This document shows positions 1 through 64,000 of a DNA stretch of 64,000 nucleotides, one piece after another. The notes beneath the pieces were generated by a model. It searched no databases, had not been told where the DNA came from, and was given only the letters and a program-made list of their open reading frames with translations. Each line of letters opens with the position of its first letter. Positions within the stretch are counted from its first letter, which is position 1. Location: the NCBI RefSeq assembly GCF_030013595.1, contig NZ_CP122768.1; one strand, given 5' to 3'. The stretch is from Escherichia coli. Its GTDB lineage: Bacteria > Pseudomonadota > Gammaproteobacteria > Enterobacterales > Enterobacteriaceae. The position numbers were made by a program, and so were the translations under genes.

Positions 1-1538
<1,538 letters not shown>

Positions 1539-1866
1539 TACTTACGCGCAGAAATCATTCTGCGGGTATTAAGTTACTTTCTTATAAATTAATACAGATT
1601 AATCCTGGTTATTTGCTTTATTTATCACCAGTCATCCGGTATAGTTCTTCATAATCTCTGCAAAATCATCGTGTTGTAATATTCCCTCATCACTCTCCAT
1701 CAAATTTTCTTTTTTCTCCATAATTGGCGCAAAAGTGTTTTTTACACTTTCATTGTTTTACTGTTGCTCTGATTAATTGACGCTAAAGTCAGTAAAGTTA
1801 ATCTCGTCAACACGGCACGCTACTTAAGAAAGCCGTAATAAATAACTGAAAGGAAGGATATAGAAT

Positions 1867-2352
1867 ATGCGTAAATTAACTGCACTGTTTGTTGCCTCTA
1901 CCCTGGCTCTTGGCGCGGCTAACCTGGCCCATGCCGCAGACACCACTACCGCAGCACCGGCTGACGCGAAGCCGATGATGCACCACAAAGGCAAGTTCGG
2001 TCCGCATCAGGACATGATGTTCAAAGACCTGAACCTGACCGACGCGCAGAAACAGCAGATCCGCGAAATCATGAAAGGCCAGCGTGACCAGATGAAACGT
2101 CCGCCGCTGGAAGAACGCCGCGCAATGCATGACATCATTGCCAGCGATACCTTCGATAAAGCAAAAGCTGAAGCGCAGATCGCAAAAATGGAAGAACAGC
2201 GCAAAGCTAACATGCTGGCGCACATGGAAACCCAGAACAAGATTTACAACATCCTGACGCCGGAACAGAAAAAGCAATTTAATGCTAATTTTGAGAAGCG
2301 TCTGACAGAACGTCCAGCGGCAAAAGGTAAAATGCCTGCAACTGCTGAATAA
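1867..2352 (+). CDS. spy: periplasmic ATP-independent chaperone Spy
   Basis: 161-aa ORF with signal peptide (MRKLTALFVASTLALGAANLAHA) and recognised Spy sequence; GGAAGGA Shine-Dalgarno upstream. Confidence 0.95.
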   Translation: MRKLTALFVASTLALGAANLAHAADTTTAAPADAKPMMHHKGKFGPHQDMMFKDLNLTDAQKQQIREIMKGQRDQMKRPPLEERRAMHDIIASDTFDKAKAEAQIAKMEEQRKANMLAHMETQNKIYNILTPEQKKQFNANFEKRLTERPAAKGKMPATAE

Positions 2353-2374
2353 TCTTTCAGCCAAAAAACTTAAG

Positions 2375-2438
2375 ACCGCCGGTCTTGTCCACTACCTTGC
2401 AGTAATGCGGTGGACAGGATCGGCGGTTTTCTTTTTTG
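2375..2438 (+). terminator. intrinsic terminator downstream of spy (extended hairpin plus T-run)
   Basis: accgccggtc ... gtccac / gtggac ... cggcggt inverted repeats followed by ttttcttttttg. Confidence 0.55.
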
Positions 2439-2476
2439 TTCTCAAACAGATGCAAAAAAAGCCTGATCGCCACTAA

Positions 2477-3977
<1,501 letters not shown>

Positions 3978-4059
3978 TGTTGACTCCGAATGCTGGTTAT
4001 CTATCCAGTGTAACAGGCGGGGAGCGATTAAAAAAGAGGCGGGTTGATGACAAAGGTTA

Positions 4060-4170
4060 CACCGTCTGACGTGCTACGCCTGTCAGGCCTATTCGACTCC
4101 TGCAATATATTGAATTTGCATAGTTTTGTGGGGCGAATAAGGCGTTCACGCCGCATCCGGCGTGAACAAA
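4060..4170. repeat. REP/BIME-type palindromic repeat cluster in the cho–nadE spacer
   Basis: gcctgtcaggcc and ggcgttcacgccgcatccggcgtgaac palindromes typical of REP units; the overlapping 64-aa ORF is spurious. Confidence 0.5.
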
Positions 4171-4206
4171 GTACTCTTTTTCGCACAAACCAATATGTGC
4201 AAATTA

Positions 4207-5034
4207 TTACTTTTTCCAGAAATCATCGAAAACGGTAATTGGCGGACGGCGTTTATGTTCGGTTTTCAGATACCAGTTCTCTATTGTTCTGGCGACCTGT
4301 TCAGGTAGGTTTTTCCCTTCCAGATAGTCGTCAATATTGTCATAGGTCACGCCGAGTGCCACTTCATCTGGCAGAGAAGGGCGATCATCTTCCAGATCGG
4401 CCGTTGGGGCTTTCTTATAAAGGTGTTTCGGGCAACCTAATGCCGCCAGTAACTGTTTACCCTGGCGTTTGTTGAGACGATACAGCGGATTAATGTCCGT
4501 ACCGCCGTCACCATATTTAGTGAAGAATCCGGTAATGGCTTCTGCTGCATGATCGGTGCCCACCACGACACCGCTGGTCATACCCGCAATGCTATATTGT
4601 GCTTTCATCCGCTCACGCGCTTTTTCATTGCCACGGACAAAATCGCTCAGTTCAATGCCTGCTTCCCGCAATGCCTGCTCGCTGGCCAATACCGCGCCCT
4701 TGATATTAACGGTTAATACGCGATCCGGTTGAATAAAGGCAATGGCATCCTGGCAATCTTGTTCGTCGGCCTGAACACCATAGGGCAGGCGTACGGCAAT
4801 AAATTGCAGCGATTCGTTGCCGGTTTCCTGGCGCAGCTCATTAATCGCCATCTGGCACAGCTTTCCGGCAAGCGTGGAGTCCTGACCGCCGCTGATCCCG
4901 AGCACCAGTGATTTAATGAACGGATAAGTTTGCAGGTAGCTTTTCAGAAAATCGACACTACGACGAATTTCCTCTTCAGCATTAATCTGCGGTTTTGCGC
5001 CCAGCGCCTTTATTATTTGTTGTTGCAATGTCAT
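4207..5034 (-). CDS. nadE: NH3-dependent NAD+ synthetase
   Basis: 275-aa ORF with the PP-loop motif SGGQDS; recognised NadE. Confidence 0.95.
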
Positions 5035-5235
5035 TGAACCCCTCCAGACAGAAAAGACAAAACTTCCTTAAAGCTAACCCGTTGCTACTGAAACGACAAG
5101 CGACAGCGGGTTGAATGGTGGTTAAAACGTCATACAGGAATCCTCTGAAAGCGGAGCCGTTTCGTTCACGGGCTTGAAAAAGCGCCCAATGTATTCCAGG
5201 CTTATCTAACACGCTGATAAACAAGAGGACGGAAT

Positions 5236-5574
5236 ATGAACAAGAATATGGCAGGAATTCTGAGTGCAGCGGCGGTATTAACCATGCTGGCGGGTTGTAC
5301 GGCTTATGATCGTACCAAAGACCAGTTTGTACAGCCTGTGGTGAAAGACGTCAAAAAAGGCATGAGCCGGGCGCAGGTTGCACAAATTGCGGGTAAACCT
5401 TCGTCTGAAGTGAGCATGATCCATGCTCGTGGTACTTGCCAGACCTACATCCTGGGTCAACGTGATGGTAAAGCAGAAACCTACTTTGTCGCGTTAGATG
5501 ATACCGGACATGTCATCAACTCCGGTTATCAGACCTGTGCTGAATACGACACTGATCCACAGGCTGCGAAGTAA
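5236..5574 (+). CDS. osmE: osmotically inducible lipoprotein OsmE
   Basis: 112-aa ORF with lipoprotein signal (…LTMLAGC); recognised OsmE. Confidence 0.9.
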
Positions 5575-5603
5575 TCACTTCGCCTGAAAGCTTGAGTTAC
5601 AAC

Positions 5604-5632
5604 GGAAACCGGCCATTGCGCCGGTTTTTTTT
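5604..5632 (+). terminator. intrinsic terminator after osmE
   Basis: aaaccggccattgcgccggtttttttt hairpin plus T-run. Confidence 0.6.
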
Positions 5633-5872
5633 GGCCTGAGTTCTTAATTATCTTCGCGAATTATTTGCCCGAAATGTGAAGAGGGTCATAACCGCAGGTC
5701 AAGGAGAGACAATTTATAAGGTCAAAGAAATACTATTGCTCAGGTCTATACCGTATACTCCTTTCAGCCACAAAAAAAGTCATGTTGGTTTCGCAAGTTA
5801 CCCAGAGCATGGAAGCAGGTTAAGGCTTGCGGAGTGTCTGGCTGACAGATAATCGTCGATGAGGGCAGTTTT

Positions 5873-6193
5873 ATGGAAAAGAAACACATTTATCTGTTTT
5901 GTTCTGCGGGCATGTCTACCTCTTTACTGGTATCAAAAATGCGCGCACAGGCAGAAAAATATGAAGTTCCGGTCATTATTGAAGCATTTCCGGAAACACT
6001 GGCTGGTGAAAAAGGTCAGAATGCCGATGTCGTGTTATTAGGGCCGCAGATTGCTTATATGTTGCCCGAAATCCAGCGTTTGTTACCCAACAAACCGGTT
6101 GAAGTAATTGACTCGCTGCTTTATGGCAAAGTCGATGGTTTAGGCGTGCTTAAGGCTGCGGTTGCAGCGATTAAAAAAGCCGCAGCAAATTAA
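5873..6193 (+). CDS. chbB: PTS chitobiose-specific EIIB
   Basis: 106-aa ORF; recognised ChbB with active-site Cys context ([10 protein letters not shown]). Confidence 0.9.
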
Positions 6194-6277
6194 TTTATTT
6201 TAAATTTTCCCGTCAAAGAGTTATTTCATAAATCAATACCGTAATATTTAAATTGCGGTTTTTAAGGGTATTTTTCT

Positions 6278-7636
6278 ATGAGTAATGTTATTGCATCGCT
6301 TGAAAAGGTACTCCTCCCTTTTGCAGTTAAAATAGGAAAGCAGCCACACGTTAATGCAATCAAAAATGGCTTTATTCGCTTAATGCCGTTAACCCTTGCG
6401 GGGGCCATGTTTGTATTAATTAACAACGTTTTTCTAAGCTTTGGGGAGGGGTCGTTTTTTTATTCCTTAGGTATTCGCCTGGATGCCTCAACCATTGAAA
6501 CACTTAATGGTCTGAAAGGTATTGGCGGCAACGTATATAACGGAACATTAGGGATAATGTCTTTAATGGCACCGTTCTTTATTGGCATGGCGCTGGCAGA
6601 AGAGCGTAAAGTCGATGCGCTGGCGGCTGGGTTGTTATCCGTTGCAGCATTTATGACCGTCACCCCATACAGTGTCGGTGAGGCCTATGCGGTTGGCGCA
6701 AACTGGTTAGGTGGGGCGAATATCATCTCCGGGATTATTATTGGCCTGGTGGTGGCAGAAATGTTTACCTTTATTGTCCGCCGCAATTGGGTCATTAAAT
6801 TGCCCGATAGCGTACCTGCTTCAGTATCGCGTTCCTTCTCGGCTTTAATTCCCGGCTTTATTATTCTTTCCGTGATGGGGATTATTGCCTGGGCGTTGAA
6901 TACCTGGGGCACCAACTTCCATCAGATCATTATGGATACCATCTCAACCCCACTGGCATCGTTGGGTAGCGTGGTGGGCTGGGCCTATGTGATCTTTGTT
7001 CCACTGCTCTGGTTCTTCGGTATTCATGGTGTGCTGGCGCTGACCGCACTGGACAACGGCATTATGACGCCTTGGGCGCTGGAAAATATCGCGACCTATC
7101 AGCAATATGGTTCCGTCGAAGCGGCGCTGGCAGCCGGTAAGACCTTCCATATCTGGGCCAAGCCGATGCTGGACTCCTTTATTTTCCTTGGGGGCAGTGG
7201 TGCGACTTTGGGTCTGATCCTGGCTATCTTTATCGCTTCTCGCCGTGCTGATTATCGTCAGGTGGCAAAACTGGCGCTGCCGTCCGGCATCTTCCAGATT
7301 AACGAACCGATTCTGTTTGGTCTGCCAATTATCATGAACCCGGTGATGTTTATTCCGTTTGTACTGGTACAACCGATTCTGGCGGCAATCACCCTCGCAG
7401 CGTACTACATGGGCATTATTCCTCCGGTGACCAATATTGCACCGTGGACCATGCCAACCGGTCTGGGAGCCTTCTTTAACACCAACGGTAGCGTCGCCGC
7501 ATTGCTGGTCGCACTCTTCAACCTTGGTATCGCAACGTTAATTTATCTGCCCTTTGTTGTGGTCGCTAACAAAGCACAAAACGCGATTGATAAAGAAGAG
7601 AGCGAAGAAGATATCGCTAACGCCCTGAAATTTTAA
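6278..7636 (+). CDS. chbC: PTS chitobiose-specific EIIC permease
   Basis: 452-aa polytopic membrane ORF; recognised ChbC. Confidence 0.9.
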
Positions 7637-7686
7637 TCGATGCCGGTACGGGTAATCGTGCCGGTAAGAAAAGAGAGGAACGATGT

Positions 7687-8037
7687 ATGATGGATCTCGA
7701 TAACATTCCCGATACGCAAACAGAAGCTGAAGAGCTGGAAGAAGTGGTGATGGGACTTATCATCAACTCCGGACAAGCGCGCAGCCTGGCGTATGCGGCA
7801 CTGAAACAGGCGAAGCAGGGCGATTTTGCCGCAGCAAAAGCGATGATGGATCAGTCACGGATGGCATTGAATGAAGCGCATCTGGTACAGACGAAACTGA
7901 TTGAAGGCGATGCGGGCGAAGGTAAGATGAAAGTGAGTCTGGTGCTGGTCCACGCTCAGGATCATTTAATGACGTCCATGCTTGCGCGTGAACTGATTAC
8001 AGAATTAATTGAGCTTCATGAAAAACTGAAGGCATAA
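7687..8037 (+). CDS. chbA: PTS chitobiose-specific EIIA
   Basis: 116-aa ORF; recognised ChbA. Confidence 0.9.
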
Positions 8038-8044
8038 GGAGTCG

Positions 8045-8887
8045 ATGATGCAGCCAGTGATTAACGCGCCGGAAATTGCCACTGCCCGAGAACAGCAGTT
8101 GTTTAATGGCAAAAATTTCCATGTGTTTATCTATAACAAAACTGAGAGTATCAGCGGACTGCATCAGCACGACTATTATGAATTTACTCTGGTATTAACC
8201 GGGCGTTATTTCCAGGAGATTAACGGTAAGCGCGTGTTACTGGAACGGGGCGATTTTGTTTTTATTCCGTTAGGTTCGCACCATCAAAGTTTTTATGAGT
8301 TTGGTGCCACGCGCATATTGAACGTTGGGATCAGTAAACGCTTTTTTGAGCAGCATTACCTGCCGTTGTTGCCTTATTGCTTTGTCGCTTCACAGGTATA
8401 CCGGACCAATAACGCTTTTCTCACCTATGTGGAAACAGTGATTTCTTCATTGAATTTCCGCGAAACAGGGCTGGAAGAGTTTGTTGAGATGGTTACTTTT
8501 TATGTCATTAACCGTTTACGTCATTACCGCGAAGAACAGGTGATTGATGATGTACCGCAGTGGCTGAAAAGTACGGTAGAAAAGATGCATGATAAAGAGC
8601 AGTTTAGTGAATCGGCGCTGGAGAATATGGTGACGTTGTCAGCCAAATCACAGGAATATTTGACGCGGGCGACTCAACGATATTATGGCAAAACGCCAAT
8701 GCAGATTATTAATGAAATCCGTATTAATTTTGCCAAAAAACAACTGGAAATGACCAACTATTCAGTGACGGATATTGCGTTTGAGGCCGGTTATAGTAGC
8801 CCGAGTTTGTTTATTAAAACGTTTAAGAAATTAACGTCCTTTACGCCTAAGAGCTATCGTAAGAAATTGACTGAATTTAATCAGTAA
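8045..8887 (+). CDS. chbR: AraC-family dual regulator of the chb operon
   Basis: 280-aa ORF with C-terminal AraC-type HTH; recognised ChbR. Confidence 0.9.
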
Positions 8888-8990
8888 GTCGTTATACCTG
8901 ACAATTCACATATCTGTCCTGTTGCTGGATTATTTATGTCCGGGGGGCAGATATGCCAGATATCAGTATTCTGTACTGAAGGGAGAAATT

Positions 8991-10343
8991 ATGAGCCAGA
9001 AATTAAAAGTCGTCACTATTGGTGGCGGGAGCAGCTATACCCCGGAGTTACTGGAAGGATTTATTAAGCGTTATCACGAATTGCCGGTCAGCGAATTATG
9101 GCTGGTGGATGTCGAAGGTGGCAAAGCTAAACTGGATATTATTTTCGATCTCTGCCAACGGATGATTGATAACGCTGGCGTCCCGATGAAGCTTTATAAA
9201 ACGCTGGATCGCCGCGAAGCATTGAAAGATGCTGATTTCGTTACTACCCAACTGCGCGTAGGCCAATTACCGGCGCGCGAACTGGATGAACGTATTCCAT
9301 TAAGTCATGGTTATCTTGGTCAGGAAACCAACGGCGCGGGCGGTCTGTTTAAAGGTCTGCGTACCATTCCGGTGATTTTTGACATCGTAAAAGATGTCGA
9401 AGAACTTTGTCCGAATGCATGGGTGATTAACTTCACTAACCCGGCGGGAATGGTCACTGAAGCCGTTTATCGTCATACCGGATTTAAACGCTTTATCGGC
9501 GTGTGTAATATTCCGATCGGCATGAAGATGTTTATTCGCGATGTTCTGATGCTGAAAGACAGCGATGATTTATCTATCGATCTGTTCGGCCTCAACCATA
9601 TGGTGTTCATTAAGGATTTGCTGGTAAATGGCAAATCTCGCTTTGCCGAATTACTTGATGGTGTGGCATCCGGGCAGTTAAAAGCATCTGGCGTTAAAAA
9701 TATTTTCGATCTGCCATTTAGCGAAGGCTTAATTCGTTCTCTGAATCTGTTGCCGTGTTCTTATTTGCTTTATTACTTCAAGCAAAAAGAGATGCTGGCT
9801 ATTGAAATGGGCGAATACTACAAAGGCGGCGCACGAGCACAGGTAGTACAGAAAGTCGAGAAACAACTTTTTGAGCTGTATAAAAACCCGGAGTTGAAAG
9901 TTAAGCCGAAAGAACTGGAACAGCGCGGTGGGGCTTATTACTCTGATGCAGCGTGCGAAGTGATCAACGCTATCTACAACGACAAGCAAGCTGAACATTA
10001 CGTTAATATCCCGCATCATGGGCATATTGATAATATTCCGGCAGACTGGGCGGTAGAAATGACCTGTAAACTGGGGCGCGATGGCGCGACGCCACATCCG
10101 CGCATTACGCATTTCGATGATAAAGTGATGGGGCTGATTCACACCATTAAAGGCTTCGAGATTGCTGCCAGCAACGCCGCACTTAGCGGAGAATTTAACG
10201 ATGTGTTACTGGCGCTAAACCTTAGTCCGTTGGTGCATTCCGATCGCGATGCTGAGCTGCTGGCACGCGAGATGATTCTGGCGCACGAGAAATGGCTGCC
10301 AAATTTTGCCGACTGCATCGCAGAGCTTAAAAAAGCACATTAA
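8991..10343 (+). CDS. chbF: 6-phospho-beta-glucosidase (GH4, NAD/Mn-dependent)
   Basis: ORF 8922..10343; recognised ChbF starts at the internal MSQKLKVVTIGGGSSYTPEL (450 aa). Confidence 0.9.
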   Translation: MSQKLKVVTIGGGSSYTPELLEGFIKRYHELPVSELWLVDVEGGKAKLDIIFDLCQRMIDNAGVPMKLYKTLDRREALKDADFVTTQLRVGQLPARELDERIPLSHGYLGQETNGAGGLFKGLRTIPVIFDIVKDVEELCPNAWVINFTNPAGMVTEAVYRHTGFKRFIGVCNIPIGMKMFIRDVLMLKDSDDLSIDLFGLNHMVFIKDLLVNGKSRFAELLDGVASGQLKASGVKNIFDLPFSEGLIRSLNLLPCSYLLYYFKQKEMLAIEMGEYYKGGARAQVVQKVEKQLFELYKNPELKVKPKELEQRGGAYYSDAACEVINAIYNDKQAEHYVNIPHHGHIDNIPADWAVEMTCKLGRDGATPHPRITHFDDKVMGLIHTIKGFEIAASNAALSGEFNDVLLALNLSPLVHSDRDAELLAREMILAHEKWLPNFADCIAELKKAH

Positions 10344-11114
<771 letters not shown>

Positions 11115-11124
11115 GTAAGGTGGT

Positions 11125-11152
11125 AAGGTCACTCCCCAGGGGGCGTGACCTT
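11125..11152. terminator. hairpin between convergent chbG and katE, likely bidirectional terminator
   Basis: aaggtcac-tccccagggggc-gtgacctt perfect 8-bp stem between the two stop codons. Confidence 0.5.
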
Positions 11153-11160
11153 ATCCATAT

Positions 11161-13422
11161 TTACGCCGGGATTTTGTCAATCTTAGGAATGCGTGACCAC
11201 ACGCGGTGTGCTGCCATCAGCGTTAACAGTTCATCCATAAAACTACCATCGGCGCTGTCAGCTTCCACAATCCCTTCTTCACCCTGGTCAGCGATCTTGA
11301 TTGTTGCTTTAAACTTGCGCGCGTCTCCTGCCAGCGCAATCGGTTTAAGGTGTTTGTAGGCTTCCATCAGGTAGTAGTTGGCATCGCCGTTGTCAGCGAT
11401 ATCCGCGATATTGCCGCAAGGGACAATAACCGCATCGACCGTCAGCGAAGGCGCTCCGGCAAAGGTAGCGGCTATAGGCAGCACCGTACCGTCATCCGCA
11501 GTCACTTCACCCATTCGGGAGTAGAGCAGTTTGGCATGAACGCCTTTGGCCTTCAGCGCCTTGAGAATGGTCAGAAGGTCTGCCGATCTCACTTCATCAT
11601 TAAGCAAAATCGCTACCACGCGACCTTTTACATCACCGTCAGGAATGGCGTACAGACTTAAGGATGGATCCTTTTTCAGACAGTTGACGTCCGGAGGCGG
11701 GGTGATATTCAGCTGGTCGTCCGTCAGCTCGATACCGAGATTTTTCGCCACCGCCTGGGCCAGAGTGAGATCAATATGCGCCAGCTGGTCAACAACGCGC
11801 TCACGAATATACGGACGAACTACTTTGCTTAACTCAAAACTGAAACCATCGACAATATGGCGCTGCTCGAATGGCGTCTGACTTAGCCAGAACAGACGCG
11901 GATGGGAATAATATTCGCCAAACGATGGGCTGCGCTCGCGAACTTTATTGCCTTCCACGCGCTCCTGGTATGATTCAAAACCGCCGCGTTTCGGCCCCGG
12001 CGGTGTTTCGCGCGGCCAGTTATCGTTGATCGAGTTCGGTTCATAATTCGCCGGGTTAGTGTCGATCCCCATACGATGCATGCCGTCACGCTGGAAATTA
12101 TGGTAAGGGCAGGTCGGGCGGTTAATCGGAATCTCATGGAAATTCGGCCCACCAAGACGACTGATTTGTGTATCGGTATAGGAGAACAAACGTCCCTGCA
12201 ACAGGGGATCGTTGGTGAAGTCCAGACCAGGAACAATATGACCTGGATGGAATGCTGCTTGTTCGTTTTCGGCAAAGAAGTTATCCGGATTGCGATTGAG
12301 CACCATTTTGCCGACACGCTGAACGGGCACCAGTTCTTCCGGGATAAGTTTAGTTGGATCAAGAAGGTCGAAGTCGAACTTAAATTCATCTTCCTCAGGA
12401 ATCAACTGGAAGCCCAGTTCGTATTCCGGAAAATCGCCTGCTTCAATCGCTTCCCACAACTCGCGGCGGTGGAAGTCCGGGTCACGTCCGGTTAGTTTTT
12501 GTGCTTCATCCCAAACGAGTGAGGCTTTACCTGCCAGTGGTTTCCAGTGGAAACGTACGAACGTTGCCTTCCCTTCGGCATTAATCAGGCGGAAGGTGTG
12601 AATACCGAAGCCTTCCATGGTGCGGTAACTGCGCGGGATCCCGCGATCCGACATCGCCCACATCACGTTGTGCAGAGTTTCAGGTTGCAGAGAAACATAA
12701 TCCCAGAAAGTATCGTGGGCGCTTTGCCCTTGTGGAATTGCCCAGTGTGGTTCTGGTTTTACCGCATGAACAAAATCAGGGAATTTATGCGCATCCTGGA
12801 TAAAGAAGATTGGCGTGTTATTGCCAACAAGGTCAAAAATACCCTCTTCGGTATAGAACTTGGTGGCAAAGCCACGGATATCACGCACGGTATCGGCAGA
12901 GCCAGCACCACCCTGAACGGTAGAGAACCTAACAAATACTGGGGTGATTTTGTTCGGATCTGAGAGGAAATCCGCTTTGGTGATATCGCTTAAGCTTTTA
13001 TATGGCTGGAAATAACCGTGAGCGGCTGATCCGCGTGCATGAACAATACGTTCCGGGATGCGCTCATGGTCAAAGTGAGTGATTTTCTCGCGCAGAATAA
13101 AATCTTCCAGCAGCGTTGGACCACGGTTACCGGCACGCAGTGAGTTTTGATCGTCGGCGATGCGTACGCCCTGATTAGTGGTCAGCGCATAATTTTCACT
13201 GCCTTTGCGTACGTCTTCCAGAGAATTAAGTTTTTCGTTACGCGTATCAGGGGCTTTCAGGCTACCTGGGGCGGTAGGTTGTGCACCTGGCGGTGTTGGT
13301 TCAGTCGCTGGACGATGAGATCCGTCCTCAGGTGCCAGTGAGTCCATCCCCGGTTTCGCTTCGCTGGAATCGTGTAGTGGTGACTGGTGCTGATGTGGGT
13401 TCTTTTCGTTATGTTGCGACAT
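11161..13422 (-). CDS. katE: catalase HPII
   Basis: 753-aa ORF; recognised KatE with catalase core motifs. Confidence 0.95.
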
Positions 13423-13625
13423 TGAACTCGTCTCCTTAATTTATTACTGAAAGGGCCGCTGTTTTGGTCAAAAAACCCTCTAACTATAGACCATCAGCCA
13501 GATCCCGCTTCGGAGACTATTCTGGAAACGGTGTTATGAAATACACGCAAAGCGGGACGTATGGGGGCTAGATCGGCTAAACTACAGTTTTTCTGATTTT
13601 TAATATGCGTTTAGTGAAGCCAGTA

Positions 13626-13868
13626 ATGAAGAAACCGCTCCGCCAGCAAAACCGCCAGATTATTAGCTATGTCCCACGCACGGAACCCGCGCCGCCAGAA
13701 CATGCGATAAAGATGGATTCGTTTCGTGATGTCTGGATGCTACGTGGCAAATATGTTGCGTTTGTACTGATGGGAGAGTCATTTCTGCGCTCACCGGCGT
13801 TTACTGTGCCTGAATCCGCCCAGCGTTGGGCAAATCAGATCCGCCAGGAAGGGGAAGTGACTGAGTAA
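13626..13868 (+). CDS. cedA: cell-division modulator CedA
   Basis: ORF 13605..13868; recognised CedA begins at the internal MKKPLRQQNRQ (80 aa). Confidence 0.8.
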   Translation: MKKPLRQQNRQIISYVPRTEPAPPEHAIKMDSFRDVWMLRGKYVAFVLMGESFLRSPAFTVPESAQRWANQIRQEGEVTE

Positions 13869-14028
13869 GGATTACGTACCTCCCGGTTCTGCCGGGAGTT
13901 ACATGGCCTGAAATTCTGTATTTCATTGCTACATTCATTCAAACCACCTGTAACAAAAAGCTGCCTTTGACGATCTATTGCTATAAATAAGTGAACTTTT
14001 TTCTTTAATTGTTTATTTATTTTAAAAT

Positions 14029-14037
14029 GGTTAAGTT
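14029..14037. repeat. left 9-bp target-site duplication of IS10 (GGTTAAGTT)
   Basis: Identical 9-mer directly abuts both IS10 termini. Confidence 0.85.
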
Positions 14038-14082
14038 CTGATGAATCCCCTAATGATTTTGGTAAAAATCATTAAGTTAAGG

Positions 14083-14152
14083 TGGATACACATCTTGTCA
14101 TATGATCAAATGGTTTCGCGAAAAATCAATAATCAGACAACAAGATGTGCGA
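14083..14152 (-). ncRNA. IS10 RNA-OUT antisense RNA (position inferred from the known IS10 map)
   Basis: In IS10, pOUT lies just inside the outside end and transcribes outward across the transposase translation start; coordinates derived from the element map, not from a read-off of promoter motifs. Confidence 0.4.
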
Positions 14153-15353
14153 ACTCGATATTTTACACGACTCTCTTTACCAATTCTGCCCCGAATTACA
14201 CTTAAAACGACTCAACAGCTTAACGTTGGCTTGCCACGCATTACTTGACTGTAAAACTCTCACTCTTACCGAACTTGGCCGTAACCTGCCAACCAAAGCG
14301 AGAACAAAACATAACATCAAACGAATCGACCGATTGTTAGGTAATCGTCACCTCCACAAAGAGCGACTCGCTGTATACCGTTGGCATGCTAGCTTTATCT
14401 GTTCGGGCAATACGATGCCCATTGTACTTGTTGACTGGTCTGATATTCGTGAGCAAAAACGACTTATGGTATTGCGAGCTTCAGTCGCACTACACGGTCG
14501 TTCTGTTACTCTTTATGAGAAAGCGTTCCCGCTTTCAGAGCAATGTTCAAAGAAAGCTCATGACCAATTTCTAGCCGACCTTGCGAGCATTCTACCGAGT
14601 AACACCACACCGCTCATTGTCAGTGATGCTGGCTTTAAAGTGCCATGGTATAAATCCGTTGAGAAGCTGGGTTGGTACTGGTTAAGTCGAGTAAGAGGAA
14701 AAGTACAATATGCAGACCTAGGAGCGGAAAACTGGAAACCTATCAGCAACTTACATGATATGTCATCTAGTCACTCAAAGACTTTAGGCTATAAGAGGCT
14801 GACTAAAAGCAATCCAATCTCATGCCAAATTCTATTGTATAAATCTCGCTCTAAAGGCCGAAAAAATCAGCGCTCGACACGGACTCATTGTCACCACCCG
14901 TCACCTAAAATCTACTCAGCGTCGGCAAAGGAGCCATGGGTTCTAGCAACTAACTTACCTGTTGAAATTCGAACACCCAAACAACTTGTTAATATCTATT
15001 CGAAGCGAATGCAGATTGAAGAAACCTTCCGAGACTTGAAAAGTCCTGCCTACGGACTAGGCCTACGCCATAGCCGAACGAGCAGCTCAGAGCGTTTTGA
15101 TATCATGCTGCTAATCGCCCTGATGCTTCAACTAACATGTTGGCTTGCGGGCGTTCATGCTCAGAAACAAGGTTGGGACAAGCACTTCCAGGCTAACACA
15201 GTCAGAAATCGAAACGTACTCTCAACAGTTCGCTTAGGCATGGAAGTTTTGCGGCATTCTGGCTACACAATAACAAGGGAAGACTTACTCGTGGCTGCAA
15301 CCCTACTAGCTCAAAATTTATTCACACATGGTTACGCTTTGGGGAAATTATGA
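14145..15353 (+). CDS. IS10 transposase
   Basis: 402-aa ORF MCELDILHDSLYQFCPELHLKRLNSL… recognised as the Tn10/IS10 transposase; ATG at element nt 108. Confidence 0.95.
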   Translation: MCELDILHDSLYQFCPELHLKRLNSLTLACHALLDCKTLTLTELGRNLPTKARTKHNIKRIDRLLGNRHLHKERLAVYRWHASFICSGNTMPIVLVDWSDIREQKRLMVLRASVALHGRSVTLYEKAFPLSEQCSKKAHDQFLADLASILPSNTTPLIVSDAGFKVPWYKSVEKLGWYWLSRVRGKVQYADLGAENWKPISNLHDMSSSHSKTLGYKRLTKSNPISCQILLYKSRSKGRKNQRSTRTHCHHPSPKIYSASAKEPWVLATNLPVEIRTPKQLVNIYSKRMQIEETFRDLKSPAYGLGLRHSRTSSSERFDIMLLIALMLQLTCWLAGVHAQKQGWDKHFQANTVRNRNVLSTVRLGMEVLRHSGYTITREDLLVAATLLAQNLFTHGYALGKL

Positions 15354-15366
15354 GGGGATCTCTCAG

Positions 15367-25929: not shown

Positions 25930-26048
25930 TGATTGCGAACCAATTTAGCATTTGTTGGCTAGATGGTTTCGCAATGAACTGTTAATAAACAAATTTTTCT
26001 TTGTATGTGATCTTTCGTGTGGGTCACCACTGCAAATAAGGATATAAA
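25930..26048 (+). promoter_or_regulatory. thrS leader/operator region for translational autoregulation (approximate)
   Basis: Established for E. coli thrS; exact hairpin boundaries were not determined from the sequence. Confidence 0.35.
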
Positions 26049-27977
26049 ATGCCTGTTATAACTCTTCCTGATGGCAGCCAACGCCATTACGACCACGCTG
26101 TAAGCCCCATGGATGTTGCGCTGGACATTGGTCCAGGTCTGGCGAAAGCCTGTATCGCAGGGCGCGTTAATGGTGAACTGGTTGATGCTTGCGATCTGAT
26201 TGAAAACGACGCACAACTGTCGATCATTACCGCGAAAGACGAAGAAGGTCTGGAGATCATTCGTCACTCCTGTGCGCACCTGTTAGGGCACGCGATTAAA
26301 CAACTTTGGCCGCATACCAAAATGGCAATCGGCCCGGTTATTGACAACGGTTTTTATTACGACGTTGATCTTGACCGCACGTTAACCCAGGAAGATGTCG
26401 AAGCACTCGAGAAGCGGATGCATGAGCTTGCTGAGAAAAACTACGACGTCATTAAGAAGAAAGTCAGCTGGCACGAAGCGCGTGAAACTTTCGCCAACCG
26501 TGGGGAGAGCTACAAAGTCTCCATTCTTGACGAAAACATCGCCCATGATGACAAGCCAGGTCTGTACTTCCATGAAGAATATGTCGATATGTGCCGCGGT
26601 CCGCACGTACCGAACATGCGTTTCTGCCATCATTTCAAACTAATGAAAACGGCAGGGGCTTACTGGCGTGGCGACAGCAACAACAAAATGTTGCAACGTA
26701 TTTACGGTACGGCGTGGGCAGACAAAAAAGCGCTTAACGCTTACCTGCAGCGCCTGGAAGAAGCCGCGAAACGCGACCACCGTAAAATCGGTAAACAGCT
26801 CGACCTGTACCATATGCAGGAAGAAGCACCGGGTATGGTCTTCTGGCACAACGATGGCTGGACCATCTTCCGTGAACTGGAAGTGTTTGTTCGTTCTAAA
26901 CTGAAAGAGTACCAGTATCAGGAAGTTAAAGGTCCGTTCATGATGGACCGTGTTCTGTGGGAAAAAACCGGTCACTGGGACAACTACAAAGATGCAATGT
27001 TCACCACGTCTTCTGAGAACCGTGAATACTGCATTAAGCCGATGAACTGCCCGGGTCACGTACAAATTTTCAACCAGGGGCTGAAGTCGTATCGCGATTT
27101 GCCGCTGCGTATGGCCGAGTTTGGTAGCTGCCACCGTAACGAGCCGTCAGGTTCGCTGCATGGCCTGATGCGCGTACGTGGATTTACCCAGGATGACGCG
27201 CATATCTTCTGTACTGAAGAACAAATTCGCGATGAAGTTAACGGATGTATCCGTTTAGTCTATGATATGTACAGCACTTTTGGCTTCGAGAAGATCGTCG
27301 TCAAACTCTCCACTCGTCCTGAAAAACGTATTGGCAGCGACGAAATGTGGGATCGTGCTGAGGCGGACCTGGCGGTTGCGCTGGAAGAAAACAACATCCC
27401 GTTTGAATATCAACTGGGTGAAGGCGCTTTCTACGGTCCGAAAATTGAATTTACCCTGTATGACTGCCTCGATCGTGCATGGCAGTGCGGTACAGTACAG
27501 CTGGACTTCTCCTTGCCGTCTCGTCTGAGCGCCTCCTATGTGGGCGAAGACAACGAGCGTAAGGTACCGGTAATGATTCACCGCGCAATTCTTGGGTCGA
27601 TGGAACGTTTCATCGGTATCCTGACCGAAGAGTTCGCTGGTTTCTTCCCGACCTGGCTTGCGCCGGTTCAGGTTGTTATCATGAATATTACCGATTCACA
27701 GTCTGAATACGTTAACGAATTGACGCAAAAACTATCAAATGCGGGCATTCGTGTTAAAGCAGACTTGAGAAATGAGAAGATTGGCTTTAAAATCCGCGAG
27801 CACACTTTGCGTCGCGTCCCGTATATGCTGGTCTGTGGTGATAAAGAGGTGGAATCAGGCAAAGTTGCCGTTCGCACCCGCCGTGGTAAAGACCTAGGAA
27901 GCATGGACGTAAATGAAGTGATCGAGAAGCTGCAACAAGAGATTCGCAGCCGCAGTCTTAAACAATTGGAGGAATAA
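26049..27977 (+). CDS. thrS: threonyl-tRNA synthetase
   Basis: 642-aa ORF; recognised ThrRS with class II aaRS motifs. Confidence 0.97.
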
Positions 27978-28523
<546 letters not shown>

Positions 28524-28595
28524 GGCCTTCAAGTAGCACTGTCTGTGGAGCCTTCGGGCTTCACAGGCTTTGTTCGCCTTTGTTTCGTTTATTAA

Positions 28596-28817
<222 letters not shown>

Positions 28818-28842
28818 GCCGTTAACGTTTTTAACTTTTTAA

Positions 28843-29226
<384 letters not shown>

Positions 29227-29233
29227 GCCAGTT

Positions 29234-29262
29234 GAAAGAGGGAGCTAGTCTCCCTCTTTTCG
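29234..29262 (+). terminator. intrinsic terminator after rplT
   Basis: aaagagggag-ctag-tctccctcttt hairpin with T-run. Confidence 0.6.
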
Positions 29263-29348
29263 TTTCAACGCCATCAAAACATTGACTTTTATCGCCGTAG
29301 CCTTTTCAATAAAGGTTTTTTGAAAAGTACCAAAAGGTAACGCAAGCA

Positions 29349-29393
29349 ATGAATGCTGCTATTTTCCGCTTCTTTTTTTACTTTAGCACCTGA
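29349..29393 (+). CDS. pheM: pheST attenuator leader peptide ([14 protein letters not shown])
   Basis: 14-codon ORF with 5 Phe codons in 14, followed immediately by the attenuator terminator. Confidence 0.85.
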
Positions 29394-29440
29394 CTCCAGG
29401 AGGCTAGCGCGTGAGAAGAGAAACGGAAAACAGCGCCTGA

Positions 29441-29466
29441 AAGCCTCCCAGTGGAGGCTTTTTTTG
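29441..29466 (+). terminator. pheST attenuator terminator
   Basis: aagcctcc-cagt-ggaggctt stem followed by tttttttg. Confidence 0.7.
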
Positions 29467-29634
29467 TATGCGCGTTTTGAAAAATAAAAAGCCTGTCTCA
29501 TCAGGCGTAATTGTCGCAGCCAGTCTGGACTCGGCCAGCGCGGAGAAACCGGAGCGTACTTAAGTACGTGAGGATTTCGAGCACTGCCCGGGACCAAAAT
29601 GGCAAGTAAAATAGCCTGATGGGATAGGCTCTAA

Positions 29635-30660
<1,026 letters not shown>

Positions 30661-30671
30661 GGCAGGAATAG

Positions 30672-33062
<2,391 letters not shown>

Positions 33063-33066
33063 ACCT

Positions 33067-33366
33067 ATGGCGCTTACAAAAGCTGAAATGTCAGAATATC
33101 TGTTTGATAAGCTTGGGCTTAGCAAGCGGGATGCCAAAGAACTGGTTGAACTGTTTTTCGAAGAGATCCGTCGCGCTCTGGAAAACGGCGAACAGGTGAA
33201 ACTCTCTGGTTTTGGTAACTTCGATCTGCGTGATAAGAATCAACGCCCGGGACGTAACCCGAAAACGGGCGAGGATATTCCCATTACAGCACGGCGCGTG
33301 GTGACCTTCAGACCCGGGCAGAAGTTAAAAAGCCGGGTCGAAAACGCTTCGCCCAAAGACGAGTAA
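33067..33366 (+). CDS. ihfA: integration host factor alpha subunit
   Basis: 99-aa [60 protein letters not shown]…. Confidence 0.95.
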
Positions 33367-33380
33367 TCTGATCTAACTAA

Positions 33381-33410
33381 AAAGGCCGCTTTGCGGCCTT
33401 TTTTCTTTTC
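33381..33410 (+). terminator. intrinsic terminator after ihfA
   Basis: aaaaggccgc-tttg-cggcctttttt plus T-run. Confidence 0.65.
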
Positions 33411-33466
33411 ACTGTCGAAGAGTCACCGTAAAATCAACGCCATGACACTTCAGCAGAACGGATACC

Positions 33467-34447
33467 ATGCTGACACTTGCCCGCCAACAACAGCGACAAA
33501 ATATTCGCTGGTTATTATGCCTGTCAGTTTTGATGCTGCTGGCGCTTCTCTTAAGCCTTTGCGCCGGTGAACAATGGATTTCGCCCGGTGACTGGTCTAC
33601 TCCTCGTGGCGAACTGTTCGTCTGGCAAATTCGCCTGCCACGTACGCTGGCTGTATTGCTGGTTGGTGCGGCGCTGGCTATATCCGGCGCAGTAATGCAG
33701 GCGTTGTTTGAAAATCCTCTGGCAGAACCTGGACTACTTGGCGTCTCTAACGGCGCAGGCGTAGGGCTTATCGCCGCGGTGTTGCTTGGGCAAGGGCAAC
33801 TCCCAAACTGGGCACTAGGGCTGTGTGCGATTGCTGGCGCGCTTATCATCACTTTAATACTCTTACGTTTCGCCCGTCGTCATCTTTCGACCAGTCGGTT
33901 ATTGCTGGCTGGCGTTGCATTAGGGATTATCTGTAGCGCACTAATGACGTGGGCTATCTACTTTTCCACCTCTGTTGATTTACGTCAGCTGATGTACTGG
34001 ATGATGGGCGGTTTTGGCGGCGTAGACTGGCGGCAAAGCTGGCTGATGCTGGCATTGATCCCCGTGTTGTTGTGGATCTGTTGTCAGTCCAGGCCGATGA
34101 ATATGTTAGCACTTGGCGAGATCTCGGCGCGGCAACTGGGTTTACCCCTGTGGTTCTGGCGCAATGTGCTGGTGGCAGCGACCGGCTGGATGGTTGGCGT
34201 CAGTGTGGCGCTGGCGGGTGCTATCGGCTTTATTGGTCTGGTGATCCCCCATATTCTCCGGTTATGTGGTTTAACCGATCATCGCGTATTACTTCCCGGC
34301 TGCGCGCTGGCAGGGGCGAGCGCATTGCTGCTGGCCGATATTGTAGCGCGCCTGGCATTAGCTGCCGCAGAGCTGCCTATTGGCGTGGTCACCGCAACGT
34401 TGGGTGCGCCGGTGTTTATCTGGTTATTGTTAAAAGCAGGACGTTAG
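33467..34447 (+). CDS. btuC: vitamin B12 ABC transporter permease
   Basis: 326-aa polytopic ORF; recognised BtuC. Confidence 0.9.
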
Positions 34448-34509
34448 CCGCAAAAAGACGGTCTATGATTAAAAGCTAAGATTTTTACTGACCACACCCA
34501 GGAGAAACG

Positions 34510-35061
34510 ATGCAAGATTCCATTCTGACGACCGTAGTGAAAGATATCGACGGTGAAGTGACCACGCTGGAGAAGTACGCCGGTAATGTGCTGTTGATTG
34601 TCAATGTCGCCTCAAAGTGTGGCTTAACGCCGCAATATGAGCAGTTGGAGAATATTCAGAAAGCCTGGGCCGATCGTGGTTTTGTGGTGCTGGGATTCCC
34701 GTGCAACCAGTTTCTGGAGCAAGAACCGGGCAGCGATGAAGAGATTAAAACTTACTGCACCACTACATGGGGGGTGACGTTCCCGATGTTCAGTAAGATT
34801 GAAGTTAATGGCGAAGGACGCCATCCGCTGTATCAAAAATTGATTGCCGCAGCGCCGACCGCAGTCGCGCCGGAAGAGAGCGGATTCTATGCCCGTATGG
34901 TCAGCAAAGGTCGTGCACCGCTGTACCCTGATGATATTTTATGGAATTTTGAGAAATTTTTAGTTGGCAGGGACGGATTGGTCATCCAGCGTTTTTCCCC
35001 GGATATGACGCCGGAAGATCCCATTGTGATGGAAAGCATTAAACTGGCGTTGGCGAAATAA
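34510..35061 (+). CDS. btuE: thioredoxin/glutathione peroxidase BtuE
   Basis: 183-aa ORF with glutathione-peroxidase-family motifs ([15 protein letters not shown]). Confidence 0.9.
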
Positions 35062-35810
35062 TGTCTATTGTGATGCAGCTACAGGATGTTGCGGAATCAA
35101 CCCGCCTTGGGCCGCTTTCTGGCGAGGTTCGGGCAGGGGAGATCCTGCATCTGGTGGGGCCGAATGGCGCGGGTAAGAGTACCTTACTGGCGCGAATGGC
35201 CGGAATGACCAGCGGTAAGGGAAGCATTCAGTTCGCGGGGCAACCACTGGAAGCATGGTCCGCAACAAAACTCGCACTGCATCGCGCCTATTTTTCACAA
35301 CAGCAGACGCCGCCGTTTGCAATGCCGGTCTGGCACTACCTGACACTGCATCAGCACGATAAAACGCGTACCGAACTACTGAATGATGTCGCAGGGGCGC
35401 TGGCTCTTGATGACAAACTCGGACGTAGCACCAATCAACTTTCCGGCGGCGAATGGCAACGCGTACGTCTTGCTGCGGTGGTGCTGCAAATCACACCACA
35501 AGCCAATCCCGCAGGCCAATTACTACTTCTTGATGAGCCCATGAACAGTCTTGATGTTGCGCAACAAAGTGCATTAGACAAAATTCTGAGCGCGCTGTGT
35601 CAGCAAGGACTGGCGATTGTGATGAGCAGTCACGATCTCAACCATACATTGCGTCATGCGCATCGGGCGTGGTTGCTAAAAGGTGGAAAAATGCTGGCCA
35701 GTGGACGCAGGGAAGAGGTGCTCACGCCGCCAAATCTGGCGCAGGCCTATGGGATGAATTTTCGCCGTCTGGATATCGAAGGTCACCGAATGCTGATTTC
35801 GACCATCTGA
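35061..35810 (+). CDS. btuD: vitamin B12 ABC transporter ATP-binding protein
   Basis: 249-aa ORF with Walker A (GPNGAGKST) and ABC signature (LSGGEWQR); TAATG overlap with btuE. Confidence 0.9.
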
Positions 35811-35887
35811 TTTCATTAGTATCTTGAAAATCGGGTAATTACGACGCTAAATTAATGCAAGAATAAAAAACAGAGGAACCGTACGGA

Positions 35888-36352
35888 ATGCGTTTCTGCC
35901 TTATTTTGATCACAGCACTGTTTCTGGCCGGGTGTAGCCACCATAAAGCACCGCCGCCAAATGCCAGACTTTCTGATTCGATTACCGTTATTGCCGGTTT
36001 GAACGACCAGCTACAAAGCTGGCATGGCACGCCGTATCGTTATGGTGGCATGACGCGGCGCGGTGTGGACTGTTCGGGATTTGTGGTTGTGACGATGCGC
36101 GATCGTTTCGATTTGCAGCTGCCCCGAGAAACCAAAGAACAAGCCTCTATCGGCACGCAAATTGATAAAGACGAGTTGCTGCCTGGTGACCTGGTCTTTT
36201 TCAAAACGGGTTCCGGACAAAATGGTTTGCATGTAGGTATTTACGATACCAACAACCAATTTATCCACGCCTCTACCAGCAAGGGAGTGATGCGTTCCTC
36301 ACTCGATAATGTCTATTGGCAGAAAAATTTCTGGCAGGCGAGACGAATCTAG
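35888..36352 (+). CDS. nlpC: NlpC/P60-family lipoprotein
   Basis: 154-aa ORF with lipobox (LAGC) and the conserved NlpC/P60 Cys context (DCSGFV). Confidence 0.85.
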   Translation: MRFCLILITALFLAGCSHHKAPPPNARLSDSITVIAGLNDQLQSWHGTPYRYGGMTRRGVDCSGFVVVTMRDRFDLQLPRETKEQASIGTQIDKDELLPGDLVFFKTGSGQNGLHVGIYDTNNQFIHASTSKGVMRSSLDNVYWQKNFWQARRI

Positions 36353-36598
36353 TATGTCGAAAAATGGACGGCGATGATACATCTCCGTCCATTTACTCCT
36401 GAATACAGTAGTATTTTACAGACAAAAATTCCGTAAATGGATTATTCGTTTATAATCAGGATAATCTAATAAAAGGACCCCTGAAAAAGTGGTTAACATG
36501 GAACAAATGAAAGTTACTCCTTCTGTAATTGTTATGTCTTATGGCCTCATCCCTTTTAGCCGGATACTGAAAAACATCCTTCGAGAGGGACGGTTACC

Positions 36599-37312
36599 AT
36601 GAAGATTTTTTTGGAGAATCTTTATCATTCTGATTGCTATTTCCTGCCGATAAGAGATAACCAGCAAGACCTTGTCGGCGTTGAGTTAATTACCCATTTC
36701 TCCAGTGAAGATGGTACGGTTCGTATTCCGACGAGTCGGGTTATAGCGCAACTTACCGAGGAGCAACATTGGCAATTATTTTCAGAGCAGTTGGAATTAC
36801 TAAAATCATGCCAACACTTTTTTATTCAACATAAACTCTTTGCCTGGCTTAATTTAACCCCACAAGTGGCTACATTATTATTAGACAGGGATAATTACGC
36901 AGGCGAACTATTAAAATATCCGTTTATTGAACTGTTGATTAATGAGAATTACCCGCATCTCGATGAAGGAAAAGATAATCGCGATCTTTTGTCCTTATCG
37001 CAAATGTATCCCCTTGTTTTAGGTAATTTGGGCGCAGGCAATAGCACAATGAAAGCGGTTTTTGATGGTCTTTTCACCCGCGTCATGCTGGATAAAAGTT
37101 TTATTCAGCAACAAATCACGCATCGCTCCTTCGAACCGTTTATTCGTGCGATCCAGGCGCAAATTTCCCCATGTTGCAATTGCATCATCGTGGGGGGCAT
37201 TGATACGCCAGAAATAATGGCACAGATTACCCCCTTTGATTTCCATGCTCTCCAGGGATGCCTATGGCCTGCCGTTCCTGTAAATCAGATAACGACGTTG
37301 GTTCAGCGATAA
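36599..37312 (+). CDS. ydiV: EAL-like anti-FlhD4C2 factor YdiV
   Basis: 237-aa ORF recognised as YdiV. Confidence 0.85.
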   Translation: MKIFLENLYHSDCYFLPIRDNQQDLVGVELITHFSSEDGTVRIPTSRVIAQLTEEQHWQLFSEQLELLKSCQHFFIQHKLFAWLNLTPQVATLLLDRDNYAGELLKYPFIELLINENYPHLDEGKDNRDLLSLSQMYPLVLGNLGAGNSTMKAVFDGLFTRVMLDKSFIQQQITHRSFEPFIRAIQAQISPCCNCIIVGGIDTPEIMAQITPFDFHALQGCLWPAVPVNQITTLVQR

Positions 37313-37335
37313 CCCTCCTGTTTGCTGGTGTTTAA

Positions 37336-38811
<1,476 letters not shown>

Positions 38812-38814
38812 AGG

Positions 38815-39006
38815 CTACTTGGTCAACAGCAGCTTGCCAGCCTGAGTTTTACGGAGCAGATATTCTTGCCCGTCATGATCGATAATCAGTTTGCCATCCG
38901 GACCTAACAGTGTCTGGCTGGTAATTCGCCGGATGGGCTGCGGGGAAGCGGTCTTGTGATTGGCATCCGTTTCAGGCGTGAGTTTTCTGCTATCCGTATA
39001 ACGCAT
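38815..39006 (-). CDS. ydiE: HemP-like small protein YdiE
   Basis: 63 aa starting at the internal [18 protein letters not shown]… of ORF 38815..39033. Confidence 0.65.
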
Positions 39007-39026
39007 AAAAATTAATAATAATTGAT

Positions 39027-39050
39027 ATAACAATGATTCTTATTATCAAT
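39027..39050. promoter_or_regulatory. candidate Fur box upstream of ydiE
   Basis: acaATGATtcTtATTATCa resembles the Fur consensus GATAATGATAATCATTATC; by-eye match only. Confidence 0.35.
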
Positions 39051-39137
39051 ATTATAGCGGGCCAGAGCAAGCAGTAATGTGTTGAGAAGACAACAAGTTG
39101 CGCAGAAATGCCCATTCCGTCAGGAATGGGCACGCAT

Positions 39138-40184
39138 TCAGAAGCGGGTATCTACCGCAGAGGCGAGTTTTTCGACCAGGCGTTCGGTATCTTCCCAGCC
39201 CAGACACGGGTCGGTAATCGATTGACCGTAAGTGAGCGGCTGACCGCCGACGATTTTTTGCGTTCCTTCGCGCAGGAAACTTTCCGCCATAATTCCAGCA
39301 ATCGCCGTAGAGCCATTGCGGATTTGCTGACAAATATCCTCACAAACTTCTAACTGGCGACGGTGCTGCTTCTGGCAGTTACCGTGGCTGAAATCCACCA
39401 CCAGATGTTCAGGTAAATCAAACTCGTGCAGCGTATCGCAGGCTGCGGCGATATCATCGGCATGGTAATTCGGTTTTTTGCCGCCACGCATAATAATGTG
39501 GCCATACGGGTTGCCGCTGGTCTGATAGATGGTCATCTGACCATTTTTGTCTGGCGAGAGGAACATATGGCTGGCGCGGGCTGCGCGGATAGCATCTACG
39601 GCAATCCGCGTGTTGCCATCGGTACCATTTTTAAAACCTACCGGACAGGAGAGTGCCGAAGCCATTTCACGGTGGATCTGACTTTCGGTAGTACGTGCGC
39701 CAATCGCGCCCCAACTGATTAAATCAGCAATAAACTGACCGGTCACCATATCGAGGAACTCAGTCGCGGTAGGAACACCCAGCTCATTTACCTGTAAAAG
39801 TAATTTGCGCGCCAGCTCCAGACCGTGATTTACCCGATAGCTGCCGTTTAAATCCGGATCGGAGATTAGCCCTTTCCAGCCGACAACAGTTCGTGGTTTT
39901 TCAAAATAGGTGCGCATTACGATTTCCAGCCGTGACTGGTACTGGTTGCGCAGCGACTGCAGACGGGTGGCGTACTCCATTGCAGCGGTGAGATCGTGGA
40001 TCGAGCAGGGGCCAATAATGACCAACAGTCGCTTATCTTCACCATTCAGTATTTTTTCAATTCTGCGGCGGGAGTCGGTGACATGGGTGGCGACGCCAGG
40101 CGTTACGGGATACCGTAGCGCGAGTTCGGCGGGCGTTACCAGGCTCTCAATACGCGCAGTACGGAGTTCGTCAGTTCTGTTCAT
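39138..40184 (-). CDS. aroH: DAHP synthase, Trp-sensitive
   Basis: 348-aa ORF recognised as AroH. Confidence 0.95.
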   Translation of the reverse strand: MNRTDELRTARIESLVTPAELALRYPVTPGVATHVTDSRRRIEKILNGEDKRLLVIIGPCSIHDLTAAMEYATRLQSLRNQYQSRLEIVMRTYFEKPRTVVGWKGLISDPDLNGSYRVNHGLELARKLLLQVNELGVPTATEFLDMVTGQFIADLISWGAIGARTTESQIHREMASALSCPVGFKNGTDGNTRIAVDAIRAARASHMFLSPDKNGQMTIYQTSGNPYGHIIMRGGKKPNYHADDIAAACDTLHEFDLPEHLVVDFSHGNCQKQHRRQLEVCEDICQQIRNGSTAIAGIMAESFLREGTQKIVGGQPLTYGQSITDPCLGWEDTERLVEKLASAVDTRF

Positions 40185-40340
40185 TACAAGTCTCAGAAAT
40201 TTGTTGCTTCTACGGCAGGACTACCGGGAAGTGATGCGCATCACGATAAACCAATCGCAGCTGATTTCAAGTGCGAGGTGTGTCACACCTCGCCGGGTGG
40301 TTAGCATGATAACAAAAAAATAAGCTAATGCACTAGTTCT

Positions 40341-41174
40341 CTAGTACATTCGACGGCTAAGGCCCATGATATCGAGGATCTTGGTGGCAATCTCTTCTAC
40401 CGAATAATTGGTACTGTTAATCCACGGGATCTGATTTTTACGGTACAACGCTTCCACTTCCGCGACTTCCATCCTGCACTGACGAAGCGAGGCATAGCGA
40501 CTGTTCTCCCGACGTTCCTCGCGAATCGCCGCCAGTCGTTCCGGGTCGATAGTCAGGCCGAACAATTTATGCTGAAGCGGTTTGAGCGACGCGGGTAGCA
40601 CCAGATTATCCATATCGTCGGCAATAAAGGGGTAGTTTGCCGCGCGGATACCAAATTGCATTGCCAGATACAGACTGGTGGGGGTTTTACCACAGCGAGA
40701 AACGCCGAGCAGGATCACCTGAGCCTGGTCCAGATTGCGCAACGAAATGCCATCATCGTGGGCGAGGGTGTAATCAATCGCCGCAATGCGCGCATCATAT
40801 TTATTGAGATTATTAGGGTTAAGGCCATGGGTACGATGAGCAATCGGCGTGGGATCCAGTTTCATCTCTTGTTGTAGCGGGGCAACCAGTGCCTGAACGA
40901 TATCCTGGCAAAAGCCTTCACTTTGCAAGATGATGGCGCGAATTTCCGGCAACACGATGGAGTAGAAGACCAGCGGGCGCACACCTGTCTGGTGATAAAT
41001 TGCGTCAATCTGATCCTTCACTGCCCGTGCACGGCTCTCATTTTCGACAAACGGCAGCGTAATGCTGCTGATAGTGACGGGAAATTGTGACATTACTGCG
41101 TGTCCTAATACCTCCGCAGTTATTGCCGTACCATCAGAAATATAAAAAACGTGGCGATCAACAGCATTATCCAT
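40341..41174 (-). CDS. ppsR: PEP synthase regulatory protein (bifunctional kinase/pyrophosphorylase)
   Basis: 277-aa ORF with P-loop (GVSRCGKT); divergent from ppsA. Confidence 0.9.
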
Positions 41175-41506
41175 TTTGTTCTTCCCGTGATGCAGACATA
41201 ATTCTATGAAAGCATAAATTAAAAACGCACAGAAGCGTAGAACGTTATGTCTGGTTTATAAAATGAACCTTCAATTTTATTTTTTATGAAAACAGCATTT
41301 CATTTTTACGGTTTCGTTTATACCGATGGTTTATGTGGAAATTGTCGAAGAGAGCAGATTTGCGCAACGCTGGGATCAGTCTTAAAAAGTAAAAAAATAT
41401 ATTTGCTTGAACGATTCACCGTTTTTTTCATCCGGTTAAATATGCAAAGATAAATGCGCAGAAATGTGTTTCTCAAACCGTTCATTTATCACAAAAGGAT
41501 TGTTCG

Positions 41507-43885
41507 ATGTCCAACAATGGCTCGTCACCGCTGGTGCTTTGGTATAACCAACTCGGCATGAATGATGTAGACAGGGTTGGGGGCAAAAATGCCTCCCTGG
41601 GTGAAATGATTACTAACCTTTCCGGAATGGGTGTTTCCGTTCCGAATGGTTTCGCCACAACCGCCGACGCGTTTAACCAGTTTCTGGACCAAAGCGGCGT
41701 AAACCAGCGCATTTATGAACTGCTGGATAAAACGGATATTGACGATGTTACCCAGCTTGCGAAAGCGGGCGCGCAAATCCGCCAGTGGATTATCGACACT
41801 CCCTTCCAGCCTGAGCTGGAAAACGCCATCCGCGAAGCCTATGCACAGCTTTCCGCCGATGACGAAAACGCCTCGTTTGCGGTGCGTTCCTCCGCTACTG
41901 CAGAAGATATGCCGGACGCTTCTTTTGCCGGTCAGCAGGAAACTTTCCTCAACGTTCAGGGTTTTGACGCCGTTCTCGTGGCAGTGAAACATGTATTTGC
42001 TTCTCTGTTTAACGATCGCGCCATCTCTTATCGTGTGCACCAGGGTTACGATCACCGTGGCGTGGCGCTCTCCGCCGGTGTTCAGCGGATGGTGCGCTCC
42101 GACCTCGCATCTTCTGGCGTGATGTTCTCCATTGATACGGAATCCGGCTTTGACCAGGTGGTGTTTATTACTTCCGCATGGGGCCTTGGTGAAATGGTCG
42201 TGCAGGGCGCGGTTAACCCGGATGAGTTTTACGTGCATAAACCGACACTGTCGGCGAATCGCCCGGCTATCGTGCGCCGCACCATGGGGTCGAAAAAAAT
42301 CCGCATGGTCTACGCGCCGACCCAGGAGCACGGCAAGCAGGTTAAAATCGAAGACGTACCGCAGGAACAGCGTGACATCTTCTCGCTGACCAACGAAGAA
42401 GTGCAGGAACTGGCAAAACAGGCCGTACAAATTGAGAAACACTACGGTCGCCCAATGGATATTGAGTGGGCGAAAGATGGCCACACCGGCAAACTGTTCA
42501 TTGTGCAGGCGCGTCCGGAAACCGTGCGCTCACGCGGTCAGGTCATGGAGCGTTATACGCTGCATTCACAGGGTAAGATTATCGCCGAAGGCCGTGCTAT
42601 CGGTCATCGCATCGGCGCGGGTCCGGTGAAAGTCATCCATGACATCAGCGAAATGAACCGCATCGAACCTGGCGACGTGCTGGTTACTGACATGACCGAC
42701 CCGGACTGGGAACCGATCATGAAGAAGGCATCTGCCATCGTCACCAACCGTGGGGGGCGTACCTGTCACGCGGCGATCATCGCTCGTGAACTCGGCATTC
42801 CGGCGGTAGTGGGCTGTGGTGATGCAACAGAACGGATGAAAGACGGTGAGAACGTCACTGTTTCTTGTGCCGAAGGTGATACCGGTTACGTCTATGCGGA
42901 GTTGCTGGAATTTAGCGTGAAAAGCTCCAGCGTGGAAACCATGCCGGATCTGCCGCTGAAAGTGATGATGAACGTCGGTAATCCGGACCGTGCTTTCGAC
43001 TTCGCCTGCCTGCCGAACGAAGGCGTCGGCCTTGCGCGTCTGGAATTTATCATCAACCGTATGATTGGCGTCCACCCACGCGCACTGCTTGAGTTTGACG
43101 ATCAGGAACCGCAGTTGCAAAACGAAATCCGCGAGATGATGAAAGGTTTTGATTCTCCGCGTGAATTTTACGTTGGGCGTTTGACTGAAGGGATCGCGAC
43201 GCTGGGTGCCGCGTTTTATCCGAAGCGCGTCATTGTCCGTCTCTCTGATTTTAAATCGAACGAATATGCCAACCTGGTCGGTGGTGAGCGTTACGAGCCA
43301 GATGAAGAGAACCCGATGCTCGGCTTCCGTGGCGCGGGCCGCTATGTTTCCGACAGCTTCCGCGACTGCTTCGCGCTGGAGTGTGAAGCAGTGAAACGTG
43401 TGCGCAACGATATGGGGCTGACCAACGTTGAGATCATGATCCCGTTCGTGCGTACCGTAGATCAGGCGAAAGCGGTGGTTGACGAACTGGCGCGTCAGGG
43501 GCTGAAACGTGGTGAGAACGGGCTGAAAATCATCATGATGTGTGAAATTCCGTCCAACGCCTTGCTGGCAGAGCAGTTCCTCGAATATTTCGACGGCTTC
43601 TCAATTGGCTCAAACGACATGACGCAGCTGGCGCTCGGTCTGGATCGTGACTCCGGCGTGGTGTCTGAACTGTTCGATGAGCGCAACGATGCGGTGAAAG
43701 CACTGCTGTCGATGGCGATTCGTGCCGCGAAGAAACAGGGCAAATATGTCGGGATTTGCGGTCAGGGTCCATCCGACCACGAAGACTTTGCTGCATGGTT
43801 GATGGAAGAGGGGATCGATAGCCTGTCTCTGAACCCGGACACCGTGGTGCAAACCTGGTTAAGCCTGGCTGAACTGAAGAAATAA
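41507..43885 (+). CDS. ppsA: phosphoenolpyruvate synthase
   Basis: 792-aa ORF recognised as PpsA. Confidence 0.97.
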
Positions 43886-43892
43886 AATAAAT

Positions 43893-43921
43893 ACCCGGCG
43901 GCGTTTTGTCGCCGGGTTTAT
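43893..43921. terminator. hairpin between convergent ppsA and fadK (likely bidirectional terminator)
   Basis: acccggcg-gcgttttgt-cgccgggt followed by ttta. Confidence 0.55.
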
Positions 43922-43941
43922 GTGATCCCCGAAGATGAAAC

Positions 43942-45588
43942 TTATTCAATCTCTTCACAGACATCCTGAGTTAATCGCCGCATAATATCTTTCCTTAACA
44001 AAAACTTTTGTATTTTACCTGAGGCAGTGCGAGGTAGTTTTTCGATTACCACGATATGTTCAGGATATTTATATTTCGCGACCCGTTTACGGCTAAAAAA
44101 AGTCACCACGTCTTCCAGCGATAATGAATGATGCGGCGCTTTCAGCACGACATAAGCGCATGAGCGTTCACCTAAACGTTCATCGGGCATTGCAATCACA
44201 CAGGCATCGTGAATTTTAGGATGCTGTAATAAAATATCTTCTACTTCACGGCTGCTAATATTTTCGCCGCCGCGGACAATAATATCTTTCTTGCGCCCGG
44301 TTATTTTTATATAGCCAGCCTCATCCATGCGGCAGAGATCGCCGCTGTAATACCAGCCTTCTTCATCCAGCGCACGGGCGGTTAATTCAGGTTCATCAAA
44401 ATACCCCATAAACACATTGGGGCCACGCGAGGCTTCTTCACCTTCGCAACCTGGCGGTAAGGTCTTGCGTGCGTCATCGACCACTTTAATCTCAACTCCT
44501 GCGGCAGCGTAACCATCGGTATGCATAAAGCGCGATAAAGGATCGTCGAGATTCACCACTGCGTGCGGCGAACTTTCTGTGGAACCATAAACACTTAATA
44601 ATTTAATGCCGCGCTGTTGGCATTCACGCGCCACTTTTTTGGGGATTGTGGTCCCGCCGCAAAGAAAGAAGCGCAGCGCTGAAAGGTCAGCGGGTTGTTT
44701 CTCCAGTAAATTCAAAAGATCATAGACAAACGGCGTTGCGCCGAGCATACAGGTGCAACGCTGCTGCTCAAGCAGCGCGAGACACGCATCAGGAGTGAAA
44801 ATATCTAACAACACGCTGCGAGCGCCAATTAAGAATGGTGCCGTTACGCCATGCAGAAAGCCCGTTGCATGACCAAGTGGCGCAGGCATCATAAAGACAT
44901 CCTGCCAGGTCAGATTCAACCGCGCGCAATAAGCCCGCTCACTGGCGAGAATATTGTTATGCGTTAGCATCACGCCCTTTGGCAGACCCTCGGTTCCGGA
45001 GGTAAACAGCACCGCGGCTAATTCATCGCCGTGGACCGTTATCGCCGTGGTCAGAGGAGTATTGTCGGCGATAATCTGACTTAATGAGAGGGAAGAGGTG
45101 GCGGGAGCCAGTTTGTCCACGCCGACAATTTGTTGTAGTTGTAGAAGCTGATTTTGCAGCGGCAGGATTAAATCTACCGGACGCGTTTGTTTAAACAACG
45201 TCGGTGCAAAGAACATTTTTGCCTGACACTTATTGAGTACCCATACCAGTTCTGCTTCCCGCCAGGAAGGCAACAGCGGTACGGAAACCGCACCGATTTT
45301 CAGGCAGGCAAGATAGATAACGGTAAATTCACACCAGCCAGGCAGTTGAAATGCGATACGATCGCCTGATTCAATACCCTTCGCTAACATCCAGTTTGCC
45401 AGACAGCTCGCGGCGTGATCGAGCGCGCTATAGGTGTACGATGCACCATGATTATCGACCACGGCAATTTTGTCTGGCATCGCACGAGCGGTCTGCTGCC
45501 AGTAATCGGCCAGCGAAGCATCGCCCCATAGCCCTTGCTGACGATACGCCGCACGACGTTGTTCGTAAAACGTTAATGTCACTTTCAT
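43942..45588 (-). CDS. fadK: short-chain acyl-CoA synthetase (anaerobic)
   Basis: ORF 43942..45642; recognised FadK/YdiD likely starts at the internal MKVTLTFYEQ (548 aa); AMP-binding motifs. Confidence 0.85.
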   Translation of the reverse strand: MKVTLTFYEQRRAAYRQQGLWGDASLADYWQQTARAMPDKIAVVDNHGASYTYSALDHAASCLANWMLAKGIESGDRIAFQLPGWCEFTVIYLACLKIGAVSVPLLPSWREAELVWVLNKCQAKMFFAPTLFKQTRPVDLILPLQNQLLQLQQIVGVDKLAPATSSLSLSQIIADNTPLTTAITVHGDELAAVLFTSGTEGLPKGVMLTHNNILASERAYCARLNLTWQDVFMMPAPLGHATGFLHGVTAPFLIGARSVLLDIFTPDACLALLEQQRCTCMLGATPFVYDLLNLLEKQPADLSALRFFLCGGTTIPKKVARECQQRGIKLLSVYGSTESSPHAVVNLDDPLSRFMHTDGYAAAGVEIKVVDDARKTLPPGCEGEEASRGPNVFMGYFDEPELTARALDEEGWYYSGDLCRMDEAGYIKITGRKKDIIVRGGENISSREVEDILLQHPKIHDACVIAMPDERLGERSCAYVVLKAPHHSLSLEDVVTFFSRKRVAKYKYPEHIVVIEKLPRTASGKIQKFLLRKDIMRRLTQDVCEEIE

Positions 45589-45644
45589 TTTGGACTCTCG
45601 AGACAGAACATCAGGCCCGAGATGCGGGCCTGTGGGATGCATGA

Positions 45645-45938
45645 TTAGCCGTAGCGAAAATCAATACCGAAGGTGCCTGCAGGATATTGCCACTGTTCGA
45701 GAATAGTGTTGCCGCACAGCACCCGACAGGTGCCGCACTCCAGACAACCGGCGGAATCGAAATGAATGTTTCCTGCGTCATCCTGCTTATAAAGTCCGGC
45801 AGGGCAAGCTTTCATTAATTTACGGAATTCATTGATATCGGGATTTGCCGCCAAAATGATATGCGGGTGGCCCTCATCAACATGGAATTTATTGACGCCT
45901 AATTTGATGTCGACGTTAACCGTAGCGTTCTGGCTCAT
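45645..45938 (-). CDS. ydiT: ferredoxin-like protein (FixX family)
   Basis: 97-aa ORF with a Cys cluster (CPAGLY…CLECGTCRVLC). Confidence 0.85.
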   Translation of the reverse strand: MSQNATVNVDIKLGVNKFHVDEGHPHIILAANPDINEFRKLMKACPAGLYKQDDAGNIHFDSAGCLECGTCRVLCGNTILEQWQYPAGTFGIDFRYG

Positions 45939-47224
45939 AGCGCGGTTGCTCCCTTAATGCCATCTTTCAGCAAGTTGATCAGTCCAATTTTCTTCGCGTG
46001 TCCCATGATCATTTTGCGTACCGGTTGGTTAGGTTTGCCGTCGATGGTGAACATCTCGTTCATGATGTCGGCGACCATTCGTGGGTATTGGCTAAACAGG
46101 CGCGGGTTTTCCATCAGCGCCGGGATCTTGCGGAAATGCTGCATATCGCGCATAACACAACTTTGTTCCAGCTCACGTTTGTATTGCGCCAGACTGCTGG
46201 CGGAGAAATCCGCGCGTTCTTTGGCGGCGATCACCGTTGTGGCGGCAGCCTGAGCCGATGCAATGGCTAAATCCATGCCGCGGACTGTAAAACCCAAATT
46301 CAGGCAGAAGCCTGCGGCGTCACCAACGATCATCACGCCCTCGTTAACCAGTTGCGGCACCATTGCCAGACCGCCTTCCGGCACCATATGCGCGGAATAT
46401 TCAAGCAGTTTGCCGCCGCTGATCAGCGGGCGAATGGCGGGGTGTTGTTTAAAATCTTCCAGCATTTGCGGCACGCTTTTTTGCGCATGGGCGATATCAC
46501 CCAATCCACAAACCAGCCCCAACGATACGGAATCATTGTTGGTATAGAGGAATCCGCCACCCATCAGGCCGTCCGAAGGGGAACCGGCAAACAGCCAGGC
46601 GGCACCTTCCTCGCCCGTAACATTAAAGCGATCGTTGATCTGTTCTGGTGTGAGGCCAATAACCTCTTTAACACCAACAGCGTAATGATGCGGATCGGAA
46701 GCGGGAACCATTCCCAGCGAGCGGCCAAGCATCGAGTTAACGCCATCAGCCAGAATCACCACATTCGCTTCGAGAATATCATCCCCGGCCTGCACGCCAG
46801 TGACCTTGTTTCCTTCACGAACCAGCGCATCGACACGAACGCCCGGGATAAACTGCGCGCCAGCCTGTTCGGCTTGATCCATCAACCACGGGTCCAGACG
46901 ATTACGCAATACGGTATAAGACGCGTGTTGCGGAACATCTGGTTGCTCGCGGTGAAAATCGAGGGTAACGGCACTCTCTTCGGTTAAGAAGGAGATTTTC
47001 TCGCGTGTGACCTTGCGTTCTACCGGCGCTGATGCTGCAAAGCCTGGAATGATCGCTTCAAGTGTGTGGGCATAAAGACGCCCGCCGGTCATGTTTTTAC
47101 ATCCGGCACTGTCGCCGCGTTCTATCACCAGGACATCCAGCCCGGCTCGCGCCATGACCAGTGCGGCAACGCTACCAGCAACGCCCGCACCGACCACAAT
47201 GGCATCAAATTTGTCATCCGACAT
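45935..47224 (-). CDS. ydiS: FAD-dependent oxidoreductase (FixC / ETF-quinone oxidoreductase-like)
   Basis: 429-aa ORF with N-terminal dinucleotide-binding motif (DAIVVGAGVAGSVAA); 4-bp overlap with ydiT. Confidence 0.85.
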   Translation of the reverse strand: MSDDKFDAIVVGAGVAGSVAALVMARAGLDVLVIERGDSAGCKNMTGGRLYAHTLEAIIPGFAASAPVERKVTREKISFLTEESAVTLDFHREQPDVPQHASYTVLRNRLDPWLMDQAEQAGAQFIPGVRVDALVREGNKVTGVQAGDDILEANVVILADGVNSMLGRSLGMVPASDPHHYAVGVKEVIGLTPEQINDRFNVTGEEGAAWLFAGSPSDGLMGGGFLYTNNDSVSLGLVCGLGDIAHAQKSVPQMLEDFKQHPAIRPLISGGKLLEYSAHMVPEGGLAMVPQLVNEGVMIVGDAAGFCLNLGFTVRGMDLAIASAQAAATTVIAAKERADFSASSLAQYKRELEQSCVMRDMQHFRKIPALMENPRLFSQYPRMVADIMNEMFTIDGKPNQPVRKMIMGHAKKIGLINLLKDGIKGATAL

Positions 47225-47279
47225 GCGTTATGCTCCCTTCCCGCTGCGTTTACAGCGGGAGATGTGGTTGAAAGGGGAA

Positions 47280-48218
47280 TTAGCGGCTCAACTGGCTAAT
47301 CAGGGCAGGGACGACTTTGTAGATATCGCCCACCAGACCGTAGTCGGCATAGTTGAAGATTGGCGCATTTTTATCTTTATTGATGGCGACAATCACTTTT
47401 GCGCCGTTGCCGCCAACCATATGCTGGATCTGCCCGGAGATCCCCAGCGTCAGGTAGAGATCGGATTTCAGCAACACGCCGGAGACACCGATATAACGTT
47501 CACGCTCCATCCAGTTCTCGCCTTCGGCAATTGGACGTGAACAGCCGACTTCAGCATTCAGCACCGCCGCCAGTTCGTGGACCATTTTCAGGTCATCCTG
47601 CGCTGCCAGACCACGACCGACGCCAACCACACGTTTTGCTTTGCTCAGGTCCACGCTGCTTGCCGCTTTCGCACGGCGTTCGCGACAGAGAATTTCATGA
47701 CGCGGGGCAACATAAGGTACCGTTTCTGTCGGGCACTGATGAGAGGTATCACTGGTGCACGGTTCCTGAACACCGGGCGCAAGGGTAATGATCGCCAGCG
47801 GGCTGTTGATCTTTTCCTGTGCGAACGCTAACCCGCCATACATCCGGTGTTCGGCGCAAATGTGACCATCGACAATATCCACCGCCGTGGCATCGTTCAC
47901 CAGCGCCGCATTCAGTTGCACACTTAACCGTGCTGCCAGAGCTTTACCGCGTTTCGTCGCGGCCAGCAGCAACATAGAAGGGTGTTTATCTTTCAGCAGG
48001 GCAGCAATGCTTTCGGCGTAATTTTCAGTACGTTGCAGCGCATCATTTTGCTCAAGAACATAAATACATTTTGGACCATAAGGCATAACTGCCTGCGCCT
48101 GGTCGGTATTTTGTACAATGGCATACACCTGTTGGCCCCATTGCTGCGCGCCGCTAAACAATTCAGCATAACGTTCAGGATTATCGCTAAAGACCCAGAC
48201 GCTGTTTAATTGACTCAT
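47280..48218 (-). CDS. ydiR: electron-transfer flavoprotein alpha subunit (FixB-like)
   Basis: 312-aa ORF recognised as YdiR. Confidence 0.85.
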   Translation of the reverse strand: MSQLNSVWVFSDNPERYAELFSGAQQWGQQVYAIVQNTDQAQAVMPYGPKCIYVLEQNDALQRTENYAESIAALLKDKHPSMLLLAATKRGKALAARLSVQLNAALVNDATAVDIVDGHICAEHRMYGGLAFAQEKINSPLAIITLAPGVQEPCTSDTSHQCPTETVPYVAPRHEILCRERRAKAASSVDLSKAKRVVGVGRGLAAQDDLKMVHELAAVLNAEVGCSRPIAEGENWMERERYIGVSGVLLKSDLYLTLGISGQIQHMVGGNGAKVIVAINKDKNAPIFNYADYGLVGDIYKVVPALISQLSR

Positions 48219-48237
48219 CGTTTCTTCTCCGTAGGCT

Positions 48238-49002
48238 TCAGTTCAGGGCTTTCTTCAGATGTTCCGCCAGCTCGGCAATGGCCTCCGGCGAATCGTTATC
48301 GAGAATGATGTGCTTACGTTCTGTTTGCGGCGGTACGCGAATGCTGGTCAGTTCAGCAAGTGGTGCGCTCTGGCTCCAGCCAATATCACTTGCCTGCCAC
48401 TGATTTACCGGTTTTTTACCCGCGCCGAGAATGGCTTTCATCGAAGGAATGCGTGGCACGTTAATATCGGAGGTGACGCAGAGCACGGCTGGAACAGAGA
48501 GTTCAATAACTTCAACATCATCTTCAAGCATGCGTTCAATCACCAGTGTATTGCCCTGACGCTGAATAGCACTCACTGCATTAATCACCGGAAGTTGCAG
48601 AATTTCTCCGACCAGCAAGCCAACCTGCTGGGCATAAAGGTCGCCGGAACCTTCACCAAAGATCAGTAAATCGAAGCCGATCTTTTCAACTGCTGCCGCC
48701 AGCGCCTTTGCGGTATCGAGAGGCAGTGCATGTTCAAGTTGCGCATCCTGCACCAAATACAGGCTATGCGGCCCGCGGGATAGCACGTCTTTACGCACTT
48801 TCGAGTTCTGCAACAATGAGCCGCCAATGGTCAGCGCGGCTATCTCATCGTCATCTGTTGCAATCTGGCTTGCAGCTTCAATGGCATTGAGATCGAACTG
48901 GCTGATTTTGGCGTCGGCATTGTCGAAATTCAGGGTATATTCTGGAGTGACAACAATGTCCTGTTCTTCAGGCACCAGCTTAAAGCAGGTTATTATTTTC
49001 AT
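48238..49002 (-). CDS. ydiQ: electron-transfer flavoprotein beta subunit (FixA-like)
   Basis: ORF 48238..49101; recognised YdiQ starts at the internal MKIITCFKLVPEEQ (254 aa). Confidence 0.85.
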   Translation of the reverse strand: MKIITCFKLVPEEQDIVVTPEYTLNFDNADAKISQFDLNAIEAASQIATDDDEIAALTIGGSLLQNSKVRKDVLSRGPHSLYLVQDAQLEHALPLDTAKALAAAVEKIGFDLLIFGEGSGDLYAQQVGLLVGEILQLPVINAVSAIQRQGNTLVIERMLEDDVEVIELSVPAVLCVTSDINVPRIPSMKAILGAGKKPVNQWQASDIGWSQSAPLAELTSIRVPPQTERKHIILDNDSPEAIAELAEHLKKALN

Positions 49003-49317
49003 GATTTCTCCTGTGAGTCGCATACGGAACCATCTCCGATGGAAGGTAAAAATGGCCTGAAAATAGTGTGCGATAGCGGTGCGGGGTTTTCGACGGAGCA
49101 AGCTGTTTTCCTTGCCAACAATCTTGCAAAAAAAATGCGATCGCTAAAACAAAAGTGCAATTTGCGGCAATATAGTTATTCCATGACCGTACAATCTTGC
49201 ATTCAGTGTAAATAATCTTGTTTAGCTCTCGCTAAACGCGGTTGTATAACCGCAATACACGCCGTATTTTATCCGGCATATATTGTTTTTGCTTGCTCAT
49301 GGAATAGGGAGGTTATC

Positions 49318-50229
49318 ATGTATCAACGCTGTTTTGATAACGCCAGCGAAACGCTGTTTGTCGCCGGTAAAACGCCACGGCTTTCACGTTTTGCATTTAG
49401 CGATGATCCAAAATGGGAGTCCGGACATCACGTTCATGACAATGAAACCGAGTTAATTTACGTCAAGAAAGGGGTAGCAAGGTTTACCATCGATTCTTCG
49501 TTATATGTCGCGCACGCCGATGACATTGTGGTGATAGAACGTGGCAGGCTGCATGCGGTGGCCTCTGACGTTAACGATCCGGCAACGACGTGTACCTGTG
49601 CGCTGTACGGCTTTCAGTTTCAGGGGGCTGAGGAAAATCAGCTACTGCAACCGCATTCTTGCCCGGTAATTGCCGCAGGGCAGGGAAAAGAAGTTATTAA
49701 AACCTTATTTAATGAGCTAAGTGTGATTTTGCCGCAAAGTAAAAATAGCCAAACATCTTCGTTATGGGACGCATTTGCCTATACGTTAGCAATTCTTTAC
49801 TATGAAAACTTTAAAAATGCTTATCGTTCGGAGCAGGGATATATTAAAAAAGATGTTCTGATAAAAGATATTCTTTTCTATCTGAATAATAACTATCGCG
49901 AAAAAATCACTTTAGAGCAGTTATCGAAAAAGTTTCGTGCCAGCGTCAGTTATATTTGCCATGAATTTACCAAAGAGTATCGCATTTCCCCTATTAACTA
50001 TGTTATTCAACGGCGTATGACGGAAGCGAAATGGTCACTCACTAATACTGAATTATCACAGGCAGAGATCTCCTGGCGTGTGGGTTATGAAAATGTCGAT
50101 CACTTTGCCAAACTGTTTTTGCGCCATGTCGGCTGTTCGCCCAGCGATTACCGCAGGCAATTTAAAAACTGTTTTGCGGAACAAGAAATCTTATCTGAAT
50201 TTCCTCAACCGGTAAGTCTTGCCGGATAA
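49318..50229 (+). CDS. ydiP: AraC-family transcriptional regulator
   Basis: 303-aa ORF with C-terminal AraC HTH; divergent from ydiQ. Confidence 0.8.
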   Translation: MYQRCFDNASETLFVAGKTPRLSRFAFSDDPKWESGHHVHDNETELIYVKKGVARFTIDSSLYVAHADDIVVIERGRLHAVASDVNDPATTCTCALYGFQFQGAEENQLLQPHSCPVIAAGQGKEVIKTLFNELSVILPQSKNSQTSSLWDAFAYTLAILYYENFKNAYRSEQGYIKKDVLIKDILFYLNNNYREKITLEQLSKKFRASVSYICHEFTKEYRISPINYVIQRRMTEAKWSLTNTELSQAEISWRVGYENVDHFAKLFLRHVGCSPSDYRRQFKNCFAEQEILSEFPQPVSLAG

Positions 50230-50271
50230 ATCTGGCGGCGCAGTTTGTTAAGAAGCTGCGCCGCCTGCAGA

Positions 50272-51423
50272 TTATTTGTTCTGATAATCTTTCAGGATCT
50301 GCCGACCCGCTACGTAAATCATAATTTCGTCTGTACCGCCGCCGATACGTTCACAACGGACATCACGCCAGAAGCGAGAGACGCGCGCCTCATCGGTATA
50401 GCCCAGACCGCCCATGATTTGAATCGCATCATCAATAACTTCCATTGCGGTACGTGCGCAGTACAGTTTTGCCAGCGCCGCGCTGGTGCGCAGTGACTGA
50501 TGCTGATCGGCTTGCCATGCCACTTTCAGCACCATGTTGCGCATGTTGTCGATCTTAATCGCCATCAGCGCCAGTTTTTCCTGGATCATCTGGTTATGAC
50601 CAATGGGCTTACCAAAAGCGATACGTTGGTTGGCATAGCGGGCGGCATCTTCAAAGGCACACTCGGCAAAGCCGGTGCTGCGCGCGGCGTTGATCAGGCG
50701 CTCCATCTCAAAGTTATACATCACATTGAGGAAACCCATTCCTTCTTCGCCCACCATGTCGCTCTCTTCAACTTCCACGTTGTCGAGATAGACTTCGCAG
50801 GTGCTGAGCATATGCCAGCCGATTTTATGCAGCGGGTTAATCTTAATGCCGGGCTTACTGGAGTCGACCCACCACAGGGTGAAGGCTTTTTTGGGATCTT
50901 TCGGTTCTGGATCGCGCGCCAGCACCAGCATATACGGGTACTCTTTCGCACCGGTAATAAAGGTTTTCTGTCCGTTGATGTAAACCTTGCCGTTTTTACG
51001 CGTGTAAGTGGTGGTGGCGCTGTTGTTATCTGAGCCTGCGCCTGGTTCCGTCAATGCCAGGGCATAGGCGGGATCACCCGTTTCCAGGGTGCTTTCCGCC
51101 GTTTTACGTAGCTGCTCTGCAGAACCGAAACGGCGCATACTGTGAATACATTGACCGTTGGTGATCAAAAATGCCGGGGCACCGCATTTTGACACTTCCA
51201 TCAGCGCCAGCATCTGGGTGACGTAATCCGCAGGGATGCCACCAAATTCTTCCGGCACGCCAAGCATAGAAATGCCGTTATCCGCCAGCGCCCGCATAAA
51301 CTCACGCGGGTATGTCCCGTTTTGATCGCAGGTGCGGAAATACTCTTCCGGGAAGTTGGTCGTAATCAACTCGCGAATACTGGCCAGCAGCAGTTCTTGT
51401 TCTTCAGTTAAAGAAAAATCCAT
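50272..51423 (-). CDS. ydiO: acyl-CoA dehydrogenase (CaiA-like)
   Basis: ORF 50272..51477; recognised YdiO likely starts at the internal MDFSLTEEQELL (383 aa). Confidence 0.85.
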   Translation of the reverse strand: MDFSLTEEQELLLASIRELITTNFPEEYFRTCDQNGTYPREFMRALADNGISMLGVPEEFGGIPADYVTQMLALMEVSKCGAPAFLITNGQCIHSMRRFGSAEQLRKTAESTLETGDPAYALALTEPGAGSDNNSATTTYTRKNGKVYINGQKTFITGAKEYPYMLVLARDPEPKDPKKAFTLWWVDSSKPGIKINPLHKIGWHMLSTCEVYLDNVEVEESDMVGEEGMGFLNVMYNFEMERLINAARSTGFAECAFEDAARYANQRIAFGKPIGHNQMIQEKLALMAIKIDNMRNMVLKVAWQADQHQSLRTSAALAKLYCARTAMEVIDDAIQIMGGLGYTDEARVSRFWRDVRCERIGGGTDEIMIYVAGRQILKDYQNK

Positions 51424-51436
51424 CATTATACTCCTG

Positions 51437-53032
51437 TTAATGAGCCGCTTCAGGCAGGACAAAACCCATCGCCGCATCGATAAATAATCTTTCGTCCATC
51501 AGTTTGAGTTCTGGCGAAATCACTGGGGTGAAATCCATTTTGTCGAGAATATCTTTTTGTAAATCGACGCCAGGGGCGATTTCGATTAAATGCAGGCCGT
51601 CTTCTTTCAGCGTGAATACTGCGCGCTCAGTGATATAACGAACATCCAGCCCTCGCTCGAGAGCGATTTTTCCGCTGAAAGTAATTTCCGGTAGTTCCCG
51701 AATAAATTTCTTCACCCGTCCTTCCTGGACGATATTTAATTTGCCGTCGGTAATTTCTGTTTTTAAACTGCCCGCAGTTAATGTGCCGCAGAAAACGATT
51801 TTCTTCGAAGTGGCACTGATATCAATAAATCCACCGGTGCCCATGATTTTACCATTGAATTTATGCACGCCGACGTTACCGTGCTGGTCGACTTCAGCAA
51901 AACTCAAGTAACAAACATCCAGACCGCCACCGTGATAAAAATCAAACTGGGACGTCATATCCAGAATGGCGCGGGTATTCACGTTCGCGCCAAAGGCGAT
52001 CCCCTGTGAAGTAATTCCGCCAATCGGACCTGTTTCTACCGTCAGAATAAAGTCATCAGCACAACCTTCTTCCCGGGCGACCAGGCCAATGCCGTCAGCA
52101 ATACCGACGCCGACATTCCCCACCGCGCCTTTGCGCATTTCGAATAATGCGCGCCGCGCAACTAATTTACGTTGGTTTAGGGGCAGGCTAAGTTTGGTGC
52201 TTTCATCAAGGGTGAAGTCACCAGAAATAAAGCGGTTAACCGGTGCACCGCCATACAGTTGGGTTTGATCCGGATCGACCACCACAATATCCACCAGATA
52301 ACCCGGAATACGGACAGATTTAGGATGCAGCGTGGCTTTCTTAACCATTTTCTGCACCTGCATCATCACAATACCGCCGTTATTGTGCACCGCCTGGGCA
52401 ATAACCAATGCGTCGAGATACATCACCTCATCTTCAAAAGTGGCGTAGCCTTCGCTGTCGCAGGTGGTAGCGCGAATGAAGGCAATATCTGGCGCTATCG
52501 CTTTGTAATAGAGATATTCTTTGTTTTCAAACTCGACCAGTTTAATCAGGTCTTCTTTAGTGACTTCATTCAGTTTGCCGCCTTGCTGGCGTGGATCGAC
52601 AAATGTTCCGATGCCAATATCACTAATAATACCAGGCTGGTGGGCTGCGGCGGCGCGTAAGGTTTGTGTAAGTACACCTTGTGGATAGTTATAAGCAATA
52701 ATTTTATTTTGTTCTGCGAGATCAGAAATACGCGGCGATTGTCCCCAGTGACCGCATAATGCCCATTTCACCAGACCTTCTTGCGCCAGCGGACTAATAC
52801 CGCGATCGGCGCGATCGCCAAGCCCTGTTGGACTAATAATCGATAAATTACGTGGCGTTTGAGTCTGTTTATATTTATCAGCAAGAGCAGTAATTAACGT
52901 GGTGGCTTCCAGAATACCGCCGCCAGCGCCTAACACACAAAGTGTTGCTTCGTCGGGAATATAATTCACCGCTTCCTGTGCCGACAGGACCGGCACTCGT
53001 CCATTAATACGAGGTGGTTTTACAGGTTTCAT
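51437..53032 (-). CDS. ydiF: fused alpha/beta short-chain acyl-CoA:acetate CoA-transferase
   Basis: 531-aa ORF recognised as YdiF. Confidence 0.85.
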   Translation of the reverse strand: MKPVKPPRINGRVPVLSAQEAVNYIPDEATLCVLGAGGGILEATTLITALADKYKQTQTPRNLSIISPTGLGDRADRGISPLAQEGLVKWALCGHWGQSPRISDLAEQNKIIAYNYPQGVLTQTLRAAAAHQPGIISDIGIGTFVDPRQQGGKLNEVTKEDLIKLVEFENKEYLYYKAIAPDIAFIRATTCDSEGYATFEDEVMYLDALVIAQAVHNNGGIVMMQVQKMVKKATLHPKSVRIPGYLVDIVVVDPDQTQLYGGAPVNRFISGDFTLDESTKLSLPLNQRKLVARRALFEMRKGAVGNVGVGIADGIGLVAREEGCADDFILTVETGPIGGITSQGIAFGANVNTRAILDMTSQFDFYHGGGLDVCYLSFAEVDQHGNVGVHKFNGKIMGTGGFIDISATSKKIVFCGTLTAGSLKTEITDGKLNIVQEGRVKKFIRELPEITFSGKIALERGLDVRYITERAVFTLKEDGLHLIEIAPGVDLQKDILDKMDFTPVISPELKLMDERLFIDAAMGFVLPEAAH

Positions 53033-53111
53033 TGTTAATTCCTGATACAGGTGTGATTTTCCCTACGCCAGATGGAGAATTAGCGCACAGAGACTCACGA
53101 AATATTATTGC

Positions 53112-53870
53112 TTATGCCTGATGTAAAATAGTTAATACTGTGCGCAAATCATTTACCGAGATTTGCCCTGGCGCAGAGGCTTTTTTTACCGCACCAAAAG
53201 TTGCCGCCGAGCCAAATACTTCACCAGCCAGACGAGAAATTACGCCAGTTTTTGCCATCGACATCGTGATGATTGGACGATCGGCATACTGCTCCTGCAT
53301 CTCCAGGGTCGCGGCAAGCAACGTCAGCACATCGCTGGTACTTTGCGGCATCAGCGCAATCTTAGGAATATCGGCGTCGAAGGACTGCATTTTGCGCAGA
53401 CGGGCAATGATTTCTTCGGCTTCCGGCGTTTTATGGAAGTCATGGTTGGACATGACAACTTTCACATCATGCGCGTGGGCGTAGGCGACGGTTTCTTTAA
53501 CCTGATCATCGCCGGTAAATAACTCCAGATCGATCATATCAACCAGGCCACTATCGATGGCTGCACGATTGAGTGCAATATATGCCTCGGTGGAAATCGC
53601 CTGCTCGCCGCCTTCTTTGGCACTGCGGAAGGTAAACAGCAGCGGTTTTTCTGGCATGGTTTCACGGAGAATTTTTGCTGCCGCCATGACAGACTCCACA
53701 TTGGAGAGGTCGGCATAGTGGTCCACACGCCATTCCAGAATATCAAAGTCCGCTTCACGATAGGCGAGAGCTTCGGATTTCACGCTGGCGATATCTTTCG
53801 CCATCAGCGAGACGATGATTTTAGGTGCGCCCGTACCAATGACGAGATCTTTTACAGTTACGGTTTTCAT
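53112..53870 (-). CDS. aroD: 3-dehydroquinate dehydratase (type I)
   Basis: 252-aa ORF recognised as AroD. Confidence 0.95.
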
Positions 53871-53900
53871 TTTTTACCCTTTCTGCACGCGGTCAGCCTG

Positions 53901-54767
53901 TCAGGCACCGAACCCCATGACCTGTTTAACATATTCCAGAGGGAAATCTTTGCCAGTCCATAACGTGAACTGTTCAGCCCCTTGCCACAACAACATGCCG
54001 TATCCATCAATCGTTTTGCAACCAGCTTGTTGCGCCTGCTGCAATAACTTCGTCATATGCGGGTTATACACGCATTCAGTGACCAGAAGTCCCGGATGTA
54101 ACAGACTGATATCATTAACCAATGATTCATTCTCAAGGGGTTTCATACCCACTTTTGTGCCATTGGTTAAAATGTCGGCGGAAGCCAGGGCTTCAGCAAA
54201 GGCTTGCTGATCGGCGAGATCGGTGACCGTGACGACACAATCGGTGTTTTCGTTAACCCGCTGCGCGAAGGCGAGGGCTTTATCGAAGAACTCATCCCGA
54301 CGGTTAAAGAGTTTAATTTCTTTTAAACCTTCAATTGCCCCCTGCGCGCCAATCGCCGTTGAGGCACCTCCGGCCCCTAACAGCACCATCGTTTTGCCTT
54401 TGATATCAAAACCGCTCTCTTTAATGGCGCGAATATGGCCCGTGCCGTCGGTGTTATAGCCACGCAGATAGCCATCATCATTAACGATGGTGTTGATGGC
54501 ACCCACCAGTTTGGCCGCTGGCGTTAATTCATCAACATATTCACACGCCAGTTGTTTGTTCGGCATTGATACACCAGTTCCGCGCATTTTGAGGGCTTTT
54601 AATCCTTCAATTGCTCCGGGAAAACTATCGTTATCCACTTCAAAGGCCATATAGGTAAATGGCAATCCCGCTTTTTCTAAGGCTTTATTCTGCATTTCAG
54701 GCGATAAACTGTGGCGGATGGGATAGGCCATCAGCCCAATCAATTCGTATTTTGCGGTAACATCCAT
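53901..54767 (-). CDS. ydiB: quinate/shikimate dehydrogenase (NAD(P))
   Basis: 288-aa ORF recognised as YdiB (AroE paralogue). Confidence 0.9.
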
Positions 54768-54778
54768 AATTAACTCCT

Positions 54779-64000: not shown

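Follow-up and report, generated by a model that had tools for sequence, protein, structure and literature searches.

Does an IS10 element that has landed between cedA and ydjO in Escherichia coli change the expression of the genes on either side of it, in particular by sending an antisense transcript from its outward promoter pOUT into cedA? We addressed this question in a window of 64,000 nucleotides, the whole stretch of DNA that was analysed, in which a complete IS10 of the IS10-Right type (1,329 bp, plus strand, 14038..15366) lies between the two genes, with its outside end at 14038 toward cedA and its inside end at 15366 toward ydjO. The IS10 element was described in 1982-85, together with its promoters, the antisense RNA and the control by Dam, and the mechanism by which its outward promoters act has been on record since 1982-83. 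All of these properties are already known, and the location alone is new.

Identity and parts of the element

The element shares all of its 1,329 bases with the IS10 copies of E. coli BM28 and Br_112_kylling. Comparison with Tn10 of R100 gave 1,328 of 1,329 matching bases for IS10-Right (NC_002134.1, 43950..45278), the sole difference being a synonymous change at nt 203, against 16 differences for IS10-Left, and the element is therefore assigned to the active IS10-Right type. The transposase protein is the same as that of the Tn10 copy; what sets the copy in the window apart, besides the change at nt 203, is that it is solo and chromosomal, stands outside a composite Tn10 and occupies a new location. 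Over its first 202 bases the element has exactly the sequence on which IS10-Right was characterised by experiment, and this part contains the outside end, an IHF-like site, pIN, a Dam site, RNA-OUT, pOUT and the start of the transposase gene. Judged by its sequence, this is an ordinary intact copy of IS10-Right in which the control elements all have the wild-type sequence, and it is presumably competent for transposition. The 64-kb window contains neither a further copy of IS10 nor any other long repeat, and matches to the element occur in 3,172 plasmid records.

The element starts with CTGATGAATCCCCTAATG at the outside end and finishes with GGGGATCTCTCAG at the inside end. The imperfect terminal inverted repeats of about 23 bp by which IS10 is recognised are present at 14038..14060 (plus strand; the outside, transposase-binding end) and at 15344..15366 (plus strand; the inside end, which carries a second Dam site), and 17 of the 22 terminal bases are complementary between the two ends. 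A sequence resembling an IHF site, AATCATTAAGTTA, occupies IS10 nt 30-42 (14067..14079, plus strand) with one mismatch to WATCAANNNNTTR, and we take it to be the putative IHF site of the outside end. The DDE transposase gene (14145..15353, plus strand, 402 aa) is the sole open reading frame of the element. Its product scores 404 bits against the IS4 family transposase model NCBIfam NF033591 (cutoff 152); on the identical DNA of BM28 it is annotated as WP_001339197.1, and the transposase of the R100 IS10-Right carries the same accession.

Promoters and RNAs at the outside end

The antisense RNA of IS10, RNA-OUT, was found on the minus strand at 14083..14152 as a full-length match to Rfam model RF00240 (98.8 bits against a gathering score of 41, E = 1e-20), and, as expected, its fold is a long stem-loop (-23.9 kcal/mol, z = -4.9). 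Its 5' end is at 14152 (IS10 nt 115) and its 3' end at about 14084 (nt 47). RNA-OUT has been described as a 69-nt RNA with its 3' end at IS10 nt 47 (PMC5006887), which corresponds to window position 14084 and lies 46 nt inside the element. The start of pOUT is therefore placed at 14152, reading leftward to the outside end. Apart from RNA-OUT, the Rfam E-value search of 13000..16500 returned one sub-threshold snoRNA match, which we regard as chance. A -10-like hexamer, TAAAAT, with a 5/6 match stands 7 nt upstream of the RNA-OUT 5' end (14160..14165, minus strand). A looser hexamer scan gave no convincing pOUT -35 hexamer at a spacing of 16-18 bp, and a generic sigma-70 promoter scan detected neither pOUT nor pIN, so the assignment of both promoters rests on identity to the characterised IS10R.

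On the plus strand, pIN is assigned to 14101..14118, with its -10 region over the Dam site GATC at 14104..14107 and the start of RNA-IN at 14118 (IS10 nt 81). The candidate -10 hexamers are TATGAT (14101-14106) and TCAAAT (14106-14111), and an overlap of the Dam site with the pIN -10 is documented for IS10 (PMC5006887). RNA-IN and RNA-OUT are reported to overlap by 35 nt (PMC5006887); since the 5' end of RNA-OUT is at nt 115, RNA-IN must start at nt 81. Folding predicted that RNA-IN from 14118 is essentially unstructured. RNA that originates outside the element would behave in another way, as it contains a fold-back that pairs 14089-14098 with 14140-14149 and covers the AUG at 14145. Davis, Simons and Kleckner are said to have shown in 1985 that this fold-back keeps the transposase start codon inaccessible in RNA transcribed into the element from its flank.

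Two GATC sites, and only two, occur inside the element, at 14104..14107 and 15357..15360. According to Roberts et al. in 1985, a paper that PMC10073500 cites, the site at the inside end reportedly acts in the methylation control of inside-end activity. Most of what the initial annotation had read from this part of the element agrees with these results. It had the transposase ATG at 14145, which is IS10 nt 108, and it had recognised the Dam site of pIN at 14104..14107, which is a known IS10 site. The inside-end GATC that it reported is also present, one base to the right of the 15356..15359 that it gave. Its view that the outside end points toward cedA, with pOUT antisense to that gene, is borne out by RNA-OUT lying on the minus strand from 14152 to 14083 and cedA on the plus strand. 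The interval that it assigned to pOUT, 14038-14160, does include the start at 14152, but the -10 hexamer at 14165..14160 and the sequence upstream of it extend beyond the right edge.

Possible read-out across the two ends

cedA (13605..13868, plus strand) is intact and encodes 87 aa; it matches the CedA model NCBIfam NF007510 at 187 bits and is annotated as cedA in relatives. It converges on pOUT and runs in the same direction as the transposase gene. Between the outside end and the cedA stop codon lie 169 nt of spacer with 34% GC. The sole strong hairpin after cedA is a GC-rich one, CTCCCGG-TTCTG-CCGGGAG, at 13881..13899 (-17.2 kcal/mol on the plus strand and -17.6 kcal/mol on the minus strand); it has a U-tract on neither strand and was reported by neither of two terminator scans. 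A canonical intrinsic terminator thus seems to be missing from cedA, whose transcripts may normally continue into the spacer. Because the gene is co-directional with the transposase gene and the hairpin is devoid of a U-tract, cedA read-through may here enter IS10. The single terminator-like site that the generic scan gave, on the plus strand within the transposase gene (14405..14420), was taken as chance. The co-directional arrangement of cedA and the transposase gene was absent from the initial annotation, as were the outward promoters at the inside end that read toward ydjO.

On the minus strand, a terminator scan and a lenient search for a hairpin plus U-tract gave no credible intrinsic terminator between pOUT and cedA. 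The candidates of the lenient search along the read-out path were only AU-rich stems of 4-5 bp, which we do not consider credible. The sequence thus does not block antisense transcripts from reaching cedA. We infer from the literature that pOUT is active in this copy and that its read-out is leaky. A review that cites Simons et al. 1983 estimates outward transcription from pOUT at about 10% of lacUV5 (PMC9330008). In the mechanism that we propose, pOUT would fire leftward from 14152, and most of its transcripts would become the stable 69-nt RNA-OUT, whose 3' end at about 14084 is still within the element. A minority could cross the outside end at 14038 and, after at least 169 nt more, would be antisense to cedA.

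We consider it probable, at roughly 85%, that this is an ordinary IS10-Right copy whose pOUT output would go mostly into RNA-OUT and whose net effect on cedA and ydjO would be small or none, this last part being a prior expectation. Neither of the flanking coding sequences is touched by the insertion, nor are the hairpin after cedA and a predicted ydjO core promoter, and a small or absent net consequence is expected because these parts are intact. As a counterpoint, pOUT read-out elsewhere is strong enough for selection to have favoured it as the activator of otsBA and of acrEF. The insertions at otsBA in rpoS-null E. coli (PMC2744996) and at acrEF in Salmonella (via PMC9330008) involve the same element with its outside end facing the neighbour; IS10 with pOUT facing otsB was repeatedly selected because it restores otsBA expression (PMC2744996). 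At otsBA and acrEF the insertion was selected, and the promoter reads in the sense direction into a gene whose start is a few tens of bases off, whereas in the window pOUT faces the 3' end of the convergent cedA, 169 nt away.

An alternative is that the main consequence falls on ydjO and not on cedA, in that transcription from the inside end (from pIII and OUTIIp or by transposase read-through) or interruption of the spacer alters ydjO. A low-GC gene that is normally silent would then be raised or otherwise changed in its expression. We regard this reading as unlikely, though not negligible. ydjO (15495..16298, plus strand, 35% GC) is intact; it encodes 267 aa according to the annotation of relatives, and its reading frame is open from 15483. 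The promoters in question, pIII and OUTIIp, are placed near IS10 nt 1000-1230 in PMC11481808 (citing Simons 1983 and Martinez-Garcia 2003), which corresponds approximately to 15037..15267 on the plus strand, a position taken from the literature. PMC11481808 and PMC4574204 describe them as active and reading out over the inside end, which in this orientation is the sense direction into ydjO. A terminator scan found no terminator-like site between the transposase stop (15353) and ydjO. On the other hand, a looser scan of the pIII/OUTIIp region (15037..15267) found no consensus hexamer pair, and pIN is weak. pIII, too, has been described as weak, which counts against an effect on ydjO.

The spacer itself could contribute to such an effect. 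It comprises 13869..14037 and 15376..15494, has 32-34% GC and is divided by IS10 into pieces of 169 bp and 128 bp. Its K-12 counterpart is listed as a "promoter island" (PMC3661553) and as bound by both RpoD holoenzyme and H-NS (PMC3946193), and splitting such a region would favour a change in ydjO. The predicted core promoter of ydjO, however, is untouched. A sigma-70 promoter, ATGACT-16-AATAAT, is predicted at 15443..15470 (plus strand), 77 bp from the IS10 junction, as the sole promoter-like site that the scan gives in the region, and the same pair of hexamers is listed for ydjO in a K-12 RpoD genomic-SELEX study that flags the spacer as H-NS-bound (PMC3946193). Since this promoter lies between the inside end and ydjO, it stays attached to the gene, and only sequence further upstream has moved. 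The initial annotation, which held that the insertion displaces anything upstream of ydjO, was thus right about the distal upstream sequence but not about the predicted core promoter. It also argues against a consequence for ydjO that IS10 disrupts the gene in other strains with no obvious cost. As a separate observation, about 1,158 of the 5,423 E. coli genomes matched the empty-site query over its cedA part alone; ydjO and the adjoining spacer are thus a variable segment that was probably acquired horizontally.

That read-out from pOUT gives rise to a functional antisense RNA, or to convergent transcriptional interference, and thereby lowers cedA expression seems doubtful to us, and we would be surprised to see it. 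The geometry is correct and the path is free of intrinsic terminators, but 169 nt of 34% GC, reported as bound by H-NS in K-12 (PMC3946193, PMC3661553), would have to be crossed, and the hairpin of -17.6 kcal/mol lies ahead of the cedA stop codon. From about 13918 leftward, the read-out RNA is richer in C than in G (28-32% C vs 19-26% G), and this C-rich, untranslated RNA is a plausible Rho entry region, which would also work against an antisense effect. The read-out proposed by the initial annotation does have precedent, as transcription from pOUT over this same end is documented elsewhere (PMC2744996, PMC9330008), but the main product of the promoter, RNA-OUT, terminates inside IS10 (PMC5006887). 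What crossed the end would cover the 3' end of cedA first, far from the translation start. The closest parallel in concept is an antisense RNA driven by IS481 that attenuates fim2 in Bordetella pertussis (PMC11774165), where an outward IS promoter likewise yields RNA antisense to a neighbour. That case concerns another IS family and another organism and was demonstrated experimentally, whereas the case in the window is known from the geometry of the sequence alone.

The two effects could also be combined: pOUT would dampen CedA while the inside-end promoters or the disruption of an H-NS filament would de-silence ydjO, giving a selectable expression phenotype. Such a double rewiring strikes us as quite improbable, and if true, it would be a modest local case of a known principle.

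Origin and distribution of the insertion

The insertion is bounded by identical 9-mers, GGTTAAGTT, which form the left copy (14029..14037) and the right copy (15367..15375) of a target-site duplication. When IS10 and one GGTTAAGTT are deleted, the remaining sequence matches the cedA-ydjO spacer of E. coli HCP5S3_I2 at 294 of 294 positions. HCP5S3_I2, from pig faeces in the UK, is the closest relative, and its flanks are 99.9% identical to the window. Chance can be set aside, since the match to a characterised element is full-length and near-identical, the 9-bp duplication is perfect and the empty site is exact. IS10 would have moved by cut-and-paste transposition into the AT-rich spacer between cedA and ydjO, duplicating 9 bp of a sub-optimal target. 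Of the 6 specified positions in the symmetric IS10 consensus NGCTNAGCN, which the element prefers but does not require, this target agrees at 4, and the C-to-T changes are symmetric. Sub-optimal IS10 targets were used in documented cases (PMC2744996), and at the second core position the otsB target likewise carries T in the place of C (GTAAAGC in otsB, GTTAAGT in the window).

The IS10 junction of the window was found in none of the 5,426 complete E. coli genomes searched, and the uninterrupted cedA-ydjO site was found in 4,265 genomes. These counts fit a recent, strain-specific event. On the evidence of its flanks, the source is a wild E. coli and not K-12, only 7 genomes reaching at least 99% identity over the flank.

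Three full-coverage matches to the insertion were in fact IS10 copies at another site, within ydjO. In BM28 and Br_112_kylling, IS10 occupies 3346..4674 of each retrieved locus, which corresponds to about 16020 of the window, inside ydjO. The element is identical to that of the window and has the same orientation and neighbourhood, 645 bp further right; these copies break the coding sequence of ydjO, and the half-site that they use is better (TGCTTAAT...), whereas the copy in the window is intergenic. BM28 is a German laboratory derivative of K-12 and Br_112_kylling a Brazilian isolate; the two are unrelated, yet their IS10 copies share position and orientation, and the target duplications are TGCTTAATA and TGCTTAATG. 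This suggests independent hits on one IS10 hotspot, at the distance given above from the site used in the window.

HCP5S3_I2 differs from the window at several other places. A P2-like prophage lies immediately behind ihfA in HCP5S3_I2 (about 33408 of the window) and carries an IS10 copy of the IS10-Left type with 16 differences from the IS10 of the window; the window is without the prophage and runs directly into the core genes ppsA, fadK, selO and others. In the osmE/chbB interval (about 5626..5633), HCP5S3_I2 has an IS200/IS605-family element (tnpA) that is absent from the window. chbR (8045..8887, plus strand) is an intact open reading frame of 280 aa in the window and is annotated as frameshifted in the 99.9%-identical HCP5S3_I2. 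In the yniD/thrS interval, the window has an open reading frame of 632 aa (23628..25526, minus strand) whose counterpart in HCP5S3_I2 is annotated as the type III secretion effector EspL1; this EspL1-like frame points to EPEC/EHEC-like accessory content in the lineage.

An origin of the IS10 copy in assembly or cloning, such as a hop from a laboratory host while a library was built, is hardly credible. In its favour, IS10 is notorious for entering cloned DNA in Tn10-derived laboratory strains (PMC4574204, PMC2758499, PMC4021028), the laboratory strain BM28 has an identical copy and none of the 5,426 genomes searched shares the site. Against it, the perfect 9-bp duplication and precise boundaries mark a real transposition, wherever it took place, both chromosomes and plasmids of wild E. 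coli widely carry IS10, HCP5S3_I2 as the closest relative has it too, and modern assemblies involve no clone step.

Our reading remains that of an ordinary IS10-Right copy with probably little or no net effect on its neighbours. The insertion is at most a strain-specific marker, and it serves as a reminder that a solo IS10 carries promoters out of both ends. CedA has recently been described as a general transcription factor associated with the sigma-70 RNA polymerase (PMC10803263). If read-out from the element measurably changed cedA, the locus would offer, on a modest scale, a natural case in E. coli of antisense control driven by an IS.

Follow-up and report, generated by a model that had tools for sequence, protein, structure and literature searches.

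Analysis of the window (the whole stretch of Escherichia coli DNA under study, 64,000 nucleotides) indicated that the region directly upstream of pheS is, almost certainly, the E. coli pheM leader with its ribosome-mediated transcription attenuator, controlling pheS-pheT(-ihfA). Every defining feature of the pheM attenuator that can be tested in silico is present: a short phenylalanine-rich reading frame, an RNA that can fold into protector, antiterminator and terminator hairpins, and a choice among these that depends on the position of the ribosome. The pheM-pheST attenuator is already known and nothing about the locus is new; it has served as a characterised case of leader-peptide attenuation since 1983, and present-day pipelines annotate it. 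The sole loose end of the locus is a dispersed repeat lying between the attenuator and pheS. The coordinates of all features are collected in Table 1.

Table 1. Features of the pheM-pheST region and other Rfam matches in the window
Feature	Position	Strand	Details
ES036	4085-4127	-	Rfam, at gathering score
RNA-OUT	14083-14152	-	Rfam, at gathering score
Terminator-like hairpin after rplT	29237-29265	+	AGAGGGAG / CUCCCUCU then UUUCGUUU
Candidate sigma-70 promoter of the pheM-pheST transcript	29282-29310	+	TTGACT 29282-29287, 17-nt spacer, TTCAAT 29305-29310; read from the sequence
Shine-Dalgarno-like AAGG	29335-29338	+	10 nt 5' of the pheM ATG; putative, judged from the sequence only
pheM leader ORF with TGA stop (29391-29393)	29349-29393	+	translation; pheM annotation in near-identical genomes
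Protector (1:2)	29358-29434	+	5' arm 29358-29381 over the Phe codons, 3' arm 29411-29434; MFE structure
Hairpin inside the protector	29383-29407	+	holds the antiterminator 5' arm; MFE structure
Antiterminator (2:3)	29399-29448	+	GGAGGCUAG.GCGU (29399-29412) pairs with GCGCCU...AGCCUCC (29433-29448)
Intrinsic terminator (3:4)	29439-29465	+	stem 29439-29448 / 29453-29462, loop CAGU, T-run 29459-29465
Imperfect palindromic dispersed repeat, MITE-like	29486-29632		147 bp; about 20 nt past the pheM terminator, inside the pheS 5' UTR
pheS (PheRS alpha), first regulated gene	29677-30660	+	TIGR00468 equivalog, 401.6 bits vs cutoff 237
pheT (PheRS beta)	30675-33062	+	TIGR00472 equivalog, 1008.9 bits
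ihfA (himA), last gene of the K-12 pheST-ihfA operon	33067-33366	+	TIGR00987, 182 bits
STnc540	33308-33466	+	Rfam, at gathering score; overlaps the ihfA 3' end and the ihfA-btuC spacer
RprA	58077-58184	-	Rfam, at gathering score
rydB	63789-63849	+	Rfam, at gathering score

Identity of the leader and its operon

The preliminary description had placed a pheM leader peptide and attenuator upstream of pheST and had proposed a comparison with Rfam leader models. That reading is borne out by Rfam, by the RefSeq and K-12 annotation, by the pheS-pheT context, by the folds and by conservation, which all agree. The Rfam model RF01859 (Phe_leader) matched positions 29343-29467 on the + strand over its full length (1-125) with 74.4 bits, above its gathering score of 55 (E = 3e-12), and the reverse strand gave just 25 bits. 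The segment 29200-29700 is 99.8% identical to many RefSeq E. coli genomes, in which the same bases are labelled "Phe leader region" and "pheM: pheST operon leader peptide PheM". The counterpart in K-12 MG1655 is b1715, the "pheST-ihfA operon leader peptide". Regarding the gene neighbourhood, thrS, infC, rpmI and rplT lie upstream of the leader and pheS, pheT and ihfA downstream.

It should be noted that the RF01859 consensus appears to mix pheM with the pheA leader (pheL), and resembles the pheL sequence. The Rfam match alone cannot separate pheM from pheL, so the pheM call rests on gene context and on identity with K-12. The pheL/pheA attenuator was rejected as an identity for this leader, since the genes downstream are pheS and pheT, not pheA. 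A T-box leader was discarded as well, as no T-box covariance model matched at E <= 10 in 27900-30000 and none reached the gathering score anywhere in the window. The weak Rfam matches to sX9, Dicty Class I, mir-5444, SraG and BTnc231 were far under their gathering scores and were taken as chance.

Translation of the window gives a pheM reading frame of 14 codons from the ATG at 29349, with the codons ATG AAT GCT GCT ATT TTC CGC TTC TTT TTT TAC TTT AGC ACC TGA. Five of the seven consecutive codons 6-12, spanning 29364-29384, encode phenylalanine (codons 6, 8, 9, 10 and 12, being TTC, TTC, TTT, TTT and TTT). Thus, the 14-codon frame with five Phe codons claimed beforehand translates exactly as described, and the limits given for leader and attenuator, 29349-29470, are accurate. 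On the other hand, the remark that such a leader is easily missed by gene callers is untrue for NCBI PGAP, which annotates pheM routinely. Among the 934 ATG reading frames of 8-40 codons on both strands of the 64-kb window, seven carry five of one residue inside seven codons, and pheM is the sole phenylalanine case among those seven.

Leader structures and their response to the ribosome

The leader RNA is strongly structured. The whole leader (29343-29470) folds at -53.7 kcal/mol, compared with -32.5 +/- 3.6 for 200 dinucleotide shuffles (z = -5.9), none of which folded as well. The terminator hairpin, GAAAGCCTCC-CAGT-GGAGGCTTTT at 29439-29462, has 10 pairs, five of them G-C, is followed by seven T and reaches -14.9 kcal/mol when folded alone. 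The preliminary description had claimed a GC-rich hairpin and a T-run after the leader frame, and had named the lack of a stable terminator hairpin as the result that would speak against it; a 10-bp stem (5 G-C) running into seven T is what was found, and it is part of the MFE fold. The protector, folded alone, reaches -37.3 kcal/mol. The antiterminator pairing sequesters the 5' arm of the terminator, and the two structures are in this way alternative folds.

Folding was repeated with the ribosome represented by a mask, in which the RNA behind its front edge was removed and the transcript was ended at 29450, short of the terminator 3' arm. With the front edge at 29376-29397, corresponding to a ribosome stalled with a Phe codon in its A site, the antiterminator formed at -17.0 kcal/mol. 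It was weakened to -9.9 kcal/mol with the front edge at 29400, past the Phe codons, and at 29403 or beyond, with the ribosome at the UGA (29391-29393), it was gone (about -5 kcal/mol), leaving the terminator free to form. Three states were therefore obtained under masking: the protector leads to the terminator, a stall on the Phe codons to the antiterminator, and a ribosome at the stop codon to the terminator. The alternative antiterminator and terminator structures whose search by RNA folding had been suggested at the outset were both found, and they respond to the position of the ribosome as the attenuation model requires. This three-state logic can be recovered purely from masking the ribosome footprint.

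Equilibrium folding of the complete leader was rejected as a model of the switch, since it gave no clean switch; one appeared only with the transcript cut ahead of segment 4 of the terminator, a cut that imitates the order of synthesis. In masked folding of the full-length leader, the terminator was the MFE structure at nearly every ribosome position, and the antiterminator won only with the front edge at 29391, by a margin of 0.1 kcal/mol. As the terminator is the equilibrium structure almost throughout, the decision to read through must, in this model, be a kinetic one, set by the order of synthesis, and it lies beyond what folding can demonstrate.

According to the proposed mechanism, transcription would start near 29317-29322, probably from the TTGACT/TTCAAT promoter, and a ribosome would translate the 14-codon leader while RNA polymerase makes the downstream segments. 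When charged tRNA-Phe is plentiful, the ribosome would reach the UGA at 29391 and cover some 12-15 nt downstream of it (distances estimated from a ribosome footprint), including GGAGGCU (29399-29405) in the 5' arm of the antiterminator. With this arm covered, AGCCUCC (29442-29448) would be free to pair with GGAGGCU (29453-29459), and the terminator hairpin and its U-tract would release the transcript ahead of pheS. When charged tRNA-Phe is scarce, the ribosome would stall on the Phe codons, breaking the protector and leaving 29399-29412 exposed to pair with 29433-29448 once the polymerase has made that segment. The resulting 2:3 antiterminator (-17 kcal/mol) would form ahead of the synthesis of the terminator 3' arm, and therefore the polymerase would read through into pheST. 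In a leader that is not translated, the 1:2 protector (-37 kcal/mol) would form and termination would be the default.

This scheme has a published counterpart. Attenuation at pheM operates in vivo in K-12, where the leader is translated and readthrough increases under limiting charged tRNA-Phe (Springer et al. 1983, J Mol Biol 171:263, as cited in PMC9291695), and an RNA polymerase pause within pheM with a half-life of about 25 s has been described (PMC9291695). Moreover, pheM is on the EcoCyc list of leader peptides used in PMC7815308, and it is treated as an established attenuator leader in PMC9291695, PMC5371410 and PMC7815308.

Conservation across Enterobacterales

Homologues were sought in 100,044 species genomes with the first 26 bases of pheS as the anchor, so that the search was independent of the leader itself. 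At least 120 loci were obtained, and those listed include Citrobacter, Enterobacter, Klebsiella, Salmonella, Kluyvera, Kosakonia, Erwinia, Pantoea, Edwardsiella, Serratia, Rouxiella and Mixta. The leader is present in most of the listed loci with enough upstream sequence, and the pheM peptide is nearly invariant across about 100 Enterobacterales loci among the matches listed. In these loci one form of the peptide is typical of Enterobacteriaceae, and Erwiniaceae, Edwardsiella and Serratia have close variants of it (e.g. ...FSA). The pheM and pheS ATG codons are 157 to 465 nt apart in the Enterobacterales genera listed; past the attenuator, the spacer appears either tolerant of insertions or prone to them in several genera (e.g. 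about 244-309 nt in Citrobacter and Klebsiella).

To count base pairs, 88 distinct leaders were aligned (alignment A4) and structures slid along the alignment served as the control. The terminated fold was paired in 94.5% of cells, against at most 63% in the slid control, and 4 of its 41 pairs had changes on both sides. The antiterminator was paired in 89.5% of cells (slid control at most 53%), with both-side changes in 1 of 13 pairs, a covariation no better than that of the column-shuffle control. The protector was paired in 94.7% of cells in the 88 homologues, with three pairs changed on both sides, and the terminator in 96.1%. A region this conserved yields little covariation, and its variation is too low for strong statistics. 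RNAalifold on a MAFFT alignment recovered the protector helix and only two terminator pairs, the others being lost because loop-length differences shift 7-10 rows.

Each of the 88 distinct leaders was also folded separately. The terminator was in the MFE structure of 87 of the 88, and the protector was likewise found in 87/88. An antiterminator capturing at least six of the seven bases of the terminator 5' arm was obtained in 85 of 87 (the other two were weaker), and in 87 it disappeared once the ribosome was placed at the stop codon. These results revealed conservation of the peptide, and of each of the three helices, across Enterobacterales.

Conservation also bears on whether the hairpin could be a mere constitutive terminator, or an RNA-stability element, between the rplT and pheS units, with the Phe-rich frame a by-product of T-rich DNA that senses nothing. 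The region is indeed T-rich, single-residue runs like that of pheM recur in the short frames of the window as counted above, and the terminator is favoured at equilibrium for almost every ribosome position. However, the reading frame, its FRFFFYF core and the position of its stop are kept across many of the genera listed although the spacer to pheS varies as widely as it does, and the antiterminator is conserved as well and is lost exactly when the ribosome is at the stop codon. Furthermore, rplT already has a separate terminator (29237-29265), and attenuation in vivo has been published, as cited in PMC9291695. An unregulated terminator is accordingly very improbable here.

The genes next to the leader, thrS, infC and rpmI-rplT, are under protein-mediated translational control. 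The leader RNA might by analogy be regulated mainly by a protein or a nuclease (e.g. by RNase III, or by PheRS acting on its own message in the manner of the thrS operator) rather than by ribosome stalling, and RNase III does cut inside the attenuator structure of pheM and makes the downstream message decay faster (PMC5371410), but the same source describes RNase III as an added layer on the established attenuator, no second conserved structured element lies beside the pheS start, where the spacer is highly variable and is interrupted by a repeat in E. coli, and this explanation is scarcely credible. Nothing observed contradicts control by ribosome-mediated attenuation.

Flanking elements and comparison with known systems

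Upstream of pheM, TTGACT and TTCAAT separated by 17 nt are a candidate for the pheM-pheST promoter, at a position that is putative. The consensus promoter scan called nothing upstream of pheM, and this pair went uncalled for want of an A at position 2 of the -10 hexamer. Between rplT and this presumed promoter, the hairpin at 29237-29265, which the consensus terminator scan did not pick up, has a folding energy of -17.2 kcal/mol (z = -3.6); it would separate the rpmI-rplT unit from the promoter.

The base at 29317, 32 nt 5' of the pheM ATG in the presumed promoter or start region, is T in the window and C in K-12 and the nearest genome. None of 5408 complete E. coli genomes is identical to the window over 29285-29350, and the T at 29317 is absent from all of them. 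It was rejected as a promoter variant, as over 8 kb the window shows 3-7 differences per kb from its nearest genomes in any case, and the T is probably ordinary strain divergence.

Further upstream, alignment with the RefSeq annotation places the start of infC at an ATT (AUU) codon at 27981-27983, four bases past the thrS stop; this is the known unusual start codon of IF3. The mechanical listing of reading frames misses this ATT and gives a GTG at 28089 instead. A 632-aa reading frame lies upstream of thrS on the - strand (23628-25526), where the near-identical genome 2012C-4221 has espL1, a type III secretion effector gene; this suggests that the strain may have an EPEC/EHEC-like background. 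Among the other Rfam matches of the window, RNA-OUT is an IS10-type antisense RNA, implying a putative IS10-like element nearby.

Downstream of the attenuator, the palindromic repeat has 17-nt terminal inverted repeats, AGCCTGTCTCATCAGGC and GCCTGATGGGATAGGCT, at 29490-29506 and 29614-29630. Its RNA forms a single long hairpin when folded (-71.3 kcal/mol, z = -7.2). Of 5426 complete E. coli genomes, 4781 (about 88%) carry the repeat at this site and the rest lack it here, cleanly so in strains such as TCM3e1; among the loci listed, it occurs at this site in Escherichia only. There are about five copies per genome, one of them between qseG and glrK. RefSeq carries no annotation for the repeat, and the K-12 RefSeq record marks neither copy as a repeat feature. 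A canonical ERIC element can be dismissed, since the agreement with the ERIC2 primer is limited to about 13 of 22 bases. The repeat may be the "RSA" repeat of older K-12 annotation, which is 150/151 bp long and has six copies in K-12 (PMC5172473).

Both terminal inverted repeats (29491-29506 and 29613-29630) score as terminator-like on the - strand, with a hairpin and a T-rich run, and could stop antisense transcription. There is no T-run at them on the + strand, and therefore they should not stop transcripts that read through to pheS. That the repeat changes the stability, the processing (e.g. by RNase III) or the translation of pheST mRNA is an unlikely proposal; if true, it would mean a strain-level polymorphism in the setting of PheRS expression after the attenuation decision.

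Compared with known systems, the locus is the pheM-pheST attenuator itself and not a relative of it. The peptide, the reading frame and the protector, antiterminator and terminator sequences are identical to those of K-12 pheM (b1715), as are the order rplT-pheM-pheS-pheT-ihfA and the distance of 284 nt from the pheM stop to the pheS start. Within 29343-29470 there is a single difference, C in the window and A in K-12 at 29394, in a hairpin loop just past the stop. Further differences lie at 29317 and 29325, upstream of the reading frame, and at several positions inside the downstream repeat, and no difference touches a paired position of the attenuator.

The pheL/pheA attenuator shares with pheM a short Phe-rich leader frame followed by 1:2, 2:3 and 3:4 structures, and is matched by the same covariance model, RF01859. 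Its peptide differs from that of pheM, and it regulates a biosynthetic gene, pheA, whereas pheM regulates aminoacyl-tRNA synthetase genes. The trpL, hisL, leuL, thrL and ilvL leaders likewise use a ribosome stalled at cognate codons to pick the antiterminator or the terminator hairpin, but they control biosynthetic operons. As pheM controls a tRNA synthetase, its signal, charged tRNA-Phe, is made by the very enzyme under regulation. Finally, the T-box riboswitches upstream of pheS in Firmicutes have the same function, attenuating the transcription of aminoacyl-tRNA synthetase genes in response to tRNA charging; the T-box, however, binds uncharged tRNA directly and has no leader peptide, whereas pheM has one.

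Follow-up and report, generated by a model that had tools for sequence, protein, structure and literature searches.

Organization of the aroH–ydiE–selO Locus

The DNA analyzed here is a window of 64,000 nt from the Escherichia coli chromosome (NZ_CP122768.1), in which the small gene ydiE lies between aroH and selO. According to RefSeq, the gene order is selO (plus strand), hemP (i.e., ydiE, minus strand), aroH (minus strand), and ppsR (minus strand). The ydiE coding sequence (39006..38815, minus strand) starts with an ATG at 39006 and encodes a protein of 63 aa. Upstream of ydiE lies aroH (40184..39138, minus strand), which encodes the Trp-sensitive DAHP synthase and ends with a TGA stop codon at 39140..39138. 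Both genes are located on the same strand and are separated by a spacer of 131 nt. On the other side, selO (ydiU; 37375..38811, plus strand) is convergent with ydiE, whereby 3 nt lie between the two stop codons. A 601-nt stretch of the chromosome around ydiE is 100% identical to the sequence of strain 118UI and was found in 5,422 of 5,426 complete genomes.

Related loci were collected by a scan of species-representative genomes, which yielded 13 loci (Escherichia, Citrobacter, and Salmonella). The alignment comprised 13 sequences, namely the window and 12 of these loci; locus L003 was left out as a 417-bp fragment that carries only ydiE and part of selO. L003 (NZ_POTZ01001146.1, 417 bp, coverage 0.8) is assigned to “Streptomyces sp. 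NTH33” and shows 98% protein identity to E. coli ydiE/selO; almost certainly, this contig reflects contamination of a Streptomyces assembly with E. coli DNA. The order of aroH, ydiE, and convergent selO is kept in the window and in all 12 full-length related loci, and no transport genes were found beside ydiE in any of these, the flanks being aroH and selO. Further upstream, a palindrome (AATGTACTAGAGAACTAGTGCATT) at 40327-40350, located upstream of aroH and just after the 3′ end of ppsR, was flagged as terminator-like in a consensus scan for promoters and terminators; its position is presumably that of the aroH TrpR operator.

No Shine-Dalgarno sequence was found before the ydiE ATG (39007-39028, AATTATTATTAATTTTTATG). 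In Salmonella and Citrobacter the first ydiE ATG is variable, and S. arizonae does not have it. Therefore, a start 3–4 codons further downstream (ATGGAT) is probably used there. At the junction of ydiE and selO (38811-38815), no terminator-like site was detected 3′ of either gene for hundreds of nucleotides. The ydiE–selO pair has been described as an excludon, i.e., a pair with overlapping convergent transcripts (PMC12288877). We also considered that derepression of ydiE silences the convergent selO, but selO rises slightly in Δfur strains (log2FC +0.32 and +1.6) instead of falling, and this idea thus finds no support in the data.

The ydiE Upstream Region Contains a Conserved Fur Operator

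The initial annotation had proposed a Fur-box-like string just upstream of the ydiE start, and this string was recovered exactly (ACAATGATTCTTATTATCA at 39030-39048). The site was evaluated by 19-bp consensus matching, by shuffled sequences, by the suf site as a control, and by its cross-genus footprint. Matching to the consensus GATAATGATAATCATTATC placed the Fur box at 39029..39047 (minus strand; GATAATAAGAATCATTGTT) with an agreement of 15/19, whereby the ydiE ATG follows 22 nt downstream. This is the single best Fur-consensus match on either strand of the whole 64-kb window. It is overlapped by a second match with a 6-bp shift (39035..39053, minus strand; AATATTGATAATAAGAATC, 14/19), which is typical of overlapping hexamer arrays, and in the 7-1-7 form of the Fur site TGATAATAAGAATCA scores 12/14 at 39048..39034. 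Dinucleotide-preserving shuffles of the window led to an expectation of 0.18 sites with at least 15/19. When the 131-nt spacer was shuffled, 0.18% of the sequences reached 15/19, and for shuffles of its core alone, which consists of 83% A+T, this value was 1%.

As an internal positive control served a site ~180 nt upstream of sufA, the start of which is located just past the window end. Here, TTAGATAATAATCATTATCTAA at 63973-63994 forms a perfect 9-bp palindrome, and positions 63973-63991 match the Fur consensus at 14/19. Since the tables of Gao et al. (2023; PMC10164565) report a Fur ChIP-exo peak for sufA, this palindrome very probably corresponds to the suf Fur box that is already known. The sufA and ydiE sites resemble each other as palindromic consensus sites in a promoter region that are ChIP-exo targets, whereas the sufA site has the lower consensus score, the perfect palindrome, and the ~180-nt distance to its coding sequence. 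A further match with 14/19 (CAGAATGATAAAGATTCTC, 36614-36632) is situated within the first codons of ydiV/rflP (ATG at 36599). In BL21, ChIP-exo peaks annotated as “ydiU,ydiV intragenic” at ydiV +26 to +38, corresponding to window positions 36625-36637, overlap this match (PMC10164565).

In the alignment, all 13 sequences share TTGATAATAA-n-AATCATTGT without any change, whereas the flanking sequence diverges and contains insertions and deletions. Within the box 17 of 19 columns are invariant, compared to 18 of 90 columns (20%) of the spacer outside the box and the hairpin described below; taking the 13 related sequences as independent, the difference amounts to p = 1.6e-8 (Fisher test). Because the box is nearly invariant while the identity of the YdiE protein drops to 60% across the same set of loci, the ydiE operator shows a stronger conservation than large parts of the protein that it precedes, including the N-terminus of YdiE. 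For E. coli K-12 ydiE (b1705), which represents the same locus, the Fur box and the hairpin of MG1655 are base-identical to those of the window; K-12 differs by a CATAAT instead of the TATAAT upstream of the box and by four substitutions further upstream in the spacer. The ydiE locus of Salmonella Typhimurium (STM1346) shares the aroH–ydiE–selO synteny, the invariant core TTGATAATAAnAATCATTGT, and a conserved hairpin after aroH, but its box reads GATAATAATAATCATTGTG, its spacer has diverged and is of greater length, and the N-terminus of YdiE is only ~60% identical.

Binding of Fur to this region and Fur-dependent expression of ydiE have been published, whereas the sequence match, its rarity, the cross-genus invariance, and the hairpin structure come from the present analysis. 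By ChIP-exo and RNA-seq on nine E. coli strains, Gao et al. (2023; PMC10164565) defined a core Fur regulon of 36 genes, which includes ydiE. The supplements of this study list a peak “ydiE, intergenic, R” for MG1655, W3110, BL21, 042, Sakai, and CFT073. When the coordinates were mapped on the RefSeq sequences, W3110, BL21(DE3), 042, and CFT073 showed a 13-bp peak 20-32 nt upstream of the ydiE ATG, which corresponds to window positions 39026-39038 and overlaps the downstream half of the Fur box. The Sakai peak was left out of this positioning since its coordinates do not fit NC_002695.2, presumably because another sequence version had been used in the paper. In eight of the nine strains ydiE is 4.7- to 280-fold up in Δfur (log2FC Δfur/WT of +2.87, +8.14, +5.24, +2.91, +7.08, +3.20, +2.23, and +5.16), and the derepression parallels that of the ent, fep, and fhu genes (PMC10164565). 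The ninth strain is BL21, in which ydiE is slightly down in Δfur (log2FC -1.10) while Fur is still bound, an outlier that Gao et al. mention without an explanation (PMC10164565). Because ydiE goes down in BL21 Δfur, Fur binding alone is not predictive of the ydiE response. In Salmonella ydiE is 7.4-fold up in Δfur, and a Fur site has been predicted upstream of it (Troxell et al., 2011; PMC3212961); for earlier evidence from E. coli and Salmonella, Troxell et al. cite McHugh (2003), Bjarnason (2003), and Tsolis (1995).

Thus, the ydiE start codon is preceded, at a distance of 22-41 nt, by a genuine Fur operator in the form of an AT-rich block. The iron-responsive control suggested in the initial annotation is borne out by the published ChIP-exo and RNA-seq data (PMC10164565) and by the Salmonella Δfur data (PMC3212961), and the published Δfur expression does show a Fur-dependent change of ydiE. 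Fur control of ydiE is already known: reports of it date back to the early 2000s, and a study of 2023 confirmed it for nine strains with base-pair resolution. The ydiE Fur site of the window is hence the re-discovery of a documented member of the Fur regulon and carries little weight as a discovery.

A Conserved Hairpin Follows aroH

The second element of the spacer is a hairpin at 39110..39131 (minus strand), which starts 6 nt after the aroH TGA and has the RNA sequence GCCCAUUCC-UGAC-GGAAUGGGC. It consists of 9-10 perfect base pairs, six of them G-C, and a 4-nt loop. The centroid structure has a folding energy of -17.8 kcal/mol (z = -3.9), and none of 200 shuffled sequences folded as well. 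For perfect hairpins with a stem of 9 bp or more, simulation led to an expectation of 2.15 per window, compared to 19 overlapping calls at 10 places in the actual window. In 12 sequences covering all genera, 99.1% of the stem cells are paired, whereby the loop sequence is unconstrained. Seven of the nine pairs never vary and one pair runs from UA via UG to CG; with only two pairs varying, covariation in the stem was not distinguishable from that of shuffled alignments (52/500). Compared to the window, the hairpins of CFT073 and Sakai carry an A-to-G change (GGAATGGGC to GGGATGGGC), which results in a U·G wobble and keeps the pairing. In Citrobacter, the same change has become fixed in four of six loci.

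The tract 3′ of the hairpin (39102..39109, minus strand; AUUUCUGC) is a weak U-tract. It contains 4 U within 8 nt, which is under the scan threshold of 5 of 8, and no terminator was called. Of the 8 nt of the corresponding tail in S. diarizonae (AUUUCUUC), 5 are U, and pyrimidine-rich tails are common to all genera. An Rfam search of positions 38700-39300 (E <= 1) returned no RNA family, and thus the hairpin gave no sign of a riboswitch or a known sRNA element. A literature search for a report of an aroH terminator yielded nothing relevant.

The published RNA-seq data provide a view on transcription across the hairpin. In wild-type MG1655 aroH is ~25-fold above ydiE (about 276 vs. 11), and in wild-type W3110 the values are about 203 for aroH and 0 for ydiE; aroH itself is not Fur-responsive (log2FC -0.48 and +0.54; PMC10164565). 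As aroH RNA is far above ydiE RNA in the wild type, little or no transcription appears to cross the hairpin. This drop is consistent with a hairpin that terminates transcription efficiently or at least acts as an insulator. We therefore infer that it is a conserved intrinsic terminator of aroH with a weak U-tract. The initial annotation had reported a palindrome beyond the aroH stop and had counted it, together with the Fur-box-like string, in favor of iron control. The palindrome as such is exact (GCCCATTCC-GTCA-GGAATGGGC, i.e., GCCCATTCCGTCAGGAATGGGC), but at 39110-39131 it runs 6 nt past position 39125, where the reported region had ended. As support for iron control it falls away: if the hairpin is the aroH terminator, its only link to ydiE is insulation from read-through.

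Candidate ydiE Promoters and the BL21 Allele

A consensus scan for promoters and terminators returned no minus-strand promoter within the aroH–ydiE spacer. Its only hit there, a plus-strand match (ATAACA-17-TATTAT, 39027-39055), was discarded as a by-product of the AT-rich palindromic box. Three candidates for the ydiE promoter were considered, all on the minus strand. Candidate A is the -10-like hexamer directly upstream of the box (39051..39056), which reads TATAAT in the window, CATAAT in K-12, CFT073, and Sakai, CAGAAT in 042, and CATAAA in BL21. No good -35 region was found for it, and the hexamer is unconserved outside Escherichia and degenerate in Salmonella and Citrobacter. Candidate B consists of a -35-like TTGCTC (39065..39070), a spacing of 17 nt, and a GATAAT (39047..39042) that lies within the Fur box. 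Its CTTG, its GATAAT, and the gap-free 17-nt spacing are invariant in 13 of 13 sequences. The TTGCTC matches TTGACA at only three of six positions and was hence not reported by the consensus scan. Candidate C (39022..39049) is the predicted TTGATA-16-TATCAA that Shimada et al. (2014; PMC3946193) listed for the aroH>ydiE spacer from RpoD genomic SELEX, together with an H-NS flag; in this study the RpoD holoenzyme bound within the spacer. The TATCAA of candidate C is unconserved outside Escherichia. With each of the three predicted promoters, the Fur box would overlap or abut a promoter hexamer (-35 or -10) or the start site.

Evidence on which candidate is used comes from a natural variant. Over 161 nt, BL21(DE3) differs from MG1655 at one position, whereby CATAAT is changed to CATAAA in the last base of the candidate A hexamer. 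This T-to-A change of the E. coli B lineage is located at window position 39051, which is position 1733984 of NC_012971.2. The single-base change coincides with the only strain of nine that lacks ydiE derepression, although Fur binding is retained there. Of the 5,426 complete genomes, 60 contain an exact 80-mer with the CATAAA allele, and among the 25 matches listed all but a few are E. coli B derivatives (BL21, REL606, and relatives). The final T of -10 hexamers is highly conserved; its loss would explain the behavior of BL21, and for this reason the allele points to the candidate A hexamer as the working -10 in E. coli. The E. coli B lineage may thus carry a natural promoter-null allele of ydiE, which would account for the outlier of the Fur pan-regulon. 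If so, the working -10 would be identified and the Fur box would cover the transcription start. Fur regulon membership of ydiE being documented already, the suggestion that the CATAAA allele explains the BL21 anomaly and marks the working -10 is the only new element here. The BL21 variant offers a cheap handle on the architecture of the ydiE promoter, and it may represent a natural loss-of-expression background.

It might also be that, instead of the upstream (C/T)ATAAT, the invariant GATAAT of candidate B (TTGCTC-17-GATAAT), which lies within the Fur box, serves as the working -10, in which case Fur would compete with RNA polymerase for the -10 itself. The full conservation of candidate B and the degeneration of the upstream hexamer in Salmonella and Citrobacter speak for this arrangement. 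Against it stands the BL21 change, which falls into the upstream hexamer of the sole non-derepressed strain of the nine while Fur is still bound there, and which would merely affect position -16 of a GATAAT promoter. We regard the GATAAT as a serious candidate with a little less than an even chance.

Proposed Mechanism and Alternative Explanations

Taken as a whole, a genuine Fur operator at ydiE together with an aroH terminator that insulates ydiE is the best explanation, to which we assign a probability of roughly 90%. Under iron-sufficient conditions, dimers of Fe2+-loaded Fur would occupy GATAATAAGAATCATTGTT together with the hexamers that overlap it, in the block 22-41 nt before the ydiE ATG. 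Under every candidate promoter the bound Fur would overlap the core promoter or start of ydiE, and RNA polymerase would be excluded. Repression by occlusion is the mechanism to be expected because, whichever of the three candidates is used, the Fur box would coincide with part of the promoter or with the start site. Iron limitation or the loss of fur would relieve this repression of ydiE. The aroH terminator would stop TrpR-controlled aroH transcription from reading into ydiE, and as the hairpin would insulate ydiE from aroH, ydiE would constitute a separate, Fur-controlled monocistronic unit.

Two explanations would dispense with one of these elements. The Fur match might be incidental to an AT-rich, H-NS-bound spacer and the iron regulation indirect, e.g., via RyhB or another regulator. 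The base composition would allow for this, given the 83% A+T of the core and the 1% of core shuffles that reach 15/19, and so would the H-NS flag on the spacer (Shimada et al., 2014; PMC3946193). An incidental match would, however, leave it to coincidence that ChIP-exo peaks fall on the box in several strains, that the derepression in Δfur is large and parallels that of ent, fep, and fhu (PMC10164565), and that every base of the box is kept in three genera whereas adjoining AT-rich bases vary. We consider this scenario scarcely credible. Alternatively, ydiE might be transcribed mainly by read-through from aroH, whereby the hairpin, instead of terminating efficiently, would act as an attenuator that is either leaky or regulated. 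Such a model could draw on the same-strand arrangement of the two genes at a distance of 131 nt and on the weak U-tract, for which no terminator was called. It is hard to reconcile with the wild-type RNA levels, at which ydiE reaches ~4% of aroH in MG1655 and 0 in W3110, and with the 7- to 280-fold rise of ydiE in Δfur, during which aroH barely moves (PMC10164565); moreover, RpoD holoenzyme binds a promoter within the spacer (PMC3946193). Read-through as the main source of ydiE RNA is therefore highly improbable.

The nature of the hairpin allows for somewhat more doubt. Instead of an intrinsic terminator it might be a stem that protects the 3′ end after Rho-dependent termination or processing, or a palindrome bound by a protein. 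The 25-fold drop of RNA across the hairpin fits the intrinsic terminator and the processing or Rho variant alike. The poor U-tract and the missing Rfam match would agree with such a role, and the near-invariant stem sequence, with seven of nine constant pairs, also fits a sequence-specific recognition. On the other hand, the element shows the standard anatomy of a terminator, i.e., a position 6 nt past the stop codon, a G+C-rich 9-bp stem, a free 4-nt loop, and a pyrimidine- or U-rich tail in every genus, and the pair remains intact throughout the UA to UG to CG series. A function other than intrinsic termination is thus unlikely, and we keep to the reading of the hairpin as the aroH terminator.

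YdiE Is an Orphan Member of the HemP Family

The assignment of YdiE to the HemP family made in the initial annotation was confirmed by Pfam, in which residues 27-63 match hemP (PF10636) with 55.9 bits (cut-off 25) and E = 3.7e-15. The structure PDB 4YNX, named “YdiE”, differs from YdiE of the window at one residue, and PDB 2LOJ represents the Salmonella homologue. That the role of YdiE in E. coli is undefined, as had also been noted, agrees with Gao et al. (2023; PMC10164565), who refer to ydiE as a gene of unknown function. A position of ydiE at the head of a heme-uptake operon with a TonB-dependent receptor and an ABC transporter was not found in the window or in the 12 related loci, a trait that is not strictly defining for the family. 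YdiE is thus an orphan small protein of the HemP/HmuP family.

Two known systems are of help for comparison. The hemP–hemR region of Yersinia enterocolitica resembles ydiE in that a Fur-repressed promoter precedes a small gene of the HemP family (Stojiljkovic and Hantke, 1992, as cited in PMC3212961). According to the same citation, Yersinia hemP is the first gene of the heme-uptake operon hemPRSTUV, whereas E. coli ydiE stands as an orphan between aroH and selO. The HmuP/HemP/ChuP proteins of Ensifer, Bradyrhizobium, Burkholderia, Chromobacterium, and Stenotrophomonas share PF10636 and Fur control with YdiE (PMC9131926, PMC9241770). In these bacteria the relatives are small heme-binding regulators of heme-receptor genes, whereby the proposed mechanisms conflict and comprise transcriptional activation, post-transcriptional activation, and repression (PMC9131926, PMC9241770). 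Heme binding and receptor regulation have been demonstrated for ChuP/HemP (PMC9131926, PMC9241770), whereas YdiE is likened to them by family membership.

By analogy, YdiE could be an orphan, Fur-gated, heme-binding regulator of the HmuP type, and it might act in trans on mRNAs of TonB-dependent receptors, e.g., chuA in strains that carry chu. Enterobacteria retain ydiE behind an operator that ranks among the best-conserved Fur sites of the regulon, also in strains that lack a heme-uptake system. The combined proposal that the B lineage carries a promoter-null ydiE allele, that the working -10 is thereby identified, and that YdiE is a Fur-gated HmuP-type regulator is tentative, and we would put it somewhat below even odds. 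If the B-lineage and the HmuP-type readings are true, B strains and K-12 would provide a ready-made comparison for the function of YdiE.

What the first reader, a model, noticed from the sequence alone, without database searches (positions are those of the whole stretch)
43942..53032. Coherent but incompletely understood acyl-CoA oxidation module: fadK–ydiTSRQ / ydiP / ydiO–ydiF
Acyl-CoA synthetase, ferredoxin, ETF:quinone-oxidoreductase-like flavoprotein, ETF alpha/beta, an AraC regulator, an acyl-CoA dehydrogenase and a CoA-transferase are clustered. This mirrors the CaiA–FixABCX arrangement used for carnitine and has been linked to anaerobic fatty-acid oxidation, but the native substrate and direction of electron flow remain unclear. 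ydiT/ydiS and ydiR/ydiQ are tightly coupled, consistent with one operon.
Basis: partly seen in the sequence, partly recalled or inferred. Interest (0 to 1): 0.4.

Follow-up and report, generated by a model that had tools for sequence, protein, structure and literature searches.

The report
Quinone-linked acyl-CoA module tied to shikimate genes
The well-known but poorly understood E. coli ydi/fadK gene cluster is real and correctly described. Comparative genomics suggests it belongs to a larger unit with the neighbouring quinate/shikimate genes, so it probably reduces a plant-derived ring acid rather than burning fatty acids.

Summary
Window 43942-53032 is the E. coli core-genome cluster fadK-ydiTSRQ / ydiP / ydiO-ydiF, and profile searches support every domain assignment. 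The five redox proteins are 45-63% identical to CaiA/FixABCX.

Sequence markers argue that YdiQR/YdiST is not a bifurcating FixABCX. It looks like a one-cluster, split ETF:quinone oxidoreductase chain.

My main new result is that the unit is wider than the finding.
- ydiM-ydiN-ydiB-aroD lie directly upstream on the same strand. They travel with ydiF-ydiO, ydiQRST, fadK and ydiP across Enterobacterales and into Sutterella, where the gene order is rearranged.
- In uncultured bacteria the dehydroquinase gene, and in one case the shikimate dehydrogenase gene too, sits inside the ETF operon.
- More distant YdiF relatives sit beside the non-homologous type II dehydroquinase.
- The ydiN and ydiQ promoters share one conserved three-site operator with 21 and 73 bp spacing.

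Best reading (about 0.45): a YdiP-controlled, Cai-like loop that reduces shikimoyl-CoA with quinol electrons. Fatty-acid oxidation is the main rival (about 0.25). No experiment supports the new reading yet.

The parts
43942..45588 (-). fadK (ydiD), AMP-forming acyl-CoA ligase, 548 aa. A longer ORF runs to 45642.
   Evidence: It passes the NCBIfam equivalog NF004758 at 1084 bits. It is 29% identical to CaiC. Orthologues follow ydiT in Sutterella (59%) and in L055 (48%).
45612..45632 (-). GC-rich hairpin in the 56-nt ydiT-fadK spacer.
   Evidence: Minimum free energy is -17.7 kcal/mol with z = -2.1. No U-tract follows it. Its function was not established.
45645..45938 (-). ydiT, FixX-like ferredoxin with one complete [4Fe-4S] cysteine set (C45, C65, C68, C71).
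   Evidence: It is 63% identical to FixX. It lacks the N-terminal cysteines of the two-cluster T. maritima EtfX (7KOE_D).
45935..47224 (-). ydiS, FixC-like FAD protein with an ETF-QO ubiquinone-binding domain.
   Evidence: PF21162, and NF007450 at 973 bits. It is 61% identical to FixC. It overlaps ydiT by 4 bp.
47280..48218 (-). ydiR, ETF alpha (large) subunit.
   Evidence: It is 45% identical to FixB. Its domain I reads AALVNDAT where bifurcating ETFs read TGLTADCT.
48238..49002 (-). ydiQ, ETF beta (small) subunit.
   Evidence: It is 55% identical to FixA. Its 'zipper' reads DLYAQQ, which matches neither the bifurcating motif DGDTAQ nor the canonical motif DDDxNQ.
49121..49222 (-). Three-site operator upstream of ydiQ and ydiP. 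Sites are AACAAGAT (49222-49215), TGCAAGAT (49201-49194) and TGCAAGAT (49128-49121), spaced 21 and 73 bp. The proximal site lies 126 nt before the ydiQ ATG.
   Evidence: The proximal site is invariant from E. coli to Dickeya and Yersinia. No match occurred in 100 shuffles.
49318..50229 (+). ydiP, AraC-family regulator with a cupin sensor domain and an HTH domain. It is the candidate binder of the operator.
   Evidence: Orthologues sit in the Sutterella cluster (51%) and in L057 (45%), each next to a 21-bp-spaced TGCAAGAT pair.
50234..50265 (.). Hairpin with a 10-bp perfect stem (GGCGGCGCAG / CTGCGCCGCC) between the convergent genes ydiP and ydiO. It is a likely two-way terminator.
   Evidence: It was read directly from the sequence; its function is inferred.
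50272..51423 (-). ydiO, CaiA-like acyl-CoA dehydrogenase/enoyl-CoA reductase. Its catalytic Glu is at the IVD/LCAD-type helix-G position (E241), and Gly occupies the MCAD-E376 position.
   Evidence: It is 48% identical to CaiA. It is 93% identical in Yersinia and 80-84% in Sutterella.
51437..53032 (-). ydiF, fused family I CoA-transferase.
   Evidence: PDB 2AHU. Relatives of 60-89% identity sit repeatedly beside dehydroquinase, shikimate dehydrogenase or shikimate-kinase-family genes.
53033..53111 (-). aroD-ydiF spacer, 79 bp here and 142-144 bp in other E. coli. It carries no TGCAA-type operator.
   Evidence: The 65-bp deletion junction is found in 0 of 5426 genomes. The undeleted junction is found in 5328 of 5426.
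53112..53870 (-). aroD, type I 3-dehydroquinate dehydratase.
   Evidence: In L055 its orthologue lies 2 bp after etfA. In L057 it lies between the shikimate dehydrogenase gene and fixC.
53901..54767 (-). ydiB, quinate/shikimate dehydrogenase.
   Evidence: Its orthologue lies inside the ETF operon in L057 (77%) and directly upstream of ydiF-ydiO in L058.
54779..56044 (-). ydiN, MFS transporter and first gene of the proposed ydiN-ydiB-aroD-ydiF-ydiO unit.
   Evidence: Its orthologue is the first gene of the L055 and L057 operons (46% and 70%).
56169..56270 (-). Three-site operator upstream of ydiN. Sites are TGCAATAT (56270-56263), TGCAAGAT (56249-56242) and TGCAATAT (56176-56169), with the same 21 and 73 bp spacing. 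The proximal site lies 132 nt before the ydiN ATG.
56271..57485 (-). ydiM, an MFS transporter paralogous to ydiN. It may be a further member of the unit.
   Evidence: Its orthologue (52%) lies beside the YdiP-like regulator in Sutterella.

Best explanation
**Redox chain (well supported).** YdiO is a CaiA-type flavoprotein. It exchanges electrons with a one-FAD, non-bifurcating ETF (YdiQR). The ETF connects to the membrane quinone pool through YdiT (one [4Fe-4S] cluster) and YdiS (FAD, quinone site). Together YdiS and YdiT amount to a split ETF:quinone oxidoreductase.

**CoA loop (inferred by analogy with CaiB/CaiC and CarA/CarB).** YdiF moves CoA from the product thioester onto incoming free acid. 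FadK primes the loop with ATP.

**Substrate and direction (inferred from gene context; not shown).**
1. The module is one half of a two-operon YdiP regulon, ydiN-ydiB-aroD-ydiF-ydiO and ydiQRST-fadK.
2. YdiN, and possibly YdiM, carries quinate or shikimate into the cell.
3. YdiB and AroD convert quinate through 3-dehydroquinate and 3-dehydroshikimate to shikimate. The last two compounds are cyclohex-1-ene-1-carboxylates, that is, enoates.
4. YdiF makes the CoA thioester.
5. YdiO reduces the C1=C2 double bond with electrons from menaquinol.
6. YdiF releases hydroshikimate (3,4,5-trihydroxycyclohexanecarboxylate).

The system would then be an anaerobic electron sink or respiration. It would parallel carnitine-to-gamma-butyrobetaine reduction by Cai/Fix. 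Activity on C4-C8 fatty acyl-CoAs would be a side activity.
For: **Redox chain.**
- Families are confirmed by profile searches.
- Paralogy to CaiA/FixABCX is 45-63% identity.
- YdiQ, YdiR and YdiT lack the bifurcation markers, and this holds across the family.

**Link to the hydroaromatic genes.**
- ydiN-ydiB-aroD-ydiF-ydiO are contiguous and co-oriented wherever the contig reaches among 45 loci from Escherichia to Yersinia and Dickeya.
- All 12 genes have orthologues (51-83% identity) within 21 kb in the betaproteobacterium Sutterella wadsworthensis, in a different order. The same holds in 24 Sutterella-type metagenome loci.
- One uncultured organism has the single operon MFS-YdiF-YdiO-EtfB-EtfA-DHQase I-FixC-FixX-ligase. 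Another has MFS-YdiF-YdiO-EtfBA-SDH-DHQase I-FixCX.
- L058 has SDH-YdiF-YdiO.
- YdiF relatives of 62-65% identity sit beside the non-homologous type II dehydroquinase or a shikimate-kinase-family gene.

**Shared regulation.**
- A CAANAT-N15-CAANAT-N67-CAANAT layout occurs exactly twice in the 64-kb window, upstream of ydiN and of ydiQ. It did not occur in any of 100 shuffles.
- It is found only at those two places in related genera.
- A 21-bp-spaced TGCAAGAT pair also accompanies the YdiP orthologues in L057 and Sutterella.
- No such site lies upstream of ydiF.

**Physiology.**
- S. wadsworthensis grows better with formate plus shikimate and reduces the enoate to hydroshikimate (bioRxiv 10.1101/2022.12.26.521950).
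- FixAB are required for carnitine reduction (Walt and Kahn 2002, as cited in PMC9329746).

**Chemistry (established knowledge).** Quinate and dehydroquinate have no alpha-hydrogen. Dehydroshikimate and shikimate are already 2-enoates. Only reduction is open to an acyl-CoA dehydrogenase fold.
Against: - No experiment links E. coli ydiF, ydiO or ydiQRST to quinate or shikimate, and I found no paper that does.
- Published genetics point to fatty acids or butyrate. fadK supports anaerobic fatty-acid growth in a fadD mutant, and FadK prefers C6-C8 acids. Salmonella ydiD is reported as a butyrate-utilization gene, and the ydiQRSTD operon is linked to anaerobic butyrate use. ydiO/ydiQRST have been described as an anaerobic acyl-CoA dehydrogenase complex.
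- aroD is E. coli's biosynthetic dehydroquinase, so its position could have other causes.
- The Enterobacterales loci are not independent samples. The Sutterella copy could be one block transfer.
- In Sutterella two Tat-signal flavin reductases with their own two-component system sit inside the cluster. They could be the shikimate reductase instead of YdiO.
- The operator pattern was defined after seeing the data.
- A YdiP ChIP-seq study mentions no ydiQ or ydiN site in its text or in the supplements held.
- L061 and the D. desulfuricans and E. albertii modules lack hydroaromatic genes.
Confidence: 0.45

Rival explanations
1. Textbook reading. The cluster supplies the first oxidative step of an anaerobic short- and medium-chain fatty-acid (butyrate to decanoate) beta-oxidation. 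FadK and YdiF activate the acid. YdiO oxidises acyl-CoA to enoyl-CoA. YdiQR, YdiT and YdiS pass the electrons to quinone and on to nitrate or other acceptors. FadIJ or FadBA complete the cycle. The adjacency to aroD, ydiB and ydiN is incidental.
For: - fadK and fadD are jointly required for anaerobic fatty-acid growth, and FadK is most active on C6-C8 acids (review PMC9329746).
- The Salmonella ydiQRSTD operon and ydiD are reported to be needed for anaerobic butyrate use.
- These genes have decayed in extra-intestinal Salmonella, along with other anaerobic-respiration genes.
- The closest solved structures to YdiO are short-chain acyl-CoA dehydrogenases.
- YdiF resembles S. aureus FadX.
Against: - The 2022 review states that experimental evidence for YdiQR is lacking. 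It also notes that transcriptomes do not confirm anaerobic induction of fadK and that FadR and CRP do not control it.
- None of the roughly 15 cluster architectures examined contains a hydratase, hydroxyacyl-CoA dehydrogenase or thiolase.
- Dehydroquinase and shikimate dehydrogenase genes are embedded inside the ETF operon in L055 and L057.
- ydiN and ydiQ share one operator layout.
- No FNR box with two or fewer mismatches lies in either promoter region.
Confidence: 0.25
2. Hydroaromatic salvage in the oxidative direction. Hydroshikimate, or a related saturated ring acid released by other gut bacteria, is imported and converted to its CoA ester by YdiF. YdiO then oxidises it to shikimoyl-CoA, passing electrons to quinone. 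The shikimate or dehydroshikimate formed feeds aromatic biosynthesis through YdiB, AroD and AroK/L.
For: - The same gene-context evidence that supports the best explanation applies here.
- L140 and L141 place a shikimate-kinase-family gene next to the YdiF relative.
- Hydroshikimate is produced by E. lenta and Sutterella in culture, and reductase substrates and products are detected in faeces.
- The acyl-CoA/enoyl-CoA couple lies near -10 mV. Oxidation by ubiquinone or demethylmenaquinone is therefore favourable (established knowledge).
Against: - Sutterella, which carries the cluster, is observed to reduce shikimate, not to oxidise hydroshikimate.
- A CoA-recycling transferase plus a priming ligase is the layout of the reductive Cai and Car loops.
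- Salvage does not need a dedicated quinate dehydrogenase.
Confidence: 0.1
3. General enoyl-CoA reductase for fermentative chain elongation (reversed beta-oxidation). YdiO reduces crotonyl-CoA and longer enoyl-CoAs using reduced ETF or ferredoxin.
For: - Metabolic-engineering literature uses YdiO as the enoyl-CoA reductase of reversed beta-oxidation.
- NCBIfam places the Clostridium acryloyl-CoA reductase subunits AcrC, AcrA and AcrB as the next-best families for YdiO, YdiR and YdiQ after the Cai/Fix models.
Against: - The same review says the role of YdiQRST in that process is unclear.
- Wild-type E. coli is not known to make butyrate (my own knowledge).
- This reading does not explain the transporter, dehydroquinase and shikimate dehydrogenase partners.
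Confidence: 0.05
4. Electron-bifurcating FixABCX/EtfABCX-type complex. NADH would be split between quinone (or enoyl-CoA) and a low-potential ferredoxin or flavodoxin.
For: - The gene order and four-subunit composition match FixABCX.
- YdiS passes the FixC subfamily model, and YdiT's best model is FixX.
- The best solved-structure matches of YdiQ and YdiR are bifurcating ETFs, namely CarD and C. difficile EtfA.
Against: - The EtfB 'zipper' reads DLYAQQ. Bifurcating ETFs read DGDTAQ, with Thr conserved in 100% of 216 sequences.
- The EtfA Thr pair of TGLTADCT is Ala/Val here. In the R. palustris ETF, mutating those Thr residues to Ala replaces the bifurcating FAD with AMP.
- The interface Arg, which is nearly universal in ETFs, is not conserved in this family.
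- YdiT keeps only one cluster's set of cysteines.
Confidence: 0.03
5. The genes are neighbours by descent only and do not work together.
For: - ydiP is reported to act on cold-shock genes rather than on its neighbours.
- PtrR binds inside ydiF.
- fadK may have a separate role.
Against: - The set is conserved through three or more different gene orders and across proteobacterial classes.
- Coding regions overlap or nearly abut.
- Two promoters share one operator layout.
Confidence: 0.05

Closest known systems
E. coli carnitine/crotonobetaine reduction system caiTABCDE + fixABCX
   Same: - The five redox proteins are paralogues: YdiO/CaiA 48%, YdiQ/FixA 55%, YdiR/FixB 45%, YdiS/FixC 61% and YdiT/FixX 63% identity.
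- Both have a priming AMP-ligase; FadK is 29% identical to CaiC.
- Both have a CoA-transferase, a dedicated transporter, a dehydratase that creates the enoate, and a pathway-specific regulator.
- Both ETFs share the unusual DLYAQQ motif, and both ferredoxins have a single cluster.
   Different: - The CoA-transferase is family I (YdiF), not family III (CaiB). BLAST finds no similarity between them.
- The transporters are MFS proteins, not the BCCT antiporter CaiT.
- The dehydratase is AroD acting on the free acid, not the crotonase CaiD acting on the CoA ester.
- The regulator is an AraC-type protein, not CaiF.
- The substrate has not been demonstrated.
Caffeate respiration CarABCDE of Acetobacterium woodii (structure 6FAH)
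   Same: - It uses the same loop logic, as I recall it: CoA-transferase CarA, priming ligase CarB and acyl-CoA-dehydrogenase-type enoyl-CoA reductase CarC with ETF CarDE.
- The substrate is a plant-derived enoate.
- CarD is the best solved-structure match of YdiQ, at 88 bits.
   Different: - CarDE is a bifurcating, two-FAD ETF fed by NADH, with no FixCX partner.
- YdiQR lacks the bifurcation motifs and is paired with a quinone-linked FixCX-type pair.
Bifurcating FixABCX/EtfABCX (Azotobacter vinelandii; Thermotoga maritima, 7KOE)
   Same: It has the same four-subunit architecture, a membrane-associated FixC flavoprotein with a quinone site, and a small ferredoxin-like FixX.
   Different: YdiQ, YdiR and YdiT fail three sequence markers of bifurcation: the zipper, the Thr pair and the second [4Fe-4S] cluster.
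Mitochondrial-type acyl-CoA dehydrogenase, ETF and ETF:ubiquinone oxidoreductase chain
   Same: - It has the same electron path: flavoprotein dehydrogenase, then ETF FAD, then one [4Fe-4S] cluster, then FAD, then quinone.
- YdiS carries the ETF-QO ubiquinone-binding domain PF21162.
   Different: - ETF-QO is one polypeptide. Here it is split into YdiS and YdiT.
- YdiQ lacks the AMP-site signature DDDxNQ of group 1 ETFs.
- The proposed direction of electron flow is the reverse.
Periplasmic flavin 'shikimate reductase' of Eggerthella lenta (Little et al.)
   Same: It would carry out the same proposed net reaction, shikimate to hydroshikimate, as a respiratory electron sink in a gut bacterium.
   Different: - It is a single secreted fumarate-reductase-like flavoenzyme acting on the free acid.
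- The Ydi route would be cytoplasmic, CoA-dependent and built from unrelated protein families.

Membership tests
Cai/Fix-type CoA-dependent enoate reduction system | CaiA-type acyl-CoA dehydrogenase acting as enoyl-CoA reductase | tested here: inconclusive
   - YdiO is 48% identical to CaiA.
- The CaiA model NF002885 is its second-best NCBIfam hit at 452 bits, below that model's 540-bit cut-off.
- YdiO shares with CaiA the helix-G catalytic Glu and the Gly at the MCAD-E376 position.
- Reductase activity was not testable.
Cai/Fix-type CoA-dependent enoate reduction system | Dedicated FixABCX-type ETF plus quinone-linked FixCX | tested here: met
   The four proteins are 45-63% identical to E. 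coli FixA, FixB, FixC and FixX. YdiS and YdiQ pass the FixC and FixA subfamily cut-offs.
Cai/Fix-type CoA-dependent enoate reduction system | CoA-transferase plus ATP-dependent priming ligase | tested here: met
   Both functions are present as YdiF and FadK. However, YdiF is family I and is not homologous to CaiB, which is family III.
Cai/Fix-type CoA-dependent enoate reduction system | Crotonase-type dehydratase (CaiD) and BCCT antiporter (CaiT) | tested here: not met
   No homologue of either lies in the window cluster. AroD and the MFS proteins YdiN and YdiM would be functional analogues only.
Electron-bifurcating FixABCX/EtfABCX | EtfB 'zipper' DGDTAQ that binds the bifurcating FAD | tested here: not met
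   YdiQ reads DLYAQQ in HMMER alignments to CarD, LctB and C. difficile EtfB. The motif frequencies come from PMC8958531. The YdiQ sequence at this site is invariant in the family.
Electron-bifurcating FixABCX/EtfABCX | EtfA domain I motif TGLTADCT (Thr pair contacting the bifurcating flavin) | tested here: not met
   YdiR reads AALVNDAT. I mapped the motif onto R. palustris residues T94 and T97 by alignment.
Electron-bifurcating FixABCX/EtfABCX | FixX/EtfX with two [4Fe-4S] clusters | tested here: not met
   YdiT has 5 cysteines and E. coli FixX has 4. The three N-terminal cysteines of T. maritima EtfX are absent.
Electron-bifurcating FixABCX/EtfABCX | NADH oxidation coupled to reduction of a low-potential carrier | not testable with these tools
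   This needs purified protein.
Canonical (group 1) ETF / ETF-QO of beta-oxidation | EtfB AMP-site signature DDDxNQ and the conserved interface Arg in EtfA | tested here: not met
   YdiQ reads DLYAQQ. The Arg is present in YdiR and the Sutterella protein but is Met in FixB, L055 and L057.
Canonical (group 1) ETF / ETF-QO of beta-oxidation | ETF FAD domain, and a quinone-binding FAD protein with one [4Fe-4S] cluster | tested here: met
   YdiR carries PF00766, YdiS carries PF21162, and YdiT has one cysteine set. The oxidoreductase is split into two polypeptides.
[quoted passage not shown] 2003) | Genetic requirement for anaerobic growth on fatty acids | not testable with these tools
   The literature supports fadK in a fadD-minus background. 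A review calls the evidence for ydiQR lacking.
[quoted passage not shown] 2003) | Co-localisation or co-regulation with hydratase, dehydrogenase and thiolase genes or with fatty-acid/anaerobic regulators | tested here: not met
   - No such enzymes appear in any architecture examined.
- No FNR box with two or fewer mismatches lies in 49003-49317, 53033-53111 or 56045-56270.
- FadR and CRP control is reported absent.
Quinate/shikimate (hydroaromatic) utilisation gene cluster | Conserved linkage with dehydroquinase and quinate/shikimate dehydrogenase across independent gene orders | tested here: met
   The linkage is seen in these arrangements:
- E. coli type
- Sutterella
- L055
- L057
- L058
- L138
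- Type II dehydroquinase in L059, L060, L136 and L137
Quinate/shikimate (hydroaromatic) utilisation gene cluster | Enzymatic activity of YdiF and YdiO on hydroaromatic CoA esters | not testable with these tools
   I found no published assay.
AraC/XylS-family regulon | Regulator with a ligand domain and HTH, plus direct-repeat operators about 21 bp apart near the controlled promoters | tested here: met
   YdiP has the required domains. The 21-bp-spaced repeats lie at two promoters and are conserved. Binding by YdiP itself is untested, and a ChIP-seq paper lists no such site.

The most novel reading that the evidence does not exclude
E. coli and many other Enterobacterales, together with gut Sutterella, would possess a cytoplasmic, CoA-dependent quinate/shikimate respiration.
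- It would be encoded by a 12-gene YdiP regulon: ydiM, ydiN, ydiB, aroD, ydiF, ydiO, ydiP, ydiQRST and fadK.
- It would reduce the ring double bond of shikimoyl-CoA (or dehydroshikimoyl-CoA) with menaquinol electrons, through a third, non-bifurcating and AMP-free kind of ETF.
- The long-standing 'anaerobic beta-oxidation' label for ydiO/ydiQRST would then reflect a side activity.
- The unexplained NAD-dependent quinate dehydrogenase YdiB would finally have a physiological role.
Probability: 0.4. Interest if true: 0.75.

Novelty: new member of a known kind. Interest (0 to 1): 0.6.

Why it matters
About a dozen E. coli core genes here have lacked a settled function for more than 20 years. ydiB has no known physiological role, and ydiO/ydiQRST are cited for both fatty-acid oxidation and reversed beta-oxidation.

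If the context-based reading is right, three things follow.
- It assigns one pathway to all of these genes.
- It adds quinate and shikimate, which are abundant in the gut from dietary chlorogenic acids, to the electron acceptors of enterobacteria.
- It gives a second, unrelated enzymatic route to the recently described shikimate respiration.

It would also change how the loss of these genes in extra-intestinal Salmonella is interpreted. It would also warn metabolic engineers that YdiO's native substrate is not a fatty acyl-CoA.

The hypothesis can be tested directly with Keio mutants, anaerobic cultures and LC-MS.

Tried and rejected
- **Promoter and terminator scan of 43700-53300.** Counts did not exceed those in shuffled sequence. 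I therefore used only individual, conserved features.
- **FNR-box search (TTGAT-N4-ATCAA, up to 2 mismatches).** No site lay in the three promoter regions, and the window-wide count was not above chance.
- **Solved-structure ranking to classify the ETF.** The ranking was mixed, with bifurcating and canonical ETFs interleaved, so I used residue-level markers instead.
- **Key papers not held.** The ETF classification paper (Garcia Costas 2017) and Bronner 2018 could not be read. My statements about them rest on secondary citations.
- **Organism of L055.** Exact-sequence look-up returned no named members.
- **Context of P0027 (74% identical to YdiO).** It is an orphan gene and was uninformative.
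- **YdiP ChIP-seq paper.** It mentions no ydiQ, ydiN, ydiM, ydiF, aroD or ydiB in its main text or in the supplements held. The stored supplement files may be truncated.
- **TGCAAGAT octamer alone.** Seven matches against 3.3 expected is not significant. Only the three-site layout and its conservation carry weight.
- **Absence of Salmonella and Klebsiella from the genome scan.** I did not use this as evidence of gene absence. The pattern scan is not exhaustive, since Salmonella does have YdiO (P0004).

Full report
**1. What is in the window**

The 11 kb around the finding matches 5425 of 5426 complete E. coli genomes, and 5348 cover at least 80% of it. This is core chromosome.

I transferred RefSeq annotation from the best hit and compared it with the ORF list. 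The genes are:
- fadK 43942-45588 (-)
- ydiT 45645-45938 (-)
- ydiS 45935-47224 (-)
- ydiR 47280-48218 (-)
- ydiQ 48238-49002 (-)
- ydiP 49318-50229 (+)
- ydiO 50272-51423 (-)
- ydiF 51437-53032 (-)

The finding's coordinates are exactly the fadK stop and the ydiF start.

Pfam and NCBIfam confirm each family. YdiF is the protein of PDB 2AHU.

**2. Relation to Cai/Fix**

I compared the proteins with the K-12 cai/fix region.

| Pair | Identity |
|---|---|
| YdiT / FixX | 63% |
| YdiS / FixC | 61% |
| YdiQ / FixA | 55% |
| YdiR / FixB | 45% |
| YdiO / CaiA | 48% |
| FadK / CaiC | 29% |

YdiF has no detectable similarity to CaiB, because one is a family I and the other a family III transferase. 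No CaiD or CaiT homologue is present. The statement 'mirrors CaiA-FixABCX' is therefore true for the redox core and only analogous for the rest.

**3. What kind of ETF system this is**

A paper on bifurcating ETFs gives residue signatures. In the small subunit, the peptide 'zipper' is DGDTAQ in bifurcating ETFs, with Thr in 100% of 216 sequences. It is DDDxNQ in canonical, AMP-binding ETFs.

- HMMER alignments to CarD, LctB, C. difficile EtfB, and the Paracoccus and human ETFs put YdiQ's DLYAQQ at that position.
- In the large subunit, bifurcating ETFs read TGLTADCT where YdiR reads AALVNDAT.
- YdiT aligns with T. maritima EtfX but lacks its three N-terminal cysteines. It keeps C45, C65, C68 and C71 (plus C75), enough for one [4Fe-4S] cluster. 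E. coli FixX has only four cysteines.
- These features are constant in E. coli FixAB/FixX, the Sutterella proteins and two uncultured relatives. The interface Arg, almost universal in ETFs, is not conserved in this family.

I conclude (inference) that YdiQR and YdiST form a non-bifurcating chain equivalent to ETF plus a split ETF:quinone oxidoreductase. YdiS carries the ETF-QO ubiquinone-binding domain.

YdiO and CaiA share a catalytic Glu at the helix-G (IVD/LCAD) position and Gly at the MCAD-E376 position.

**4. What the literature says**

- In Salmonella it is attributed to butyrate utilisation through ydiQRSTD.
- A 2022 review states that evidence for YdiQR is lacking. It adds that transcriptomes did not reproduce anaerobic induction of fadK, and that FadR and CRP do not control it.
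- YdiO is also used as an enoyl-CoA reductase in reversed beta-oxidation, where the role of YdiQRST is described as unclear.
- YdiP has been linked to cold-shock genes, and PtrR binds inside ydiF.

**5. The unit is wider than the finding**

A scan of one genome per species with YdiO returned 45 loci. Mapping the window's proteins onto them showed ydiN-ydiB-aroD-ydiF-ydiO contiguous and co-oriented wherever the contig reaches. This holds from Escherichia and Citrobacter to Yersinia, Serratia and Dickeya, and also in two Sutterella species, which are Betaproteobacteria.

*Sutterella.* Extending the S. wadsworthensis locus showed orthologues of all twelve E. coli genes within 21 kb, in a different order:
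- ydiM 52%, ydiN 64%, ydiB 76%, aroD 68%
- ydiF 83%, ydiO 80%, ydiP 51%
- ydiQ 60%, ydiR 51%, ydiS 63%, ydiT 67%, fadK 59%

The flank beyond ydiO is unrelated. Twenty-four Sutterella-type metagenome contigs keep the same set wherever they are long enough.

*Other arrangements* (DHQase = 3-dehydroquinate dehydratase; SDH = quinate/shikimate dehydrogenase; MFS = major-facilitator transporter).

| Locus | Arrangement |
|---|---|
| L055 | One tight operon: MFS-YdiF-YdiO-EtfB-EtfA-DHQase I-FixC-FixX-ligase. The dehydroquinase gene starts 2 bp after etfA. |
| L057 | MFS-YdiF-YdiO-EtfB-EtfA-SDH-DHQase I-FixC-FixX, next to a YdiP-like regulator |
| L058 | SDH-YdiF-YdiO |
| L138 | AroD-YdiB-MFS-YdiF |
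| L059, L060 (Sedimentibacter), L136, L137 | YdiF relative (62-65% identity) with a MaoC dehydratase, an ApbA-type reductase, a small VOC-fold protein and the non-homologous type II dehydroquinase |
| L140, L141 | A shikimate-kinase-family gene next to the YdiF relative |

The recurrence of two unrelated dehydroquinase families beside the same transferase family is hard to explain except by shared function.

None of these clusters contains a hydratase, hydroxyacyl-CoA dehydrogenase or thiolase.

Modules of the same design but with other partners exist in Desulfovibrio and E. albertii. They combine a family III transferase, an MFS transporter, an acyl-CoA dehydrogenase 63-68% identical to YdiO, and ETF. 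The Desulfovibrio-type loci also carry FixCX and a ligase. The YdiO/CaiA subfamily therefore seems to serve transporter-fed 'acid in, reduced acid out' loops in general.

**6. A shared operator**

Aligning the ydiP-ydiQ spacer across nine genera showed three invariant blocks built on (T)GCAAGAT. The same motif lies upstream of ydiN.

| | Distal site | Middle site | Proximal site | Proximal site to ATG |
|---|---|---|---|---|
| ydiQ | 49222-49215 | 49201-49194 | 49128-49121 | 126 nt |
| ydiN | 56270-56263 | 56249-56242 | 56176-56169 | 132 nt |

In both promoters the spacings are 21 bp and 73 bp.

- The composite pattern occurs exactly twice in the 64-kb window and in none of 100 shuffles.
- In other genera it occurs only at those two places.
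- A 21-bp-spaced TGCAAGAT pair also lies beside the YdiP-like genes of L057 and in the Sutterella ydiN/ydiQ spacer.
- No such site precedes ydiF or ydiM.
- A 10-bp-stem hairpin separates the convergent genes ydiP and ydiO.

I infer two transcription units, ydiN-ydiB-aroD-ydiF-ydiO and ydiQRST-fadK, under one regulator, most simply YdiP. Two caveats apply. The pattern was defined after inspection. A YdiP ChIP-seq study does not mention these sites.

**7. Proposed mechanism**

*Shown by sequence:* the protein families, the paralogy to Cai/Fix, the absence of bifurcation markers, the conserved linkage and the shared operator.

*Inferred:*
1. YdiN or YdiM carries quinate or shikimate.
2. YdiB and AroD interconvert quinate, dehydroquinate, dehydroshikimate and shikimate. 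These activities are established for the two enzymes.
3. YdiF forms the CoA ester, and FadK primes the CoA pool.
4. YdiO reduces the ring C1=C2 bond using YdiQR, which is reduced by menaquinol through YdiS and YdiT.
5. YdiF releases hydroshikimate.

The chemical argument rests on established knowledge. Quinate and dehydroquinate have no alpha-hydrogen, and dehydroshikimate and shikimate are already 2-enoates. An acyl-CoA dehydrogenase fold can therefore only reduce them. The enoyl-CoA/acyl-CoA couple (about -10 mV) can accept electrons from menaquinol (about -74 mV).

There is independent physiological support from Sutterella wadsworthensis. It uses shikimate as a growth-stimulating electron acceptor with formate and makes hydroshikimate. 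The enzyme responsible is not named in the passages I read.

**8. Caveats**

- All support for the substrate is contextual.
- The Enterobacterales loci share ancestry, and the Sutterella copy may be one transfer.
- Two Tat-signal flavin reductases with their own two-component system are embedded in the Sutterella cluster. They could be its shikimate reductase.
- aroD is also E. coli's biosynthetic dehydroquinase.
- Genetic data favour fatty acids for fadK, and butyrate for the Salmonella operon.
- YdiF is also reported to be linked to lactyl-CoA formation, judging from titles only.

I therefore put the hydroaromatic-reduction reading at about 0.45 and the fatty-acid oxidation reading at about 0.25.

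**9. Novelty and score**

The link to aroD, ydiB and ydiN/M, the shared operator and the shikimoyl-CoA reductase proposal were not found in the searchable literature. If correct, the system is a new member of the known Cai/Car kind of CoA-dependent enoate reduction.

I set interest at 0.6. The genes are ordinary and well catalogued. However, the analysis turns a long-standing open question into a simple, decisive experiment.

**10. Side observation**

The window lacks 65 bp of the aroD-ydiF spacer.
- The deletion lies between two CGAAATATT repeats and removes a GC-rich hairpin.
- The deletion junction is absent from all 5426 complete genomes.
- The undeleted junction is present in 5328 of them.
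- The two genomes that match at 100.0% identity carry the 65 bp.

Whether this is a rare natural variant or an assembly artefact cannot be decided here.

Noticed in passing
window 53099-53107 (aroD-ydiF spacer): The window lacks 65 bp that other E. coli carry here. The missing piece lies between two CGAAATATT direct repeats and contains the hairpin CGGCGGGGGAGGATATTCCCGCCG. The deletion junction is in 0 of 5426 complete genomes, while the undeleted left junction is in 5328. Even the two genomes that match at 100.0% identity have the 65 bp. This could be a rare slippage deletion or an assembly error. It might alter read-through from aroD into ydiF.
   Followed up: yes
window 45589-45642, 51424-51477 and 49003-49101: The ORFs of fadK (566 vs 548 aa), ydiO (401 vs 383 aa) and ydiQ (TTG start, 287 vs 254 aa) extend upstream of the RefSeq starts. 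The long fadK form would start 2 nt after the ydiT stop and would include the spacer hairpin. The long ydiO form would overlap ydiF by 41 nt.
   Followed up: partly
L051 13462-19060 (Sutterella wadsworthensis CP068055.1): Two flavin reductases with twin-arginine signal peptides (TRRQLF and TRRHLF) sit between the fadK-like and ydiP-like genes. A histidine kinase with a periplasmic-binding-type sensor and a response regulator accompany them. One of the reductases could be the organism's shikimate reductase.
   Followed up: partly
L022 3763-4665 (Yersinia); the same insertion is present in the Serratia, Dickeya and Brenneria loci: In these genera a LysR-family regulator gene on the opposite strand is inserted between ydiM and ydiN, in a spacer of about 1.5 kb. 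Their ydiP-ydiQ spacers carry a conserved ATGAT-N6-TCACA (CRP-like) element that E. coli lacks.
   Followed up: partly
L052 and L056 (Desulfovibrio type), L054 (Escherichia albertii): These are sister modules with YdiO-like dehydrogenases (63-68% identity), a family III CoA-transferase, an MFS transporter and ETF. The Desulfovibrio-type loci also have FixCX, a metallo-beta-lactamase-fold protein, an AMP-ligase and a chemoreceptor. Their substrates are unknown and no shikimate-pathway genes are present.
   Followed up: no
P0186 (ENA metagenome, 4144-bp contig): This is a 651-aa predicted protein that combines a shikimate-dehydrogenase N-terminal domain with the CoA-transferase domain, 83% identical to YdiF. 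It is either a YdiB-YdiF fusion left by loss of aroD or a gene-calling artefact.
   Followed up: no
L047 (E. coli E69, CP089930.1) and L046 (Enterobacter sp. EA-1): E. coli E69 appears to have lost everything between ydiF and ppsA. The EA-1 locus shows fragmented ydiO and fadK and a weak aroD match, which suggests a decaying cluster.
   Followed up: no
window 58077-58184 (-) and 63789-63849 (+): The sRNA genes RprA and rydB were found at Rfam gathering score. The flanking genes are ydiK, ydiJ and menI, as in K-12.
   Followed up: yes
window 43899-43914 (+): A short GC hairpin (CGGCGTTTTGTCGCCG) lies after ppsA, in the 56-bp convergent spacer with fadK. It is a probable ppsA terminator.
   Followed up: no
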